64,000 bases of DNA from a bacterium (lineage in GTDB: Bacteria > SM23-31). The notes under the pieces are model-generated. The model saw nothing but the letters and a program-made list of their open reading frames with translations, was not told where the DNA came from and did not search any database. Made by a program: the position numbers and the translations under genes. The DNA is taken from positions 97,337 to 161,336 of the forward strand of contig CBDFMG010000005.1 in NCBI GenBank assembly GCA_965249485.1, written 5' to 3'. Positions 1-64,000 of this stretch are shown piece after piece (the stretch's first letter is position 1; each line of letters opens with the position of its first letter).

Positions 1-19
1 ATTGTTTTTATTGCCGTTC

Positions 20-439
20 TCAAATCATATATTGATAATCCATTTTTAATTCAGAATTTGTTTCTCGCTCACCTGTGGATTTTTCAACTTCCATTCCTGC
101 TTCAGCTAACATTGGAATTTTTACTTTAAAATTAAATTTGGTTTTGGTACTGTCTTCATTTTCAATTGAACTACTAGATTGAATTGTAATCTCTAATTTT
201 TTAAGAATGGTTTTGTAAATGTCATGTAAAGTTATTGTTGGAGAACATTGAACAATAATTTTATTCTCCTGTTTTATGTGAGCATTTAGAAGGGTAGTTT
301 TTCCTTGTTTAGATGAACCATAGACTACAAGTTCCCTTTTTTGGTCAAATGCTTTCTTAAAACAATCATCTATTTCTTGCCTTGATACATACGTTGACAA
401 ATTATCATTAATTACCCCAAAAACTTTTTCTAATCTCAC
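20..439 (-). CDS. Small P-loop NTPase, possibly a truncated archaeal ATPase fragment
   Basis: Walker A motif GSSKQGKTTLL in a 139-aa ORF. No other domain is recognisable. Confidence 0.3.
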   Translation of the reverse strand: MRLEKVFGVINDNLSTYVSRQEIDDCFKKAFDQKRELVVYGSSKQGKTTLLNAHIKQENKIIVQCSPTITLHDIYKTILKKLEITIQSSSSIENEDSTKTKFNFKVKIPMLAEAGMEVEKSTGERETNSELKMDYQYMI

Positions 440-917
440 ATGGGCTGTTCATAAAAATTGTATTTAAATTAATCATTACTAGTATTCGTAACTTTGAAGA
501 ATTCGATCTAATTTTCAGGTCTCGATAACCCGACAGAACCAATAATAGCAAGTTTTATTTATGAAATAACACAACCAGAACCATCTTTCAAAGAGAGTGG
601 CTTAACCTATAGTAACAGCTACCTCTTCTGAGAGGAAGAAAAATGACAGATTTTAATCCTGAAAATTACAAAAGAATTACCACGATAGGTCAGATAAGAG
701 AACTTTCCGAAGATGATTTTGTATACCGTACAAGGGGGGGAAAAGAACCAATACTTCACTCTACAAGGTGCGCTTCTGTACTGTATCATGCAAAAAAATC
801 AGACGAGAAAAACCATTCCGCAGAGGAATCTAATGGAATGCCACTGGACCACTATTACCACATACCAAAAGATAGGCTGTCTGAATTTGCGATTCACAAA
901 AAATGTTATTGCATCTC

Positions 918-968
918 GTGAACTGCCACCGTACAAGTACGGTGGCCTTCTCGCCGTGTGATGATAAG
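918..968 (+). repeat. Type-1 dispersed hairpin repeat (~50 bp), copy 1 of 8
   Basis: Consensus GTGAACTGCCACCGTACAAGTACGGTGGCCTTCTCGCCGTGTGATTATAA. It contains the 9-bp-arm palindrome CCACCGTAC-WW-GTACGGTGG. Other copies are at about 31966-32016(+), 32962-33012(-), 34966-35008(+, partial), 43074-43108(+, partial), 44478-44529(+), 49022-49070(-) and 50293-50342(-). Confidence 0.8.
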
Positions 969-1029
969 CGTCACAAAATTTAATGGCAAAACGGCATACA
1001 GGATCAATAAGCATGCAGCAGAGGGGTTC

Positions 1030-1185
1030 TGCTAAATTCTGGTGATCAGATCATCAGAATTTAACAGTAGGGTTTGAAGAGTCATGTTTTTGACTTGGCA
1101 AATCCATACTGTTGCAAAATTTGATTTCAGAGAAGATCATAAATCTGTGTTGAAATGCGTTGATCACCAAAATTTACCAGAACCC
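1030..1185. mobile_element. MITE-like deletion derivative of the IS110-family element
   Basis: About 155 bp. Its right ~120 bp match the right end of the IS copy at 13700-13830. Its left end carries the degenerate palindromic TIR core ttctggtgatcagatcatcag. It has no ORF. Confidence 0.5.
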
Positions 1186-1261
1186 TCCAAAATAGCTTTC
1201 CACTATGAGATCAATGAATGGTGCATTTGGAATTATTGTTGCATTATACTTGAATTGCAAT

Positions 1262-1705
1262 TTACACAAATTCAGGAGTATCTATAACAATCGTTGTTTT
1301 TGGGGATGATATTTTGGCGATATACATTTCGATATTCCCAAATTTATCATACATTTCTTTAACCAAAGCAATTTTATCAATACCATGTTTTTGAAAATGA
1401 CCGTCCACAAATACCACGTATTTACCTACATATTCTGGATTTTGTAAATGGGTTTGTATAAAATCTTCAAATGCCCTTTTGTTTTTTGAATTTTTATTGT
1501 TTGCGATATCTTTTAATGAATTACTTTTCAAGAAATTTACAAAATAGTCCGCATAAGTACAAAAAAAGTTATCTTTAATATCAAACCATGATTGTATACT
1601 CTGTGGATAAAGTTCTGTTTTATTCAGATTCCATTTTTTAATTTCTGGGTTTTTTTGTTTAAACGAGCTTTCTTCTTTTAACTCATGCCAAATATTTTCA
1701 CTCAA
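1262..1705 (-). CDS. Hypothetical protein
   Basis: 147-aa ORF with no motif I recognise. The short overlapping ORF 1698-1895 may be an upstream extension. Confidence 0.35.
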   Translation of the reverse strand: MSENIWHELKEESSFKQKNPEIKKWNLNKTELYPQSIQSWFDIKDNFFCTYADYFVNFLKSNSLKDIANNKNSKNKRAFEDFIQTHLQNPEYVGKYVVFVDGHFQKHGIDKIALVKEMYDKFGNIEMYIAKISSPKTTIVIDTPEFV

Positions 1706-1854
1706 TTATATCATCACCAAATTTATTACGAAGATCTTGTATTTTAAATTTTAATGATTCTGTACCACTATTTGATGTATTAACAAGTTCTTCGACACTC
1801 TTTAAATCTAATTGAAAATTAACTACACCATCATGATCACCATCTGAATCATGA

Positions 1855-3230
1855 GTTTTTAGGAACTGGTAACTTTTAGTGATCGAGATCACCAAAATTT
1901 ATCCATGTGAATCATTTTTATACATTTCTTGCTTTTTCAAACATCAGGGCATTGCTCTCGCTAGAGAAGAATTCCAATCAAAAGATGTGCAGACATGTAT
2001 CCATACGAGACTATTCTCTCAATGCTATCTTCATCCTAGTTAGGATTATTCGCAGTTAACAGGCGAGGCTTGTCCCTCATAAATTTTAACGCGACTTGTA
2101 GCCCTAACTGTAATTTTGTACAAATTCCCTTCTCTCCTTTAGCATCCAATATATGACTCGCAGTATCTTTGATGCAGCAGCCACTGCAGCTTTGGATGTT
2201 CCTCTCTTCTTTTTTATTCTATTGTAAAACTTTGTAATGTCACTGTTCTTGGCATGTATTGCATGAGTGTGAATGCATTCTGTCAGAACCCATCTTAATG
2301 TCATGCTTCCTCTTTTTGTAATACTGCCATGATGTATGGTATCAGCTGAATTTCTGACTGATGGTACGACTCCTGCATATGCACACAGTTTGTGAGAGTC
2401 ATTGAATCTTTCAATGTCCGCAATCTCGGATGCAATGACTAGTGCAGAATAATTGCCAATTCCGGGAATCGAGTTTATCAGAATTGCATCAGGATTGGTC
2501 TTTACGGCAGCGTACACTTTTGAATTAATCTCTGCAATCTGCAAATTTAGATGGTTTATCTGTCGTAGGAATCCGTCTACTCTATAATCTCCTAATGCCC
2601 TGAGTCTTCTACAGTATATTTCAGTAAATGTAACTCCAGGAATTTTGATTCCACCCTGTAACAAAATCCCATGAATGGAATTCTTGATAGCAGTTCTCCA
2701 CTGGATGAGTTTCTTTCTGTATCTTACTAACTGGCGTTGTTGTACTATCTTTTTGTCTGGGACATAGCATTTGGCAATGTATCCACCACGTAGGAGATCT
2801 GCCAATATCCTGGCATCAATCTTGTCTGTCTTTTTCTTAGATGATGCAATTGCTTTTGTCAGATATGGGTTTGACAGTGTTACGTTTTTGTATTTCAATT
2901 GGTCTGTCAAAAATCTATATGTGTCATACCAGATTGATGAGGACTCCATGACGATGTTGGCAGAAATTGGGATATCTACAAAATGTTTCTTGATTGATTG
3001 GTGATTGTTTTCAACTTTGTCATTTTGTAATATGTTTCCGTCATTATCCATTATTGCTACTTGAAGAAACTTCTTGTGCAGGTCAATGCCCACATACATG
3101 GTCTTATTTGATTTGGTCCTAATCTGTTTCTTTGGACTTTTCTTGGATGATGCACTATAAGTTTTGGAACTATTAGATTCATCTGTAACGCTGTCTGATT
3201 TCCTTGCCTTGGTATTCACATATAGTTACC
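1855..3230 (-). mobile_element. IS110-family insertion sequence, copy 1, with its right end missing or diverged
   Basis: The left ~250 bp (1855-2100) are near-identical to 12325-12570 and include the palindrome ttttagtgatcgagatcaccaaaa. It contains the transposase CDS 2104-3219. Downstream sequence after 3220 no longer matches copy 2. Confidence 0.6.
2104..3219 (-). CDS. IS110-family (DEDD) transposase
   Basis: 371 aa. The N-terminus YVGIDLHKKFLQVAIMD is the IS110 RuvC-like start. The C-terminal HHGSITKRGSMTLRWVL segment is typical of IS110/IS1111. About 95% identical to ORF 12570-13685. Confidence 0.75.
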   Translation of the reverse strand: MNTKARKSDSVTDESNSSKTYSASSKKSPKKQIRTKSNKTMYVGIDLHKKFLQVAIMDNDGNILQNDKVENNHQSIKKHFVDIPISANIVMESSSIWYDTYRFLTDQLKYKNVTLSNPYLTKAIASSKKKTDKIDARILADLLRGGYIAKCYVPDKKIVQQRQLVRYRKKLIQWRTAIKNSIHGILLQGGIKIPGVTFTEIYCRRLRALGDYRVDGFLRQINHLNLQIAEINSKVYAAVKTNPDAILINSIPGIGNYSALVIASEIADIERFNDSHKLCAYAGVVPSVRNSADTIHHGSITKRGSMTLRWVLTECIHTHAIHAKNSDITKFYNRIKKKRGTSKAAVAAASKILRVIYWMLKERREFVQNYS

Positions 3231-3660
3231 AGTGTACTTCATTGAATGCATTGCATTGTCCTATGGAGATACACCATCTAATATTGTTGATACCCCATGT
3301 TGTGCAAAATCCAGCAAACTTTGGGGATTTCCGAATATGCTGTAGAGTATTTCATATACAGCACTGCTCAGAATCACTCCTGCTCCGAAATAGACTATGA
3401 ATCTTAACATCTAATATGATATAGGGGATCTGTATTTAAGACACAATTTTTCACGTTTGTTTGGAATTTTCTGTTTTTGCAATATCTTGAGAGAGAAAAG
3501 ATCACAAGAATACCTAGGGTGGTAGATATGTTATCTAATTCATCTTCAGAGACTACTTTGAATTTTTCTTTGACATTATTTTAGATTTAGACAGTTTCGC
3601 ACGTTTAAACATCTTCGTTGAAAGAAAACAATATTGTAGTATCTTGACTGATTGCTTGGA

Positions 3661-4377
3661 TCACTTCGAGGCCCAACCACGCTCGATCAGTTTTATTTTG
3701 GTTTCGGGTTTTACGCATGCAGGAGAGCCATCCTGTCTTTGAATCAATTCAAGATGGTTCTTGCATTTTATCTCATGTAATGATAATCCAGATTCAATTT
3801 GCTTTAGCGGAGCAGGATAAAATATGCTAAACCAATCTAACCCGTCTTTATTTTTGGCACTATAATCAATCAGGCATGGATCATAGGTAATTTTCCACAT
3901 ATTACCATCTCCCCATCCTGACGCTGGCAGTTCCGACACGACATATATGTCAATCATATCAGAGTTGTCTGAATTTGGCAATGTGTGATCAACATATTTT
4001 GCATATGCCGTGCCATTTGGGAATGCAATCAATCTGCGACCCGGAGATTCCACATCATGTGTGAAAAATACGATTGTATCAAATATCCCGGTATTGTTTC
4101 CAGTTTCAGTTACGGGATAGTTTTTTAACCTGTCTTCATTGTCTGTCCAAACCACAATGTCAAACCGTTCCACTTTTTCTGAATCTTGATTCATGTCATA
4201 ATCAATCACTCTCACAGTAGAGGTGTGTATCCTGCCCATATTGCAATGAAGTATCCATTCTATGGAACCTTCATGAAAATCCTCTTTAGTTGTGCTTGGT
4301 TGTTCTGCAAATGATGTTGTTACTGGAATCATCATTGAGAATATAAATATGATTAAAATCAAAATCCTGTTTTTCAT
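3661..4377 (-). CDS. Secreted hypothetical protein
   Basis: N-terminal signal peptide MKNRILILIIFIFSMMIPVTTSFA, 238 aa. Confidence 0.5.
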   Translation of the reverse strand: MKNRILILIIFIFSMMIPVTTSFAEQPSTTKEDFHEGSIEWILHCNMGRIHTSTVRVIDYDMNQDSEKVERFDIVVWTDNEDRLKNYPVTETGNNTGIFDTIVFFTHDVESPGRRLIAFPNGTAYAKYVDHTLPNSDNSDMIDIYVVSELPASGWGDGNMWKITYDPCLIDYSAKNKDGLDWFSIFYPAPLKQIESGLSLHEIKCKNHLELIQRQDGSPACVKPETKIKLIERGWASK

Positions 4378-4490
4378 CTTCTAGTCACTCCAATCATTCT
4401 CCTCCTTGCTCTAGAGTGACATTATTTATATTTTCTACAGGATTCAAATCTAATTGATATCATTTAGTATTAATAAAAAAAGAAGTGAGG

Positions 4491-5066
4491 TTAAAGATTT
4501 AGTTTGTCTTCAATATTTTCCCAAGGGATGAATACTGAATTATCAGTGCTGGAATGAAATCCTGTATGGGTTCCAAAGAATGTGGTCTTTGCTAGATTGG
4601 TATATGGTCCACCACTATCACCGTCATCTGAGATATCAGTTGTCAACTCAACTACGTCAAACCCAATACCGCCCTCATAACTTGTTGCAGAATTATTATT
4701 TACAATTCCGGCTTTTGTACCGCTTGTAGATCCAGACATAAGAACTAGCGTGTTATCTGCAGCTCTATCTGTGAAAGTCGTTATGGTGGTATAGTAATTG
4801 GCTGAGTACCATACCTTTTTTTCCTGATAGGAGTCACCGCTGTTTTTATCTATAAACGCACAGTCACATCCTACTTCCCATACCAATTGTGTAGCTTTTC
4901 CTATTTCAGGATCAGATGGAGTTGGTTGATCAACATGGTTCTGGTGCATTCTGGTGATCAGATCATCATTTTGCACCATAACCCAGGATCTTAGAAGGCT
5001 AAAGTCTTGGATGTACAAGAAGCAGACAGAGCATCTCAAGCCGCATCTGATGAACAGAAAGAGCAC
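4491..5066 (-). CDS. Hypothetical protein whose true start is probably internal
   Basis: The ORF's 5' end overlaps an IS-end-like palindrome at 4944-4975 (ttctggtgatcagatcatcattttgcacc), so the annotated N-terminus is doubtful. Confidence 0.3.
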   Translation of the reverse strand: MLFLFIRCGLRCSVCFLYIQDFSLLRSWVMVQNDDLITRMHQNHVDQPTPSDPEIGKATQLVWEVGCDCAFIDKNSGDSYQEKKVWYSANYYTTITTFTDRAADNTLVLMSGSTSGTKAGIVNNNSATSYEGGIGFDVVELTTDISDDGDSGGPYTNLAKTTFFGTHTGFHSSTDNSVFIPWENIEDKLNL

Positions 5067-5165
5067 CGACAGAAAGCGGCAGAACGAGAAGCTGTTTTAG
5101 ATTTTAGAATCTAACCAGAAATGAGAGTTAGTTATGTCCATGTTTCAGTTACACACGAAGAAACA

Positions 5166-6128
5166 CTATTGAAAATAACAAGAAACATCACCCGGTTTGC
5201 AATTGGCATCATACTTAACAACATCCAGCATAAAATCTAACACGTAGATTTCATCATTATACTGTATAATGTTTTGTGATAACAATACATCAGGTTTAGA
5301 ATATTTTTGTTCAAATAATCTGTCCAGATGACTCTGATATTCCAGATGTTCTGGAGTTGATATCGGAACGTCTTTGCTTTCAAGAAGCGCCTCTTTTAGC
5401 TTTGGCATTTTTTCCAAGTCCTCATCATGTAACGTCACAAATCCAGACAGATCAAAAAAAGTCTTGTTTCTGTACGATGTGGGATCAAATGATTCTATAG
5501 AAATCTGCGTATAGTCCCATTCCTCTGTAAACAAGTCAATGTCGATATGGTACTCTTGTCCATTGTAAATGATTGCCCGAGTAGATTCCCCCTCTCTGCC
5601 GGTCTTTTCAAAAGCTTTTTCCATCAAAATGCGTTTTAATTCATTCTTTTCTGTGGCATTTATTGCTGAGAATCCTTGAATTTTATTCAGGTTACTTTTG
5701 CCGATGTTGTCTATTGCTTGCAGTAATGCAGGAAATCTTTGGATTTCATCAGGACTTAACTGTACTGCTGGTCTGTACAATTCAATAAAGTCCATTTCAC
5801 TACGTCCTAGAAAAGAAGATTTCTCATATGGTAATGCCTCATTGACAAGAATCACAGCATCATTTTTTCTTTGGTTATCAAATAGTGTTGGCGCTTCTTT
5901 TTGCTCGTATCCTCCTGATGAAGTTCCTTTTGGAGTTACTGATTCACCAGTAAGATATCCTCTTTGGATAAGTTTTTCAACAGAATCCTCAAATACTGAA
6001 ACTACTTGACCTCTCAAATTGTACATTTTAATTTCAATCTTATCTGACGTACTATTGTCTGCAAAAGCAAAACCTGTCACCAAAAATAATGCTGCCAATA
6101 CAGAAATCATAATGCTGTTTATTTTCAT
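5166..6128 (-). CDS. Secreted hypothetical protein
   Basis: Signal peptide MKINSIMISVLAALFLVTGFAFA, 320 aa. Confidence 0.5.
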   Translation of the reverse strand: MKINSIMISVLAALFLVTGFAFADNSTSDKIEIKMYNLRGQVVSVFEDSVEKLIQRGYLTGESVTPKGTSSGGYEQKEAPTLFDNQRKNDAVILVNEALPYEKSSFLGRSEMDFIELYRPAVQLSPDEIQRFPALLQAIDNIGKSNLNKIQGFSAINATEKNELKRILMEKAFEKTGREGESTRAIIYNGQEYHIDIDLFTEEWDYTQISIESFDPTSYRNKTFFDLSGFVTLHDEDLEKMPKLKEALLESKDVPISTPEHLEYQSHLDRLFEQKYSKPDVLLSQNIIQYNDEIYVLDFMLDVVKYDANCKPGDVSCYFQ

Positions 6129-6182
6129 AATATTATGGAAAAATTTGATTTATTTAAAGATGAATAAAAAAAGAAAAAAGGG

Positions 6183-6413
6183 TTACAGACCTTCAGCGTC
6201 TGCGTAATCATTTATTGTGTCAATGCTCTCTTGAATGAATTCGGCAGTAAAATTATCTTCGTCAATAGACACACCACCAGCCATGATAGTATAATCACCA
6301 AGTAGTAGATCATTGTTGTGTCTTGCATCCATCAAGTGTCCTATCTCATGTGCTACAAGGATCTTTTGCTCATATGATGTACCATCATAAGTATTGTTGG
6401 AGTTATTGTCCAA
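6183..6413 (-). pseudogene. Metzincin-type zinc metalloprotease fragment
   Basis: A 76-aa ORF carries HEIGHLMDARH, i.e. HExxHxxxxxH. It is too short for a complete protease. Confidence 0.4.
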
Positions 6414-6570
6414 ACATGTATAATAATTCAGCAGAATTCCTTTTAAGGATTTAATCAGAATTTGAATGATAAAACAAACTGCACGTAGATGTCAATTAGG
6501 CAACTTTACAGGAACAAAAACTGTGAAAAATTCCTAAGAATCAATCCATTCTAAATTTTTTAGAATGTTT

Positions 6571-7587
6571 TTACCGCGTTCTGTAAGAAATAGTCGTAGT
6601 GCATTGATAATCTTCCGTGTTTTGATTCACAATGAATACCGATCCTTCATCACATAGTATGTTAGCCCATGTAACCTTTTTTGATTTAGACTGTTGTTGA
6701 TGATTTTGATTAATCACATCGACCAGCGAGAATCCTTCTCCTCCTGAGCTGCTGATGCTTTCTTCTGAGCTGCTTCCGCCGCCGTTTAGCACACTGCTGA
6801 TGCTTTCTTCTGAGCTTTCGCTATTGTTATCATCATTACCACTGTTGAATATGTCGGCCAGCGAGAATCCTTCTGAGCTGCCACTGCTGATGCTTTCTTC
6901 TGAGCTTCCGCCATTGTTATCATCATTACCACTGTTGAATATGTCAGCCAGCGAGAATCCTTCTGAGCTGCTTCCGCTATTGTTATCACTGTTGAATATG
7001 TCAGCCAATCCGTCACCAAAGTTGCTGACGCTGTTTAGCACACCGGCCAGCGAGAATCCTTCTGAGCTGCTTCCGCTATTGTTATCACTGTTGAATATGT
7101 CAGCCAATCCGTCACCAAAGTTGCTGACGCTGTTTAGCACACCGGCCAGCGAGAATCCTTCTGAGCTACTGCTTCCAGACTGTAAAGAGAAGCTTGACAA
7201 TTGTTTGGATCCTGTTACAAAGAACGTCTCAGTTACAGACAGGCCGCTGTCTGTCCGCACGGTGGCCTTGTATTTGCCGTTCATGCTGTAGTCATCTGCC
7301 AGATGTCCTACCTGAGATCCCCAGGTTCCCTCTGTCCACTGCCTTATCATGACTTCCTTGTTTTTGATTATGCTGCCAGAGGGATCAGTAATCACCAAAT
7401 AGTAATATCCGTCCTGCGGGTTGTAGTTTGATACCCACACATTCATGCGCAGCAGATCATCCTTGCTCACATCAATGGTGTTTCCAAGTGGAAAAGAAAT
7501 GGTAATTCCAGTCTGGCCATATGCTACTGTCGCAGGCATACAAAATATCATCGTCGTCACTATGATTGCCATAATGTACATCATCAT
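6571..7587 (-). CDS. Secreted Ser/Gly/Asn-rich protein with internal tandem repeats
   Basis: N-terminal hydrophobic signal. The unit SSEGFSLAGVLNSVSNFGDGLADIFNSDNNSG and variants repeat at least four times, reflected in ~100-bp DNA repeats over 6750-7200. Confidence 0.5.
   Translation of the reverse strand: MMMYIMAIIVTTMIFCMPATVAYGQTGITISFPLGNTIDVSKDDLLRMNVWVSNYNPQDGYYYLVITDPSGSIIKNKEVMIRQWTEGTWGSQVGHLADDYSMNGKYKATVRTDSGLSVTETFFVTGSKQLSSFSLQSGSSSSEGFSLAGVLNSVSNFGDGLADIFNSDNNSGSSSEGFSLAGVLNSVSNFGDGLADIFNSDNNSGSSSEGFSLADIFNSGNDDNNGGSSEESISSGSSEGFSLADIFNSGNDDNNSESSEESISSVLNGGGSSSEESISSSGGEGFSLVDVINQNHQQQSKSKKVTWANILCDEGSVFIVNQNTEDYQCTTTISYRTR
6760..7200. repeat. Intragenic tandem repeats of roughly 100-120 bp, about 4 units
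   Basis: The DNA motif cagcgagaatccttctgagctgcttccgc... recurs directly and gives the protein-level repeats in ORF 6571-7587. Confidence 0.55.
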
Positions 7588-8560
7588 ATAACAAAAGATG
7601 GATGTTTTTCTATTAAGGCAAAAGTTTTTCTATTAAGACCAAAAAGCTATTGCAAACTCCACCCATGACAGGAAATGATCAGATTAATTTTTTAGAAAAA
7701 CTTTCAAAATGACCCCCCCCTTTATGCTATTTTTTGAAACTAAACTAATGGAAGGTGTGTTTGCAAGAAATGAATAAAAAAAACTGGAAGTTCCATATAG
7801 ATAGGTCTCATAATATTGAATATCTTTTCTAGTATTTTACTCCTGCATTTTCCTGCATGTTCTATTTCAGTAAACACATAGAATTACTCAAAATAACATA
7901 GAATACACTAAATTTAATTTTAAATCCATGACGCGCCCCTGATTGAAATTGAATTTCAAATTTTTAAATTTAATTTTTAAATTTTACAAGACTGCCCTCT
8001 CTGAGGGAAGCGGGGTATGGGTTGAGGTGGAGGAAGAAGAAAGATATAGTGTCTGACTAGTAGACAAATCAGAGCATGACTGAAATCATCTATGTCTTGC
8101 TGGCACTTGTCGGCGTGTTTTTGTTTGGAACCATATGGTACAGAAGAAAATTCAAGCAAAAAGAGGCCGAATCAGATTATTTCACCTACCACTACATCCA
8201 GATCAGGCAAGGCAGAAAAGATACCGGCATGGAAGATGCAATACGGCAGAACCACACAAAATACGAGAAGAGAATACGTGCATGGGAGAAACCAGTCTTT
8301 GGCAATAATGGTTCCTCAAAGGAATCTCAAGACAATTAATAATAATAAATATGAAACCAGATAGTCCCAAATGTACTCTGGTTAACAGTATGACAAATCC
8401 TACAATTTCAAACATAATTCCTGATGTTTAACCCAAAAGCAGCATCAAAAATCAATGAATTATGCGTAACAGCCTGATATTTTATCAAGTGCTTCTTTAT
8501 TGATTTTTTAATTTGTTCATTCTGAAACGGATATTAATCTAGGAAATCTCGTCATAAATT

Positions 8561-8722
8561 ATGATCATAAAGACAGAAGTTACATGTGAAAAATGTAAAA
8601 GAGAGATCAGGGGGCTTTTAACACTAAACAAGAAAAATCAAATTATTGATTCTGATGGATTTATGATATTTGAAAATGGTGCCGTTTGCGATACTTGTCT
8701 TAATGATTTACCTGATAATTAA
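8561..8722 (+). CDS. Small zinc-ribbon protein; weak call
   Basis: Reads MIIKTEVTCEKCKREI...GAVCDTCLNDLPDN, with two CxxC pairs. It is too short to appear in the ORF track. Confidence 0.25.
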   Translation: MIIKTEVTCEKCKREIRGLLTLNKKNQIIDSDGFMIFENGAVCDTCLNDLPDN

Positions 8723-8969
8723 TTATATTAGATCTATTTCGGCACCTGATAGTAAACGGATGTGGTGCATTCTGGTCATCATTTTGCACCAGAACCTTCT
8801 CATCAACCGACAGGTAACACCGACAAAAACAACCTAAGAGGTAACAGCACCATCTATCAGGTTAAACAGGTGGAAGTGAATCAACTATTTTTATTAATTC
8901 TTTATCAGTTTTAGATTTTAAAGAGGACATAATTTATTTAATAATTTATAGTAAAAAAAGAAAAAAAGG

Positions 8970-9581
8970 TTAGTTGGCTTCATTAAATGCGATATCTAAT
9001 GATTTGCCTTCTTTATTTTTGTCATTGTATGCTTTATCATCGACAACTGTGTATTTTCCAAATTTTCCTAATTCTACAAAGTAGATTCCATCATCTTCAA
9101 AAATAGGACCATTTTTATCATGACCTACATGAAGAATTACTTTCTCTCCGATCTCAAATTGTGGTTCAAAGTCTGAAAGATAGAATTCACCACCTTCATA
9201 GACACCATTTAGGTAAACAGTAAACTGAGAACCTTTCTTTAATTTGATACCTTCAGTTTTATCCTTGAATTTTTTCTCAAGTTCGATTGTTACTGGAACA
9301 AATCCTAATTGATTTTCAGATTCATCAGTCCACTCAATAGGATCACCTACAGATAGAACTTTACCTAAAACAGTTAGTACCACAGTTTTTTTAGTTTCTG
9401 CAATATCCTCAGTAGCTACAGTAAAACCTGATGGAACAACTGTAAGATTTGGATTTGCCTTTGTAATATCGGATTGTACGTAAACATAGCCATCTTCGGA
9501 CACATTTAGTAATGCTACTGCACCAAGAGATATTGCAACAATTGCAAAAATACTAGTTATAGTTAATTTCTGTTTGTTCAT
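8970..9581 (-). CDS. Secreted hypothetical protein
   Basis: Signal/TM segment LTITSIFAIVAISLGAVALL, 203 aa. Confidence 0.45.
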   Translation of the reverse strand: MNKQKLTITSIFAIVAISLGAVALLNVSEDGYVYVQSDITKANPNLTVVPSGFTVATEDIAETKKTVVLTVLGKVLSVGDPIEWTDESENQLGFVPVTIELEKKFKDKTEGIKLKKGSQFTVYLNGVYEGGEFYLSDFEPQFEIGEKVILHVGHDKNGPIFEDDGIYFVELGKFGKYTVVDDKAYNDKNKEGKSLDIAFNEAN

Positions 9582-9590
9582 TTCTTTCTC

Positions 9591-10232
9591 CTAAGTGTAG
9601 TAGGCATTTATGTCTGCGATGTCTTCAGTTTGTAGCTGGTTAAAATCAGCGTGACATCCTGATTCCATTGCAGTATGTCCACTCCAAGCACCCCAATGCC
9701 ATGAATGATGAGCTAGGCCTGCTAGGTGTCCCATTTCATGAGTTAGAATATAGTCTGGATTTACTTCACCATTGCTTAGATTGCAACCAATATTAGGATT
9801 ATAGTCGAGATTATCGTTTGTATTAAGCCAAATTACTTTGTAGAGGCCACCACCACCAGTATAAGGAAGGGTTTGACCCATAAAATTTGTACTTGAATAA
9901 TACTGTGCATCAATTCTACTATTGTATCCTTGATTGTTAGAACCAACTTCAGTTAAATCAAAATCAGTTTGATCTACTGTATTTCTTGGTACTTCAGCAA
10001 TCAATCTTAATGCAACACTGTTACCTTCTGAACCATCATAAGTAACATCATCTAATGCATCATCATCATACCATATGGTTTCAGAATCTGAAACACCAAA
10101 TGGATACAATGTTAGGATACTACCATTATTGTCGTGTGCATAAGCTGGTGTTGCCATAACAAATGTTAATGCAACAGCTAGTAAACTTATCGAAGTTGTC
10201 GTGATTATTTTTGTATTTTTTATGTCGTTCAT
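9591..10232 (-). CDS. Secreted zinc metalloprotease, metzincin-like
   Basis: Signal peptide followed by the HEMGHLAGLAHH zinc-binding motif (HExxHxxGxxH). Confidence 0.6.
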   Translation of the reverse strand: MNDIKNTKIITTTSISLLAVALTFVMATPAYAHDNNGSILTLYPFGVSDSETIWYDDDALDDVTYDGSEGNSVALRLIAEVPRNTVDQTDFDLTEVGSNNQGYNSRIDAQYYSSTNFMGQTLPYTGGGGLYKVIWLNTNDNLDYNPNIGCNLSNGEVNPDYILTHEMGHLAGLAHHSWHWGAWSGHTAMESGCHADFNQLQTEDIADINAYYT

Positions 10233-10766
10233 GTTATTACTAAGTATGATTTTATCCTACTATATAATCTCTATTACTTTATCCTACTTTATATCTTCAT
10301 AAAATTGTAAAGTAGATTCAACATACATATAGAATGTTATTGATATGATTAAAACAAAATCAATTTATTGATAATTATTTTTTGGTCTTGTTTTTTGTAG
10401 AATTAATACAGTAATCCATTCCATGAGATCTGCTCGAAAATATTCTCTGGTTTATCTGAGAGTCCAACCATTTTAGAAGGTCAGGCGATACTGTAACACT
10501 AATTTTCTGCTTGCCCACAAATACATAATATACTTTATCTTATAAAACAATTCTGCCAAAATTGGAAATGATATGTCTGTACAGGCTTAGATGGTTAGTT
10601 CAATACGGTATTGTACAAAATCGTCAACCGACAATCAACACCGAGAAGATCCACCTAAGACGCCACAGCACCGTTTCGTGGGTGATCGGAGTTTATTCCA
10701 ACTCTCCTATAATCCATAAACACCTACGAGATTATTATTTTTGAAATTTTAAAAATTATGGATTTT

Positions 10767-11129
10767 TTAATTATTTTTAATTTTCTTAAGAAATTTAATA
10801 GATGAATGCACCTCCTCATATTTTTCCATTTTTTTGAAAAACTTTTTCATATCCAAAAATACATCGTATGCTTCTTTATGCTTAACATTGCATATATGCT
10901 CACGAAATAAAACACATTTGTCATGTAAATGCACATCAAAAAATTCAGGATATTGTAATCTTAATTCATCAAGAAGACCCATTTGTTGATCAACATAATC
11001 TTGTATTAGTTCTTGATCAGTCTTGTTTGTTTCTGCTTGTGCATAATTCATTCCACTAAATGGAAGAATCATTACAGCAATCAAAGAAGCAAACAAAATT
11101 GTTTTTGTTGTTTTTGTTATATTTTTCAT
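10767..11129 (-). CDS. Small secreted protein
   Basis: Signal peptide ILFASLIAVMILPFSGMNYAQA, 120 aa. Confidence 0.4.
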   Translation of the reverse strand: MKNITKTTKTILFASLIAVMILPFSGMNYAQAETNKTDQELIQDYVDQQMGLLDELRLQYPEFFDVHLHDKCVLFREHICNVKHKEAYDVFLDMKKFFKKMEKYEEVHSSIKFLKKIKNN

Positions 11130-11238
11130 GTTATTGTATTCAACAAATATTCAGAAGTATTAAAAGTAGGTGATGCTTTGTTTCCTAACTGTAAAAATCA
11201 TTAACATCCTTTAATTGAACAATCAATTTTTGATTATT

Positions 11239-12075
11239 CTATTGCATTGCAATCATCTTGTTGTACAGACAAACTTTCATTTTCAACTCATGAATCATGT
11301 TCTCTCTTTTGTGCGATGTTACGTGTTCACCAAACATTCTCTTGAATGCAGAAAACACTGATTCAACAATCCATCTATCTCCATAGCTTACGCTATTCCT
11401 CCATAATTCATAATTGAATAATTGAGCCAGAACAGCTTTTCGTCTAGGATAACAATCAGTTGTAATTGATGAGTTCTTTCTTGTTTTGATTCCAGGAATT
11501 ATACTTTCATGATACAAATATGAAAAACAATCCTTGGTGTCATATGCACCATCAGCTAGTGTCTTGATTATATTTCCAAACTCTTTTGATTGTTCAACTA
11601 GTGATACAAAATGTTTTGAATCATGTGACTTGTCATCTGTAACCTCCAGACCCGTAATCTGCTTTGATTTTACATCTACTGCCACATGAATCTTGAGGAA
11701 ACCACGTCTTTTCTGCCATTTCTGTCTCATCCATTCGCCTCTGTCTGCAACCTTGATTCCAGAACTGTCAATTGCAATAACAATATCTTTTCCAAGTTTT
11801 GGGTTGCACTTGATGTCAAGCTTGTTTACTCTTTTCCAGATTGCAGAATACGTTGGTGTTTTTACTTTAGATTGCAGATGAGATTTTATCAAACCTTCAG
11901 TTTGTCTGAATGGCAGATGCAAATAGAGATGACAGTATCCTAGTGCCTCCATGAATGATTCAGGATAAACAAATTGATGTCCTTCTTTTTTGTGGTTCAT
12001 CTTCTTGAGTTCTGTGTTCCATGATTCTATAGCATCAAAAGACAAGGATGTGGTGTATTTTGGTGATCTGATCAC
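11239..12075 (-). CDS. IS5-family DDE transposase, N-terminally truncated
   Basis: DDE region with ...IAIDSSG... and LADGAYDTKD (DxGYxS signature). The region SFDAIESWNTELKKMNHKKEG is shared with the fragment at 42835-43098. The ORF start runs into the palindrome ggtgatctgatcac at ~12055-12090. Confidence 0.55.
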   Translation of the reverse strand: MIRSPKYTTSLSFDAIESWNTELKKMNHKKEGHQFVYPESFMEALGYCHLYLHLPFRQTEGLIKSHLQSKVKTPTYSAIWKRVNKLDIKCNPKLGKDIVIAIDSSGIKVADRGEWMRQKWQKRRGFLKIHVAVDVKSKQITGLEVTDDKSHDSKHFVSLVEQSKEFGNIIKTLADGAYDTKDCFSYLYHESIIPGIKTRKNSSITTDCYPRRKAVLAQLFNYELWRNSVSYGDRWIVESVFSAFKRMFGEHVTSHKRENMIHELKMKVCLYNKMIAMQ

Positions 12076-12324
12076 TATTTTGCACCAGAACCTTGCATGC
12101 TTTGATCAAATTGTGTTAATTGCGCAAGAGGTCTAGTATCTGACTCGTAAAAATTAGAGTGCAGCAAACCGGCCTTTGCAAATGAATCAAATAATTCTTT
12201 ATCCTTATCTCTTTGCGCCAACTCCTTGACATATTCTCCCAATCCTTTATGACTTTTGATGGATTTGTTCTCTCTTGCTGCAGCAGTCTTGATTACACAT
12301 AACATCGCACCCCACATCATCTCA

Positions 12325-13830
12325 CTTGGGTTCTGGTAACTTTTGGTGATCCGATCACCAAAATTTATCCATGTGAATCATTTTTATACATTTCTTGCTT
12401 TTTCAAACATCAGGGCATTGCTCTCGCTAGAGAAGAATTCCAATCAAAAGATGTGCAGACATGTATCCATACGAGACTATTCTCTCAATGCTATCTTCAT
12501 CCTAGTTAGGATTATTCGCAGTTAACAGGCGAGGCTTGTCCCTCATAAATTTTAACGCGACTTGTAGCCCTAACTATAATTTTGTACAAATTCTCTCCTT
12601 TCTTTTAACATCCAATAAATCACTCGCAAAATCTTTGATGCAGCAGCCACTGCAGCTTTGGATGTTCCTCTCTTCTTTTTTATTCTATTGTAAAACTTTG
12701 TAATGTCACTGTTCTTGGCATGTATTGCATGAGTGTGAATGCATTCTGTCAGAACCCATCTTAATGTCATGCTTCCTCTTTTTGTAATACTGCCATGATG
12801 TATGGTATCAGCTGAATTTCTGACTGATGGTACGACTCCTGCATATGCACACAGTTTGTGAGAGTCATTGAATCTTTCAATGTCCGCAATCTCGGATGCA
12901 ATGACTAGTGCAGAATAATTGCCAATTCCGGGAATCGAGTTTATCAGAATTGCATCAGGATTGGTCTTTACGGCAGCGTACACTTTTGAATTAATCTCTG
13001 CAATCTGCAAATTTAGATGGTTTATCTGTCGTAGGAATCCGTCTACTCTATAATCTCCTAATGCCCTGAGTCTTCTACAGTATATTTCAGTAAATGTAAC
13101 TCCAGGAATTTTGATTCCACCCTGTAACAAAATCCCATGAATGGAATTCTTGATAGCAGTTCTCCACTGGATGAGTTTCTTTCTGTATCTTACTAACTGG
13201 CGTTGTTGTACTATCTTTTTGTCTGGGACATAGCATTTGGCAATGTATCCACCACGTAGGAGATCTGCCAATATCCTGGCATCAATCTTGTCTGTCTTTT
13301 TCTTAGATGATGCAATTGCTTTTGTCAGATATGGGTTTGACAGTGTCACATTTTTATATTTTAATTCATCTGTCAGAAATCTATATGTGTCATACCAGAC
13401 TGATGAGGATTCCATGACAATATTGGCATGAAGTGGTATGTCTGTAAAATGTTTCTTGATCGATTGGTGAGTGTTCTCAACTTTGTTGTTTTGTAATACT
13501 TTGCCTTCATTATTCATTATTGCTACTTGAAGGAATTTCTTGTGCAGGTCAATGCCCACATACATGGTCTTCTTTGATTTATTCCTAATCTGTTTCTTTG
13601 GGCTTTTCTTGGAATACGATGAACTTTGAATCTTAGAATTAGATTCATTTCTTATGCTATCTGAATTCCTTCTCTCTATATTCACATATAGTTAACAACA
13701 ATATTTGAAGAGTCATGTTTTTGACTTGGCAAATCCATACTGTTGCAAAATTTGATTTCAGAGAAGATCATAAATCTGTGTTGAAATGCGTTGATCACCA
13801 AAATTTACCAGAACCCTTTAATGATAATTT
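12325..13830 (-). mobile_element. IS110-family insertion sequence, copy 2, apparently complete at about 1.5 kb
   Basis: Left end GGTTCTGGTAACTTTTGGTGATCCGATCACCAAAA. Right end GTTGATCACCAAAATTTACCAGAACCC, an inverted match of about 23 bp. Internal transposase CDS 12570-13685. Confidence 0.65.
12570..13685 (-). CDS. IS110-family (DEDD) transposase
   Basis: 371 aa, about 95% identical to ORF 2104-3219, with the same IS110 N- and C-terminal signatures. Confidence 0.75.
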   Translation of the reverse strand: MNIERRNSDSIRNESNSKIQSSSYSKKSPKKQIRNKSKKTMYVGIDLHKKFLQVAIMNNEGKVLQNNKVENTHQSIKKHFTDIPLHANIVMESSSVWYDTYRFLTDELKYKNVTLSNPYLTKAIASSKKKTDKIDARILADLLRGGYIAKCYVPDKKIVQQRQLVRYRKKLIQWRTAIKNSIHGILLQGGIKIPGVTFTEIYCRRLRALGDYRVDGFLRQINHLNLQIAEINSKVYAAVKTNPDAILINSIPGIGNYSALVIASEIADIERFNDSHKLCAYAGVVPSVRNSADTIHHGSITKRGSMTLRWVLTECIHTHAIHAKNSDITKFYNRIKKKRGTSKAAVAAASKILRVIYWMLKERREFVQNYS

Positions 13831-14537
13831 TAGTTTAAAGATGGATGGCTAGGATCGTAGAATTTTTCTAGCAGATTGCACAAAGAAGGATTTATTTTAT
13901 CTAAATTATCCCCAATAATCTCGTTTATGATGGCATCTGCAACATACGAATAATGCACTTGAGGATTGTTAAGTGATGAAAAAGCAAGTCTAGAAAGTTG
14001 TGATTCTGAAAAATCATCATATTTTTTTAATTGTACAGAAATTGTTTCAGATTCAGTGTAAGAACCGGAATTTTCCAATTCTGAAATTAGTTTATCTAAA
14101 TCAGAGGAATTCTTAGATGCAGATTTCATTTTAGAAAGTTTTGCAATTTCTTCTATTATGGAATCTTCAAAGGGAAAGGAACAGATTATTGCCTGTTTAG
14201 TAGCTACAAATCCATAGGGTCTTGTGCCGTCTATACATATTGGCAATACTGTTTTCTTGCAATTAATGGCTATGCCTGTTTCTTGATCCGTGTGTTTTGA
14301 AGTGTGGTAGTTTTTGGTAAGTAGCATAATGAATATTTTTGAACTTTGAATCTCTTCATATAACTTGGGCACCCAATCAGAACCACCATCAATATCTTCA
14401 TGAGCAAGAAAAACAGACAATCCGTGTTTTGATAATTTTGATTTTAGTTCAGAAGCAATTTTTTTGTCTTTATCGGAATGACTGAGAAAGATTTTGATAT
14501 TAGATATGTTTTTGCACCCATGTAATTTACGAGTCAA
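13830..14537 (-). CDS. TIR-domain protein
   Basis: N-terminal ~130 aa are a TIR fold: KIFLSHSDKDKKIASELKSKLSKHGLSVFLAHEDIDGG...YEEIQSSKIFIMLLTKNY. About 100 C-terminal residues are of unknown function. Confidence 0.55.
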   Translation of the reverse strand: MTRKLHGCKNISNIKIFLSHSDKDKKIASELKSKLSKHGLSVFLAHEDIDGGSDWVPKLYEEIQSSKIFIMLLTKNYHTSKHTDQETGIAINCKKTVLPICIDGTRPYGFVATKQAIICSFPFEDSIIEEIAKLSKMKSASKNSSDLDKLISELENSGSYTESETISVQLKKYDDFSESQLSRLAFSSLNNPQVHYSYVADAIINEIIGDNLDKINPSLCNLLEKFYDPSHPSLN

Positions 14538-14927
14538 ATGATAATAATTAAATGATCATTAGTTGTTTAAATGTAAATCTACAAGTGTTGTTTGTTGAAG
14601 GTAACCAAAAAAGAATCTATTTTCTTTGCAATGTTGATTGGAATTATCAATGTTTGTATGTCTGTTGCATTTTACTATTTGTGGGTGAATTATCAGAATC
14701 AAATTATTTTTGATCTAAATTTTTTCCATACTTGCATCATTATTACGTATAGCAGTATTAATCTCATGTGTGTATTAATGTGGAATCAACAAAAAAAGGT
14801 GAAACTAAAATGAATTCGATTTAATTGCAGTCTCTGACACCCCACAAGCGGGAATGTCAAAGATGATGATAGCCGCAGAACCCACGACGCTTTAGCGAGT
14901 GGAGTATGTCTGAGAATCCTTCTCTGT

Positions 14928-17846
14928 CTACAGGACACCGCGCTCTTCTAACTCTGCACTTATCTTTGCATGATCCTTGCTCATTATATCGTCTGAAAGC
15001 ATTGCAAGCAGTTTGGTGTCAGTCATCTCGCTAAAGTCAATGTCACTGTCTATGACTGGTCTTTCTGTCTTCTGCATTTCTGATCCGTCGTCAGCAGTTT
15101 TCTCTATCTTTGCGTCTACATCATCATCACCTGCTTCTGGTACTGCGTCATCACCTTCCTCTTTTTTCACGTCATGGTTTTTCTGCATCTTTGCGTCTGC
15201 GCCTCCTATAAGATCCTCGTCTTTCATTGTAGGATCCATCCTCTCGTCATAGACCACCAGAATTCCCTGTTTTTTCGTAAAATGTCTGTCGCCGCTTCCG
15301 TCAACTGAACCCCTCTTGTATTGCACCTCCATCGTCTCCCTTCGCACTGCCTTTTTCATTATCATGTTTGTGATTGCGTTGTGTACCTTGTTTTTTGAGA
15401 CGTTTATGCCGAGTTTTTTGATTATTTCTTCGTCATCTATCTTGTGCCCTGCACCCTTTTGTATGATCTCAAAAATACTGTACTCCAGATCATTCATGTA
15501 GGGCCCACTCTTCCCACGAACTGTGTTTGTCTGAGCTTCGCCTTCTGCCTCCATCTCTGCTCTGGTCTTTACAATGCATGGTTCCGGATCAGTCCCAGTA
15601 GCGGTAAATGACTCCTCAATGTTTTTGGATTTTGCAGTCTTGTTTGCAGATTCCAGCTGGGCAATATCCGTACTTGTTCTTACTGGTTTCTTTGTGTTTT
15701 TTTCCTCCTCTGTCATCTTCAGCACAGAGTCTATGCCGCGCACCTTCACCTTGGACAATATCTCGTTGTATGTGTCTGGCATCTTTTGCTTTCCCTGTAT
15801 CACACTGACGTGGTTAATGACGTCCATGTACATCCCCTTTGGATTCGGATGTTTTTTGTAGATTGCAGCCTCCAGCTTTTTCCTGTGATTCTCCCCAAAG
15901 CAGACAAACCACACCATGTAGCCTGCCTCAAAATTTTTAGTGTAGTTCTGCACTGCCTGCTTTATGTGCTTTGTGGGGCCTGTCTCCACCTCTATTGCAA
16001 GCTTGTTGTTGTCATTCCAGTGGAATGGATCATACGTCTCAAGCCCATCCTTGTCCTTTAGCACCTTTGGCTCTATTACCAAAAGATCTGCCGCGTTCTC
16101 CGAGCTGTCACCCAGGTCAGGTATGCAGTACCTGTGCTGCTTCATGTTCAGATCCATGAGACCAAACATGATTGCCAAGTGCACCTCGCCCCCAGCTCTC
16201 CTTCCAGCGGCAGACTGCGAAAGATACGTGCTGTACGTCTTTGAGCTGACAACATATCGCTTCATTGTCTCATTCTCGTCCCCGTCATCGGTGCCAGGAT
16301 ACATTATCTTGATGTACCTTTTTCTCACAAGACTGTCAAGTGCAACTGATATCGGCTTTTCCTTCAGACTGGGAAAGATAATCTGGACTCTTGTAAATAT
16401 CTCATTGCGGTACCAGTCTCTCTGATCAAAATGCATCAGGTGAATTATGGAACACTCCAGAGGGTTGAACAGAAGCTTGCCAAGGTTCTGCGTAGGCGCA
16501 TACTTTTCTATGGATACGTCCTTTCCCCATCTCTTTAGCGATTCCCTTGCAACGTCCTTCCACTCCGATACTCTTCTTCCAGGAAGCGGGACAGGCCTTG
16601 CACGGAATGTGGCACTTGCGCCGACCCCTGACTCGTCAGTGGACATGACAAACGTGTGGTTTGGAAGCCTCTGCATCTGGTCTGCTGTCACAGATATCTG
16701 GCTATTCAAAAGGCTTGCAGTGTTAAAATCGCATTTTCCAGTCATTACGGTCTTGCATGTTCCGGGTATCTCGTCGGCAAAGGTCTTGTCATATGCATTG
16801 CATGTCTGCGTTGCCAGCGTGACCTTTATGCCGAACTTTCTTAGTGCCCTAAGCATCTCAGACATTGTCATGTTTGAGAACATGTGAGCCTCATCAACGT
16901 ACACGTAAAAAGGGTTCTTTCTTATCTCGGAAAGATCCTCGTCCAGGATGTCCATTCTTCGCTTTGCCTCAACATGCAGCATGTTCAGAAATATCGAGCC
17001 AAGAAACTTTGCAATGTCATCGCTTGCACCAGTAGACAGGTCAACTACGAGGATCTTTTTCTCGCTGATTACCTCACTGATATCAATGCTGGACTCCGTG
17101 CAGTCAAACATTGCAGCGACAGTAGGCGTCGCAAGAATCTTGTCTATCTTGTTGTATGCTGAGCTTCCGGCATCCTTTGAGTACTGCTTGTGAAATATCT
17201 CCCGCCAGAAGTGCTTGACGCCCGGCGATGCGACATTTTCAAGTATCTCTTCTCTTGATGACTCGTCAGTAATCATAGATGAGATAAACCCAAGGGAGTT
17301 GTATCCCTTTGACTCGACTAGCGCGTTTGCGGCATTTCGCAGTACGGTCTCAAGTCTTGGACCCCATGAGCCCATGTACAAATTGTACAATGTATTGACA
17401 AATGTCATCACCACCACATACCTCTCGTTCTCACTTTTCACCTCAAGCGGGTTTACCTGTACTGTCTTTCCAAACCTGTAAAGCGTTGCCGGATTCACGT
17501 AGATGACGTCCTTCCATCTCTCCTTTGGTATCATGGACATGATGTCCCTTGCAAGCTCGCCGTGCGGATCAATTATCATGACCCCCTGCTTTCTCATTAT
17601 GTTCTGGTATGCAAGCAGTTTGAGAATTGATGATTTTCCGCATCCCGGAAAACCAAATATTGCCATATGTCCCCGCTCAGTCGAGGTGATTCCAAATGCC
17701 CTGTTTCCCCCAACAACAACGGCATCAGGATCATCATGTTTGAATCCGACAAAGTCAATGTTTGACTTTTCCCATGATGACTCTTTTGACGGCTCTGTTG
17801 CCTCTATCTCTTTCTTTTTTTTCCAGAACATTTTATCAGCCGCCAC
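14928..17846 (-). CDS. Large P-loop ATPase of the HerA/FtsK/VirD4 superfamily, coupling-protein-like, with a C-terminal winged helix and acidic tail
   Basis: Walker A FGFPGCGKSS. It is followed about 25 aa later by IIDPHGE, compare DPKGE in VirD4 and DphGEY in HerA. Walker B VYVDEAH. 972 aa, no TM segment. Overlaps the upstream membrane-protein gene by 11 nt. Confidence 0.55.
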   Translation of the reverse strand: MAADKMFWKKKKEIEATEPSKESSWEKSNIDFVGFKHDDPDAVVVGGNRAFGITSTERGHMAIFGFPGCGKSSILKLLAYQNIMRKQGVMIIDPHGELARDIMSMIPKERWKDVIYVNPATLYRFGKTVQVNPLEVKSENERYVVVMTFVNTLYNLYMGSWGPRLETVLRNAANALVESKGYNSLGFISSMITDESSREEILENVASPGVKHFWREIFHKQYSKDAGSSAYNKIDKILATPTVAAMFDCTESSIDISEVISEKKILVVDLSTGASDDIAKFLGSIFLNMLHVEAKRRMDILDEDLSEIRKNPFYVYVDEAHMFSNMTMSEMLRALRKFGIKVTLATQTCNAYDKTFADEIPGTCKTVMTGKCDFNTASLLNSQISVTADQMQRLPNHTFVMSTDESGVGASATFRARPVPLPGRRVSEWKDVARESLKRWGKDVSIEKYAPTQNLGKLLFNPLECSIIHLMHFDQRDWYRNEIFTRVQIIFPSLKEKPISVALDSLVRKRYIKIMYPGTDDGDENETMKRYVVSSKTYSTYLSQSAAGRRAGGEVHLAIMFGLMDLNMKQHRYCIPDLGDSSENAADLLVIEPKVLKDKDGLETYDPFHWNDNNKLAIEVETGPTKHIKQAVQNYTKNFEAGYMVWFVCFGENHRKKLEAAIYKKHPNPKGMYMDVINHVSVIQGKQKMPDTYNEILSKVKVRGIDSVLKMTEEEKNTKKPVRTSTDIAQLESANKTAKSKNIEESFTATGTDPEPCIVKTRAEMEAEGEAQTNTVRGKSGPYMNDLEYSIFEIIQKGAGHKIDDEEIIKKLGINVSKNKVHNAITNMIMKKAVRRETMEVQYKRGSVDGSGDRHFTKKQGILVVYDERMDPTMKDEDLIGGADAKMQKNHDVKKEEGDDAVPEAGDDDVDAKIEKTADDGSEMQKTERPVIDSDIDFSEMTDTKLLAMLSDDIMSKDHAKISAELEERGVL

Positions 17847-19710
17847 CTCCCCCGAGATTGAACATCTTGATTACTATTGGTATTGCATACATTGCAATCA
17901 TCGTGTTCACTGATACAATGATTACCGGAGCCGTATCCTTTACGGTGTATGAGACAATCTTTGCGGCTACAAATCCTGTGGGAATTACTGCAAGTGCAGC
18001 CATCACCTCTATACCGTCGATATATCTCTCGTCAATTGCCCCCATTGACGAGAGAAACGGAATGTTTACGTCGCTGGGTATATCCGGTCCGCCTGCAAAC
18101 ATGGATATCATCATGTGTGATATTCCAAGCATCAGAAAAGGGCTGGCATATACTATCATGCTCATTGAGCGCAGTCCCTTGCTTACGCGCTCCTTTGTCT
18201 CATGTACGGATATGACAAACTCTGTAATCGTGTTAAAGTTCTCAGTGGAGCCCCCGCCGCTCCTGTACGTCTTTGCAAGAAGAAACATGATGAACTTTAC
18301 GTGGATTGACTCAAAGGCCATCTTTGAAACTGCGATATCAAATGTCTCACCCTTCTTGATTTTGGCAGCAATACTGTCGATAATTCTGTTGAACTGCTTC
18401 TTGTACGAGTGGTTTTTTGCCTGCCTCTGTATTATCTGTCCGATGTTTTCACCGGTCTTTGACATATCTGTGACGTCCCGCATGAACTCTGGAAGCATCG
18501 AGTCTATCACCCTTATCTCTGTGAGCTTGTTTCTTACCATCATAGTATTGACTACAGCCCCGATTAGAAATCCGCTGACAATAGTCGTTGCAAGATCAAC
18601 TCCTGCAAAATATACAATGACTGCTACCATGATTCCCGCAATAGGGCTGATTGGCGTTATCTTTATCTGGTTTCCGGTAATCGGCTGGTTGGTGTTGAGT
18701 ATTATTACCATAAGCAGCGCAATGAATGGCGACATGACTGTTCCTAAAAGAAGCATGGTGCCTGTCGTCTCAGATGTCCCAATCATTCCCGATGCCATGA
18801 TCATCAATGGCATGATAATTGAGACCATCAGTACTGCTGAGAATATCTCTTGTGCGCTCTTTTCATACCTATCCCAGGAGTCCCTGTACAGATGGAAAAA
18901 CTGCTTTGCCTTCTCTGAGGTGTAGCTTGGAACATCGCCAATGCTTGCAATCTTTGCAAGGTATCCGGAGATGAAGTTCCTGAACACCTCTGAGGGGTGC
19001 GATTCAGCATACACACTAAGTGACTCGTTTTGTGTAACGCCGATCATGTCAACGCGCTTTACTATCTCCCCTGCATCCTGCGCAATTGCATTAAACACCC
19101 TTACGCCACGAATGTCCTTAAATGAGTGATACAGCCCCCGCCCTATTGTCTGCATGATATTGACATAGCACAAAAAGTACGCCATCTCTTCCTCTATTCT
19201 TGACTTGCGTTCTACTATGGTCAGTCTTAGCTGAATGTATGGAGACATATAGATAATTGCAGGTACGGCACAAACTACCAGAAATATCTCGCTTGCAGTA
19301 ATTCCAAGATAAATTCCAATGACAGTTGTGGGGACAAACACTGTAACTGCAATGCGTGTCATGGTTGTTGCCATTTTTTCTGCGTCATAGTTTTTACCTG
19401 TCTTTGGAATCTGCGCCAGTATCTGACGCTCGTTGAACACCCGAAGACGTACCAAGTATTTCAGCTTTGATTCCAGAAACACAAATATCTTTTCAAGCGA
19501 TGTCTGCTTGTACTTGTAAATCCATATTGTCCCGTCTGATGATCTTGCAGACAGTTTTGGCTTTCTAAAAAGTGGTGAGAAGAGGGACACTATGCAACAG
19601 GCAACAAGAAACCCTGACAGCATCACATAATCAAAGCCGCCGTCAGAAAACAGCACGACACACCACAGCAGACTGAAAAAGAATCCAGATACGACAAGAT
19701 GGGTCTTCAT
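17836..19710 (-). CDS. Polytopic membrane protein, TadC/FlaJ/GspF-like (two repeated cytoplasmic-domain plus TM modules)
   Basis: 624 aa with at least 8 predicted TM helices. Internal duplication of a soluble domain followed by TM triplets is the GspF architecture. Translationally coupled to the ATPase gene. Confidence 0.4.
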   Translation of the reverse strand: MKTHLVVSGFFFSLLWCVVLFSDGGFDYVMLSGFLVACCIVSLFSPLFRKPKLSARSSDGTIWIYKYKQTSLEKIFVFLESKLKYLVRLRVFNERQILAQIPKTGKNYDAEKMATTMTRIAVTVFVPTTVIGIYLGITASEIFLVVCAVPAIIYMSPYIQLRLTIVERKSRIEEEMAYFLCYVNIMQTIGRGLYHSFKDIRGVRVFNAIAQDAGEIVKRVDMIGVTQNESLSVYAESHPSEVFRNFISGYLAKIASIGDVPSYTSEKAKQFFHLYRDSWDRYEKSAQEIFSAVLMVSIIMPLMIMASGMIGTSETTGTMLLLGTVMSPFIALLMVIILNTNQPITGNQIKITPISPIAGIMVAVIVYFAGVDLATTIVSGFLIGAVVNTMMVRNKLTEIRVIDSMLPEFMRDVTDMSKTGENIGQIIQRQAKNHSYKKQFNRIIDSIAAKIKKGETFDIAVSKMAFESIHVKFIMFLLAKTYRSGGGSTENFNTITEFVISVHETKERVSKGLRSMSMIVYASPFLMLGISHMMISMFAGGPDIPSDVNIPFLSSMGAIDERYIDGIEVMAALAVIPTGFVAAKIVSYTVKDTAPVIIVSVNTMIAMYAIPIVIKMFNLGGGGG

Positions 19711-21734
19711 AGAACCTCACCGATTAGCACTGCCATGTTTACCGGAACTATCAGTGATGCCAGCACCATGTTTTTGAACAGCGGACTTGCCCTCTCCATG
19801 TCTGCAATGTGTGGCGCTGCGACATAGTATGCAGCATGCACTGTATCAAAGAACGGCGACCATCCAGAACCGATCATGTCTGCCCTGTATTCCCGCAGTA
19901 CCTGCACCTGATGTGCCAAGGACGTGCCATATACTGCAAGTGCTATTGGACAGTCATTTTCTACCGTCTCTTTTACTGCATCATCATCTGCCTTTTCCTG
20001 TACGTCATCATCTGCTGCCTTTGCCAGATCAATCTCGCAGCCATCTACCATGTCTGCAAACTCGCTTGTAAGGCAGCCTACGCTGTCAGGTCTTGAAAGT
20101 CCACTCTGTATGAGTTGCTGGTTTAGCGATATGCCAGAGCCGGTGCAGTACACGACAGAATAATACTGCCTGGTAAGTGCATCTGAGGATATCCTGGAAT
20201 CAAGGCCCAGCGTCGTGTCCCTGTCCACCACTGCAACAGAGCCGACCGGGCATATCTGACTGACTGACTCGGCAGTGGCATTGACTGGTATTGCAATAGA
20301 CGTGGTGACTCTCTTCTGACCAATCCTCAAAGTATCGCCGTCTATGATCTCTGCGATATGGTCTGCAAAACATCCTGCTTCATGGCCGTGGTCTGTAATG
20401 TTTTGAATGTTGATCCCCCTGCATTTTATTGACTTGTGCTCTGATATCATAAACGGAGTCCGTCCCTCGGCATTTTCCGTACGGATCACAATCTCGTATT
20501 TTCCGGACTTCCATGTAGGCTGTGTTATCACGTCAAACCTGCCAGTGCCGTCAGACTCGATTTTACTCTTTTGTCCATCGATGCGGTTTCCGTCAGGATC
20601 ATAAACTGATATTGATAAAGACTCTCGCGTCGTCGTCTTGCCAGGATGTGCAAACTCTGCACTGATTATCTCTCCGGCATTTGTGTGGCGGTACTTTGCA
20701 AGGTCAAGGATTATCTTCACCGGTTTTTTTATCTCTTCCTCTGCAAAATCTAAAATGGAGTCGGCACTCTCGGGAACTGCGATTCCGCTTGATGATATGC
20801 GTATCGTGCCTTCCATCCAGGGATGATACAGACAGGAGTAAAGCACTGTTCCCGGCTCTGCAAACTTTATTATCCTCGAGTGTCCTGACTTTAGGATATT
20901 TGTCTCAAAAAAGTTAACAGTCTTCTGCAGCTTGTCATCTATTGGCTTTTGCTCTTCTCGTCCATACCCGAGCGCAATTGAGTGGATGTTGTGTATCTGA
21001 TCAGAGTCGTTGTACCATTCCACTGTCTGTCCAGCATCAATGCTTACCTTCGGTCTGTCGTAGCATGCCTGCTTGCCGGTCTTTGAGCAGCCGTCTATCT
21101 CGACTGGGTTGATTGTAACTGTGGCGTCTCCGCGTTCAAGTCCTGCCAGCTTTGTGTAAAAGACGGTACTTCCAATGTTATACTTTGCGGTGTCATACTT
21201 TTTGTGTCCGGTACTGTCATACCCCAAGTCTGCCGTAATAGAATATGTCGCAGACACAGTATGCCTGCCTTCTGTATCCCTTGAGCCGATAACTGGATGC
21301 CATACGGAAAAAACACTTTCGTTTCCTGACATGACAGTGTGTGTCTGCTGGCTTTTGTCAGGTGCCGTGATTACAATTGTAACTGCTGACTTTTTGGTGC
21401 CGTCGGCAAGTGTGCCATATATGAGAATGTTTGTCTGTACATTTTTTTCCATGTGCATGATCTCATCTGGTGCGACAATTGTCGGACTGCCAGTCGACTC
21501 CAGATTTGCGTACCTGCATTCATGGATTGACTGGCATGATGCATATGCCGGTATGATCATCATACAACAACAACAGCAAAGCAAAACGGCAGTCATTATT
21601 ACAGGGCTCATTTTTTCACCATTGATGCTATTCCCTTTGGAAGCTTTTTTGGAATCTTGACTGATCTTGATTTTTCCTTTAGTGTAGAAACATAGTCCCT
21701 CAGATTCATAATGACGTCGGGGGATTTTTTCCAC
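19707..21734 (-). CDS. Secreted multidomain protein with a cupredoxin (type-1 copper) domain and an SNase-like domain
   Basis: Internal signal peptide MSPVIMTAVLLCCCCCMMIIPAYA. Cupredoxin ligands are HNIHS ... YSCLYHPWMEG (Cys-x2-His-x2-Met). Downstream AEIIDGDTLRIG matches the thermonuclease V/IDGDT motif. Overlaps the next gene by 4 nt. Confidence 0.5.
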   Translation of the reverse strand: MEKIPRRHYESEGLCFYTKGKIKISQDSKKASKGNSINGEKMSPVIMTAVLLCCCCCMMIIPAYASCQSIHECRYANLESTGSPTIVAPDEIMHMEKNVQTNILIYGTLADGTKKSAVTIVITAPDKSQQTHTVMSGNESVFSVWHPVIGSRDTEGRHTVSATYSITADLGYDSTGHKKYDTAKYNIGSTVFYTKLAGLERGDATVTINPVEIDGCSKTGKQACYDRPKVSIDAGQTVEWYNDSDQIHNIHSIALGYGREEQKPIDDKLQKTVNFFETNILKSGHSRIIKFAEPGTVLYSCLYHPWMEGTIRISSSGIAVPESADSILDFAEEEIKKPVKIILDLAKYRHTNAGEIISAEFAHPGKTTTRESLSISVYDPDGNRIDGQKSKIESDGTGRFDVITQPTWKSGKYEIVIRTENAEGRTPFMISEHKSIKCRGINIQNITDHGHEAGCFADHIAEIIDGDTLRIGQKRVTTSIAIPVNATAESVSQICPVGSVAVVDRDTTLGLDSRISSDALTRQYYSVVYCTGSGISLNQQLIQSGLSRPDSVGCLTSEFADMVDGCEIDLAKAADDDVQEKADDDAVKETVENDCPIALAVYGTSLAHQVQVLREYRADMIGSGWSPFFDTVHAAYYVAAPHIADMERASPLFKNMVLASLIVPVNMAVLIGEVL

Positions 21735-24661
21735 ACAAGCACAAACGGCACAATGACTGATGATGCGATTAGCAGAATCAGAACAGTGTATGTCTTCTCA
21801 TAGACTACGGTGCCAGTTACTGACTCGTCGGCCACAAATAATACTGACTGCCCATCTGCTGATACCTTGGCATCCTCTGGAAGTCCTATCCACTCTTCTG
21901 GCACGTGCCATATCAGTCCGTACAGTTCAGTTGCAATGGGCGCATGCAGTACAACGACATCGCCGTACCTGTGATGGCCATTCCCTGAGATGTCTGCAAA
22001 CACATCATTTGAGTCCAAAAATGCGCCAAAGTCAATCTCTATCACCCTCTGATATGCTCCTGTTATCGTAGAGTCCTGCGTTATCCTTAGCGTGAACTTT
22101 TCTGCATGGTTTATCTCCTCGCCGTTAAGGCTTAGCTTCTGCAATTCATATTGCCTGTCAGTGCCGACATTAAGATCTGCATCGATGCTTATCTCAAAGA
22201 CCCCGGGATGTATGGTATAGTACAGCCCATTTTTCACGTTTATCTTTTCCGCTGTTGCCGATGACTCCAGATCAAACGATGCTGCAACTGAAACGCCGTC
22301 ATCTGCAATTGCATTAAACACGACATCGACTAGCTCCTCTACTGTAAAGTTTACATTTTCCGTGTATTTCTTCCAGCCGTCCTTCTCCACATTTACGGTA
22401 ACTGAATACTGGCCAGGTGCCGTAGGCGTTGCGACGTAGTTGTCTGACGCATCAACCTCAAAGTCAAGTCCGGATATGGACACATCAGGGTTTTGTAGCG
22501 CGCCAGTAAAGATGTCCAGTATTATCTCTGATCCAAGCTTTAGAACATTGGGTGTTGGTGATATTACCTGAACTTCGGACTCTGCGTCATTTGCAAATGA
22601 CTTGATCACAGCTGATCCGAGATACCTGTTGTCAGAAATTATGTTCAGATTTGTAGTGCCTTCATTTTCTACAACAAACCGCACATGGTCGTCTTTAACA
22701 TTTGCAGTGATTTGCTCAGAAGAGATGTTCAGGCTGTCAAGATCAGTAATCAGTGCAATCGGAATTCCGTTGGAATCTACTGCATGAATCGCAACAGGAA
22801 ACTCTTTGAACACATTTACTCTTGACGGTGTCCATATCTCTATCCCTGTCTTTACACCTGACGTGTCAAGGCTGGTGGTCTCAGAGTTGATCCCTGGAAT
22901 CTGGACAAATATTTTTGCGCCCTCCTTGAGATACGTACCTGTAATGATGTTGGTTCCGCCAACCCAGTAGTCGTTTATCCCAATGTCTGCAAGCGAGTTG
23001 CCGGCTTGAATCACGTTTGTCTTTTCAGTGTCTACTATCCCCCCAACATCCGTGATGTGTCCTGACTTGTCCACAATTGACATGTACGCAATATCGCCAT
23101 GAGTCCCCAAAGGTATGGGAATCGGCGTTACCTGCAGTATGTGCTTGAAGCCATATGCAGTATCGGAGTTGAACTGTATCTCCGCGCTTTCAGCATTGCT
23201 GTTTTGCACGGATATGGCATGCTCCCCTTTTGTGTTGATGTCAATGGGTATGTCCATTGCAGAGAATGTAAAATGTGTGCTGTCCTCATCAGATAAAATT
23301 GTGTCAAATTTTATCTCTGTTGGATATTTCAGTCCGTCATCGCCGGATACTGACACTACTGTGTCAAGTGATGTGATTGGGTTTAGATTCCCGTCATAGC
23401 GCTCAACGAATGCATGCGTGTCATTTAGTATGTGATACAATCCAACTGTTGCCCATGCCGTGTCTGCTGGCGTAGTTGGGTGCACCCACAGCTTTAGAAC
23501 ATCTATCTTTGGTCTTTCGCTGAGCTGGACTGGCGGCATTACCAGAATCTCCTCTGAATGGCTGCCATACCCTGGAACTGAAACCGTGATTACTACTGCG
23601 TCATTGTAATCTTCTGAGGCGTCTTCTATGTAAAAATGGGAACGCAGTGTTCCGCGTGACATGTATGTGTGATACAGCTCATCATCATTCTCGTTTGTCC
23701 TGAATGATACCTTGTCAGGATCAGAGCTTGAAAGATAGACGTCTAGAACCTCGTCGGGGATGTAGATAGAGTCGTCCTGCTCAAGCCATACGTAATAGTA
23801 TCCTATGGAATTAGCAAGTGCGATGTCTGGTGCGATTCCGAGACGCACCTTTGGACTGTTAGTATCATATAAGATTTCAAGCGAGTCTGATTCAAGCCCG
23901 TCTGATGTCGCATAGATTGTTCCGTCCCCACCAACACGCACTACGGCATTGGCGCTGTACTGACCCTCCAGAACACGGAGTGTCACTGTATCAGTCAGTG
24001 TGCCGCCATTGCTGAACTGCACGGCAGGCGAGGAGGAGCTTATTGTTATCTCCGTCTCTTGCTTTGCGATGATTGGTATCTGGTGGTTGTCAACCAGAAA
24101 CACCTTGACTGGCACGTCGTCTGTAGATACAGTAATGGAGTCATCAGATATCGGCGCTGATATCATCAGCGCAGTAGGATGTAATGCAACCGAATAAACA
24201 GTAGAACTGTCCTGTGCCACTGCATCGTTGGTTATGGCATGGACTGTGACTGTGCCGTCCTGCGGTGATTGCGGTGTAAGTTCAAAAATGACATGGTTGC
24301 TTCCGGTAGGAATTGCTACTGTACTTGGAATCTCAAGAAGGTTTGAATCAGTTGCAAGGGATACTGTTATGTCGTGACGTTTTGGCTCCAGTATTAGCAG
24401 TACCCCCTCATATGAAATGTCTGCAATCATTTTTTTTGGTATGTGCACTGAAAAATCCGCAACTATCTCGTCAGGTGATTCGGCAGCCGAGTCGGCGGCA
24501 GAGTCCGGACTAAGCTCTTCATCTGATACGTCGTCCACTGCTGCTGCGATGTCAGGATCTACCTGAGCAGATACAGGAACGGCTGCTACTGCAAACAATG
24601 CAATGCACGCAGTGAGATATGCCAGATGGGTTTTCAAGGACTGCCGCCACCTGTAGCGCAT
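21608..24661 (-). CDS. Large cell-surface protein with signal peptide, Ig-like repeats and a C-terminal TM anchor
   Basis: 1017 aa. Signal LTACIALFAVAAVPVSAQ. C-terminal LILLIASSVIVPFVLVWKK anchor followed by basic residues. Confidence 0.5.
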   Translation of the reverse strand: MRYRWRQSLKTHLAYLTACIALFAVAAVPVSAQVDPDIAAAVDDVSDEELSPDSAADSAAESPDEIVADFSVHIPKKMIADISYEGVLLILEPKRHDITVSLATDSNLLEIPSTVAIPTGSNHVIFELTPQSPQDGTVTVHAITNDAVAQDSSTVYSVALHPTALMISAPISDDSITVSTDDVPVKVFLVDNHQIPIIAKQETEITISSSSPAVQFSNGGTLTDTVTLRVLEGQYSANAVVRVGGDGTIYATSDGLESDSLEILYDTNSPKVRLGIAPDIALANSIGYYYVWLEQDDSIYIPDEVLDVYLSSSDPDKVSFRTNENDDELYHTYMSRGTLRSHFYIEDASEDYNDAVVITVSVPGYGSHSEEILVMPPVQLSERPKIDVLKLWVHPTTPADTAWATVGLYHILNDTHAFVERYDGNLNPITSLDTVVSVSGDDGLKYPTEIKFDTILSDEDSTHFTFSAMDIPIDINTKGEHAISVQNSNAESAEIQFNSDTAYGFKHILQVTPIPIPLGTHGDIAYMSIVDKSGHITDVGGIVDTEKTNVIQAGNSLADIGINDYWVGGTNIITGTYLKEGAKIFVQIPGINSETTSLDTSGVKTGIEIWTPSRVNVFKEFPVAIHAVDSNGIPIALITDLDSLNISSEQITANVKDDHVRFVVENEGTTNLNIISDNRYLGSAVIKSFANDAESEVQVISPTPNVLKLGSEIILDIFTGALQNPDVSISGLDFEVDASDNYVATPTAPGQYSVTVNVEKDGWKKYTENVNFTVEELVDVVFNAIADDGVSVAASFDLESSATAEKINVKNGLYYTIHPGVFEISIDADLNVGTDRQYELQKLSLNGEEINHAEKFTLRITQDSTITGAYQRVIEIDFGAFLDSNDVFADISGNGHHRYGDVVVLHAPIATELYGLIWHVPEEWIGLPEDAKVSADGQSVLFVADESVTGTVVYEKTYTVLILLIASSVIVPFVLVWKKSPDVIMNLRDYVSTLKEKSRSVKIPKKLPKGIASMVKK

Positions 24662-25023
24662 TTTTGTTTGAGGGCGTCTATTGTGGATTCCAAAGTGTCT
24701 GCAAAATCATCGTTGCTGCCATGTACGATATCCCCATCCTGGGACTCTGTGAATATTCTCCCATCATCACACTTTATCATCAGGCCTGAAACGGCAGACG
24801 CGTCGCCCCATGTATTGTTCATGATGAGATTCATAGTGGAGTCACTTCCAGTGTGATTAAAGACTAACTTTACTGCAATGTCCTCTTTTACCCTCTCGTT
24901 TTGAATCATGTTGGATTCCTCCTTTTGCTGGCTTATCACGCTCTGACTGTTGTTATATGTGACAAACATTCCAATAATGGTTATAGCTATTACTACAATG
25001 CCAATCGCAACAATGATTCCCAT
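24634..25023 (-). CDS. Small N-terminally membrane-anchored protein, possibly pilin-like
   Basis: N-terminal hydrophobic segment MGIIVAIGIVVIAITIIGMF followed by a polar domain. 129 aa. Coupled within the operon. Confidence 0.35.
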   Translation of the reverse strand: MGIIVAIGIVVIAITIIGMFVTYNNSQSVISQQKEESNMIQNERVKEDIAVKLVFNHTGSDSTMNLIMNNTWGDASAVSGLMIKCDDGRIFTESQDGDIVHGSNDDFADTLESTIDALKQKCATGGGSP

Positions 25024-25053
25024 AAAACCAAATCCTCCCTTACGATAAAAGCC

Positions 25054-25884
25054 TCAATCAATCTCCCCGTCTGGCAGTCCGGCAGATTTTGATGAGATTT
25101 TTCCAAACTCAAAGTTGATCTTTGCAATGTCGTCTTTTTCTGGCATTACCAGAATTCCCATCATCTCAACATCAGACAGCACAATGCTCTTTGATGCTCC
25201 AAACATTGGAAACGAGAGGTTTCCTGTGTGTATTTTGGCAATGTGCTTTGGTTTCAGATTTTTTGACTTGAAGGCCCTGGTTGGGAAGACACCCTCTATT
25301 GCGTCAATGTCATCCTTTTTTCCTCCTCCTGCAAACATCTTGCACAGAAACAGGCTTCCTGACTGTATCTTTTGCTGGGCAATTTTGATCTTGTTTTGAC
25401 CCACTGCAGTTGCCTTTCCGGAACCTGATGAAAAGAACCTGAACATGCTGTCTGGAGACTGTCCACGTCCAAGCATTCTGATGTACTCATTTATCGGTTG
25501 TGCAGAATCAAGACGCCTTACATACAGTGCCAAAAAGGAGTTCCCTGACACTTCAGCGTTAAACATATCGTAGATTGATGTACGCTCCATCTCCTTTGGG
25601 GTTATTGGTATTGCGCAGTGGCGCCTCATTGAGTATTTTCGGTACATGGAATAATTCTCAAAGTCAAAGTCAGGACACAGTACTGCCTCCACTCCGTCCA
25701 TTCCGTCCAGTGTCACCCTGTGCTGCTCACTGACACGGATAAAGATCCGTACCTTGAGATTGTCTCTGCATACAACCAAAAGAAACCTCTCAAAGTGCGA
25801 TAGCATCTGTCTCATGTTTGTCTCCCCTGCCTCTTTGTCATCTATTCTGTACGGCCTTATCTCATACCATCTGTTTTTGATCAT
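25054..25884 (-). CDS. Cytoplasmic hypothetical protein
   Basis: 276 aa with no TM segment and no motif I recognise. The gap to the upstream gene is 2 nt. Confidence 0.4.
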   Translation of the reverse strand: MIKNRWYEIRPYRIDDKEAGETNMRQMLSHFERFLLVVCRDNLKVRIFIRVSEQHRVTLDGMDGVEAVLCPDFDFENYSMYRKYSMRRHCAIPITPKEMERTSIYDMFNAEVSGNSFLALYVRRLDSAQPINEYIRMLGRGQSPDSMFRFFSSGSGKATAVGQNKIKIAQQKIQSGSLFLCKMFAGGGKKDDIDAIEGVFPTRAFKSKNLKPKHIAKIHTGNLSFPMFGASKSIVLSDVEMMGILVMPEKDDIAKINFEFGKISSKSAGLPDGEID

Positions 25885-25885
25885 T

Positions 25886-28078
25886 CTAGCACCCGTGTCT
25901 TACCGCCCAGTCATGAGACCCAAACTCACTTGAATTGCAAAATGAAGTTATCACGTATCCGATTCCAGACTCCAAAAGATACTCGTTAAGATTCACGCCA
26001 TTGCAGTGAATCACGCCGATTATTCTTTCATAGCTTCCCTGTGTCTGAAAATCATCCTCGTCTACAATAACCTCAGAGCCTACAGGACAAATGCCTGCAA
26101 CCAGATCCTTGGCATAAGGTCCTGCACTCTCAGACAGCTCAGGAGCTGACGCAAGTGCAAATCTGATATTCTGTCCGCCTGTTATCTTTATGGTATCACC
26201 GTCAATTATCCTCACCGCATGAGTCTCGATGCACCTTGCGTTTCCAATGCATGATGGCGCGGACTGAATGTTGTCGTTTTCAGGTGGTGGTACTGCGTCT
26301 GGCTGCAGACTGCCACCAAGCGGTGACACAATCTCCAATGTCTCTGAATATGCAAATACTGGAATTGTAAGAGTTCTATAATCAGACCTGGCATTATCTT
26401 CGGTGTGTTCTGTTTCTTTGCCGTCAAGATATACTACAAATGTAGTATCCTCTCCATTCTCACCATCACGCGCATCCAAAACATCTCTTGGAATTCTTAC
26501 AACCAGGTCAGCGTCAACTGCGTTCTCAGACTGGTCAAAAAACAGCACCACAGAATCGTCGTACTTGAATGTCTCATGAATTATCCTACCTTGAATATCA
26601 AAGGATATCTGCTGGGCTTGCACATCATCTTCATCACCGCCGCCCGCATCGGAAGAAGAAGAAGTACCTGCCGTATTTTCTTTTCCTGTCTTCACTGCTG
26701 AGAGACTGTCAAAGTCAAATGACGTGGTCGCAGTTGCAGTGCCGTGATTTATTGTGGCTGACATCTTGCCGATAATATCCCAACTGCTTGTGTTTACCTC
26801 TATATGGTATGTGCCGTCCTCGTCAATTGACACTGGAATTGATGAGAAAGGCATGCCTTCAATCTCTGTCTGAATTATAGCTGAAAATGAGTTTACAGAT
26901 GTTCTGGATGCAATCCCATCAAAGCTGATTGTCTCGCCCCTTGTGTAAAAGTCCTTCTCAGTTGATATGGAAAGTATCTCTGTGCTTGAGGCGGGGTTTG
27001 ACGGATCCAGTTTTCTGTCAAGCCATTCCAAGAACTGCTCATACAGCTTGTCTGAATCAATGTCAAGTCCTGGAATTATGGAGCCTGCATTATCTGCATC
27101 GTTTTGTATTTGCGGAATATCCTCCTGCAGTTCCGGTGCGGTGGCTGGTTCTTTTGGGATTTTGTCTGGTGCTGCAGGATCTGTCTCTGGAATGTCTGGC
27201 ACTGCCTGCTCTATCTTGCTTGTGTGAATCAGCTTGAACCAGAACTTATTGTCAACGTATGTGTCCCTTAGTATGATGGTGTCAGTTAACACCTTGCCCT
27301 CAAGTGGAAAAGCAATGCCATCTGCAATGCTTACCTCTACAATCGGCCTGTCTGATAGATACTTTACAGTATGAACTCCATTGTCATAAAACAGATTCTC
27401 GTACTGGTACTGCGGATGCTTTGAGGTCACAATCACTACAAAGTCTTTGTCGTGGCTTACCCATTCCTCACCCACACGGATTATGGGGGGAATCTTATAC
27501 ACGTTTCCACTGCCGACAGATATCTTTCCGCCTATGAGCATTATTGTGTCGTATATCGAATCAGCATATCTGTTACCGGCAGGATGCGTTGTCTTTAACT
27601 CAAATCGGTCACTGGAAAGAAATGTGTAATGCTGTATGTTTGCAGGATCCGCATTTTTGGCATACCTGATGTTCATCGAGTCCACATCAAAGTCGCCTGT
27701 CGCCTTTTGGTTTGTCCCAAGATATCCATACTCGTCAGGTGTTAGATATCCCAGAACCTCCTGAATCCTTGCATTGACTATCCAGTATGATCCAAAGTCA
27801 TCTGCGGTCTTTCCGGCAAACTCCAATGTCGCCTCATAGCACACTGCATTGGGTTTTGTAACGCATATAAGATAACCGTACACATCGCCTTCTTCCAGTC
27901 CTTCCCCAAGACTCCATCTCGCATCATGCGCAATTATGTCTTCGGCCAGTCCGCCATATGCAGACAGCAGTGATGACAGTGGCAGCAATAGCGCTATCAA
28001 CATCATCAGCGATATACTCAGTGATGCCCGTCGTGATAGTGATGGCAGTTGTGGCATTAGCATTGACGGAAAACTCAT
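25886..28078 (-). CDS. Secreted large protein with a C-terminal staphylococcal-nuclease (thermonuclease) domain
   Basis: Signal LLPLSSLLSAYG. The C-terminus RIIDGDTIKITGGQNIRFALASAPE...YERIIGVIHCNGVNLNEYLLESGIGYV matches the SNase fold with its catalytic R/D/E region. Overlaps the upstream gene by 4 nt. Confidence 0.6.
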   Translation of the reverse strand: MSFPSMLMPQLPSLSRRASLSISLMMLIALLLPLSSLLSAYGGLAEDIIAHDARWSLGEGLEEGDVYGYLICVTKPNAVCYEATLEFAGKTADDFGSYWIVNARIQEVLGYLTPDEYGYLGTNQKATGDFDVDSMNIRYAKNADPANIQHYTFLSSDRFELKTTHPAGNRYADSIYDTIMLIGGKISVGSGNVYKIPPIIRVGEEWVSHDKDFVVIVTSKHPQYQYENLFYDNGVHTVKYLSDRPIVEVSIADGIAFPLEGKVLTDTIILRDTYVDNKFWFKLIHTSKIEQAVPDIPETDPAAPDKIPKEPATAPELQEDIPQIQNDADNAGSIIPGLDIDSDKLYEQFLEWLDRKLDPSNPASSTEILSISTEKDFYTRGETISFDGIASRTSVNSFSAIIQTEIEGMPFSSIPVSIDEDGTYHIEVNTSSWDIIGKMSATINHGTATATTSFDFDSLSAVKTGKENTAGTSSSSDAGGGDEDDVQAQQISFDIQGRIIHETFKYDDSVVLFFDQSENAVDADLVVRIPRDVLDARDGENGEDTTFVVYLDGKETEHTEDNARSDYRTLTIPVFAYSETLEIVSPLGGSLQPDAVPPPENDNIQSAPSCIGNARCIETHAVRIIDGDTIKITGGQNIRFALASAPELSESAGPYAKDLVAGICPVGSEVIVDEDDFQTQGSYERIIGVIHCNGVNLNEYLLESGIGYVITSFCNSSEFGSHDWAVRHGC

Positions 28079-28773
28079 TGAATCACCTTGAAAACAATCT
28101 CTCTTTTAGTTAATACAGGACCTGTGGTGCCATCTGGAAGTACCTCACACACTGCAACTGTCTTGCTTCCGGCACATTCGTCAGGATCAAGGATTGCAGT
28201 CACCAGTCCTGCCGATGAAGATATTGTAGTTGTTACTGGCGTATCGTCAAGTAAGATTCTCACCTTTTGTTTTATGACAAGCCCCGTTCTGGTTTTTAAC
28301 TTAATATCTATTGTCACTGGAGAGTTTGGTTCGACATTTACAGTCATTGGCTCTATTACATCTGGCTTGCTTGCAATGATCTTCTGCCCTGTTGCCTTTC
28401 CAAGCATCTTTGATGACTTGCCAAATACCTTTGACTTTGTCTTTGTCTTTTTTGGATCTTTTTTGCCGTACAGTCCAACCGTTCCCTTGAGGTATGCATA
28501 CAGTCGTCCCTCATACGATATTACGGGAGGGCGAATCATTGCAAATAATATTACTATTATGAACGCGGCTGCGCCATACGAGATATTGCCTGTTGCCTGC
28601 ATTGTGCCAAACAAAAGTGGCAGCCCGACACCAAACATGATGATTGACTGGTGACCGTTGATGAATCCGATAACCGGAAGTGTGATGATGGCCTGTGACA
28701 GTGATGTTGATTTCCAAAACCAAAACATCTTAAATTCTGTGTAACTCAATGTATGGAAATAATCCATTTGCAT
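28075..28773 (-). CDS. Membrane protein with an N-terminal 3-TM block and a C-terminal beta-rich domain
   Basis: Hydrophobic segments in the first 100 aa, then a Lys-rich linker and a soluble domain. First gene of the coupled minus-strand run. Confidence 0.4.
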   Translation of the reverse strand: MQMDYFHTLSYTEFKMFWFWKSTSLSQAIITLPVIGFINGHQSIIMFGVGLPLLFGTMQATGNISYGAAAFIIVILFAMIRPPVISYEGRLYAYLKGTVGLYGKKDPKKTKTKSKVFGKSSKMLGKATGQKIIASKPDVIEPMTVNVEPNSPVTIDIKLKTRTGLVIKQKVRILLDDTPVTTTISSSAGLVTAILDPDECAGSKTVAVCEVLPDGTTGPVLTKREIVFKVIQ

Positions 28774-28822
28774 TTAAGCACTGTTGGCGGGAGATCCTAT
28801 GCCGTTCACGGGTGGGTGGCAC

Positions 28823-29059
28823 TCAATTGTATGGGATTTTGCTTAGAATTTCAGGTACGAGCAGTATCGGCAGCAAGTGAATTGGCACCCACACTGCAAG
28901 TGGCAGCCATATTGATGTGATCAGGTGCTTTTTTGCCTTTGCCCTGTTGGTCTTTTTATGAATCGCATAGCATACAAGACCTGAGACAAACCAGAAAAAT
29001 ATGTGTCCAAAATACCACCACTTTGAGATCGTCTTTTCAGTGTCTTTTGTTTCCGTCAT
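28823..29059 (-). CDS. Small membrane protein
   Basis: 78 aa with two hydrophobic helices. Confidence 0.3.
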   Translation of the reverse strand: MTETKDTEKTISKWWYFGHIFFWFVSGLVCYAIHKKTNRAKAKKHLITSIWLPLAVWVPIHLLPILLVPEILSKIPYN

Positions 29060-29480
29060 TTTTCCTTATCATTGATATGATCTCTTTTGCGTCTTCTTTT
29101 GGTATTGCATTTATTATGCCGATTCTGTTTATGCCAAGCGATGTTGCCATTCCGGGTGCCGTGATTTCTATGCTGGATGTGAACCTTCCCTGCACAAGGT
29201 TTGTCGTTGTGATTTTTTTGTACGGATAATACTCTACATGCTCGCGCCACCCAAAGAGCATCGGGTTTCTGATTATGATTTTTCTGTCTGTGGAAAATAT
29301 TATGTTTGGTGTGATCGGGGAACCGCCAGGAAAGAACCTGTGTTGCCGTGCAACTATTCGGATATGCTCACCTTCATCTAGCATGTGTACAATTTTGCGA
29401 ATCTCCTCTATTTGTTTGGGGTCTTCGATGTGTGTGTATTTGCCGATGTTGTATTCTTTTTGAGGACGGCGTTTGAACAT
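29037..29480 (-). CDS. Hypothetical protein, possibly a bacterial-PH-like fold
   Basis: 147-aa soluble ORF. The assignment is weak. Confidence 0.3.
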   Translation of the reverse strand: MFKRRPQKEYNIGKYTHIEDPKQIEEIRKIVHMLDEGEHIRIVARQHRFFPGGSPITPNIIFSTDRKIIIRNPMLFGWREHVEYYPYKKITTTNLVQGRFTSSIEITAPGMATSLGINRIGIINAIPKEDAKEIISMIRKNDGNKRH

Positions 29481-29595
29481 CAGAATATCCTGCTTCCAAT
29501 TCTGCTTGATTTTTCAAAGCACCTGTCTTGCAGACAGATGATTACGTTTTCTAGCATATCTGCAAAAAGGAAGACTGTATTTAAGGGGAATTCCT

Positions 29596-29601
29596 GTTAA
29601 A
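29596..29601 (+). promoter_or_regulatory. TATA box (ttaaat) about 25 nt upstream of the chimeric ORF start
   Basis: The promoter region is a duplicate of the TBP promoter and is spaced as in archaeal leaderless promoters. Confidence 0.35.
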
Positions 29602-29615
29602 TTGTAATCGTATTT

Positions 29616-30629
29616 TTGTATTTGATGAAAGTCGAACTGCAGATTGAAAACGTGGTGACAAAGACAGAGTGCTGCAAGACTTTTGATGTTGACGCGCTGG
29701 TAAAGTACAATGGGGCGTTTCGTGACATAGGTTTTCCTCCTGCAAAGTTTCGCTTCATGCGTCCCAAAAAACAAGTTACAGTCAACGTGTACAAGACAGG
29801 AAAGATAATCTGTCTTGGTGCAAAGTCAATAGAGAGGGCAATAGAGTACACAGAACGCATCATGAAAAAGCTTGACATTACGGACTCGTCAGAGATCACA
29901 GTAACGCGTGTAATGATGTCCGGACACTTTGTTGAAAAGGTGAACGTCTATAATGCAATACCTCTGATTGAAAAGGCAAGCAGATTCATAGGAATTGACT
30001 GCAACACAACAGGTCATGCTGCAGTAGTTGCCATACCTCATACAGGCAAAATACACAAGCTTGGAAAATCAGCCATTCATACGCATTCAAAATACAAGGC
30101 AGTTAGAAAGAAACTGCAAAGACAAGGAAAATTCTCACTGCTTAAAAAAATAAAAAACAAGGAATCAAGAATTGTAAAAAACATCAATCACCACGTTTCA
30201 AAAAAGATTGTCTCAAAGAATCAGGGAATCGTTTTGGAAAACATCAAGGGAATCAGAAAACTCTACAGAAAGGGAAACGGTCAAGGAAAAAAATATCGTG
30301 GAAGAATGAACTCCTGGAGCTACTACGAGCTACAGCGACAGATAGAGTATAAAGCTAAATGGGCTGGACTTCCAGTCCGATATGTAAGGGCAGTAGGAAC
30401 ATCATCAAAATGTGCGGTATGTGGAGTCAAGCTAATCTCCGAAGAGCACAGAAAGATGTGGTGTCCTAGTTGCAGAAATGTAGTTGATAGGGATATCAAC
30501 GCAGCCAAAAATATCTTGGCTAGAGGGATGAGGTTCGTCCCCGACGGGTCACAAGTTGAAGCGGTGAAGCAGTCAAAAGATGCAGAGCAGATTGTGGTCA
30601 GTAAGTCTCCAATGATTCTCTACAATTGA
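29616..30629 (+). CDS. Chimeric ORF joining TBP N-terminal repeat 1 (~122 aa) to the C-terminal two-thirds of an IS605-family TnpB (RuvC-I to RuvC-III plus zinc finger)
   Basis: Residues 1-122 are identical to the TBP gene at 31398-31943. They are followed by FIGIDCNTTGHAAVV (RuvC-I GID), a zinc finger CAVCG...CPSCRN, and RuvC-III VVDRDINAAKNI. The N-terminal WED/REC part of TnpB is absent. The start is TTG in the ORF track, and an in-frame ATG follows 3 codons later. Confidence 0.55.
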   Translation: MYLMKVELQIENVVTKTECCKTFDVDALVKYNGAFRDIGFPPAKFRFMRPKKQVTVNVYKTGKIICLGAKSIERAIEYTERIMKKLDITDSSEITVTRVMMSGHFVEKVNVYNAIPLIEKASRFIGIDCNTTGHAAVVAIPHTGKIHKLGKSAIHTHSKYKAVRKKLQRQGKFSLLKKIKNKESRIVKNINHHVSKKIVSKNQGIVLENIKGIRKLYRKGNGQGKKYRGRMNSWSYYELQRQIEYKAKWAGLPVRYVRAVGTSSKCAVCGVKLISEEHRKMWCPSCRNVVDRDINAAKNILARGMRFVPDGSQVEAVKQSKDAEQIVVSKSPMILYN

Positions 30630-30671
30630 AGGATCTGACGAAGACTTTACAGAACCAAAAATAGATGTCAA

Positions 30672-31304
30672 CTACCCTGGCCTGACACGTACAGTGTATG
30701 CATCGGAGATTAGAGTGTCCTCACCAGATTCAAACTGAAGCTTCAGGGTTAACCTGTCAGAGATGTTTACTACCTTGCTGATGTCTGGACTGGTTGTTTC
30801 TGTAACTTCAATTTTGAACGCATTGGTTCTGCCGCCTTCAAGTACAGACTCTGTCACTGTACCTACCGCATCACCAACAGAGAATCCTTTGAAAGTTCCA
30901 ATCCCTAAAGCAGCAGTACAACCGGTGAAAGTGGCAGCGCATCGGTTGGATGAAGCAGTGCCGTCTGTCAAAGTCAGAATTCCGGTATCGGCATCCTGTA
31001 TGATTCTCAAATCAGACACACTGATACTGTCAATGTAGATCTCAGAAACGGTTATCTGGCCGATGTTCTTGATTGCTCCGGTAATGCTTAGCGTGTCCCC
31101 GTCAAGCAGTGCGCTGAGTGTGGTAACTGTAATTCCACTGTTTGACAGGAATGGATCTGCCTGCTCCTGGAAAATAAAGTATAATCCGCTACCGGCAGCA
31201 GCAGTGACTCCCAATGTGATAATCGTTCCAAATATTGCAGACAGTGCAGCTTTCTTTGTTCGTGCTAGATGTCGTTTTCGTTGTTTATCATTCTCAATAT
31301 TCAT
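30672..31304 (-). CDS. Secreted or membrane-anchored hypothetical protein
   Basis: N-terminal basic stretch followed by the hydrophobic segment LSAIFGTIITLGVTAAAGSGLYFIF. 210 aa. Confidence 0.4.
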   Translation of the reverse strand: MNIENDKQRKRHLARTKKAALSAIFGTIITLGVTAAAGSGLYFIFQEQADPFLSNSGITVTTLSALLDGDTLSITGAIKNIGQITVSEIYIDSISVSDLRIIQDADTGILTLTDGTASSNRCAATFTGCTAALGIGTFKGFSVGDAVGTVTESVLEGGRTNAFKIEVTETTSPDISKVVNISDRLTLKLQFESGEDTLISDAYTVRVRPG

Positions 31305-31397
31305 TGATTTGAAATATTTAGAACTATTTAAGCACCGTGAGCGGGAAATTCCAACCCTAAACGGTGTGGGCTTTCTCGCCCTGATACTGTAAAAAAT

Positions 31398-31943
31398 TCA
31401 TGAGTTTGCACGAAGAATTATGCCATACAGCTCGTCAACTGCACTGCGAATCGCCTCCTCATCAGGTCCGCTACAACTTATCTTTATTGGCTCGACTGTA
31501 GCAAATATGTGCGTTGAGGTATTTCTTCCAGTAATGACTATTGCCTGAAACGCCTCGGTGTCAACTACCACATTATATCTTGCCTTTTCAATCAGAGGTA
31601 TTGCGTTATAGACGTTCACCTTTTCAACAAAGTGTCCGGACATCATTACACGCGTTACTGTGATCTCTGACGAGTCCGTAATGTCAAGCTTTTTCATGAT
31701 GCGTTCTGTGTACTCTATTGCCCTCTCTATTGACTTTGCACCAAGACAGATTATCTTTCCTGTCTTGTACACGTTGACTGTAACTTGTTTTTTGGGACGC
31801 ATGAAGCGAAACTTTGCAGGAGGAAAACCTATGTCACGAAACGCCCCATTGTACTTTACCAGCGCGTCAACATCAAAAGTCTTGCAGCACTCTGTCTTTG
31901 TCACCACGTTTTCAATCTGCAGTTCGACTTTCATCAAATACAA
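31398..31943 (-). CDS. tbp: TATA-box-binding protein (TBP), about 180 aa with two repeats
   Basis: Repeat 1 reads ...QIENVVTKTECCKTFDVDALVKY...PKKQVTVNVYKTGKIICLGAKSIERAIEYTERIMKKL, the TBP pattern N-VV-x-L-D-L ... T-x-LIF-SGK-xVCTGAKS. A shorter second repeat is present. The size is archaeal. The true start is probably the ATG 3 codons inside the TTG-start ORF. Confidence 0.7.
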   Translation of the reverse strand: MYLMKVELQIENVVTKTECCKTFDVDALVKYNGAFRDIGFPPAKFRFMRPKKQVTVNVYKTGKIICLGAKSIERAIEYTERIMKKLDITDSSEITVTRVMMSGHFVEKVNVYNAIPLIEKARYNVVVDTEAFQAIVITGRNTSTHIFATVEPIKISCSGPDEEAIRSAVDELYGIILRANS

Positions 31944-31956
31944 AAATACGATTACA

Positions 31957-31962
31957 ATTTAA
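31957..31962 (-). promoter_or_regulatory. TATA box of tbp (ttaaat on the coding strand)
   Basis: Located about -28 from the ATG. A type-1 hairpin repeat (31966-32016) sits immediately upstream. Confidence 0.4.
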
Positions 31963-32046
31963 CGCTAACTGCCACCGTACAAGTACGGCGGTCTTCTCGC
32001 CGTGTGATTATAATTTCCCCTTAAATACAGTCTTCCTTTTTGTAGA

Positions 32047-32413
32047 TATGCTAGAAAAACGCAAAGAAGAATCAGATAGTATTGGAAAATACCAGGGCAT
32101 ACTTACCAGTGTAGTAATTGCTGCAATGATCATGTGGATTGCACCGATAATGATTCCGTATCTAGTCGGCCTTGAAGGCGAAGACGTAGACGGAAACCAG
32201 CTGTCTGGTGAAGATCTGTTGTTTGCGCCACCTTCAGATTCAGAGCTTCCCGAGGAGATATCTGACAGGATAAGCGGGCTGTTTGGAATCCTGATGTGGT
32301 TTGCAAGAATCGTTCTGATCTTTGGTGTCATAATTGCAGTAATCATACTGCGTATAAGACAAACAGAACCCCAGAACATGCCGATCGCTTTAAACGAAAA
32401 GTGCCTGTGTTGA
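32047..32413 (+). CDS. Small two-helix membrane protein, VirB2/TrbC-pilin-like in topology
   Basis: About 120 aa starting MLEKRKEE... Two hydrophobic helices are separated by an acidic loop. The gene lies just upstream of a VirB3-like and a VirB4-like gene. Confidence 0.35.
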
Positions 32414-32820
32414 ATAGCATATACCATTTTTTTATCATCGGGTTCACAGCATCGTTCATACTGTTTGCAAGTGTCATTTTTTCTGATCAGATAAAGCCCT
32501 ACGAGGGCGCAATGATTGCAGCAGGCATTGTGGCGTACAGCGTGTCATTTTATCTTGATGTAAAATCCACTTGGAGGTTTGGCAGAAGGCGCGTGGCCAC
32601 TATGGAGTCCTCACCGGTTTTTCGAATTATGATAAAAAGGTACGGGTTTGCATCAGCAGTACTCGTCCAGATTGCGACAGAGGCAGGTCTTGCATTTGTC
32701 ATTGTTCCATACTTTGTAGGATACAGTCTTGATGTGATGATATCTTCTGTATCGCTGTTTCTGTTTGGTGTGATGCACATTGTCGGGTTTAGCTCCAACC
32801 GCGTCCTGATAAAAAAATGA
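32400..32820 (+). CDS. Small polytopic membrane protein in a VirB3-like position
   Basis: Start uncertain (GTG/TTG near 32400). Three to four TM helices. Lies between the VirB2-like and VirB4-like genes. Confidence 0.3.
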
Positions 32821-32857
32821 GGTTCTGTTGGGTATCCACAGAAGACACAACAGGACC

Positions 32858-32942
32858 ATATGTTGACCTTTGTGCAAATTTGCACAGAGGTTCTGTCAAC
32901 TGAGACTCGGCATTTGAGTCCGCCAAAGGCGCAGCAGAACTT
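32858..32942 (+). repeat. Type-2 dispersed repeat (~85 bp), copy a of 4, all in the same orientation
   Basis: Consensus CCTTTGTGCAAATTTGCACAGAGGTTCTGTCAACTGAGACTCGGCATTTGAGTCCGCCAAAGGCGCAGCAGAA. It contains the perfect 16-bp palindrome TGTGCAAATTTGCACA. Other copies are at about 39238-39300, 41176-41215 (partial) and 44541-44625. Confidence 0.8.
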
Positions 32943-33030
32943 CCGATGACAGAACTTAGTTTATCATCACACGGCGAGAAGACCGCCGTACAAGTACGGT
33001 GGCAGTTCACAGAACAGCTGACCCTTTTAA

Positions 33031-34956
33031 GTGAACTGGCAATCTCAAGTCGTGTTAGGTATTACAAAGAAAAAGTCAAAAAAGCCTGCAACGCCAAAGC
33101 CAAAGAAAAAAAATGACGTCTCATATGGAATAAGCCCCACAAACTATCTTATCCTATCACCGGACGAAAAGACGCAGGTGCTGCGTTCGTTCATCAACGT
33201 CATACGTTCCATTGAAAAAAAATTACAGATTACAATTGTAAACCAGACAATCCACACAACCTTTGCCGGAAAGGATTATGACTATGTTGAAAAGATGGCG
33301 TACTTTACGTCAAGGCAGGATCTCGGCGTTGCGCTGCTTGGTACGGGGTTCAAGTCGACAAGGCAGGACGAGCCGATTGCATTCAAAGTTGCAAAGGAGA
33401 AAAGATCACATCTTGAGATGGTTGATGGGACATTCTGGAGGACGTATGTCATTTATGATTTCTCAAGAAAAATAGAGCCGGCATGGGTCAACCAGCTCTC
33501 TGCAATATGCGATATGACAAATGTGAGCATATCCCCTATGAAGGTAAGCTCTGCAAAGCGCATGCTCGTAACGCATGCAAACACCCTGGAATCCACAACA
33601 GGAAAGAGACAGCACCAGGAGGCGGCAGATGCAAGGGAGGTTGTAGACATGCTGGTAAAGAACCAGACGTCAGTTTACGAGTGTGGGATCACGGCAGTAG
33701 TCACTGCCACTAGCAGAAAGGAGCTAAAGTCAAGATGCAGGGAGTTTGAGAGAAACGCAAAGATGAGACAGATAAAGTTTCTTGCCGTAAACAGCAAGCA
33801 GAAAGACACCCTTGATGGCTGGGGGCACAAGTTCCTCTTTGAGGAGATGTCATGCTCTGTGTTTTATCCGTTCGAATCCTCAGACATGATAGAGGCAGAC
33901 GGTGCAGGTGGCGTGTACATTGGCACAAACGAGCTTACCGGCACCCCTGTAATCTATGACTACCTGAACAGGACAAACTACAACATGACGATTCTGGGAT
34001 CATCGGGGTTCGGAAAGTCAGTTGCAGCAAAGACATACATTGATAATTTTTATGCCATGATTGCAGAAAAGTACGGACCAGACCAAAAGATAATGTCGTA
34101 CATCCTGGACCTGCACGGGGAATATGTGGAGCTTGCAGGCTATCTGAAAATGGACGTGATGGACCTGATGGGACGTGGAGAGATGGGCCTTGATCCGTTT
34201 ACGCTTCTGGAGTCAAGTGACATGGCAGTTGACTTGATTACAGATGTGGCAAACATGCCACCAGAACTCAAATCACTTACGCTTTCAATGGCAGGCGGTG
34301 TGAGGTCAATCTCAGAGATGGTACGCAGACTTGAAAACGACTCCACTGACAATGCCGAGGACTGCCGAAAGGCGTCAACTTACCTGCTGCAGTTCGTAAA
34401 GGGCGGTCTTGCAAAGATGTTTGGCGGTGAGATGAAGATCAAAGACCGAACAATAATTGCAATGAGAAAGGCAACAGAATCCGACATCAACTCAATGCTG
34501 ATTGCACTGACCATGCAAAAGATATGGATGGACATAATAAGCGCGCCAAGACACGTGTCAAAGCTGCTAGTTATTGAGGAGGCGTGGTTCGTACTGCGCC
34601 TGCCCTCAACTGCTGCAATACTTTCAAACATTGCACGTTCTGGAAGAAAAGAAAACCTGCATCTCATAGTGATGACTCATGACATTGATGATTTTCTACA
34701 AAACGAGTACGGCGCGGCTATCCTCAAAAACTCTGCTACCGTGTTTCTGCTGGGACTAAAGGCATCAACTGCAAAGACACTCCAGGAGGTGCTTGACCTG
34801 TCTGACAATGAAAGAGACGAAATAACATACCTTGACAAGGGACAGGCAATAATGCGTGCAGACAGAAACCGAGTGAAGCTAAAGGTAAAGCCCACTCCAG
34901 AGCAGCTAAAGATATTCAATACGGCAGCATCAGGCTTTGTGCCCACGGGTGACTGA
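33031..34956 (+). CDS. VirB4/TrbE/CedB-like conjugation/secretion ATPase
   Basis: Walker A ILGSSGFGKS. DLHGEY follows about 30 aa later. Walker B LLVIEEAWFVL is the VirB4-family DEAW-type motif. Followed by ARSGRKENLHLIVMTHD. 641 aa. Confidence 0.65.
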   Translation: MNWQSQVVLGITKKKSKKPATPKPKKKNDVSYGISPTNYLILSPDEKTQVLRSFINVIRSIEKKLQITIVNQTIHTTFAGKDYDYVEKMAYFTSRQDLGVALLGTGFKSTRQDEPIAFKVAKEKRSHLEMVDGTFWRTYVIYDFSRKIEPAWVNQLSAICDMTNVSISPMKVSSAKRMLVTHANTLESTTGKRQHQEAADAREVVDMLVKNQTSVYECGITAVVTATSRKELKSRCREFERNAKMRQIKFLAVNSKQKDTLDGWGHKFLFEEMSCSVFYPFESSDMIEADGAGGVYIGTNELTGTPVIYDYLNRTNYNMTILGSSGFGKSVAAKTYIDNFYAMIAEKYGPDQKIMSYILDLHGEYVELAGYLKMDVMDLMGRGEMGLDPFTLLESSDMAVDLITDVANMPPELKSLTLSMAGGVRSISEMVRRLENDSTDNAEDCRKASTYLLQFVKGGLAKMFGGEMKIKDRTIIAMRKATESDINSMLIALTMQKIWMDIISAPRHVSKLLVIEEAWFVLRLPSTAAILSNIARSGRKENLHLIVMTHDIDDFLQNEYGAAILKNSATVFLLGLKASTAKTLQEVLDLSDNERDEITYLDKGQAIMRADRNRVKLKVKPTPEQLKIFNTAASGFVPTGD

Positions 34957-35133
34957 GGAAGAGGGTTCCGTACTTGTACGGTGGCCTTCTCGCCGTGTGA
35001 TTATAATTTACAAAAAATTGTACGGATTTCATCAAAAACAGACAAAAATGACACCGATATTCGCATTTCAAGTGACCCCAAATTTTTTGACTTTTCTGAA
35101 AAATGGGCAAAAATTTTGGCACTAGGCGTGGCT

Positions 35134-35177
35134 TTTTACACTTAGCTACATAAATTTATGTAGCTAAGTGTAAAAAC
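35134..35177. repeat. Perfect 44-bp palindrome
   Basis: TTTTTACACTTAGCTACATAAAT|TTATGTAGCTAAGTGTAAAAA is exactly self-complementary. It is intergenic, between the VirB4-like gene and the tRNA. Confidence 0.8.
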
Positions 35178-35370
35178 GAATTTCGCTATTAAAAACTTGG
35201 AAAAACAGAGAAATTTGTCTCCAAAATAGTAAAAGCATTCCAGTATAAATAAGTTTGGTTCTGGGTAATCTGGGCTCTGTCAAGTTAGCGGGTGTTAGCT
35301 AGAAATTTTATCCGTGTCAAGTGTCGGGTGTTTTAGTTCTTAAAATCAACCCTGTATGATGACATAATAC

Positions 35371-35457
35371 GCAGAGAGTGGGATTCGAACCCACGGTTCG
35401 GTAAAGAACTGATGCTCAAGAGACAACCACTCTAGACCTTACTAAGCAATCTCTGCA
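35371..35457 (-). tRNA. tRNA gene of ~87 nt with no encoded CCA; long variable arm or intron; anticodon not resolved
   Basis: Reverse complement reads GCAGAGA...GTGGGTTCGAATCCCAC TCTCTGC. That gives a perfect 7-bp acceptor stem and a canonical T-arm (GTGGG-TTCGAAT-CCCAC). A GTTC/GAAC extra stem fits a class-II variable arm. I could not fold the D and anticodon arms by eye. Confidence 0.6.
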
Positions 35458-35812
35458 TAAGTCCCAAAAATCATAATGCAATATAAAATACAATGTCCTA
35501 GTGGGATTCTTTACCTTTTTGCCTTCCCAACTAGAACGTTACTGTCTAATCGTGATTTGCAAGGGCACGACACACAAGACAGAATACCAAGAATCGAGGC
35601 ATTTTATATTCAAAAAATTCACATATAACTTTACCGTGCTGGAAATTACTGTAACATACTGTACGGTTCTGTAAAGTCTTCGTTTGTCATGAACCTGAAA
35701 CTATCAAAGACATCTCTTAGCTCGTCTTTTTTGTCGTGGAACTGCCAGACGCACTTTACTTGTTTCTCTAGTTGTTGTTGCTGCTCTTGTTTTTCTAGAT
35801 TCTTGAGGTGGC

Positions 35813-36031
35813 TCATTTGTTTTCAGTCTCTTTGATCCATTTTTTAGTCGCTTCGCGGATGTTGCGTTTTTTTGTGTCCACTTTCAACGGGATATAGATT
35901 CCATTGTCTGTGACGACGAGATCCAAAGAGTCTCCACGTTTAATGTTGTAGTTGTCCCGGATTACTCTTGGCAACAACAGAGCATGGGAATTTCCAACTT
36001 TCAGGACACTACTAGACAAAATAAGTGGCAT
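35813..36031 (-). CDS. AbrB/MazE/SpoVT-family swapped-hairpin DNA-binding protein
   Basis: LKVGNSHALLLPRVIRDNYNIKRGDSLDLVVTDNGIYI matches the AbrB/MazE pattern. The stop overlaps the ATG of a downstream 57-aa ORF (ATGA). Confidence 0.5.
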   Translation of the reverse strand: MPLILSSSVLKVGNSHALLLPRVIRDNYNIKRGDSLDLVVTDNGIYIPLKVDTKKRNIREATKKWIKETENK

Positions 36032-36120
36032 GTTGTTATTGTGTTTTATGTGTACTTAAGTATTACTACTGTTACTATCTTTGTAAAAATATTTATATAC
36101 CACGCTGACTATACTATAGC

Positions 36121-37320
36121 ATGATAAGAATCAGAAAAGACGAGTACATTCGAAGGAGATACGACGCCAAAATAAAGGGGTATGGTGACGGCACGTTGTT
36201 TCTTACAAACAAGCGACTTTGCTTCGAGTCCTCAAAGCACGGCGTATGCTTTAATCTGGAGCTGGCTCACATCTGGGATTGGCTGGCAAAAAAGAAAAAG
36301 ATCCGCATAAGATGGCAAGAGCTATATCCGGGTCAGTCTCAAATTCCATTTGATTCAGAGATTTTTTCAGTTGACATTGAACTCATAAAGAAAAACGGCT
36401 ACAGGGCAGATCCAGAAGAGGTTCACTTTGCATTGTTTTACGCTTACACTGACGAGATGAAGTACGGCTATGATGGTCTTGGTTGGCATGTTAATGAGAA
36501 AAGAGAGTTGCATCACAGATACGATTTGACGCCACAAAAGTACAAAACAAGTGGAATGCGAGAAGTCATGGAAGTTAAGCAATGGCAAGTAGACATCTTA
36601 GAGGAGCAGGAACTGCTAAAGGCGGCAGGCATTGATGAAAAACAAAGATATGAACTGCTCGGAGATTTTGTGGCGTATGGAGATGAATGGGTAGAGTTCT
36701 TCAAGAAAAACACTGGCAAGACACAGCTCGAGCAAGACATCTTCATCAGAGTAGTGAATAGAAAAGCTTGGCAAAAAGATGGTATTTTTGATAAGGTCTA
36801 TGGATTGAAAACAAAAGAGCAAATAGAAAAAAGACTGAAAAACAGATCTGAAAGCACATCTCACGACGAAAACACAATTAAGCATTTAAAACAAGACATC
36901 GCAAAGTATGAAAAGGAAAACAACACCGAGAAACTCACCGAGGTCTTTCCACCAAGCCACGCAAAGCCTGGCGAGCAACCTGTAAGATATATGAACGTCT
37001 TTGGTGCTGATGATTGTCAAGTCCATTCCAGCAACCCAAGACAACACATTCCAAATCTAGGTGGAACTCGACATGACATGGTAAAAAATTTGACACGCAG
37101 ATTGCCTGTATGGAAGCGACTGGAGGAAATATTGACTCCAATGAGATTCGAGTTTCATTCTCAATATGAGGAAGTGAGATTTGCAGTAACTATGAAGCTC
37201 TTAGAAAAAATTGAGAAGGGCGAGGATATTTCAAACTATGTGCCAAAAGTAGAATTGCCAGAATCAAAGACAATTTGGGCTGAAAAACACATTACAGAAT
37301 ACATTCAAAAAGCATCATAA
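36121..37320 (+). CDS. Hypothetical protein
   Basis: 399-aa soluble ORF with no motif I recognise. Embedded in the T4SS-like region. Confidence 0.4.
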   Translation: MIRIRKDEYIRRRYDAKIKGYGDGTLFLTNKRLCFESSKHGVCFNLELAHIWDWLAKKKKIRIRWQELYPGQSQIPFDSEIFSVDIELIKKNGYRADPEEVHFALFYAYTDEMKYGYDGLGWHVNEKRELHHRYDLTPQKYKTSGMREVMEVKQWQVDILEEQELLKAAGIDEKQRYELLGDFVAYGDEWVEFFKKNTGKTQLEQDIFIRVVNRKAWQKDGIFDKVYGLKTKEQIEKRLKNRSESTSHDENTIKHLKQDIAKYEKENNTEKLTEVFPPSHAKPGEQPVRYMNVFGADDCQVHSSNPRQHIPNLGGTRHDMVKNLTRRLPVWKRLEEILTPMRFEFHSQYEEVRFAVTMKLLEKIEKGEDISNYVPKVELPESKTIWAEKHITEYIQKAS

Positions 37321-37338
37321 CAAAAAAAGGGAAATCAT

Positions 37339-39372
37339 TTAATCAAGTGCGTCGACGTTTTTGGTATTTGCCTTGATTTGATTTCGCAGGTCTTTTTCAT
37401 CGATATGGCGTCTTTCTGACATCTCTGCGACGGCTCTTTGGCTTGCGACGTTTGGGTCAATACTGCGATCAGCAGACGTTATTGAAGATACTATCGAATC
37501 CATGTCTGCTTGTGTCGGATTATTTTGTTCCATCGCGGTATTAATCTTGCCCTTCCATTCTGCGATTTTTTCAGCTTGGGCTGGAGTTGTGTGTCCCTCG
37601 TTTTTTCTTTGTAATGTATTAATTGACTCATTCACAGCTTCAATGTTTTCATCTTTCGTCTTTGTATGATCATATTTCATTGGATTTCCATTTCCGTCTG
37701 TAATTCCAGACTGACCCATTTGTCCAACAAATCCAGGTGTCTGGTTTGCAGTGGGATCAGATGTAAACATCTCGTCAATTGCACCGTGCTGCTGCGCCTT
37801 GTCTGCGAACTGCGGACCTCCTCCACCTCCGCCACTTTGTGCAGCAGACTGCATGCCGTGGCCTACTGCTGCAGGATTCAGACCGCCACCCAAACCGGGA
37901 ACCATGCCGACACTGCCGTGAGACTGAAGGAGTCCGCCTCCAAAACCTCCCAGGCCACCCTTGAGCATGGCAAGGCCTCCGCTTCCCTTGTTTTTCATGG
38001 CGCCGCTCACACCGCCTGTGGCTGCCATGCCCGTAACCATTGCTGCTGACTGGACTGCAGAGGACACTGTCTGTGTCGCCATCTGCGTTGCAGACTTTAG
38101 TAAGGGAACCATCAGGACAGGCAGTGTGACTGCAAAGAACACGACACCGATTGCGGTAATCCACGTATGCACGTGATCAAAGCCGCCGCCTGTCTGCGGA
38201 GTCTGCAAAATTGCGCCGGCACCAACCACCAGGATCACAGAAGACATCAGCGGTATCAGCATCAGGGCGGGTATTGCGTCAATGAACTTGTTTGCAATCT
38301 CGTCGCCCTTTGGAATTAGCGACAGCATCAAAAAGAGTGGAAGTCCTGCAACAACCATCGCAGTCAGCATGTCAGTCATTATGCCGATGATCAAGGCCAT
38401 TATGAATATCTGAAGTCCGACAAGTGCCTTTGTCAGGCCGAGGAAAATGTTTGTAAAGGCGCCCTCTGTGCCCTTCTGGATAGAGTCCCCCAAATCACCC
38501 ATCCAGTTGCTTGCAGAGTCGATGTTGAGGCCCGTGCTGTTTTTCAAATCGGGAACATGCGTTGAGCGGAGCATCTGGCCAAAGACATACCTTACCTTAA
38601 AGTCGGGCTTGCAGATCTCCTCGTACCTGTGGCCGTGCAAGTCAACTATGTTGCTGTCAGTCTTCTGGCGGTCTGGAATGAACGGCGAGTCGTGATACTT
38701 TGACACCGCGAGAGACGGCGAATCATAATACTCGGCAGGGCACGGGTTCTGCTCGTCAAAGGAGTACAGTGGGTTTAGAATCCACCTGGATACGTCCTCG
38801 ATTACGAGCGTTGTTCCGTCCCAGAATGGGGGAAACACAAGAATCACAAGCAGAAACAGCACTCCCTTTGAGAGTATCTTGTTTGACGTGCCGGCCCTCA
38901 CAATTCCTGTCTCAGTTGATTCCAGCACTCGTGCGATTCCGGCGTAGATGAAAGCAATGACCATGGCACCAACTGCAATGTATCGCATCTGCACGTACGT
39001 GTCAAACATCTCGTTTCCGCCCTCACCTGTATCAGTTACCTCGTATCCGAATCCCGGCGTGACAAGTACGAGGTCAAGGTAGGTGCTCTCTATGATCCCT
39101 CCAAAGCTGATGACAACGCCGACTAGGGCAAATATCATGACAATCACGCCGCCAATCATTATCATTGATCCAAACGCCGGGCTTTTTGCTTGCATCACAC
39201 CAAAATTGCCGTTACAATATAAGGCCAATTTTGTCCTCGGTTCTGTCAACTGGCACTCAACATTCGAGTCCGCCAAAGGCGCAGCAGAACCAGAACCCCA
39301 ATGGAGTACAAAAAATGAGGGATGCCAAACCCGCCTTGATCGATAACTTTTTAATTTCCAAAAATAATACAA
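37339..39372 (-). CDS. VirB6/TrbL-like polytopic membrane protein with a Gly-rich region
   Basis: Multiple TM helices. A long Gly/Ala/Gln-rich segment resembles TrbL tails. Paralogous to ORF 43100-44428 (shared ...MTDMLTAMV...LPLFL..LSLIP and NP.YS.D...PCP... blocks). Confidence 0.45.
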   Translation of the reverse strand: MYYFWKLKSYRSRRVWHPSFFVLHWGSGSAAPLADSNVECQLTEPRTKLALYCNGNFGVMQAKSPAFGSMIMIGGVIVMIFALVGVVISFGGIIESTYLDLVLVTPGFGYEVTDTGEGGNEMFDTYVQMRYIAVGAMVIAFIYAGIARVLESTETGIVRAGTSNKILSKGVLFLLVILVFPPFWDGTTLVIEDVSRWILNPLYSFDEQNPCPAEYYDSPSLAVSKYHDSPFIPDRQKTDSNIVDLHGHRYEEICKPDFKVRYVFGQMLRSTHVPDLKNSTGLNIDSASNWMGDLGDSIQKGTEGAFTNIFLGLTKALVGLQIFIMALIIGIMTDMLTAMVVAGLPLFLMLSLIPKGDEIANKFIDAIPALMLIPLMSSVILVVGAGAILQTPQTGGGFDHVHTWITAIGVVFFAVTLPVLMVPLLKSATQMATQTVSSAVQSAAMVTGMAATGGVSGAMKNKGSGGLAMLKGGLGGFGGGLLQSHGSVGMVPGLGGGLNPAAVGHGMQSAAQSGGGGGGPQFADKAQQHGAIDEMFTSDPTANQTPGFVGQMGQSGITDGNGNPMKYDHTKTKDENIEAVNESINTLQRKNEGHTTPAQAEKIAEWKGKINTAMEQNNPTQADMDSIVSSITSADRSIDPNVASQRAVAEMSERRHIDEKDLRNQIKANTKNVDALD

Positions 39373-40401
39373 TATTGCCTGACAAGCAATATATGAGAAT
39401 TACAAAAATCAGGGCAAGAAAGCCCACACCGTTCAGGGTTGGGATGAATCGCCCAAAGACTTCAAGTATCAGAAAAACATTATGATATCATTGAACAAAT
39501 CAAAAAATATTGGATTTGAGATCAACACGAGAATCAGTAACACAGATGATTCAGTTCTCATTGGCTCGAATATTAATCAAAATCTAAAAAATGCGAATAT
39601 AAAAAAAATCAATGCATTACTCTACATTGTTGAATCATGAACCTCTAATTGAAAGATATGTGGATGTTAGTAAATTAGCTGGAGAAACTCACAAATTAAT
39701 TGCATTACAAATAGTTGCCACAGAGAAAACATATTCGTCAGAAGAAGGAGATGATTTCAAATTGACACTGACAAAACGTGGTATGATCATACTTAAAAAT
39801 TTACAAAATATGGTGATGATATGAAATGGTTGCATAGACGTAATAACAAAGCATCGAGGACTAGTCTTGAATGAAATAGATGTGATGAAAAAAGCGTTAG
39901 CTGATTCAGATGATGCAGTAAAATTAAAAAACATGAATGAAGAGTTAATGCAACATCTTTCAGGCTCTGTTTACTGGCTAATCAAATATTCTGAAAAATA
40001 CAACATTACATTACCCAAAAAGGAAGAATTGATACGAATGGTTGAAAAGGCAGATCTTATGATTAATCAAATGACTCAAAGAGCCGATCCGACGATTTTT
40101 GACAAAGAGAATTTCCGACGTAGACTTGACAGAACCCGAAAAATGGATCAAGGAGACTGAAAACAAATGAGCCACATCAAGCAACAACAAGTCAAAAAAA
40201 TAATTTCTACGAGTCCATATTAACAACAAGGTTATTATTCTACCAGATGTTCACATGTAAATTATGTCAAAAAAAATAAAACAAATTATAGAAAAAATTG
40301 AACGTGAAAGTTACCAAAACCAGACAGTAGTTCACCGAGCAAATAATTATGATGATGAATTGGATCCTGATTGTTTAAGATTGAGTTCACATTCATAAAA
40401 A

Positions 40402-40557
40402 ATGCCAAATTTTAGTGACATTCAGAAAGAAATTGAACACGAAGATATTCCCACCAAGTATATTATGACAGGTGAAGAAAAAAAGAAGTTGAAAAAATCA
40501 GTAGAAAAGAGCCTAAAACAAAACAAGCTAGTCTATGAAATGCTTCATGACCTTTAA
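40402..40557 (+). CDS. Putative Phd-like antitoxin
   Basis: 51-aa ORF MPNFSDIQKEIEHEDIPTKY... ending about 20 nt inside the Doc-family gene. Too short for the ORF track. Confidence 0.3.
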   Translation: MPNFSDIQKEIEHEDIPTKYIMTGEEKKKLKKSVEKSLKQNKLVYEMLHDL

Positions 40558-41176
40558 TGTCATAACATCTGATGAAATTATTTTCATTCATGAAATAATT
40601 GAAAAGAACTTTGGGTTGCCTAAAGGGCATATCAAAGTTGGCGACTTGGAAACATTACTTGAAAAAAGCAATGGCGTACCATTTTCAGAAAACCGTTATG
40701 ATTTGTTCATGCAAGCGTCAATTATTTTTGAAGGAATAGCAAGACTGCATATTTTTACAGACGGAAACAAAAGAACTGCATTAGAAGCAACAAGACAGTT
40801 TCTAAGTCAGAACAACCACGTTTTTATCATTCCACTAAGTGGAACCAATTTCATATACAATGTGGCAAGGAATGAAACCCATGATACTGACGGGTTAGTA
40901 TCTGACATTTCTGTATGGGTAAAAACGCATTCAGCAAAAATAAGTGAACGGTATAAAATTGCAGGTTTGCTGTTTTTACATCTTCTGCTGCCTTTGAAAC
41001 TGGTTAATTTTTTCTCAAAGATAAAACTAAATCGAATCAGCAGGTGGATACTATACAGATATTTAGAAAACGAGGATCCAAAAATAACAGAGCTCATGTT
41101 TTCAATCTATGAAAAACAGCTCGGTCTTTTTCAACCATCAGCAAAAGGGCATGAAAAACAAGACAAGACACCTTAG
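40535..41176 (+). CDS. Doc/Fic-family toxin
   Basis: HIFTDGNKRTALEA matches the Doc motif HxFx(D/N)GNKR. Confidence 0.6.
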   Translation: MKCFMTFNVITSDEIIFIHEIIEKNFGLPKGHIKVGDLETLLEKSNGVPFSENRYDLFMQASIIFEGIARLHIFTDGNKRTALEATRQFLSQNNHVFIIPLSGTNFIYNVARNETHDTDGLVSDISVWVKTHSAKISERYKIAGLLFLHLLLPLKLVNFFSKIKLNRISRWILYRYLENEDPKITELMFSIYEKQLGLFQPSAKGHEKQDKTP

Positions 41177-41377
41177 TGCAAATTTGCACAAAGGCTCTGT
41201 CAATCGATTCTCATCATTTGAACTTCAACTACACAATAGGCGTTTCCTGATATGACCATCCTCGTTCCTCTATGATTTCCTGTCATCCGTATTAATCCTT
41301 CACTGTTCTTTTTTCTGAACTGACATGCAGTACGTTCACCTTGTATTGCATCATTTGTGCGATAATGAATTGGCATG

Positions 41378-41683
41378 TCATTCTAACTTTTCAGTAATTT
41401 GTTCACTTTCTTTTAATTCAGACATTACATCCATCACCATTTTTAGATCTAAATCATATTCATTAGCTATGTCACTTGGATAAAATGCCTGACCAGTACT
41501 GATTTCTTTTAATACAATCTTCTTTACACTTTCTCTATCCAAGTCAAAATTATCCTCATCTTTGCTTGCTTGTGTTTCATCCAATCCATGAATCCTGACC
41601 ATATCCCACAATGTTTTATTCTCCGTTAACAGTCTTTCCATTAACTCACACAATTCACTAGTCAGATATGTCAAACTGTTCAC
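41378..41683 (-). CDS. Small acidic hypothetical protein
   Basis: 101-aa ORF with no motif. Confidence 0.3.
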   Translation of the reverse strand: MNSLTYLTSELCELMERLLTENKTLWDMVRIHGLDETQASKDEDNFDLDRESVKKIVLKEISTGQAFYPSDIANEYDLDLKMVMDVMSELKESEQITEKLE

Positions 41684-41875
41684 GTCGCCATATTCATTTT
41701 TCTGGAATTCATCTTCTCTGCTATGTCTGAATCTATTTTGCCTTTAACTTTCTTTGGAATTTGACATTCAATTGACATCAACTCCAAATCACTAAATACA
41801 CTTTCTAAAACCTCACTTACGAACAATCATCATCCGATGGTATAATTATGGCATTAGCCCAAAAATTATTAGAAA

Positions 41876-42736
41876 TTGTCACGTTATAAAAACCCAAGAA
41901 TTAATGTGAATATGAGTTCCGCCAAAGGAGTTATGATTGGCATTGTCGTACTAATTATTATTGGAGTTGCAGTAGCTTCTGCAGTACAAATCGTAGATGC
42001 GGGGCATAGAGGTGTTTTACTGCATTGGAATGCAGTTGATGTAACTGCCCAACCTTTAGAAGAAGGGCTTCACTTTGTAATGCCATTTGCAGATTCTGTT
42101 GTCAATATGGAAGTTAGAACACTAAAGTTTGTAAAATCAACATCTTCAGCATCTAAAGACCTTCAGACAGTTTCTACTGAAATTACAGTAAACTACCATC
42201 CATCTCCTGATTCAGTTAACTTCCTCTACAAAGAAGTTGGTCTTGACTATGAGAACAGAATTATCACGCCAACTGTAGAAGAAGTTGTAAAACAAGTTAC
42301 TGCAAACTATAACGCTGAGGAATTAATCACAAAAAGACCACAAGTAAAATCTGACATTGAAGCACAGATTAACAGTCGTTTGGTTGGCTTTAACGTTATT
42401 ACAGAAATAGTATCAATTACTGACTTTCAATTCTCAGCACTATTTGCACGAGCAATTGAAGATAAAGTAGAGGCAGAACAAAAGGCACTAAAGGCAGAAA
42501 ATGACCTTAGAAGAATCGAGGTAGAGGCAAGACAACATGCGGCAGAGGCAGAAGGTATTGCTGCAGCAAACATTGCAGAAGCAAACGGTGAAGCCGAAGC
42601 AATTAGAATTATTAACGAAGCCCTATCATCCAACCCTAACTATTTGGAATGGCTAAAAACACAAGCATGGGATGGAAGATTACCATTGGTAGTTGGTGAA
42701 GGCGGAACACCATTTATTGCAATCCCAACTGAATAA
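41876..42736 (+). CDS. SPFH/band-7 (prohibitin/stomatin-like) membrane protein
   Basis: N-terminal TM segment, SPFH core (GHRGVLLHW...MPFADSVVNMEVR...), and a C-terminal Ala/Glu-rich coiled coil (EAEQKALKAENDLRRIEVEARQHAAEAEG). Confidence 0.65.
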   Translation: MSRYKNPRINVNMSSAKGVMIGIVVLIIIGVAVASAVQIVDAGHRGVLLHWNAVDVTAQPLEEGLHFVMPFADSVVNMEVRTLKFVKSTSSASKDLQTVSTEITVNYHPSPDSVNFLYKEVGLDYENRIITPTVEEVVKQVTANYNAEELITKRPQVKSDIEAQINSRLVGFNVITEIVSITDFQFSALFARAIEDKVEAEQKALKAENDLRRIEVEARQHAAEAEGIAAANIAEANGEAEAIRIINEALSSNPNYLEWLKTQAWDGRLPLVVGEGGTPFIAIPTE

Positions 42737-42834
42737 TTCCTGTCTAATTCTTTTTCTCAGCATCTGATTTGTCTCTTACAGTGCTGTGTTTCTCAACGTG
42801 ACTAGTTTGCCCAACTAATTCTACCAAACAAGCT

Positions 42835-43098
42835 TTGGATCAGAACATTTTGTATTATTTTATGAATAGGAATTGGAAAAAATACAACACATCACTAGTT
42901 AGACGTGGGGAAATCATGCTCTCCTTTGATGCCGTGGAACAGTGGGGTACAGAACTCAAGGAGATGAACCACAAAAAGGAAGGACGTCAGTATATCTATC
43001 CTGAATCCTTCATGGAGGCACTAGGGGAAGTGACGCTTGTGGAGAGTGCAAAGCATTCAATGAAACAGGAAGAGGCCACCGTACTTGTACGGTGGTAG
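42835..43098 (+). pseudogene. N-terminal fragment of an IS5-family transposase, truncated by a type-1 hairpin repeat
   Basis: ...SFDAVEQWGTELKEMNHKKEGRQYIYPESFMEALG matches the N-terminal region of ORF 11239-12075. The reading frame runs into the repeat (ccaccgtacttgtacggtgg) and stops. Confidence 0.5.
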
Positions 43099-43099
43099 T

Positions 43100-44428
43100 T
43101 CACTCTTCACCTTTACCACCAGCAGCACCGCCGTCTTTCTCAGGACTGGACATAGCGCTACCCTCGTGCGCCGTTATTCCGCCTTTGATGCCACCAGACA
43201 CGCTGCCCTTGAACCCACCTTTTGCGTAACCCTGTATTGCGCCCTTTCCTGCCATGGCAGTGATGAATAACGCCGTAGTTACTGCCGATGTCATCACCTG
43301 CATTGTAGATCCTACAACTGATGAGAGCAGTGGCACCATTAGCATCGGAATGGATACTGCAAAAAATACCACGCCAAGCGATGCAATCCAGACATATATC
43401 AGAGTGGTGTCAAAGCCTGCAATTATCTCACCTGTGTTTGCAGTGCCTGCCGATGCGATAAAGCTCGCACCGACACTGATTACAATTGCAGAGACCAGCG
43501 GTATGAGGTACAGTCCCGGCAGTGCCTGCAGGAACTTTGCGACGATTTTGTCAAAGCGCGGAATCAGCGACAGTGCCAGGAACAGCGGCAGTGACACAAT
43601 CACCATCGCAGTCAGCATGTCAGTCATCATGCTGATTATCATGGACAGCAGTGAAACGTTGATCACTATTATTGCCTGTGCAAACCCGAAAAACGTGTCT
43701 GCCAGCACGTTTGTAAACGCGCCGGATATCTGATTGGTGATCCATTCCAGCGTGTTTGCGCCCTCGGGCAGTTCATATGATGCGGTGCCTGCCATCTGCT
43801 GTATGACATAGTGGACCTTAAAGTCAGGCCTGCACACTATCTCTGCCTTTTTGATGTCGGTTCCAAAAAAGTCATACGCCGTTCCGTCCTTGTCATACTT
43901 TGAGTCGTTGTATTCGCGGATTATTTTTTGATCAGACCAGTCATCAGGACACGGCGAGTCGGGGTCGTATGAATAGTTCGGGTTTAGCACCCATACTGCT
44001 GCAATCTCCATTCCGTCAGCTACTGCATCCCATATGAATGGAAACAGCGCAATCAGAAATATGATCATGACACATCTTGAGATTAGCTTTCCTCCCAGCC
44101 CCTTTTGTACGGTTGAGACTTCGGACTGCTCAAAAAATTTCAGCAGTACTGCAACTACGACGACCACTGCAATCAGGATCAGTGCCAGAAATCGCATCTG
44201 CGTGAATGTCTCAAATATGTAGTTTCCATGCTCTGTGCCGTCATTTTGTATGGAATACTCAAAGACCGGCAGTGTGATCAGCTGAAGCGTGTACGCGCTG
44301 TCCATCATGTCGCCTATGTCGTTTGCAATATTGGAAAAGGTAATCTGTATGAGTATTATGGCAAGTATGGTTACTGCAGCGTCTATCAGCTCTGTGATGA
44401 TTGCCGGGTGTTGTTTTTTCAACAACAC
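43100..44428 (-). CDS. VirB6/TrbL-like polytopic membrane protein, paralog of 37339-39372
   Basis: 442 aa with multiple TM helices. Shares conserved blocks with 37339-39372. Lys/Gly-rich tail. Confidence 0.45.
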   Translation of the reverse strand: MLLKKQHPAIITELIDAAVTILAIILIQITFSNIANDIGDMMDSAYTLQLITLPVFEYSIQNDGTEHGNYIFETFTQMRFLALILIAVVVVVAVLLKFFEQSEVSTVQKGLGGKLISRCVMIIFLIALFPFIWDAVADGMEIAAVWVLNPNYSYDPDSPCPDDWSDQKIIREYNDSKYDKDGTAYDFFGTDIKKAEIVCRPDFKVHYVIQQMAGTASYELPEGANTLEWITNQISGAFTNVLADTFFGFAQAIIVINVSLLSMIISMMTDMLTAMVIVSLPLFLALSLIPRFDKIVAKFLQALPGLYLIPLVSAIVISVGASFIASAGTANTGEIIAGFDTTLIYVWIASLGVVFFAVSIPMLMVPLLSSVVGSTMQVMTSAVTTALFITAMAGKGAIQGYAKGGFKGSVSGGIKGGITAHEGSAMSSPEKDGGAAGGKGEE

Positions 44429-44658
44429 CCAAGGCAGTATTCATTATAAGGAGCGTGGATTTCTCAAAGAGGATTCCGTGAACTGCCGCCGTACAAGTAC
44501 GGCGGCCTTCTCGCCGTGTGATTATAAATTGTCATCCTGCATGTTGGCCTTTGTGCAAATTTGCACAGAGGTTCTGTCAACTGAGACTCGGCATTTGAGT
44601 CCGCCAAAGGCGCAGCAGAATCCAGGGGCCTTATAAACAACTACACATCTGATGGGTA

Positions 44659-46155
44659 TTGTTTGGATGGAAGAAATCAGAAAAAGAAGAGTCCGTAAAG
44701 TACAAGCTATCGCACATGGATGTTGACGTTACAGGGCTTGACATAGTGGAGGAATACAAGGTAGGCAAGGTAAAAGTCTACATCACGTCAGACTCAAGAT
44801 ACCTGGTAAAAGAGCCGCCTATAGGCGACTCTGCAGTGAATTTGTACAATACCATCATCGACAAAATTAACATGGGAGTCGAGCTAACAGACGCGGATAA
44901 GGACCCCAAAGTTCTTGCCGACAAGCTGGAAAAGGCATTTTGGGATACTGCAAAGAGACTTGAAAGGTATGACGAGGCGACACGGATGTTTCCTGACCTG
45001 ACGTACTACATTCACCGCGAGATGCTAGGTTATGGGATTATTGATCCGCTGATGAAGGATCCTGCAATCGAGGATATCCTGTGCTCTGCATACGACAGAA
45101 ACGTCCGCGTGATACACAAAAGATATTCCGGCATTCACCACAGCCTTGAGACAAACATTGCATTTGAGAGCGTCACTGAGATGGAGAGGTTCATCCAGAA
45201 GGTGTATAGTAAGACAGGTACGGAGCCCACAGAATCAAGACCGATGTCTGTCACACACATGGCAGACGGCTCCAGAATCTCTGCCACCTTTGGAAAACAG
45301 GTGACACAGCCTGGCCCGATAATTGCGATACGAAAGTTTCCAACAGAGCCGTTTACGATAACCGACATGCTAAAGACAGGGCACCTGTCATCTCAGATGG
45401 CAGCATACATCTGGACTATGCTTGATGCAAAGGCAGTGGGGCTGGTAATCGGTGTCACAGGATCCGGCAAGACTACCCTGCTTTCTGCGTTTGTATCGAT
45501 GATGAACCCGGGGTGGAGGATACTCACAATTGAGGATACGCTGGAACTGCAGATACCGCATGAGGACTGGGTTAGGGCAAACACCAGAAAAAGCTACGGA
45601 ATGCTTTCAGAGAAATTCGACATACCCATCAGAAGCCTGATTGACATGTCACTTACACAGAGGCCGGACTACGAGATTGTCGGCGAAATCAGACTGGATG
45701 ACATGGATGCGCTGTTTCAGAGTGTCGGCACCGGACACGGCGGGTTGACAAGCTTTCACGCATCAACCCCAGGGGGCGCACTGACTCGAATGAGGGGAAA
45801 CAAGATCAGCGAAGGCGAGCTTGCACTGCTGTGGTTTACGGTGCACTCTGCCAGCATAACAAGGGACGGAGTCGACACAAGAAAGGTGACAGATATCTCA
45901 GAGATAGTGCCAGACGAGATGACCGGCACAGTTGCAGTTAATAACATATTCAAGTATGATATTTTTAAGGACAAGTTTGTGCAGAACCAGTCACTTGAGG
46001 AATCATACAGATACCAGGAGGCCTTGCAGATATGCGGAATCCTAGATCCAAAAGAAGACATGAAAAAAAGAATAGCCCTCCTTGAGCAGTGTGTCAGCAA
46101 GGACGTCTCTGACGTGCACAAGGTCTTTGAGATTCTTAGAAGATATTACGAATGA
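44659..46155 (+). CDS. VirB11/FlaI/GspE-family secretion ATPase
   Basis: Walker A GVTGSGKTTLL. Asp box ILTIEDTLEL. His-box-like RPDYEIVGEIR. 498 aa. Confidence 0.7.
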   Translation: MFGWKKSEKEESVKYKLSHMDVDVTGLDIVEEYKVGKVKVYITSDSRYLVKEPPIGDSAVNLYNTIIDKINMGVELTDADKDPKVLADKLEKAFWDTAKRLERYDEATRMFPDLTYYIHREMLGYGIIDPLMKDPAIEDILCSAYDRNVRVIHKRYSGIHHSLETNIAFESVTEMERFIQKVYSKTGTEPTESRPMSVTHMADGSRISATFGKQVTQPGPIIAIRKFPTEPFTITDMLKTGHLSSQMAAYIWTMLDAKAVGLVIGVTGSGKTTLLSAFVSMMNPGWRILTIEDTLELQIPHEDWVRANTRKSYGMLSEKFDIPIRSLIDMSLTQRPDYEIVGEIRLDDMDALFQSVGTGHGGLTSFHASTPGGALTRMRGNKISEGELALLWFTVHSASITRDGVDTRKVTDISEIVPDEMTGTVAVNNIFKYDIFKDKFVQNQSLEESYRYQEALQICGILDPKEDMKKRIALLEQCVSKDVSDVHKVFEILRRYYE

Positions 46156-46159
46156 CGGC

Positions 46160-47641
46160 CTACATTCCTGTCTGAATGTATGTTGATTTGATAGTCACTT
46201 CTGCATCAACATTGCCAACAGTATCCAATAATACGTAGCCAGGAAGTGAGTGGCTGTCAATGAATCCCATAACATTATTGATCACGTAAAACTCTACAAT
46301 GTCCCCGGATTCTACAGGAACTGATGCGTGCCCTTCGTAACGAAGATCATCATATATGTATTCTATAGATCGTGCGGATACAATTATTGATCCTAAATCT
46401 TCAATGGACGTTATTGGTATGGAAGTTGGACTGTCATTATACCCAAGCGGTACTGACTTTACCAAATCACCGTTCACATAGACGTCCATAGTATTTGTCA
46501 GTGGATCTACTGGTGGTGGCGGTGGCGGTGGGATTGATCTGTCTTTGTAATAGTACGTATTGCTAAGTTTCATGGTTCCTGTAACCTCTGAATTAAACAA
46601 TGCGTTCATTGTGCCATCTGTACTGGCAATGGCATATGCAGATGCAACGACAGTGACACTTCCTTCCCTTACCTCATACGGATAAAATTCATTTTTAGTA
46701 GAAGTCTTGTCTTCAATCAAAAACAGCTCACGCTGACCCAGATTGTTGCCGTATTCAATTTGCACTTTCTGGGTGCCGTTGAGTATCATGTGTATCACTT
46801 TATGGTTTGCCACAAACGGCACATATACTGATTCCCCTAACTCATACTCCCCTGACAGATATGGAAGTGGAAGCGTTTCATCAAGGGACACATCACTCAC
46901 AGAAACGTCACCTGAAAACGGCACCTTAACGTATGCTATTGCACTGTACATTGAGTTGCTAATTCCAGGATCTGCTACAAACTGACGGTTATGGATGTCA
47001 TATACAGTAGGTGTGTTTGTATTAGTCATCGTCACTACCTCTGAGTCTATGTACAGCGTCAGTTTTACATCATCAACTACTGGCATTTCTGAATCTAAAA
47101 TATTCCATGGAACCTGGCTCGAAGTGATCTCAATTACTCCATCTTCTGTACCAATGCCGTCAACTACCTTCTTCCCATTAATTTCAAGAGAGTATGGCAT
47201 ATTCTCAGGGACGTTTGATATGTGCAAAAGATCAGTCTGTCCTGGTTTGATGTAATTTACACGTACGCCGATGTCACTGTTTTCAAGATCCGCTACAAAA
47301 TACGTTTTATCACTGCTTGGAAGGTTCCATGTCCTTTCAGGTGTCGTAGATTTTGTTTTTACAGGAAGTGAGTCATATATCGTATTATGATGGATGACTG
47401 TGTTTCTCGCCAAGAGGCTCCAGGCATATATCATATTAGGATTATTGCTGAGGACTAATTCTCTTGCAATCCTGCTGTCGCTCAGATTCATATAGTCTAT
47501 TTCTTGTATTTCAAGATAGCCGTTATTATTGAATACCGGCGTAAAAAATGTATTTATAGTGGCATGGTCATACTGGTGAGTAAATGTAAATGAACTCACT
47601 ACATTGTTTGCAGTTCCTCTTCCTGAGATACTTTTGGTCAT
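46160..47641 (-). CDS. Large hypothetical protein, probably extracellular
   Basis: 493 aa, Ser/Thr/Asn-rich with a PPPPPPP tract. Start uncertain. Confidence 0.35.
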   Translation of the reverse strand: MTKSISGRGTANNVVSSFTFTHQYDHATINTFFTPVFNNNGYLEIQEIDYMNLSDSRIARELVLSNNPNMIYAWSLLARNTVIHHNTIYDSLPVKTKSTTPERTWNLPSSDKTYFVADLENSDIGVRVNYIKPGQTDLLHISNVPENMPYSLEINGKKVVDGIGTEDGVIEITSSQVPWNILDSEMPVVDDVKLTLYIDSEVVTMTNTNTPTVYDIHNRQFVADPGISNSMYSAIAYVKVPFSGDVSVSDVSLDETLPLPYLSGEYELGESVYVPFVANHKVIHMILNGTQKVQIEYGNNLGQRELFLIEDKTSTKNEFYPYEVREGSVTVVASAYAIASTDGTMNALFNSEVTGTMKLSNTYYYKDRSIPPPPPPPVDPLTNTMDVYVNGDLVKSVPLGYNDSPTSIPITSIEDLGSIIVSARSIEYIYDDLRYEGHASVPVESGDIVEFYVINNVMGFIDSHSLPGYVLLDTVGNVDAEVTIKSTYIQTGM

Positions 47642-47877
47642 AATTGATTACTCCAAATTGTTCCGAATCAAGAACTGATCCTGTAAATATATTCATAGAG
47701 GTGAAAAAAGGATCACAATAACAACGATCAATTTCAAATCCAAATCCTAAATAATCCAAATCCACCGAATCCGAATAGTCAAGAGTTGTGAGGTCATATG
47801 GCGAATCTACAAGTCTGATTCTGTCATTTTCTGATACACTGTTAGAAAACACATGAAATACCATTGGGCTTGTCGTA

Positions 47878-48465
47878 TCAGTCAAGCCACTGCGAGGTAT
47901 TCCGATAAACACGCGTCCCAGTGCCATCAAGATTCAATATATGTGAATCTGAATCAATTGAGTGGCTCGTGCTGGCTCCCATGTGTCTTATCTGATAAGA
48001 TGAACTGTCATATGCGTAGCCGTCTTCGGTAGTATAGTCAAACTCTGTGGTTAGCCTGTCAAGGTCAGGCAAACCGCCCTTGGATTCAAACTCATAGTCT
48101 GCGTAAAGGCTGGGAATGTCAATCTCTTTTGTCGCAGCACCGTCAAATACGTATGCAATTTTCCTGACATTGTTGTCAACATCCAAGTATGGCCGAAAAC
48201 CATCAACCTCAAATCCAGACGGCTTGTGTAATATGACATTACCGTTTACATCCAAGTCAATGATTCTTGATTGATCAGTAATTGCAGATGATATGCTTTC
48301 AAGGGCTTTTTCAGCCACATCCCCGTTCTCATCATTACTTACATGAACCTCCTCTACTGGAAACATGTTGCCAAGCTCAGTGACAATAAAGATGTCCTCT
48401 GCAAAGGCAGGGGATATCAGAATTACAGGCAACGCTAATGCTAGCAGGCCGTACAAAGTCCTCAT
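47878..48465 (-). CDS. Secreted hypothetical protein
   Basis: Signal peptide MRTLYGLLALALPVILISPAFA. Confidence 0.45.
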   Translation of the reverse strand: MRTLYGLLALALPVILISPAFAEDIFIVTELGNMFPVEEVHVSNDENGDVAEKALESISSAITDQSRIIDLDVNGNVILHKPSGFEVDGFRPYLDVDNNVRKIAYVFDGAATKEIDIPSLYADYEFESKGGLPDLDRLTTEFDYTTEDGYAYDSSSYQIRHMGASTSHSIDSDSHILNLDGTGTRVYRNTSQWLD

Positions 48466-49143
48466 ACAATCAAATCATCAACATGTATTAGCAACCAAAT
48501 ATTGCTGCACACGTGCAGGTTCATCATCCAGAATGCGAAGCACCATTCCGTATCTGTTGGAGTTTTTCTCATATACGATAGTGATTCTCTCCCTGCCAAA
48601 AACGGTACAGGACAGTACAGAATCAGCATTTAGCAACACTGTCTCCATTCCGGAAATCTCTACTTTGATGATGCCATTCTCATCAATGTCAAGCATCCCT
48701 TTTTTTCCATATAATGAAACCGAAAAAGATTCCATACCAGAGATTGACAGATATTATTTAACGCTGTGAGCGGGGGTTCTGTCAAGTTCTAGTCACCTGA
48801 AGTGTGGATCTTCTCCGTGTTAAGAGTCGTCACCTAATCTGAGATATCATTGCAAAACTATCATTTGAAATTAAGGTGCCTGGCACCCCCCTGTCCAAAG
48901 TGTTCAAACCATGCGACAAAAGGAAGACTAAACTTCCAGTGGTGTGTCAGGCATGTTTGTATTGTAATACGCATATAATACGGTTATGCTGCATCATCGT
49001 CAGAAATATCTCTTAATTTTGTAATACCACGGCGAGAAGGCCACCGTACTTGTACGGCGGCAGTTCACTACATCTTCCTCAGACATGTTTTTCTCATTCA
49101 TAATCCGTGCGACATGCCCTGATACCTGTAAGATTCAACCGTC

Positions 49144-49353
49144 TCAATTTCTTCTTTCTTGTCTGGGTTTTTTTAATTTCATCGGCTCTCTATCTTTCGC
49201 TAATTCATTGTAAATATCCACTCTTCGAGGCCTGTTCCAGTATGCAGATTTGCATTTAGGACACAAGGCTGGTTCTTCTCTTATTTTTAATCTTGGTACC
49301 CAAGCATGACCGCATCTGTCACATTGAAAAGCTGGTAATGTTGTTTTTCCCAC
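49144..49353 (-). CDS. Small zinc-ribbon protein
   Basis: CDRCGHAW...CPKCKSAYW, two CxxC pairs, 69 aa. Confidence 0.4.
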   Translation of the reverse strand: MGKTTLPAFQCDRCGHAWVPRLKIREEPALCPKCKSAYWNRPRRVDIYNELAKDREPMKLKKPRQERRN

Positions 49354-49554
49354 GTCTTGTAATTACTTTACACTGTAATAAGTGTTGGTTTACTTAATAG
49401 AGTAACCTTTAACTATTACATTGCCCATATTACTATCATGCAAACTGACAAGATTCGGGCAATGAGAAAATATATGGTGACGTTTTGCACTGAAGATGTC
49501 GACTGCCGTCTGACTGAGACGTTAAACCAGACCACCACAGGAGGCTGGTAACCC

Positions 49555-50232
49555 ATGTTTGGGAGGAAGAAAAAAAACGTGGGCTTGCCACCAATTCCAG
49601 ACGAACTAAACTATTACAAACAACCCCCAAAAAGATCGTACGAGCTACGGCCAATCACGGTTGTTGATACGAGTTCCTTGTTTTCATGCTTTAACAGCAG
49701 TGAAAAGCAGTCAGACCAGATAGCAGAACACATGGAACTTTTGCATCCTGATGAGGTACACATTCCTGATGTGGTGGTGGAAGAGTTTGACAGCATTTAC
49801 AAAAATGGCGACAGAAGGTTTGCAGCAGACGGGCAAAGGCGCAGCCTGTTTGCAAAGTTTGTAGAAGAGCCCCCAAAGCTCAACGGAGGAGTGCCACGAG
49901 ATCTTGCAGAGCTGGAAGGCAAGGTAGAGGCAATGTACAATGAAATTTACCGTACACAGCTTCCACGTGTCGAGGGATGGGCAAACAGAAAGCAAAAAAA
50001 GCCAGCAGATATTATGGATTTGCAGATAAACAAAAACGACTGGCGAATACTTGCAGAGGCATCATACATTGCAGGCAAGCACAAGAATGGCGTAAAGATC
50101 ATGACCCTTGATATTGACTTTGTACTTTTTGCACCCGAAATATACGAGGTACTTGATGTCAGGATTGAAGACTGTAATATGTTCGGACAGATGAATCCGA
50201 CGACAGCATCACTTGAAGGAAAGCACCACTAG
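49555..50232 (+). CDS. Hypothetical protein, possibly PIN-like
   Basis: RPITVVDTSSL near the N-terminus and acidic residues later. The assignment is weak. Confidence 0.3.
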   Translation: MFGRKKKNVGLPPIPDELNYYKQPPKRSYELRPITVVDTSSLFSCFNSSEKQSDQIAEHMELLHPDEVHIPDVVVEEFDSIYKNGDRRFAADGQRRSLFAKFVEEPPKLNGGVPRDLAELEGKVEAMYNEIYRTQLPRVEGWANRKQKKPADIMDLQINKNDWRILAEASYIAGKHKNGVKIMTLDIDFVLFAPEIYEVLDVRIEDCNMFGQMNPTTASLEGKHH

Positions 50233-50381
50233 ACTAATAGAGTGAATATTTTAATTTCCATGAATCAGGAAGCCAACGACTTTATCATTTTTTATAATCA
50301 CACGGCGAGAAGGCCACCGTACTTGTACGGTGGTGGTTCACTGTATCGTTTTTTTAAATTTAAAGTCATGATAAAATGGTT

Positions 50382-50813
50382 TTAGGTGTGATTTTGATAG
50401 AATTTCCCACTCAATATTTGACTTACCATGAAACCTAAAAATCTACGGTATTTGATTTTGAATCCCTTTGCATGTCCTTTCGTTTTGTGGTGCGCCAGTT
50501 CATGACACATCAACTCGACTAATGCGAAATTACCGTACAGCATAGCTCTCTTTGACTGATTGTTGATTTTTGTTCCGAGGCATTTTTTTTCTGCCAATAC
50601 TTTTTGTCGTACTATCACTCTATGTGGTTTTGAATGCGTATAATGTGCATACCAACCACCAATAGATTTTCTTTTTATTTTTCTGCTATTCTGTTTTGAA
50701 AATGGAATTATCGTATCGTCTTTAATCTTCATGACTTCGTTTGGAAAATTTTCTTTTAGAACATTTGCAGTCTTAAAACAAATTTCCAATCCATCAGTTA
50801 TTTTCTGTTTCAC
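50382..50813 (-). CDS. DUF45/YgjP-like metal-dependent hydrolase
   Basis: HELAHH (HExxH) in the context ...NFALVELMCHELAHHKTKGHAKGF. Confidence 0.45.
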   Translation of the reverse strand: MKQKITDGLEICFKTANVLKENFPNEVMKIKDDTIIPFSKQNSRKIKRKSIGGWYAHYTHSKPHRVIVRQKVLAEKKCLGTKINNQSKRAMLYGNFALVELMCHELAHHKTKGHAKGFKIKYRRFLGFMVSQILSGKFYQNHT

Positions 50814-51155
50814 AATTCCATTACGTCATTAATTCATAAAAAGTTTTGAAAAAGTCATCTTGTTTTTGCATTACATGTTGATTGAAAACCCCACGTTTTT
50901 TTTTAAAATACAGTGTCGCAAAAAATTCTTCAAAATTAAAATTCAAAATTTGTTCGTAAAAAATATGCTAAAGATTCTTTTCAACATTAAAGAAATTCTA
51001 GATGCAGAAAGCACAGTTTTCGTTTTGGGAATAGATATGAAAAAAATTGAACGCGCATGGGATATTAGACACAAAGGATGCGTACCAGCTGTTTTAGAAG
51101 GAAGGGATCACACCGATAAATTGTTTCAACTTAAAATTCAACTGCCAAAAAAAAG

Positions 51156-51731
51156 TTGAAACAATTATCAGAATTTTTAGATTCACATGTAAAATTACGT
51201 ACCAGACAACAGAAATTAGCAGCAGGCGGAACTAGGAACAATCCTAGGAAGATCAAACACACTCTAAACACAATATATTTTGCTCCTAAAAACATATCCT
51301 CTGAAGAGAGGTTTAATGATGGAGTTTTTGATCATATAGTTGCTTCCTCTGTTTTGTATACTTGCTACAAAGACATTATGGAGATAGTTAAAGAAAATCC
51401 ATATAGCCTATATGATGCAGTTTTTGCATGTCATACTGCGCAATTTTTTGGTAAATTTCAAGTTGGGTATCCTGACGTTAAAGAGAATTTTCAACATGGC
51501 GGGTATGGCAAGGATATGAACATATGGAATACCATGCTAACTAAAGATGCTATGACATCTCACTGTCTACAGATTCTTGAAATTGTGTATAATGACCGTC
51601 ATGCTTTTGATTTTCTAAATTTGTTTGCTGAATACTGGGAGTTGACAGAAAATTATCGTAAACCAGACGATTATAATATGTACGTGGAAATGTTGCGTGG
51701 AGTTTTATCACGAATGCCATTTTTGAATTAA
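51156..51731 (+). CDS. Hypothetical protein
   Basis: 191-aa ORF with no motif. The upstream ORF 50860-51159 overlaps it by 4 nt. Confidence 0.35.
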   Translation: MKQLSEFLDSHVKLRTRQQKLAAGGTRNNPRKIKHTLNTIYFAPKNISSEERFNDGVFDHIVASSVLYTCYKDIMEIVKENPYSLYDAVFACHTAQFFGKFQVGYPDVKENFQHGGYGKDMNIWNTMLTKDAMTSHCLQILEIVYNDRHAFDFLNLFAEYWELTENYRKPDDYNMYVEMLRGVLSRMPFLN

Positions 51732-51820
51732 ATCACGAAAATAGATTCAAATCAATGCCTATGCATTATGATGATGAAGTAATCTCAAAACAGATCATTT
51801 AGTGAATAATTGATTGAGCA

Positions 51821-51988
51821 GGTTCTGGTAAATTCTGATGATCAGATCACCAGAAGTTAGCAGCAGGGTTTACAGCACCGCCCTTTGAGTTTGTTCTCAT
51901 ATGAAATTCTCACAAAGTTGCAAAATCTCAACTCAGAGAAGATCCTAAAACTATGTCTGGGGTGTTGATCACCAAAATCTACCAAAGC
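51821..51988. mobile_element. MITE of ~168 bp, copy A
   Basis: Near-identical to 55599-55766 and inverted at 62216-62362. Its ends are GGTTCTGGTAAATTCTGATGATCAGATCACC / GGTGTTGATCACCAAAATCTACCAAAGCC. No ORF. Confidence 0.7.
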
Positions 51989-52129
51989 CACCCTCTGTTG
52001 CAATTAAAAAACCTGCAGGTCTTCTTCCTTCAAGTTTATTGAATATTCTTTTTTCCCTATCATACTGCCAATAATGAATTGGAGCCTCGTATGGTTTATT
52101 GATGATAAGTGTTGGAATTGTAGACATCA

Positions 52130-54745
52130 TTAAATCTTAATTATTTTAAGTGATTCAATTCCACGAATGTCAATTATTTTAACAGCTACTTGTTTACTTG
52201 AACCTACTGAAAATGGCAATGATTTTGTTCCGCTATAATATTTAATTAACTCTTCATCAATTTCTGATTTCAAAGTCTTTGTCAATTTTGTCCAATTATC
52301 AATTGATCCAGAAGAATCAGGAAAGAATACTTGTTGTGGATAAAGACTTCTTTCATCATAGTCGGTGTCAAGCATCCACATTGCTATCTTAGATGTATCT
52401 CCGGATTCTATTTCACCAGTTTTTGTATTATAGTAATCAAATCCTTTAACTTCAACTATGTATTTTTCATCTTTTTGTTTTTTTAATTCTACATCTGGTT
52501 GTCCCATAAGCCAAAATGATTCATTACTTGCTCTTTTTTTCTTAAGATCTGAGGTAAGTAAATCTGCATTAACTTGAACCTTTAACACTTGAACACCAGG
52601 CCATTGCAGCTCATCAATATCTTTTGCAGCCTCTGGATCAAATTGTAATGAAGCAAAAATAATTAGTTTTGGTGTTGGAACTAACTTTTGTGCTTCTGAT
52701 ATGGCTAATGTAACTTGTTTTTGTTCTAAAAGAGAGTATTCTGTCCCAAAAGAAATTGCAGTTAGTTTTGGTTTAACTTCTTTTGTTTCACCAATCGCAT
52801 GAATCCATCGAGATGCTGGATGTGATTCTACTCTAGAAAATTCTATTTTTTGATTACCTTTTCCTCTAACACCTGTAATCAGTAGTTCATCTCTCCAATC
52901 TTGTTGGGTTTTATTTTCTGGAGTACGAGCAATTGAAGTATCAATCTCTGAACTTTCATTATATGATGCATCAAGTGATTTTACAATAGGTGAAGGAACT
53001 GCTTCTACAGTAAATGGACCAGAAATTCTAATCTTAGTTTTATCAATTAAAGGCTGATCCATAAGAATCTCTGTTTGTGGGATTTCATTATTTGCAATTG
53101 AGCTAGTTGTAATATGTGGAACCTCTTTACATTCAAAACCGCTTGTAATTCCTTCTTCTGGATGTTTTAATTTGTAATAATCAAACCTTGAAGTCATTAA
53201 TCTTTGTCTTGCCAGTGTAGTAGCAATTCTTGATGTATCACATGTTATCCATCTTCTTCCCCATTGTTCCGAAACATATGCTGCTGTTCCTGAACCACAT
53301 GTAGGATCAAATACAATATCTCCAGGATCAGTTGCTAAAAGAATACAATTTTGAATTATTTTTGGGTTAGTTTCAACAACATATCTGGCCCCTGTCACTC
53401 CTCCAAATCCTATCCATAAATTATCAATTTCAGTTACTGGATAATCAGAAAAATATCTTTTAAATCTAAGAGTGGAACCACTATCTAATATTCTATTTTT
53501 TTTAATACAATTTTCAAGACCTTCTTTAGGTGTACCCCACCATCGATTACCAGAATTAAATTTTTTTCCTTCGAACTCAATTTCAAATTTACTACCTGGT
53601 CCACCTTTCAATAAATCTGCTGAAGTAAATAATTTTGAATCTTTTGGAATCAAAGACAAATCTTTCTTTTCTTGACCGGTTAATTTTCGATAAGAACCAT
53701 CAATTAATTCAATACAGTCAAATCCAGCCCTGATAGGTTCCTTTTCTTCAAATAATGAATTAAATTTTAATTTTTTAATATCTTTTGCAAACCATAAAAT
53801 ATAATCCAATTTTGTTGAAAGTTTGTTTGTTGGTTGCAGACCTTTTGATGTTTTACTAAAAACAATCATATTCACAAAATTTTTTGAGAAAAATATTTCT
53901 TCCATTAATTCCCTGACATAATGTAAATTATCATCAGAAATTTGTACAAAACAACTTCCGCTTTCTTTTAGAAGTTTTTTGGCTAACAATAATCTACTTC
54001 GTAAATAACTCAAATAGGAATGAATTTCAAACTCCCATGTATCTCTAAATGCCTTTATCATTCCAGGCTCTTCTGTCAGATCTTCATCTTTATCCTGTCC
54101 AGCAGTAGTTTTTTTGTTCACAAAAGGTTGAAAGTTTGAACGGTATTTGACACCATAAGGAGGATCAATGTAGATCATTTGCACTTCACCTTCCATATCT
54201 CTCTCTTTTTCCAAAAGAGAATTCATAACAAGAAGAGAGTCACCTGTAATAAGTCGATTAGACCATCCTTGATCGTGTTTATAAAATTCAATTGCTTCTC
54301 TTAATGGAAGGTTATTTTCAGATTGTTCAAAGAAGGGGAATAATGTTTGTTGTTGAACACCTTGGTCTTTCAAAACTTTACTAATGATTGTCATAGGATC
54401 AATTCTTTCATGCCTATGAAGTGATACTGTATCAACTTCAAAATCAGAATTTTCAGATTTACCGTACCATTCAAGACTAGGATCAAGATGAGGATCACAT
54501 GAGTATTTTTTTGGAGGCATGTCTTTATCAGATTCTGGAGTCACTAGACCTACTGGTGGATTGTTTGCTCTTTTTTGTTTTTCGTGAATATATTGTTTAA
54601 TTGCAATTTTTTTCTTTTTAGATTCTCTAATTGGAGCAAGTTTTGATTTTTTTCTAGATTTTTTTGTAATTTTCTTTTTGGTTTTTGTTGTGGAATCTGC
54701 ATCTTTTAATCCCAAACTCGATAATAGTTTCTTTGATTTAGCCAC
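52130..54745 (-). CDS. DNA methyltransferase, beta-class (N6-adenine or N4-cytosine), Type III Mod-like, with Lys-rich N-terminus and long C-terminal extension
   Basis: Motif IV IYIDPPYG lies about 270 aa before motif I FDPTCGSGTAAY. That order defines the beta class. 871 aa. No adjacent restriction subunit is recognisable. Confidence 0.6.
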   Translation of the reverse strand: MAKSKKLLSSLGLKDADSTTKTKKKITKKSRKKSKLAPIRESKKKKIAIKQYIHEKQKRANNPPVGLVTPESDKDMPPKKYSCDPHLDPSLEWYGKSENSDFEVDTVSLHRHERIDPMTIISKVLKDQGVQQQTLFPFFEQSENNLPLREAIEFYKHDQGWSNRLITGDSLLVMNSLLEKERDMEGEVQMIYIDPPYGVKYRSNFQPFVNKKTTAGQDKDEDLTEEPGMIKAFRDTWEFEIHSYLSYLRSRLLLAKKLLKESGSCFVQISDDNLHYVRELMEEIFFSKNFVNMIVFSKTSKGLQPTNKLSTKLDYILWFAKDIKKLKFNSLFEEKEPIRAGFDCIELIDGSYRKLTGQEKKDLSLIPKDSKLFTSADLLKGGPGSKFEIEFEGKKFNSGNRWWGTPKEGLENCIKKNRILDSGSTLRFKRYFSDYPVTEIDNLWIGFGGVTGARYVVETNPKIIQNCILLATDPGDIVFDPTCGSGTAAYVSEQWGRRWITCDTSRIATTLARQRLMTSRFDYYKLKHPEEGITSGFECKEVPHITTSSIANNEIPQTEILMDQPLIDKTKIRISGPFTVEAVPSPIVKSLDASYNESSEIDTSIARTPENKTQQDWRDELLITGVRGKGNQKIEFSRVESHPASRWIHAIGETKEVKPKLTAISFGTEYSLLEQKQVTLAISEAQKLVPTPKLIIFASLQFDPEAAKDIDELQWPGVQVLKVQVNADLLTSDLKKKRASNESFWLMGQPDVELKKQKDEKYIVEVKGFDYYNTKTGEIESGDTSKIAMWMLDTDYDERSLYPQQVFFPDSSGSIDNWTKLTKTLKSEIDEELIKYYSGTKSLPFSVGSSKQVAVKIIDIRGIESLKIIKI

Positions 54746-54800
54746 AGATCTGAGATCAAATATTGACTTTTAACTAGATTGTTTTTTCTCATCTTCATAA

Positions 54801-55538
54801 TTAGAGATTTGGAACCTCAATCTTGTTTGTTCTCAAATAAGATAATAGATCATTGAACTTTTCTTCCAACTGGGAATTCTTTTCAGAAATCTTCTTGATG
54901 TTCTTCTCTACAGTTTCAAAATCAGAAATTGTAAGATGTGGTTCAACTGCCAAGTACATCTCTCTTTTCTTTTCATCGTTCAACTGATAGTAAGTATTCA
55001 TGTAGAACTGATGGCCAATCAGTGCTTCTGCAAAATCCCTGCCTGAGACATTGCCTACTGTAGTCCTGAAGAATTTTCTTAACGCATGAAAGTGGATTAC
55101 TTTGATTCCGTTAGGATTGGTCCTGTTCAGATCAGGAATCTTTTCGATATAGTATTTCAGTTGCTTCATCAGCAAGGCTTCTGCTGACAGATGGGTAGGC
55201 TGTTTCTGATGTCTGTCTGGATTGCGTTTGCCAAGTGGATCCTGGCCAAATATTACCACATCATCAAGGTGAGAATTGTCTTGCTTTTCATTCCACTGTA
55301 ATAACATGGAAAGATAATCTTTGAGTGCTTTTGTTGCCTCTGCTGTAATGAATGTCTCTCTTGCCTGCCTTGTCTTTGTGATTTGTGCTGGAAGCCTGAT
55401 TGTAGTAGGAGTTGTTGTAAAGTCAATGTCTGATAATTGTAACTGGACGAATTCTCCTATTCTCATTCCGCTTGATGATAACACAAGTACTACAGTCTGG
55501 ACTCTTTGTGGCACGTTTCTCAGCACTCTGAGAATCAT
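54801..55538 (-). pseudogene. Tyrosine recombinase (phage-integrase family) catalytic domain; the N-terminal core-binding domain is missing, interrupted by a MITE
   Basis: ...MRIGEFVQLQLSDIDF (box I R) ... HALRKFFRTTV...LIGHQ...NTYY (HxxR and Tyr). The open frame continues upstream into MITE 55599-55766 with no start codon. Confidence 0.5.
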
Positions 55539-55598
55539 TTCCTTGGTTAGTGCGACTTCAGGTTCACGAATGTTCTTTGGTATTTTGATAATATGCTT

Positions 55599-55766
55599 GG
55601 TTCTGGTAAATTTTGGTGATCAGATCACCAGAAGTTAGCAGCAGGGTTTACAGCACCGCCCTTTGAGTTTGTTTTCATATGAAATTCTCACAAAGTTGCA
55701 AAATCTCAACTCAGAGAAGATCCTAAAACTATGTCTGGGGTGTTGATCACCAAAATCTACCAAAGC
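55599..55766. mobile_element. MITE of ~168 bp, copy B
   Basis: See 51821-51988. Inserted between the integrase remnant and the eno fragment. Confidence 0.7.
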
Positions 55767-55770
55767 CTTC

Positions 55771-55909
55771 ACAAATATCCCACATAGGAATTGCAACAAA
55801 GTCAAAAATGCTCAAAGTTGGTATAGTTGGAGGAGAAAGAATAGCAAAACTAAATGAACTATTACGCCTGTCAGAGCATGATTTAATACGCGGTATGGCA
55901 GAGATTTAA
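55771..55909 (+). pseudogene. eno: Enolase 3'-terminal fragment
   Basis: Reads ...KVGIVGGERIAKLNELLRLSEHDLIRGMAEI*, the conserved enolase C-terminal tail. It starts abruptly at the MITE boundary. Confidence 0.4.
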
Positions 55910-55916
55910 AATTGTT

Positions 55917-56540
55917 ATGAGTCGACAAGCAGAAGCAACAGACATCAAAAAGAAGATCCTGGCTACTGGGATTAGAGTAGGAACACAAGTAAAGACAAAA
56001 TTCATGAAACCATTCATTACAAAAGCCAGTCCTGAAGGACTTTACATGCTTGATCTAGACATAACATTAGAGAAAATCAAAACCGCAGCCAAATTTATCA
56101 ACAGATTAGGAACAGACAAACTCATCGTATGTTCAGGTAGACAATATGCAGAAACACCAATTGAAAAATTCTGCGAAATGTTAGACTCTAAGAAACTTGT
56201 TGGAAGATTCATGCCAGGAACTTTGACAAATCCTTCATTACCATATTACATCGAACCAAAATTAGTCTTAATTTCAGATCCACAAGTTGATGAGCAAGCA
56301 ATTACAGAGGCAACAAATGCAGGAATTCCGGTCATAGGAATTGCAAATACAGATAATATTACATCAAAACTAGATGTGATTATTCCAGCAAATAATAGAG
56401 GAAGAAAAGCTCTAGCAACAGTTTATTGGTTATTGGTACGTCAAATTCTCATTGAAAGAGGAGAACTAAAAGAAGATGAACCAATGAAATATGAAATCGA
56501 TGATTTTGAAACAAAGATTACAGAAGAGGAAATCGAATAA
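55917..56540 (+). CDS. rps2: 30S ribosomal protein S2 (uS2)
   Basis: 207 aa with archaeal S2 sequence (...MKPFI...LYMLDLDITLEKI...GIPVIGIANTDN...). Lies in the conserved eno-rps2-mvk position. Confidence 0.7.
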   Translation: MSRQAEATDIKKKILATGIRVGTQVKTKFMKPFITKASPEGLYMLDLDITLEKIKTAAKFINRLGTDKLIVCSGRQYAETPIEKFCEMLDSKKLVGRFMPGTLTNPSLPYYIEPKLVLISDPQVDEQAITEATNAGIPVIGIANTDNITSKLDVIIPANNRGRKALATVYWLLVRQILIERGELKEDEPMKYEIDDFETKITEEEIE

Positions 56541-56566
56541 ATCAATAAAAATTTTAAAGTGTTTAC

Positions 56567-56827
56567 TTGAAATCTAAAGCTTCTGCACCAGGAAAAGTTA
56601 TTCTTTTTGGAGAACATTTTGTAGTATATGGAGTAAAAGCAATTCTTTGCACAATCAACAAGAGAGTTTCCGCCAACTTTCCAGTGTATCAAAGCTATAC
56701 AATTTCGGCGGGGCTCTGTAATAGAGTTTTAGAAATCCCAATCATTATTTTTTCTTTTTTTGTCAATGTAATGACACCCAACTCTTTTATCAGAAATGGT
56801 ATAACCATCAAAGTAGAAATTGGCTAA
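56567..56827 (+). pseudogene. mvk: Mevalonate kinase 5' fragment
   Basis: The N-terminus SAPGKVILFGEHFVVYG is the mevalonate-kinase signature. Homology ends after about 40 aa. An IS-end-like motif follows at ~56905. Confidence 0.5.
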
Positions 56828-57892
56828 AAGACATCAGCCACCAATTAATTACAGGCCAAAGGAGGTTCCCATAAAGCAGATCAAAATATGGAAGGATGCT
56901 CAGGCGGTTCTGGTAAATCTTCTGGCGTTTTCACATTTTTTGTTCGTAAAAAATATGCTAAAGATTCTTTTCTTCTGCATCAGTGAATATCTGCTCTGCA
57001 TAGAGTGATAATGATTGCAGTGTGTCGTGCGACAGTATGATCAGCAGATAGTTTGTGATGTGGTCTTTCAGGCGATTTTCTTTTCGCACTCCTTGTGTGA
57101 GGGCGACAACAAACGCAATTGCGTTTTTGTGGATGTTTTCTGCGTATGTCCTGATGTCTGCGTTTTCCCTCTCGCACATGTCTGCAATCTGATTCTCCAG
57201 TGACTCTATGATGTCAAGTTTTGCTTTATTAAATTTTTTGTAAATTTCATCTCTTGGCTTTTCTTCTAGATTCTCAGAAATTTCTGAGAAGAGTTTCAGT
57301 GTCTTGCTTAACAGTGCGTTCATCTCTTCTGTGAATACCTGGTCACGGATTATGCTGTGATGCATGATTATTGATTTGTTTTTTGATACTTGAATGTTTT
57401 ATGATTGGTTTTCCATGATAACAGAATATTTTGTCATTTGGATCCTTTCTTCCCTGAGTCATAGTTATTCCTAATTTTTCAAGATAATCATCATCCAACT
57501 TTAGAGCCTCTTTAATTTCATAATATCATGACTTGTCAGATTAATGTGGTTTGTGTTAATTTTAGGCTCAAGTCTAAAAAATCTGATTTTGTATTGCCTG
57601 GAGGAAACAAACTTGCAAAAATGATTCAAAATGATGGTTTTTTGGTGGTTGGAGTAAAATCAACCGATCTGATACACCGAGAAAAATCCACCAAAGATGA
57701 ACCACTATGTCCCAGTGGATATCGTGTTAGGTGACATGGAATATTTAGAGGAACTTGTAAAGGAAAAGAAAATTGTAGCCAGGAAAGTTAGTCGATGGGA
57801 CGTTTACAGAATTAAGAGAAAATAATCAAAATTTAACAAAATATTGACAGTTAAGGATCAGTTTTTATTATTTTTGTATCCCAGAACAAGAA

Positions 57893-59641
57893 TTGCTAAA
57901 AGAAGAGATTTCTAGTCCAACTGAGGAATTTATTGAGTCCATAAAGCAAAGCATAGCAGAACGGATAGATCCAAATGCCTCTACAGTAGAAATCGGAAAA
58001 GAGTTTCTAAAATGGGTTGTAACTAAATTGTTTGATGCGTCTGAAGACGATTTTGACCAACATTACACTGATGGTAAAAACGACCACGGAATAGACTTCT
58101 GGATACCAGATCCAAGTGACGAAGGCGAGGGCGGAGTGATTCAACTCTTCCAAATAAAATACGGTACATCACACAAACCAGAGTCCATTTACAAATTTAG
58201 AGATGATGTAGAAGAATTCTTCAAGATGAATCCAAACGATGTAGAAAGAGACGAACTGAAAGATGTTCTAAGAGAAAAGATGGAGAAAAAACTAGAGCCA
58301 GAGTTAATTTACGTAACCAACAACGACATAGACAACCTAGAGAAATTCAAGGGAATAACGGCAAAGGTATACGGCTTAAAACAAATTGAAGAAAAGTTAT
58401 GGGACAATTTATTCGGTAAACCAAAAGGTCAGGTTGCAAAGTTAAAGTTAGAAAAATGCATGACTTTCGATCATTCCGTAATGGGGGTGGTATCGCTTCA
58501 AGAACTAAGCAGATTTGTTAGAAATAACAAATCGTACATTTTTGAATCAAACATTAGAAAGTTTCTTGGGTCAAAGAAAACTAAGGTCAACAAACTGTTA
58601 CAAAAAACAATAAACAAAAACCCAGAAGATGTTTACAAGTACAATAACGGCATTACTCTTGTTGCTACTAAATTCAAAGACTTGGAAAACTTTGAGATAG
58701 AATTACATGAACCCCAGATAGTAAACGGAGCACAGACGGCGAACACTATCGCAACAGAACTTCAGTTTTATGATAATCGAATTGGAAGCGTACCGATAAT
58801 AATATTTCAAGAGGAAACTAAAGAGGTCAAAGACAAAATAACAAGATTTAGAAATTCTCAAAATGCAGTAAAAGGCAAGGACCTAATCTCTCTTGAAGCG
58901 ACACATAAAAACCTACACAGTCAGTTAAACAACATCGGTTATTATTACGAGTATCAAGCAGGAGGATGGCTTAGTCTACCAGACAAAGAAAAGAAGAAGT
59001 TTACAGGACATGAGACATACAACAAATACATTCTAGGAGAAAAAAAGAAACTTGACGTAAAAATAGACGCAAAAGATGCAATTCAAAGCATGGTGGCGGG
59101 AATTACACAGGAACCAACAAAACCCTACGGCAGTATTGCTAGGTATATGCCATCAGGAGCAAATTACGCCGATGTGTTCAACAGTGACCTAAAAGAAGAT
59201 TGGAGACTCTTTCTTTATCCATATCTTGTCAAGTGCTACTGCGTAAACAACTTCAAGTATGGTAAACAAGACCCAGATTTACCGGAACTGAAATACGCAA
59301 GACTGCTCTTCGTAACTGCATATTTTAGAATACTCAGCCAGTTCATTATCACGAAAGACGTTGACAAGATCAGAAAAGACCCAACAATATTGGAGCCATA
59401 CTTCAAAGATTTTGAGACAAATGAAAGACTCTTAAAATTCACCCATGAGATGATTAAACACTATGTTGCGACAGCACGACAATTCATGGAAGATCACAAA
59501 GAAAAGGTTACAACTTTGCATAACTTCTTTGCTAGATATGCATGGGATGAGTCACTTCAAAAGAATTTCATACATCACGTCATCGTCTACAAAGATGACC
59601 TAAAGAAAATTAAAGAAAGTTTCAAGAAAGAAAATAATTGA
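57893..59641 (+). CDS. AIPR-like / PD-(D/E)xK-like putative abortive-infection protein
   Basis: 582 aa. The N-terminus DGKNDHGIDFWIP...VIQLFQIKYG fits a D...(E/Q)xK nuclease-like core. The size and its position next to a methyltransferase and integrase resemble AIPR-family proteins. No search was run. Confidence 0.35.
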   Translation: MLKEEISSPTEEFIESIKQSIAERIDPNASTVEIGKEFLKWVVTKLFDASEDDFDQHYTDGKNDHGIDFWIPDPSDEGEGGVIQLFQIKYGTSHKPESIYKFRDDVEEFFKMNPNDVERDELKDVLREKMEKKLEPELIYVTNNDIDNLEKFKGITAKVYGLKQIEEKLWDNLFGKPKGQVAKLKLEKCMTFDHSVMGVVSLQELSRFVRNNKSYIFESNIRKFLGSKKTKVNKLLQKTINKNPEDVYKYNNGITLVATKFKDLENFEIELHEPQIVNGAQTANTIATELQFYDNRIGSVPIIIFQEETKEVKDKITRFRNSQNAVKGKDLISLEATHKNLHSQLNNIGYYYEYQAGGWLSLPDKEKKKFTGHETYNKYILGEKKKLDVKIDAKDAIQSMVAGITQEPTKPYGSIARYMPSGANYADVFNSDLKEDWRLFLYPYLVKCYCVNNFKYGKQDPDLPELKYARLLFVTAYFRILSQFIITKDVDKIRKDPTILEPYFKDFETNERLLKFTHEMIKHYVATARQFMEDHKEKVTTLHNFFARYAWDESLQKNFIHHVIVYKDDLKKIKESFKKENN

Positions 59642-60095
59642 GACTTGGGCATAATGATTTACAAAAATAATCTCAACGACACAGCATTCTCTTTACAATT
59701 CTTGGACTCTCACTTGTTTGCTCATGTTGCAAAAAACAAAACATACTAAGATCCTTAGCTTTTTTGATTGCAATAATTTGAGGAATGTAAGCAGATAAAA
59801 CAAATGAATGAAGAACGCAGTAAAGATTCGCAACTGCAAATTCAAGCTCGAGGTAGATTTTCTTTTCTAGTAGCCTTTACAAAATAAACCGAATTTAAAG
59901 ACACTAAATCTAACTGTGATTCTGAAAGCTTTTCTTTAATAATTGCTGAAGAAATTATTGCGTCTGAAATTTTTACACTGTTCAATCTTCGGGTGTTTTC
60001 ATATTTTTTATGCCTAAAAAATAGCAAATGTCCCTGAAGTTGAACAGCGTAAATGAAACAAAGAGATTTAAACTACAATACATCGCTATTATAAC

Positions 60096-61025
60096 ATGTC
60101 ACAGACTGTTGTTCCTATGAAGCCATTACATATATCATCAAAGGGTAGTATTGTCATTGGCAGTGTAGTAGATACTATAATTATGTCGCAAATATCCCTT
60201 AAGCCATTTGAAGTACCTGCACCAGTTAAAATAATTGATGGTAAACTACATGTCAATGAGAACGTATTAGAAAAAGATAGGATATATTCAGTAATGCACA
60301 ATAAACAAGAGTATTTTATTCGAAGACAAAAAGATGCTACTGAGATTTTTCAACTGAATGACTAATGTTTGGATCCATAAAGGCTTTTCTTGGACTAGGT
60401 TATTCAAAGAAAAAAATAGTTAATGTGATTAGGGTAGAAAGTGATGAATTTGAAATCTGTAAACCCAAATTAGTCAATACTCGAAAATATTTGTTCGGAG
60501 AAAAAAATCGATTAGTTCATTACAAGGACGATGAATATTTCACAGTGGATTTATAAGAATATGATTGAAGAAAGAGTTGACTTTACTACAGTAAGAGAAG
60601 ATTTTAGTGAATATGAAGTTGAAAATGGGGAAGTATTGAGAGTAAAAGCTGTCGTCACGGAAATAATCAATAAGACCGATGGCGACAAGGAAACAGGCGG
60701 TGATATTAGGTTTAGTACCATATCTAAAATATCTGCATCGGATCCAATTGATACAACTGATTTAGAATTAGAATCTGACCCCAACAAAGTAACTGAAAAA
60801 GATGAAGTAAAAGAATTGAAATTTAAAACTATAAAGGAAATTGTAAATATATACGAAACTGCAAACTCGTTAATTTTGGTAATTCCGTGTGTGACGAAAA
60901 TTGTTTTAACTAATAAAAAAGATCCGAACAATTTACCCCGTCTAAGATATTTACTAGTCACAGATGTTGCCGTTACAAGTAAAAAACCACTGCCAGTACA
61001 ACCCCTAAGTTTTAATTCCATATAG
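60096..61025 (+). CDS. Three overlapping small ORFs (89, 63 and 164 aa) forming a putative operon of unknown function
   Basis: Stop/start overlaps at 60365 and 60531-60556. No motifs. Confidence 0.3.
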
Positions 61026-61465
61026 AACGTAAAGAGAAAACTGATCACAAGAAAGAAAAGGATCTAACTTTACAGTGAGAGAAATTCAGAGAAAATCCCT
61101 AAGACTAAACAGTGTACTCAATCCTCTGATTTTCATCCATATTTCAGGTCTCTATAATGCAACAGAACCTTTATTTTTACACTGTTCAATCTTGGAGACA
61201 TTTGCTATTTTTTAGGAGCAAAAAATGTGAAAACACCCGAAGATTCAACAGTGTAGAAATTTTTACACTGTTACGTCTTAAGGGGCTTTCACCATTTTCA
61301 AACGACTGTTACATTCGAGGGCTGAGGTGTTACGTTAGGGGGCTACAGGTTTACTCCCAATATTGTAGACCAGTATTAGATGAGAATTTATCTAATTTGG
61401 AAATATGAACAACTTTGATCCCAGCGTAGTTAAAGTATTAAATAATACAAATCATAACATCATAT

Positions 61466-61609
61466 ATGAGCAAACGTGTTACAGTCATGATTGACGATGA
61501 CCTGGACAAAAAACTTAGGCATCTTCAAGCAAAAATGATTCATCAGAAACAATCAACATATAGTTATTCCAGAGCATTGAATGAAACCCTTCGTAAAGCT
61601 TTGAAATAA
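61466..61609 (+). CDS. Ribbon-helix-helix (CopG/Arc-like) small DNA-binding protein
   Basis: MSKRVTVMIDDDLDKKLRHLQAKM...SYSRALNETLRKALK shows a beta-strand followed by two-helix RHH pattern. Too short for the ORF track. Confidence 0.4.
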   Translation: MSKRVTVMIDDDLDKKLRHLQAKMIHQKQSTYSYSRALNETLRKALK

Positions 61610-62215
61610 TTATCCAGTCTTCTGAAATTAAATTTTGGAATGGAATGAAATTAAATTTTAAATAGCAAATTAGTGCAAGGCACGGGATCAGAAGAATAAA
61701 GAATAAAAATATAAACTACGATTATATCATTACAGAAATTGACTCCTGATTATCATTTAATGGCAACTGATCTCCTAAATGCAGGAATGGGTGATGAAGG
61801 TCGATTAAGATTCATCATTGATTGTATTGCTGAAAACAAACCGCTTTACAAAACAGATATGATGTTCTTAGAAACCATGAGCAACCAACTAGAGCAAAAA
61901 ATAAAGACACTCAAAGGAGATGACAAAAAGCAAAAAGAAACACATCCAAAGACATCGGTTTCTGAAGAACAACTTGGTGGAATAATAGATAAAAACGATC
62001 CAAAAAATACAGAAAAAATTATTCCTATAAGAAAAAAGAGATCCCTTTTTGCAAGAATCTTCTTTAGATAGGCTCTTTCAAAAGATCATTAGATCGCCAA
62101 CAATAAATCGATCGTACCATTACTAGTTGCAGAGTAAAAGACCTCCCCTGATCATACTCCCTCAAGACATGATCTTCCTATTGTTTTGGTCTTTTACTTT
62201 ATAATCACACGGTGT

Positions 62216-62362
62216 ATTCTGGTAAATTTTGGTGATCAACACACCCAGACATAGTTTTAGGATCTTCTCTGAATTAGAATTTTGCAACTTTGTGAGAATT
62301 TCATATGAGAACAAAGTCAAAGGGCGGTGCTGTAAACCCTGCTGTTAAATTCTGGTGATCCG
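62216..62362. mobile_element. MITE copy C, inverted and slightly shorter, abutting an IS5-family element
   Basis: Reverse complement of the 51821-51988 family. Its left flank (62197-62212 tttataatcacacggtg) is a partial type-1 repeat. Confidence 0.6.
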
Positions 62363-63438
62363 ATCGGGGTTGTCGCCAAATTCAACCAAATGATCTAATT
62401 TTGTAATTTTTCACGCATATTGATCAGGGAGGTATGGGTTCCCCAATGACTAACCATAAGAGACGTGATCAGTACTGGAAGTACTATCACGATGCCCACA
62501 CCCGAGAACTGGATTTTCTCACATCCCATATAGTTTCTTTGATTGTGGAGAATCCGTGTCCTGCACATGCCAAAAGGTCTGGCGCGGGACGCAAACCGGT
62601 ACACGACAAAAACAAGCTTGCATTTCTCTGCATACTCATGGTGTGCCTTGACTTTACATCCAGGGACATGGAGAATCTTGCAGCTCTGCTGAGGATGCCG
62701 TGGAACGAACCCCTGCCGGATCACAGCACCATTGCCAAGTTCATGCAGAAGATTCCGACTGCATGGCTTGAGGGCATCATTGCCTGCACGGCAGAATCAT
62801 GTCTTGCAGGGTTTGATGCCTCCTCCAAACTCAAGCTTGCATCAGACAGCACCGGCGTTGCTACTGGCAGATATTACATGGTGCAAAAAAACGTCAAAAA
62901 CAGGCACAAATCAGAGGTAAAACGTCAAAAGTATATCAAATGGCACGTGACTGCAGTACTGGGCCTGCAGGTCATACTCTCCTGCCGCATTACGGCCAGC
63001 AATGTGGCAGACACCACGGTTCTTGCATCCCTGATAGAGAAGATCAAAAAGACAGGCATTGCATTTTCTGGCAGCAGATTCAACGCAGACAAGGGATATG
63101 ATTCTGATGAGAACTTTAGGCTTGTCTTTGATGTCGGCATGACTCCAAACATAAAGCAGAGGAACAACGCCATAAGCAGCTCAAAACCATTTCGTAAAAG
63201 GGCGGCAGGACTGTTTGATGCAGATATCTACAAAAAACGTGGCATGATAGAGGGGATATTTGGAGCCGAGGAGACAGAGGGTCACCGGTTGCTGTGCAGG
63301 TTCAGAAAAAAGTCCACAAGAAGGCGGTTCGGACTGTGCAAGGCAATAGGATGGAACCTTGAGGTGTTAAACCGTCTAGAGTGTGCCGCAAGGCAGAATA
63401 TAGTGGTGGTGGCAGCTTGATGTGAATTTGGCGACAAC
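62363..63438 (+). mobile_element. IS5-family insertion sequence with 18-bp perfect TIRs, inserted into a MITE/palindrome
   Basis: TIR GGGGTTGTCGCCAAATTC / GAATTTGGCGACAACCCC. Flanked on both sides by GATCCGATC, a candidate target-site duplication. Encodes transposase 62434-63420. Confidence 0.65.
62434..63420 (+). CDS. IS5-family DDE transposase
   Basis: 328 aa. ...LASDSTGV... and NADKGYDSDEN (DxGYxS signature) with a downstream E. Confidence 0.65.
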   Translation: MGSPMTNHKRRDQYWKYYHDAHTRELDFLTSHIVSLIVENPCPAHAKRSGAGRKPVHDKNKLAFLCILMVCLDFTSRDMENLAALLRMPWNEPLPDHSTIAKFMQKIPTAWLEGIIACTAESCLAGFDASSKLKLASDSTGVATGRYYMVQKNVKNRHKSEVKRQKYIKWHVTAVLGLQVILSCRITASNVADTTVLASLIEKIKKTGIAFSGSRFNADKGYDSDENFRLVFDVGMTPNIKQRNNAISSSKPFRKRAAGLFDADIYKKRGMIEGIFGAEETEGHRLLCRFRKKSTRRRFGLCKAIGWNLEVLNRLECAARQNIVVVAA

Positions 63439-63504
63439 CCCGATCCGATCATCAGAATTTAACAGAACCCAGCATCAGTTGTAGAGAGCCTGCACCGCAA
63501 TAAA

Positions 63505-63975
63505 ATGAACACAAAAGATATGACTGCAGCCTGCGTGTTTTTGAGTGAATCCATAGGAAAGTCAAAGGCTGCTCGCTCTCTTGGAATATCTTCACAAACT
63601 CTAAAAAAATATCTTGGGTTTGCAGCAGTTCCAGAGAAGCTACGACAGTTTGTTCCAAAGGAGTTGTCACGTGATGATTGTACCAAATTATATCAAATAA
63701 TTTCAAATGTATCAAAGGCAGTCAAAGTTGCAGTGAAGTTAATTCCGCTGGACCAGAAACTCAGAAAAGAGTATCTTAGAGTATTGTCTCGTAGTCCAAA
63801 GTCATCACATCTAAAATTACTAAAAAAGGCAAAAAGTGGAATGCTCCAACGGAAAGTTATTATTCTATTGAATAAAGGAAATGCTAGAAAATTGAAGAGT
63901 TTAGCTGCAAGAAAAGATATTGAGGTAACTGAGATGGCAGTTAAGATTGTGTCTGATTATTTGAAGAGAAGGTAG
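63505..63975 (+). CDS. Hypothetical protein with a possible HTH
   Basis: KSKAARSLGISSQTLKKYL resembles a helix-turn-helix. 156 aa, Lys-rich C-terminus. Confidence 0.3.
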   Translation: MNTKDMTAACVFLSESIGKSKAARSLGISSQTLKKYLGFAAVPEKLRQFVPKELSRDDCTKLYQIISNVSKAVKVAVKLIPLDQKLRKEYLRVLSRSPKSSHLKLLKKAKSGMLQRKVIILLNKGNARKLKSLAARKDIEVTEMAVKIVSDYLKRR

Positions 63976-64000
63976 AATTTAGGCACAGAATATATGATTT

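Follow-up and report, generated by a model that had tools for sequence, protein, structure and literature searches.

The 901-bp segment carrying a 3′ piece of eno, a complete rps2 and a 5′ piece of mvk is probably a partial copy, recent and ectopic, of the native rpoN-eno-rps2-mvk-ipk-idi locus. In the window, as the whole 64-kb stretch of DNA analysed is called here, it forms part of a 5,990-bp patchwork made up of truncated genes. Eno, rps2 and mvk would be supplied by an intact native locus elsewhere in the same genome, to judge from the presence of such a locus in the same metagenome and of a strain in which the site is empty. The feature is an ordinary scar of IS/MITE activity in a genomic island, and its kind is already known. 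Capture of a duplicated fragment in a region rich in mobile elements was what the original prediction had favoured on inspection of the letters, and it is backed by the 99.67% identical native locus that is intact, at 1323x, in metagenome ERZ26167216, as well as by the empty site in a co-occurring strain and the non-native character of the surrounding genes.

Extent and identity of the segment

The DNA of the window is low-GC and belongs to Nitrosopumilus. Window positions 55768-56668 (901 bp) correspond to positions 9852-10752 of L001 with 99.67% identity, 3 mismatches and no gaps (blastn, MAFFT). L001 comes from a Nitrosopumilus MAG and is contig ctg495133 of ERZ26167216 (1,087,642 bp, 1323x), and on it eno, rps2 and mvk are all intact. 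Identity of the segment to other Nitrosopumilaceae native loci is 83-95%. Homology to native loci stops sharply at both ends, at 55768 and at 56668. Its sharply bounded near-identity and a site that is non-orthologous to that of the native locus mark the segment as a probable ectopic and partial duplicate of eno-rps2-mvk.

The eno' stub (55768..55909, forward strand) consists of the last 46 of 412 enolase codons and the stop codon and is non-functional (tblastn, native-locus alignment). When the L001 protein is used as the tblastn query, Eno residues 367-412 of 412 fall on 55769-55906 with 100% identity. A 33-aa ORF of this stub, ending ...GGERIAKLNELLRLSEHDLIRGMAEI, has no Pfam domain. The 'mvk stub (56567..56668, forward strand) holds the first 34 of 315 mevalonate kinase codons. 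It begins MKSKASAPGKVILFGEHFVVYG at 56567, and after Mvk residue 34 homology to the full L001 protein ends (tblastn); from there the stub runs into unrelated DNA, giving a chimeric 86-aa ORF that ends at 56827 and has a weak match to the GHMP/GalKase signature. Homology over about 40 codons had been claimed for this stub, and the tblastn result shortens it to 34. Both stubs, eno' with its 46 codons and 'mvk with its 34, are dead. Between them rps2 (uS2) is complete, as had been read from the sequence: its 207-aa ORF (55917..56540, forward strand) has the Pfam Ribosomal_S2 domain and scores 225.5 bits against NCBIfam uS2_euk_arch, for which the cut-off is 211.5. No further eno or mvk sequence was found by tblastn elsewhere in the 64-kb window.

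The native locus in relatives

Gene tables give the native order as rpoN-eno-rps2-mvk-ipk-idi-polyprenyl synthase. Around native eno-rps2-mvk are tRNA-Leu, rpoN, ipk, idi and a GGPP synthase gene. The tRNA is tRNA-Leu(GAG), whose gene is ~290 bp upstream of native eno and just upstream of rpoN. The eno-rps2-mvk cluster had been described as conserved, and a synteny comparison over 80 Nitrosopumilaceae loci, obtained by an rps2 scan with one genome per species, bears this out: eno is upstream of rps2 in every one of the 80, and mvk is downstream in 77. On L001 the full-length neighbours of rps2 score above the NCBIfam equivalog cut-offs (TIGR01060 for eno, TIGR00549 for mevalonate kinase). The assignment of this native locus to ERZ26167216 came via the rps2 cluster member P0242, which led to L092, identical to L001. 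Among the 80 related species representatives, none has an ectopic rps2. Enolase acts in gluconeogenesis and mevalonate kinase in isoprenoid lipid synthesis, both of them core functions encoded in single copy.

Chromosomal setting of the copy

Two copies of a 34-bp direct repeat, R, lie at 50949..50982 and 56939..56972 (both forward strand) and are 100% identical. A repeated segment of 35 bp at 50953-50986 had been reported in the original prediction; the repeat itself is real, but its length and its left position needed correction. The right copy overlaps the 3′ end of a 135-aa ORF (56958-57365, reverse strand), whose only homologue led to L087, a 757-kb chromosomal contig (228x) of ENA sample ERZ26167216. 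In L087 the site is empty, window positions 50898-50982 and 56939-57409 being contiguous there with a single R. Since the 5,990 bp that separate the two R repeats are absent from L087 and the outer flanks adjoin there, this stretch is an indel. Its content is a patchwork and comprises a weak KAP-like fragment, MITE A, an orphan methylase with a truncated integrase, MITE B, the eno'-rps2-'mvk segment, a parB-like stub and a terminal-inverted-repeat stub.

The L087 counterpart of window 63470-63999 runs into core genes (L16/L10e, tRNA-splicing endonuclease, arginase), and amoA is on the other side of the site, which places the empty site between amoA and rpl10e. These flanking core genes of L087 show the window to be a chromosomal hypervariable island and a non-native neighbourhood for eno. 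A large insertion splitting the native locus, which had been raised as an option, is unsupported at a site between amoA and rpl10e where the flanking genes are non-native. Among the contents of the island is an ICE-like, GC-rich set of genes (VirD4, VirB4, TrbL, TadC and FlaI-type proteins) together with defence genes (for a TIR-domain protein, AIPR, PIN and Fic) and several IS elements. Judged as an integrated element, the 5,990-bp unit has flanking 34-bp repeats and an empty site in a relative; however, its integrase is truncated, and R is unlike the tRNA-Gly region beside the 99% identical full-length relative of that integrase.

Two further contigs of ERZ26167216 have the same stub arrangement with the same junctions, within 10-14 kb of matching DNA. 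One of them, L084 (13.8x), is colinear with window 47042-57409 and departs from the window at 57409, with a further rearrangement at a MITE copy. The other, L085 (5.3x), is colinear with 47775-61701. Since the intact L001 and both L084 and L085 are in ERZ26167216, original and stray copy co-occur in this sample. One co-occurring strain, that of L087, is without the stray copy, and at least four structural variants of the one site coexist in the one sample. The two junction sequences have no match in viral_contigs or in JGI metagenome_contigs, and data of the ERZ26167216 type are to date the sole source of the stub arrangement.

The left junction and the MITEs

The left edge of the 901-bp segment is the base directly after the right end of MITE B, at 55767; the abrupt start of the eno tail at a MITE boundary had been correctly recognised, with the MITE ending at 55767 and the segment beginning at 55768. 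MITE B (169 bp; 55599..55767, forward strand) has 23-bp terminal inverted repeats, GGTTCTGGTAAATTTTGGTGATC, as delimited by self-blast and alignment of copies, and is flanked by unrelated cut genes, int' to its left and eno' to its right. MITE A (51821..51989, forward strand) is 98% identical to it, has the same orientation and cuts the other side of the mod-res piece. More MITE copies are at 62197-62365 and 1025-1194, and the family has at least four copies in the window in addition to 47-bp mini versions, with more in L084. The elements are small, non-coding and multi-copy and have terminal inverted repeats, as MITEs do. MITE-type ends also enclose an IS110-type element at 12329-13815, and a DDE_Tnp_1 IS at ~62366-63469, a candidate autonomous partner, has a terminal repeat that agrees with that of the MITEs at 20 of 23 positions. 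No consistent target-site duplication (2-9 bp) was found at any MITE copy. Two right-end junctions of the MITEs can be set against an uninterrupted target (eno and res), and both are just 3′ of TTGA in the target. Because target-site duplications are not recognisable, MITE-by-MITE recombination and adjacent deletion leave the same picture.

To the left of MITE B is a 5′-truncated tyrosine integrase gene (54801..55598, reverse strand; Pfam Phage_integrase), of which 265 codons are open to the MITE edge. Full-length relatives of the integrase have ~376 aa, and the window copy is without ~110 N-terminal codons; the closest full-length relative (99%) adjoins tRNA-Gly(CCC). The same piece includes an 871-aa N6/N4 DNA methylase of the type III Mod-like kind (52130..54745, reverse strand; Pfam N6_N4_Mtase), which is orphaned, as the Res gene found in relatives is missing. 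An int-mod-res arrangement is present in L081 and L083. Window 51990-55599, with methylase and int', matches L081 3959-350 at 99.5%, and integrase homology to L081 and L082 ends at 55599. Since the int-mod homology to L081 ends exactly at the inner edges of the two MITEs, MITE A and MITE B both have mismatched flanks. Flanks mismatched in this way point to recombination between copies of an element or to deletion next to one.

Two other ways of accounting for the truncated integrase beside eno' were considered and rejected. One was that eno had been the attachment site of the integrase; its 99% identical full-length relative sits at tRNA-Gly(CCC), so that the eno junction is probably not the work of the integrase. 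The other was a split integrase of the SSV type; the break is exactly at the MITE end, and L081 is colinear past the break.

The right junction

At the right break, mvk codon 34 is joined directly to a parB-like 5′ stub (56669..56905, forward strand), whose 237 bp cover the DNA upstream of the gene and roughly its first 28 codons. No repeat or microhomology is recognisable at this junction, and there is nothing repeat-like at the mvk break to suggest one-ended transposition. The sole match of the parB-like stub is to L087 9545-9339 at 75% identity, where the full-length ORF has a ParB_N domain (E = 5e-12). A parent of the stub was not found. The stub is itself truncated, by the remnant of a terminal inverted repeat of MITE/IS type (GGTTCTGGTAAAT...; 56906..56938, forward strand). 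The GGTTCTGGTAAAT at 56906 is identical to the opening 13 nt of the terminal inverted repeat of the MITEs, and 56906..56938 resembles the 87-bp terminal repeats of an element at 59967-61262.

An IS-end-like motif had been placed at ~56905 in the original prediction and both stubs were described as cut by mobile elements. The motif is real and starts at 56906, but it is 237 bp past the mvk break and cuts the parB-like stub instead. The claim for both stubs holds for the left one, which abuts a MITE end, but not for the right one, where there is a plain junction to the parB-like stub. A GSGKS-encoding motif at 56906 was also considered, as the Walker A motif of a KAP NTPase in two parts, which circularisation of the 6-kb unit would reunite. 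This was rejected: the frames are unjoinable, the KAP match falls short of its cut-off, and it is with this motif that the terminal inverted repeat begins.

The rps2 copy

The rps2 protein of the window differs from that of the native L001 allele by Q3R, and by having L47 where the native one has P47. This third window/L001 difference is due to the native L001 lineage, which alone has P47; Q3R and one synonymous change are common to all island copies when compared with the native allele. Q3R is present in all four island copies, and among the 80 native loci position 3 is Q or E only. L084 and L085 additionally carry T50A and V174A, and T50 is invariant in the 80 native loci. At the nucleotide level, all island copies have G at 55924 and 55961, and L084 and L085 have further private substitutions at 55913, 56064 and 56437; none of these is present in the native contig. 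The exact rps2 protein of the window is recorded on one 161-kb contig only, and the near-identical members of its cluster (P0124, P0165, P0127) belong to other samples.

The substitutions of the island lineage are 3 non-synonymous against 1 synonymous, a weak argument about selection with only 4-6 substitutions in all. Too few for a test, they hint at relaxed constraint, and there is no sign of selective maintenance. The rps2 ORF is open in all four copies, and with divergence from the native copy of only ~0.3% an intact ORF is to be expected without selection. The last 40 nt before the ATG (55877..55916, forward strand), which include TTTAATA, are a putative rps2 promoter/initiation region. 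In 78 native loci this stretch is conserved by column even at eno third codon positions; its predicted function is that of the rps2 promoter, which would have travelled with the fragment. As rps2 is intact and its own conserved 40 nt upstream are present, the copy may be transcribed. Most likely it is a redundant passenger under relaxed constraint.

Origin of the copy and alternative explanations

A plausible course of events is that a piece of the native locus, probably longer than 901 bp, was copied into the island and that a MITE inserted in the redundant eno copy. Recombination between MITE copies, or deletion, would then have swapped the part upstream of the MITE for the int-mod-res island piece. 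An illegitimate junction or a deletion would have fused mvk codon 34 to the parB-like stub.

On another reading, an integrase-bearing element beside the native locus (e.g. at tRNA-Leu(GAG)) would have excised imprecisely with host DNA and re-integrated at the present site, as happens in specialised transduction or when an F-prime forms; its attachment sites would be the 34-bp repeats, and the stub would be a fossil of an earlier integration site or of an earlier host. Such an origin is unlikely. The fragment is indeed 170 bp from the integrase gene, whose 5′ end is towards it, the 5,990-bp unit between 34-bp repeats is at the 3′ end of a protein gene and has an empty counterpart, and there is the tRNA-Leu gene so close upstream of native eno. 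However, the 99% identical full-length integrase adjoins tRNA-Gly(CCC), neither tRNA-Leu nor eno, and R is unrelated to the tRNA-Gly region. The present adjacency of int' and eno' is secondary, since a MITE is exactly between them and int is shortened there by ~110 codons. Capture from tRNA-Leu, moreover, should have brought rpoN and the whole of eno. It is distinctly improbable that the MITE family is Pack-MITE-like or composite-transposon-like and moves pieces of host and island genes between strains, with rps2 expressed as a second uS2 variant (Q3R); if true, there would be MITE gene-fragment shuffling in archaea and an island-borne ribosomal protein. Retention of a working, promoter-bearing uS2 by the island for the benefit of element or host (through dosage or a variant ribosome), with the stubs as mere edges of the capture, is very improbable. 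Rps2 was spared by both breakpoints, its ORF is intact in all four copies and the conserved 40 nt upstream are included, all of which would speak for such retention. Against it, the copy is only ~0.3% divergent from the native one, the 3 non-synonymous changes to 1 synonymous include one at a position that is invariant in the 80 natives, a co-occurring strain is without the whole unit, and 0 of 80 related species representatives have an ectopic rps2.

There is even less likelihood that the arrangement is an assembly chimera, with abundant native-locus reads (1323x) misjoined at repeats into a low-coverage island contig. The native locus is ~50-250x more abundant in ERZ26167216 than the island contigs and the left junction is at a repeated MITE, features on which misjoining could feed. 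Yet the same two junctions recur in three separately assembled contigs (that of the window, L084 and L085) with differing downstream contexts, the right junction is not at a repeat, and the island copies hold private substitutions missing from the native contig. Single long reads would also have to contain two switch points, with 901 bp between them. The chimera that had been named as a possible refutation is, on these grounds, unlikely. Almost no credence can be given to the reading in which the stray segment is the sole copy, the native locus itself being broken and the strain either without functional enolase and mevalonate kinase or with both in pieces. Though there is no other eno or mvk in the 64 kb, the neighbourhood is non-native, the orthologous site of L087 (amoA to rpl10e) is entirely without the fragment, and the flanking DNA on either side consists of pieces from other elements. 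The reading would further require two breaks no more than 901 bp apart in a locus whose synteny is shared by 80 of 80 relatives, and the two enzymes, as is well established, have single-copy core functions. Both the chimeric and the sole-copy readings are made unlikely by the co-occurrence of original and stray copy and by the co-occurring strain that is without the latter. A recent ectopic partial copy, made redundant by an intact native locus, remains the preferred reading.

The copy calls for caution in annotation. Taken without their context, the stubs could pass for loss of enolase and mevalonate kinase, and the additional rps2, if scored as the duplication of a single-copy marker, would inflate the estimate of contamination of a MAG. 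It also documents fast IS/MITE reshuffling of a hypervariable island in a natural Nitrosopumilus population. The rps2 copy, if both expressed and kept, would be a rare archaeal ribosomal protein carried on an island, but the data favour a neutral passenger.

Comparison with known systems

The segment is like the gene relics and partial duplicates of IS/MITE-rich islands in having truncated chromosomal genes joined directly to transposable-element ends, mismatched element flanks, indel polymorphism between strains and an intact original elsewhere. Unlike typical relics of such islands, the piece is from a conserved ribosomal/mevalonate cluster and one complete essential gene has been kept; further, one of its two junctions is not at an element end.

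Gene fragments are captured by the Pack-MULEs and Pack-MITEs of plants and by the IS-bounded composite transposons of bacteria. As in these, near-identical direct MITEs bracket a 3.6-kb mod-int' piece of another island, and, as with a Pack-MITE, one of the MITEs has a fragment of a host gene directly at its outer end. In contrast to them, the rps2 fragment has a MITE on its left only, and target-site duplications were looked for around the units without success. MITE-bracketed capture of the rps2 fragment was rejected, its right side being a plain junction to the parB-like stub. Ribosomal protein genes have been reported for phages and metagenomic viruses, and the segment shares with these virus- or element-borne genes the presence of a complete ribosomal protein gene in mobile, non-core DNA. 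It differs from them in being a near-identical, very recent copy of a host gene that has flanking stubs and shows no sign of selection; the rps2 of the window is not on a recognisable virus, and its junctions are absent from viral_contigs.

Integrated elements of Thaumarchaeota may be present as a direct-repeat-flanked unit that overlaps the 3′ end of a protein gene, and the gene set of thaumarchaeal ICEs includes VirB4, VirD4, VirB6, TadC and FlaI/PilT-like ATPases (PMC6563490, Krupovic et al. 2019). The 5,990-bp unit is like such integrated elements in its tyrosine integrase, its direct repeats at the 3′ end of a protein gene and the empty site in a relative, and the surrounding region has the gene set listed for the ICEs (PMC6563490). 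Unlike them, it has a truncated integrase, the full-length relative of which is at tRNA-Gly, and its patchwork of stubs is not a coherent element. The setting of the 901-bp copy is close to that of decayed integrated elements of Thaumarchaeota, and its resemblance to Pack-MITE or composite-transposon capture is superficial.

Age of the rps2 duplication and strain variation at the site

Codon 47 of rps2 encodes proline in the abundant native allele (L001, identical to L092, the Nitrosopumilus rpoN-eno-rps2-mvk-ipk-idi locus) and leucine or isoleucine in 79 of 80 relatives and in all island copies. The island copies thus keep the ancestral state, so the duplication is either older than the change to P47 in L001/L092 or derived from a sister strain. 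The island site exists in at least four structural variants together within one metagenome, ERZ26167216.

Among the strains of this sample, that represented by the chromosomal contig L087 is missing a 5,990-bp segment of the window, at whose edges are 34-bp perfect direct repeats (50949-50982 and 56939-56972; L087 counterpart 10394-10426). These repeats may stem from an attachment site, from microhomology or from a portion of an element end. In the strain variant on the minor contig L084 (8140-8601, compared with window position 57409 and 62086-62365), the region of the AIPR abortive-infection gene is missing and the segment with MITE C, a copy of the 169-bp element, is inverted and joined at window position 57409. 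A type III methylase gene at 52130-54745 is an orphan in the window. Its counterparts at the related loci L081 (1204-6725) and L083 have after them a gene for a Res subunit of 956-968 aa and two more that are Holliday-junction-resolvase-like; in the window, MITE A stands in place of these.

Insertion elements and their miniature relatives

A DDE_Tnp_1 insertion sequence at 62366-63469 is likely the autonomous partner of the MITE, judging from agreement of their terminal inverted repeats at 20 of 23 positions. It splits a parB-like gene that is intact in L087, with 91% identity between the L087 gene and the 3′ part in the window (63470-63999). At 4937-4983, 8758-8798 and 12046-12092 there are mini-elements, 41-49 bp long (47 bp in those read at both ends), that amount to scarcely more than a back-to-back pair of MITE terminal inverted repeats. 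The two copies of an IS110-family element (DEDD transposase, 371 aa; 12329-13815 and 1862-3231, 94.7% identical) have the same insertion point, directly past the hairpin that terminates a MITE-type end, which suggests that this hairpin is targeted site-specifically. A further element, 1.3 kb long (59967-61262), has 87-bp inverted repeats at its ends, and no recognisable transposase was found within it; a solo copy of its repeat at 56906-56955 overlaps the 34-bp direct repeat.

Conjugation block, defence-type genes and other repeats

The block from about 14928 to 48800 is GC-rich (~45% against ~34%) and contains an ICE-like set of conjugation genes, encoding VirD4/TraG-like (14928-17846), TadC/T2SSF-like (17836-19710), VirB4-like (33031-34956) and TrbL/VirB6-like (37339-39372) proteins and a FlaI/T2SSE-type ATPase (44659-46155). 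It also has a tRNA-Lys(CTT) gene (35369-35457) adjoining a 44-bp perfect palindrome (35133-35176). The island is dotted with genes of defence or toxin type: those for a TIR-domain protein (13830-14537), a Fic/DOC protein (40535-41176), a PIN-domain protein (49555-50232) and the AIPR protein (57893-59641).

Two ORFs have a duplicated N-terminal TBP domain in common, which lies in a 385-bp inverted repeat (29596-29980 and 31579-31963, 99.7%). The ORF at 29616-30629 is a chimera of the TBP domain with a Cas12f1/TnpB TNB domain, and is probably the product of rearrangement.

An intergenic repeat of ~50 bp, with the perfect hairpin core CCACCGTAC-TT-GTACGGTGG, has at least eight copies in the window (917-967, 31967-32013, 32961-33010, 34968-35019, 43073-43103, 44477-44527, 49028-49068 and 50292-50341), the majority within the ICE-like block; these repeats could be REP-like elements or terminators.
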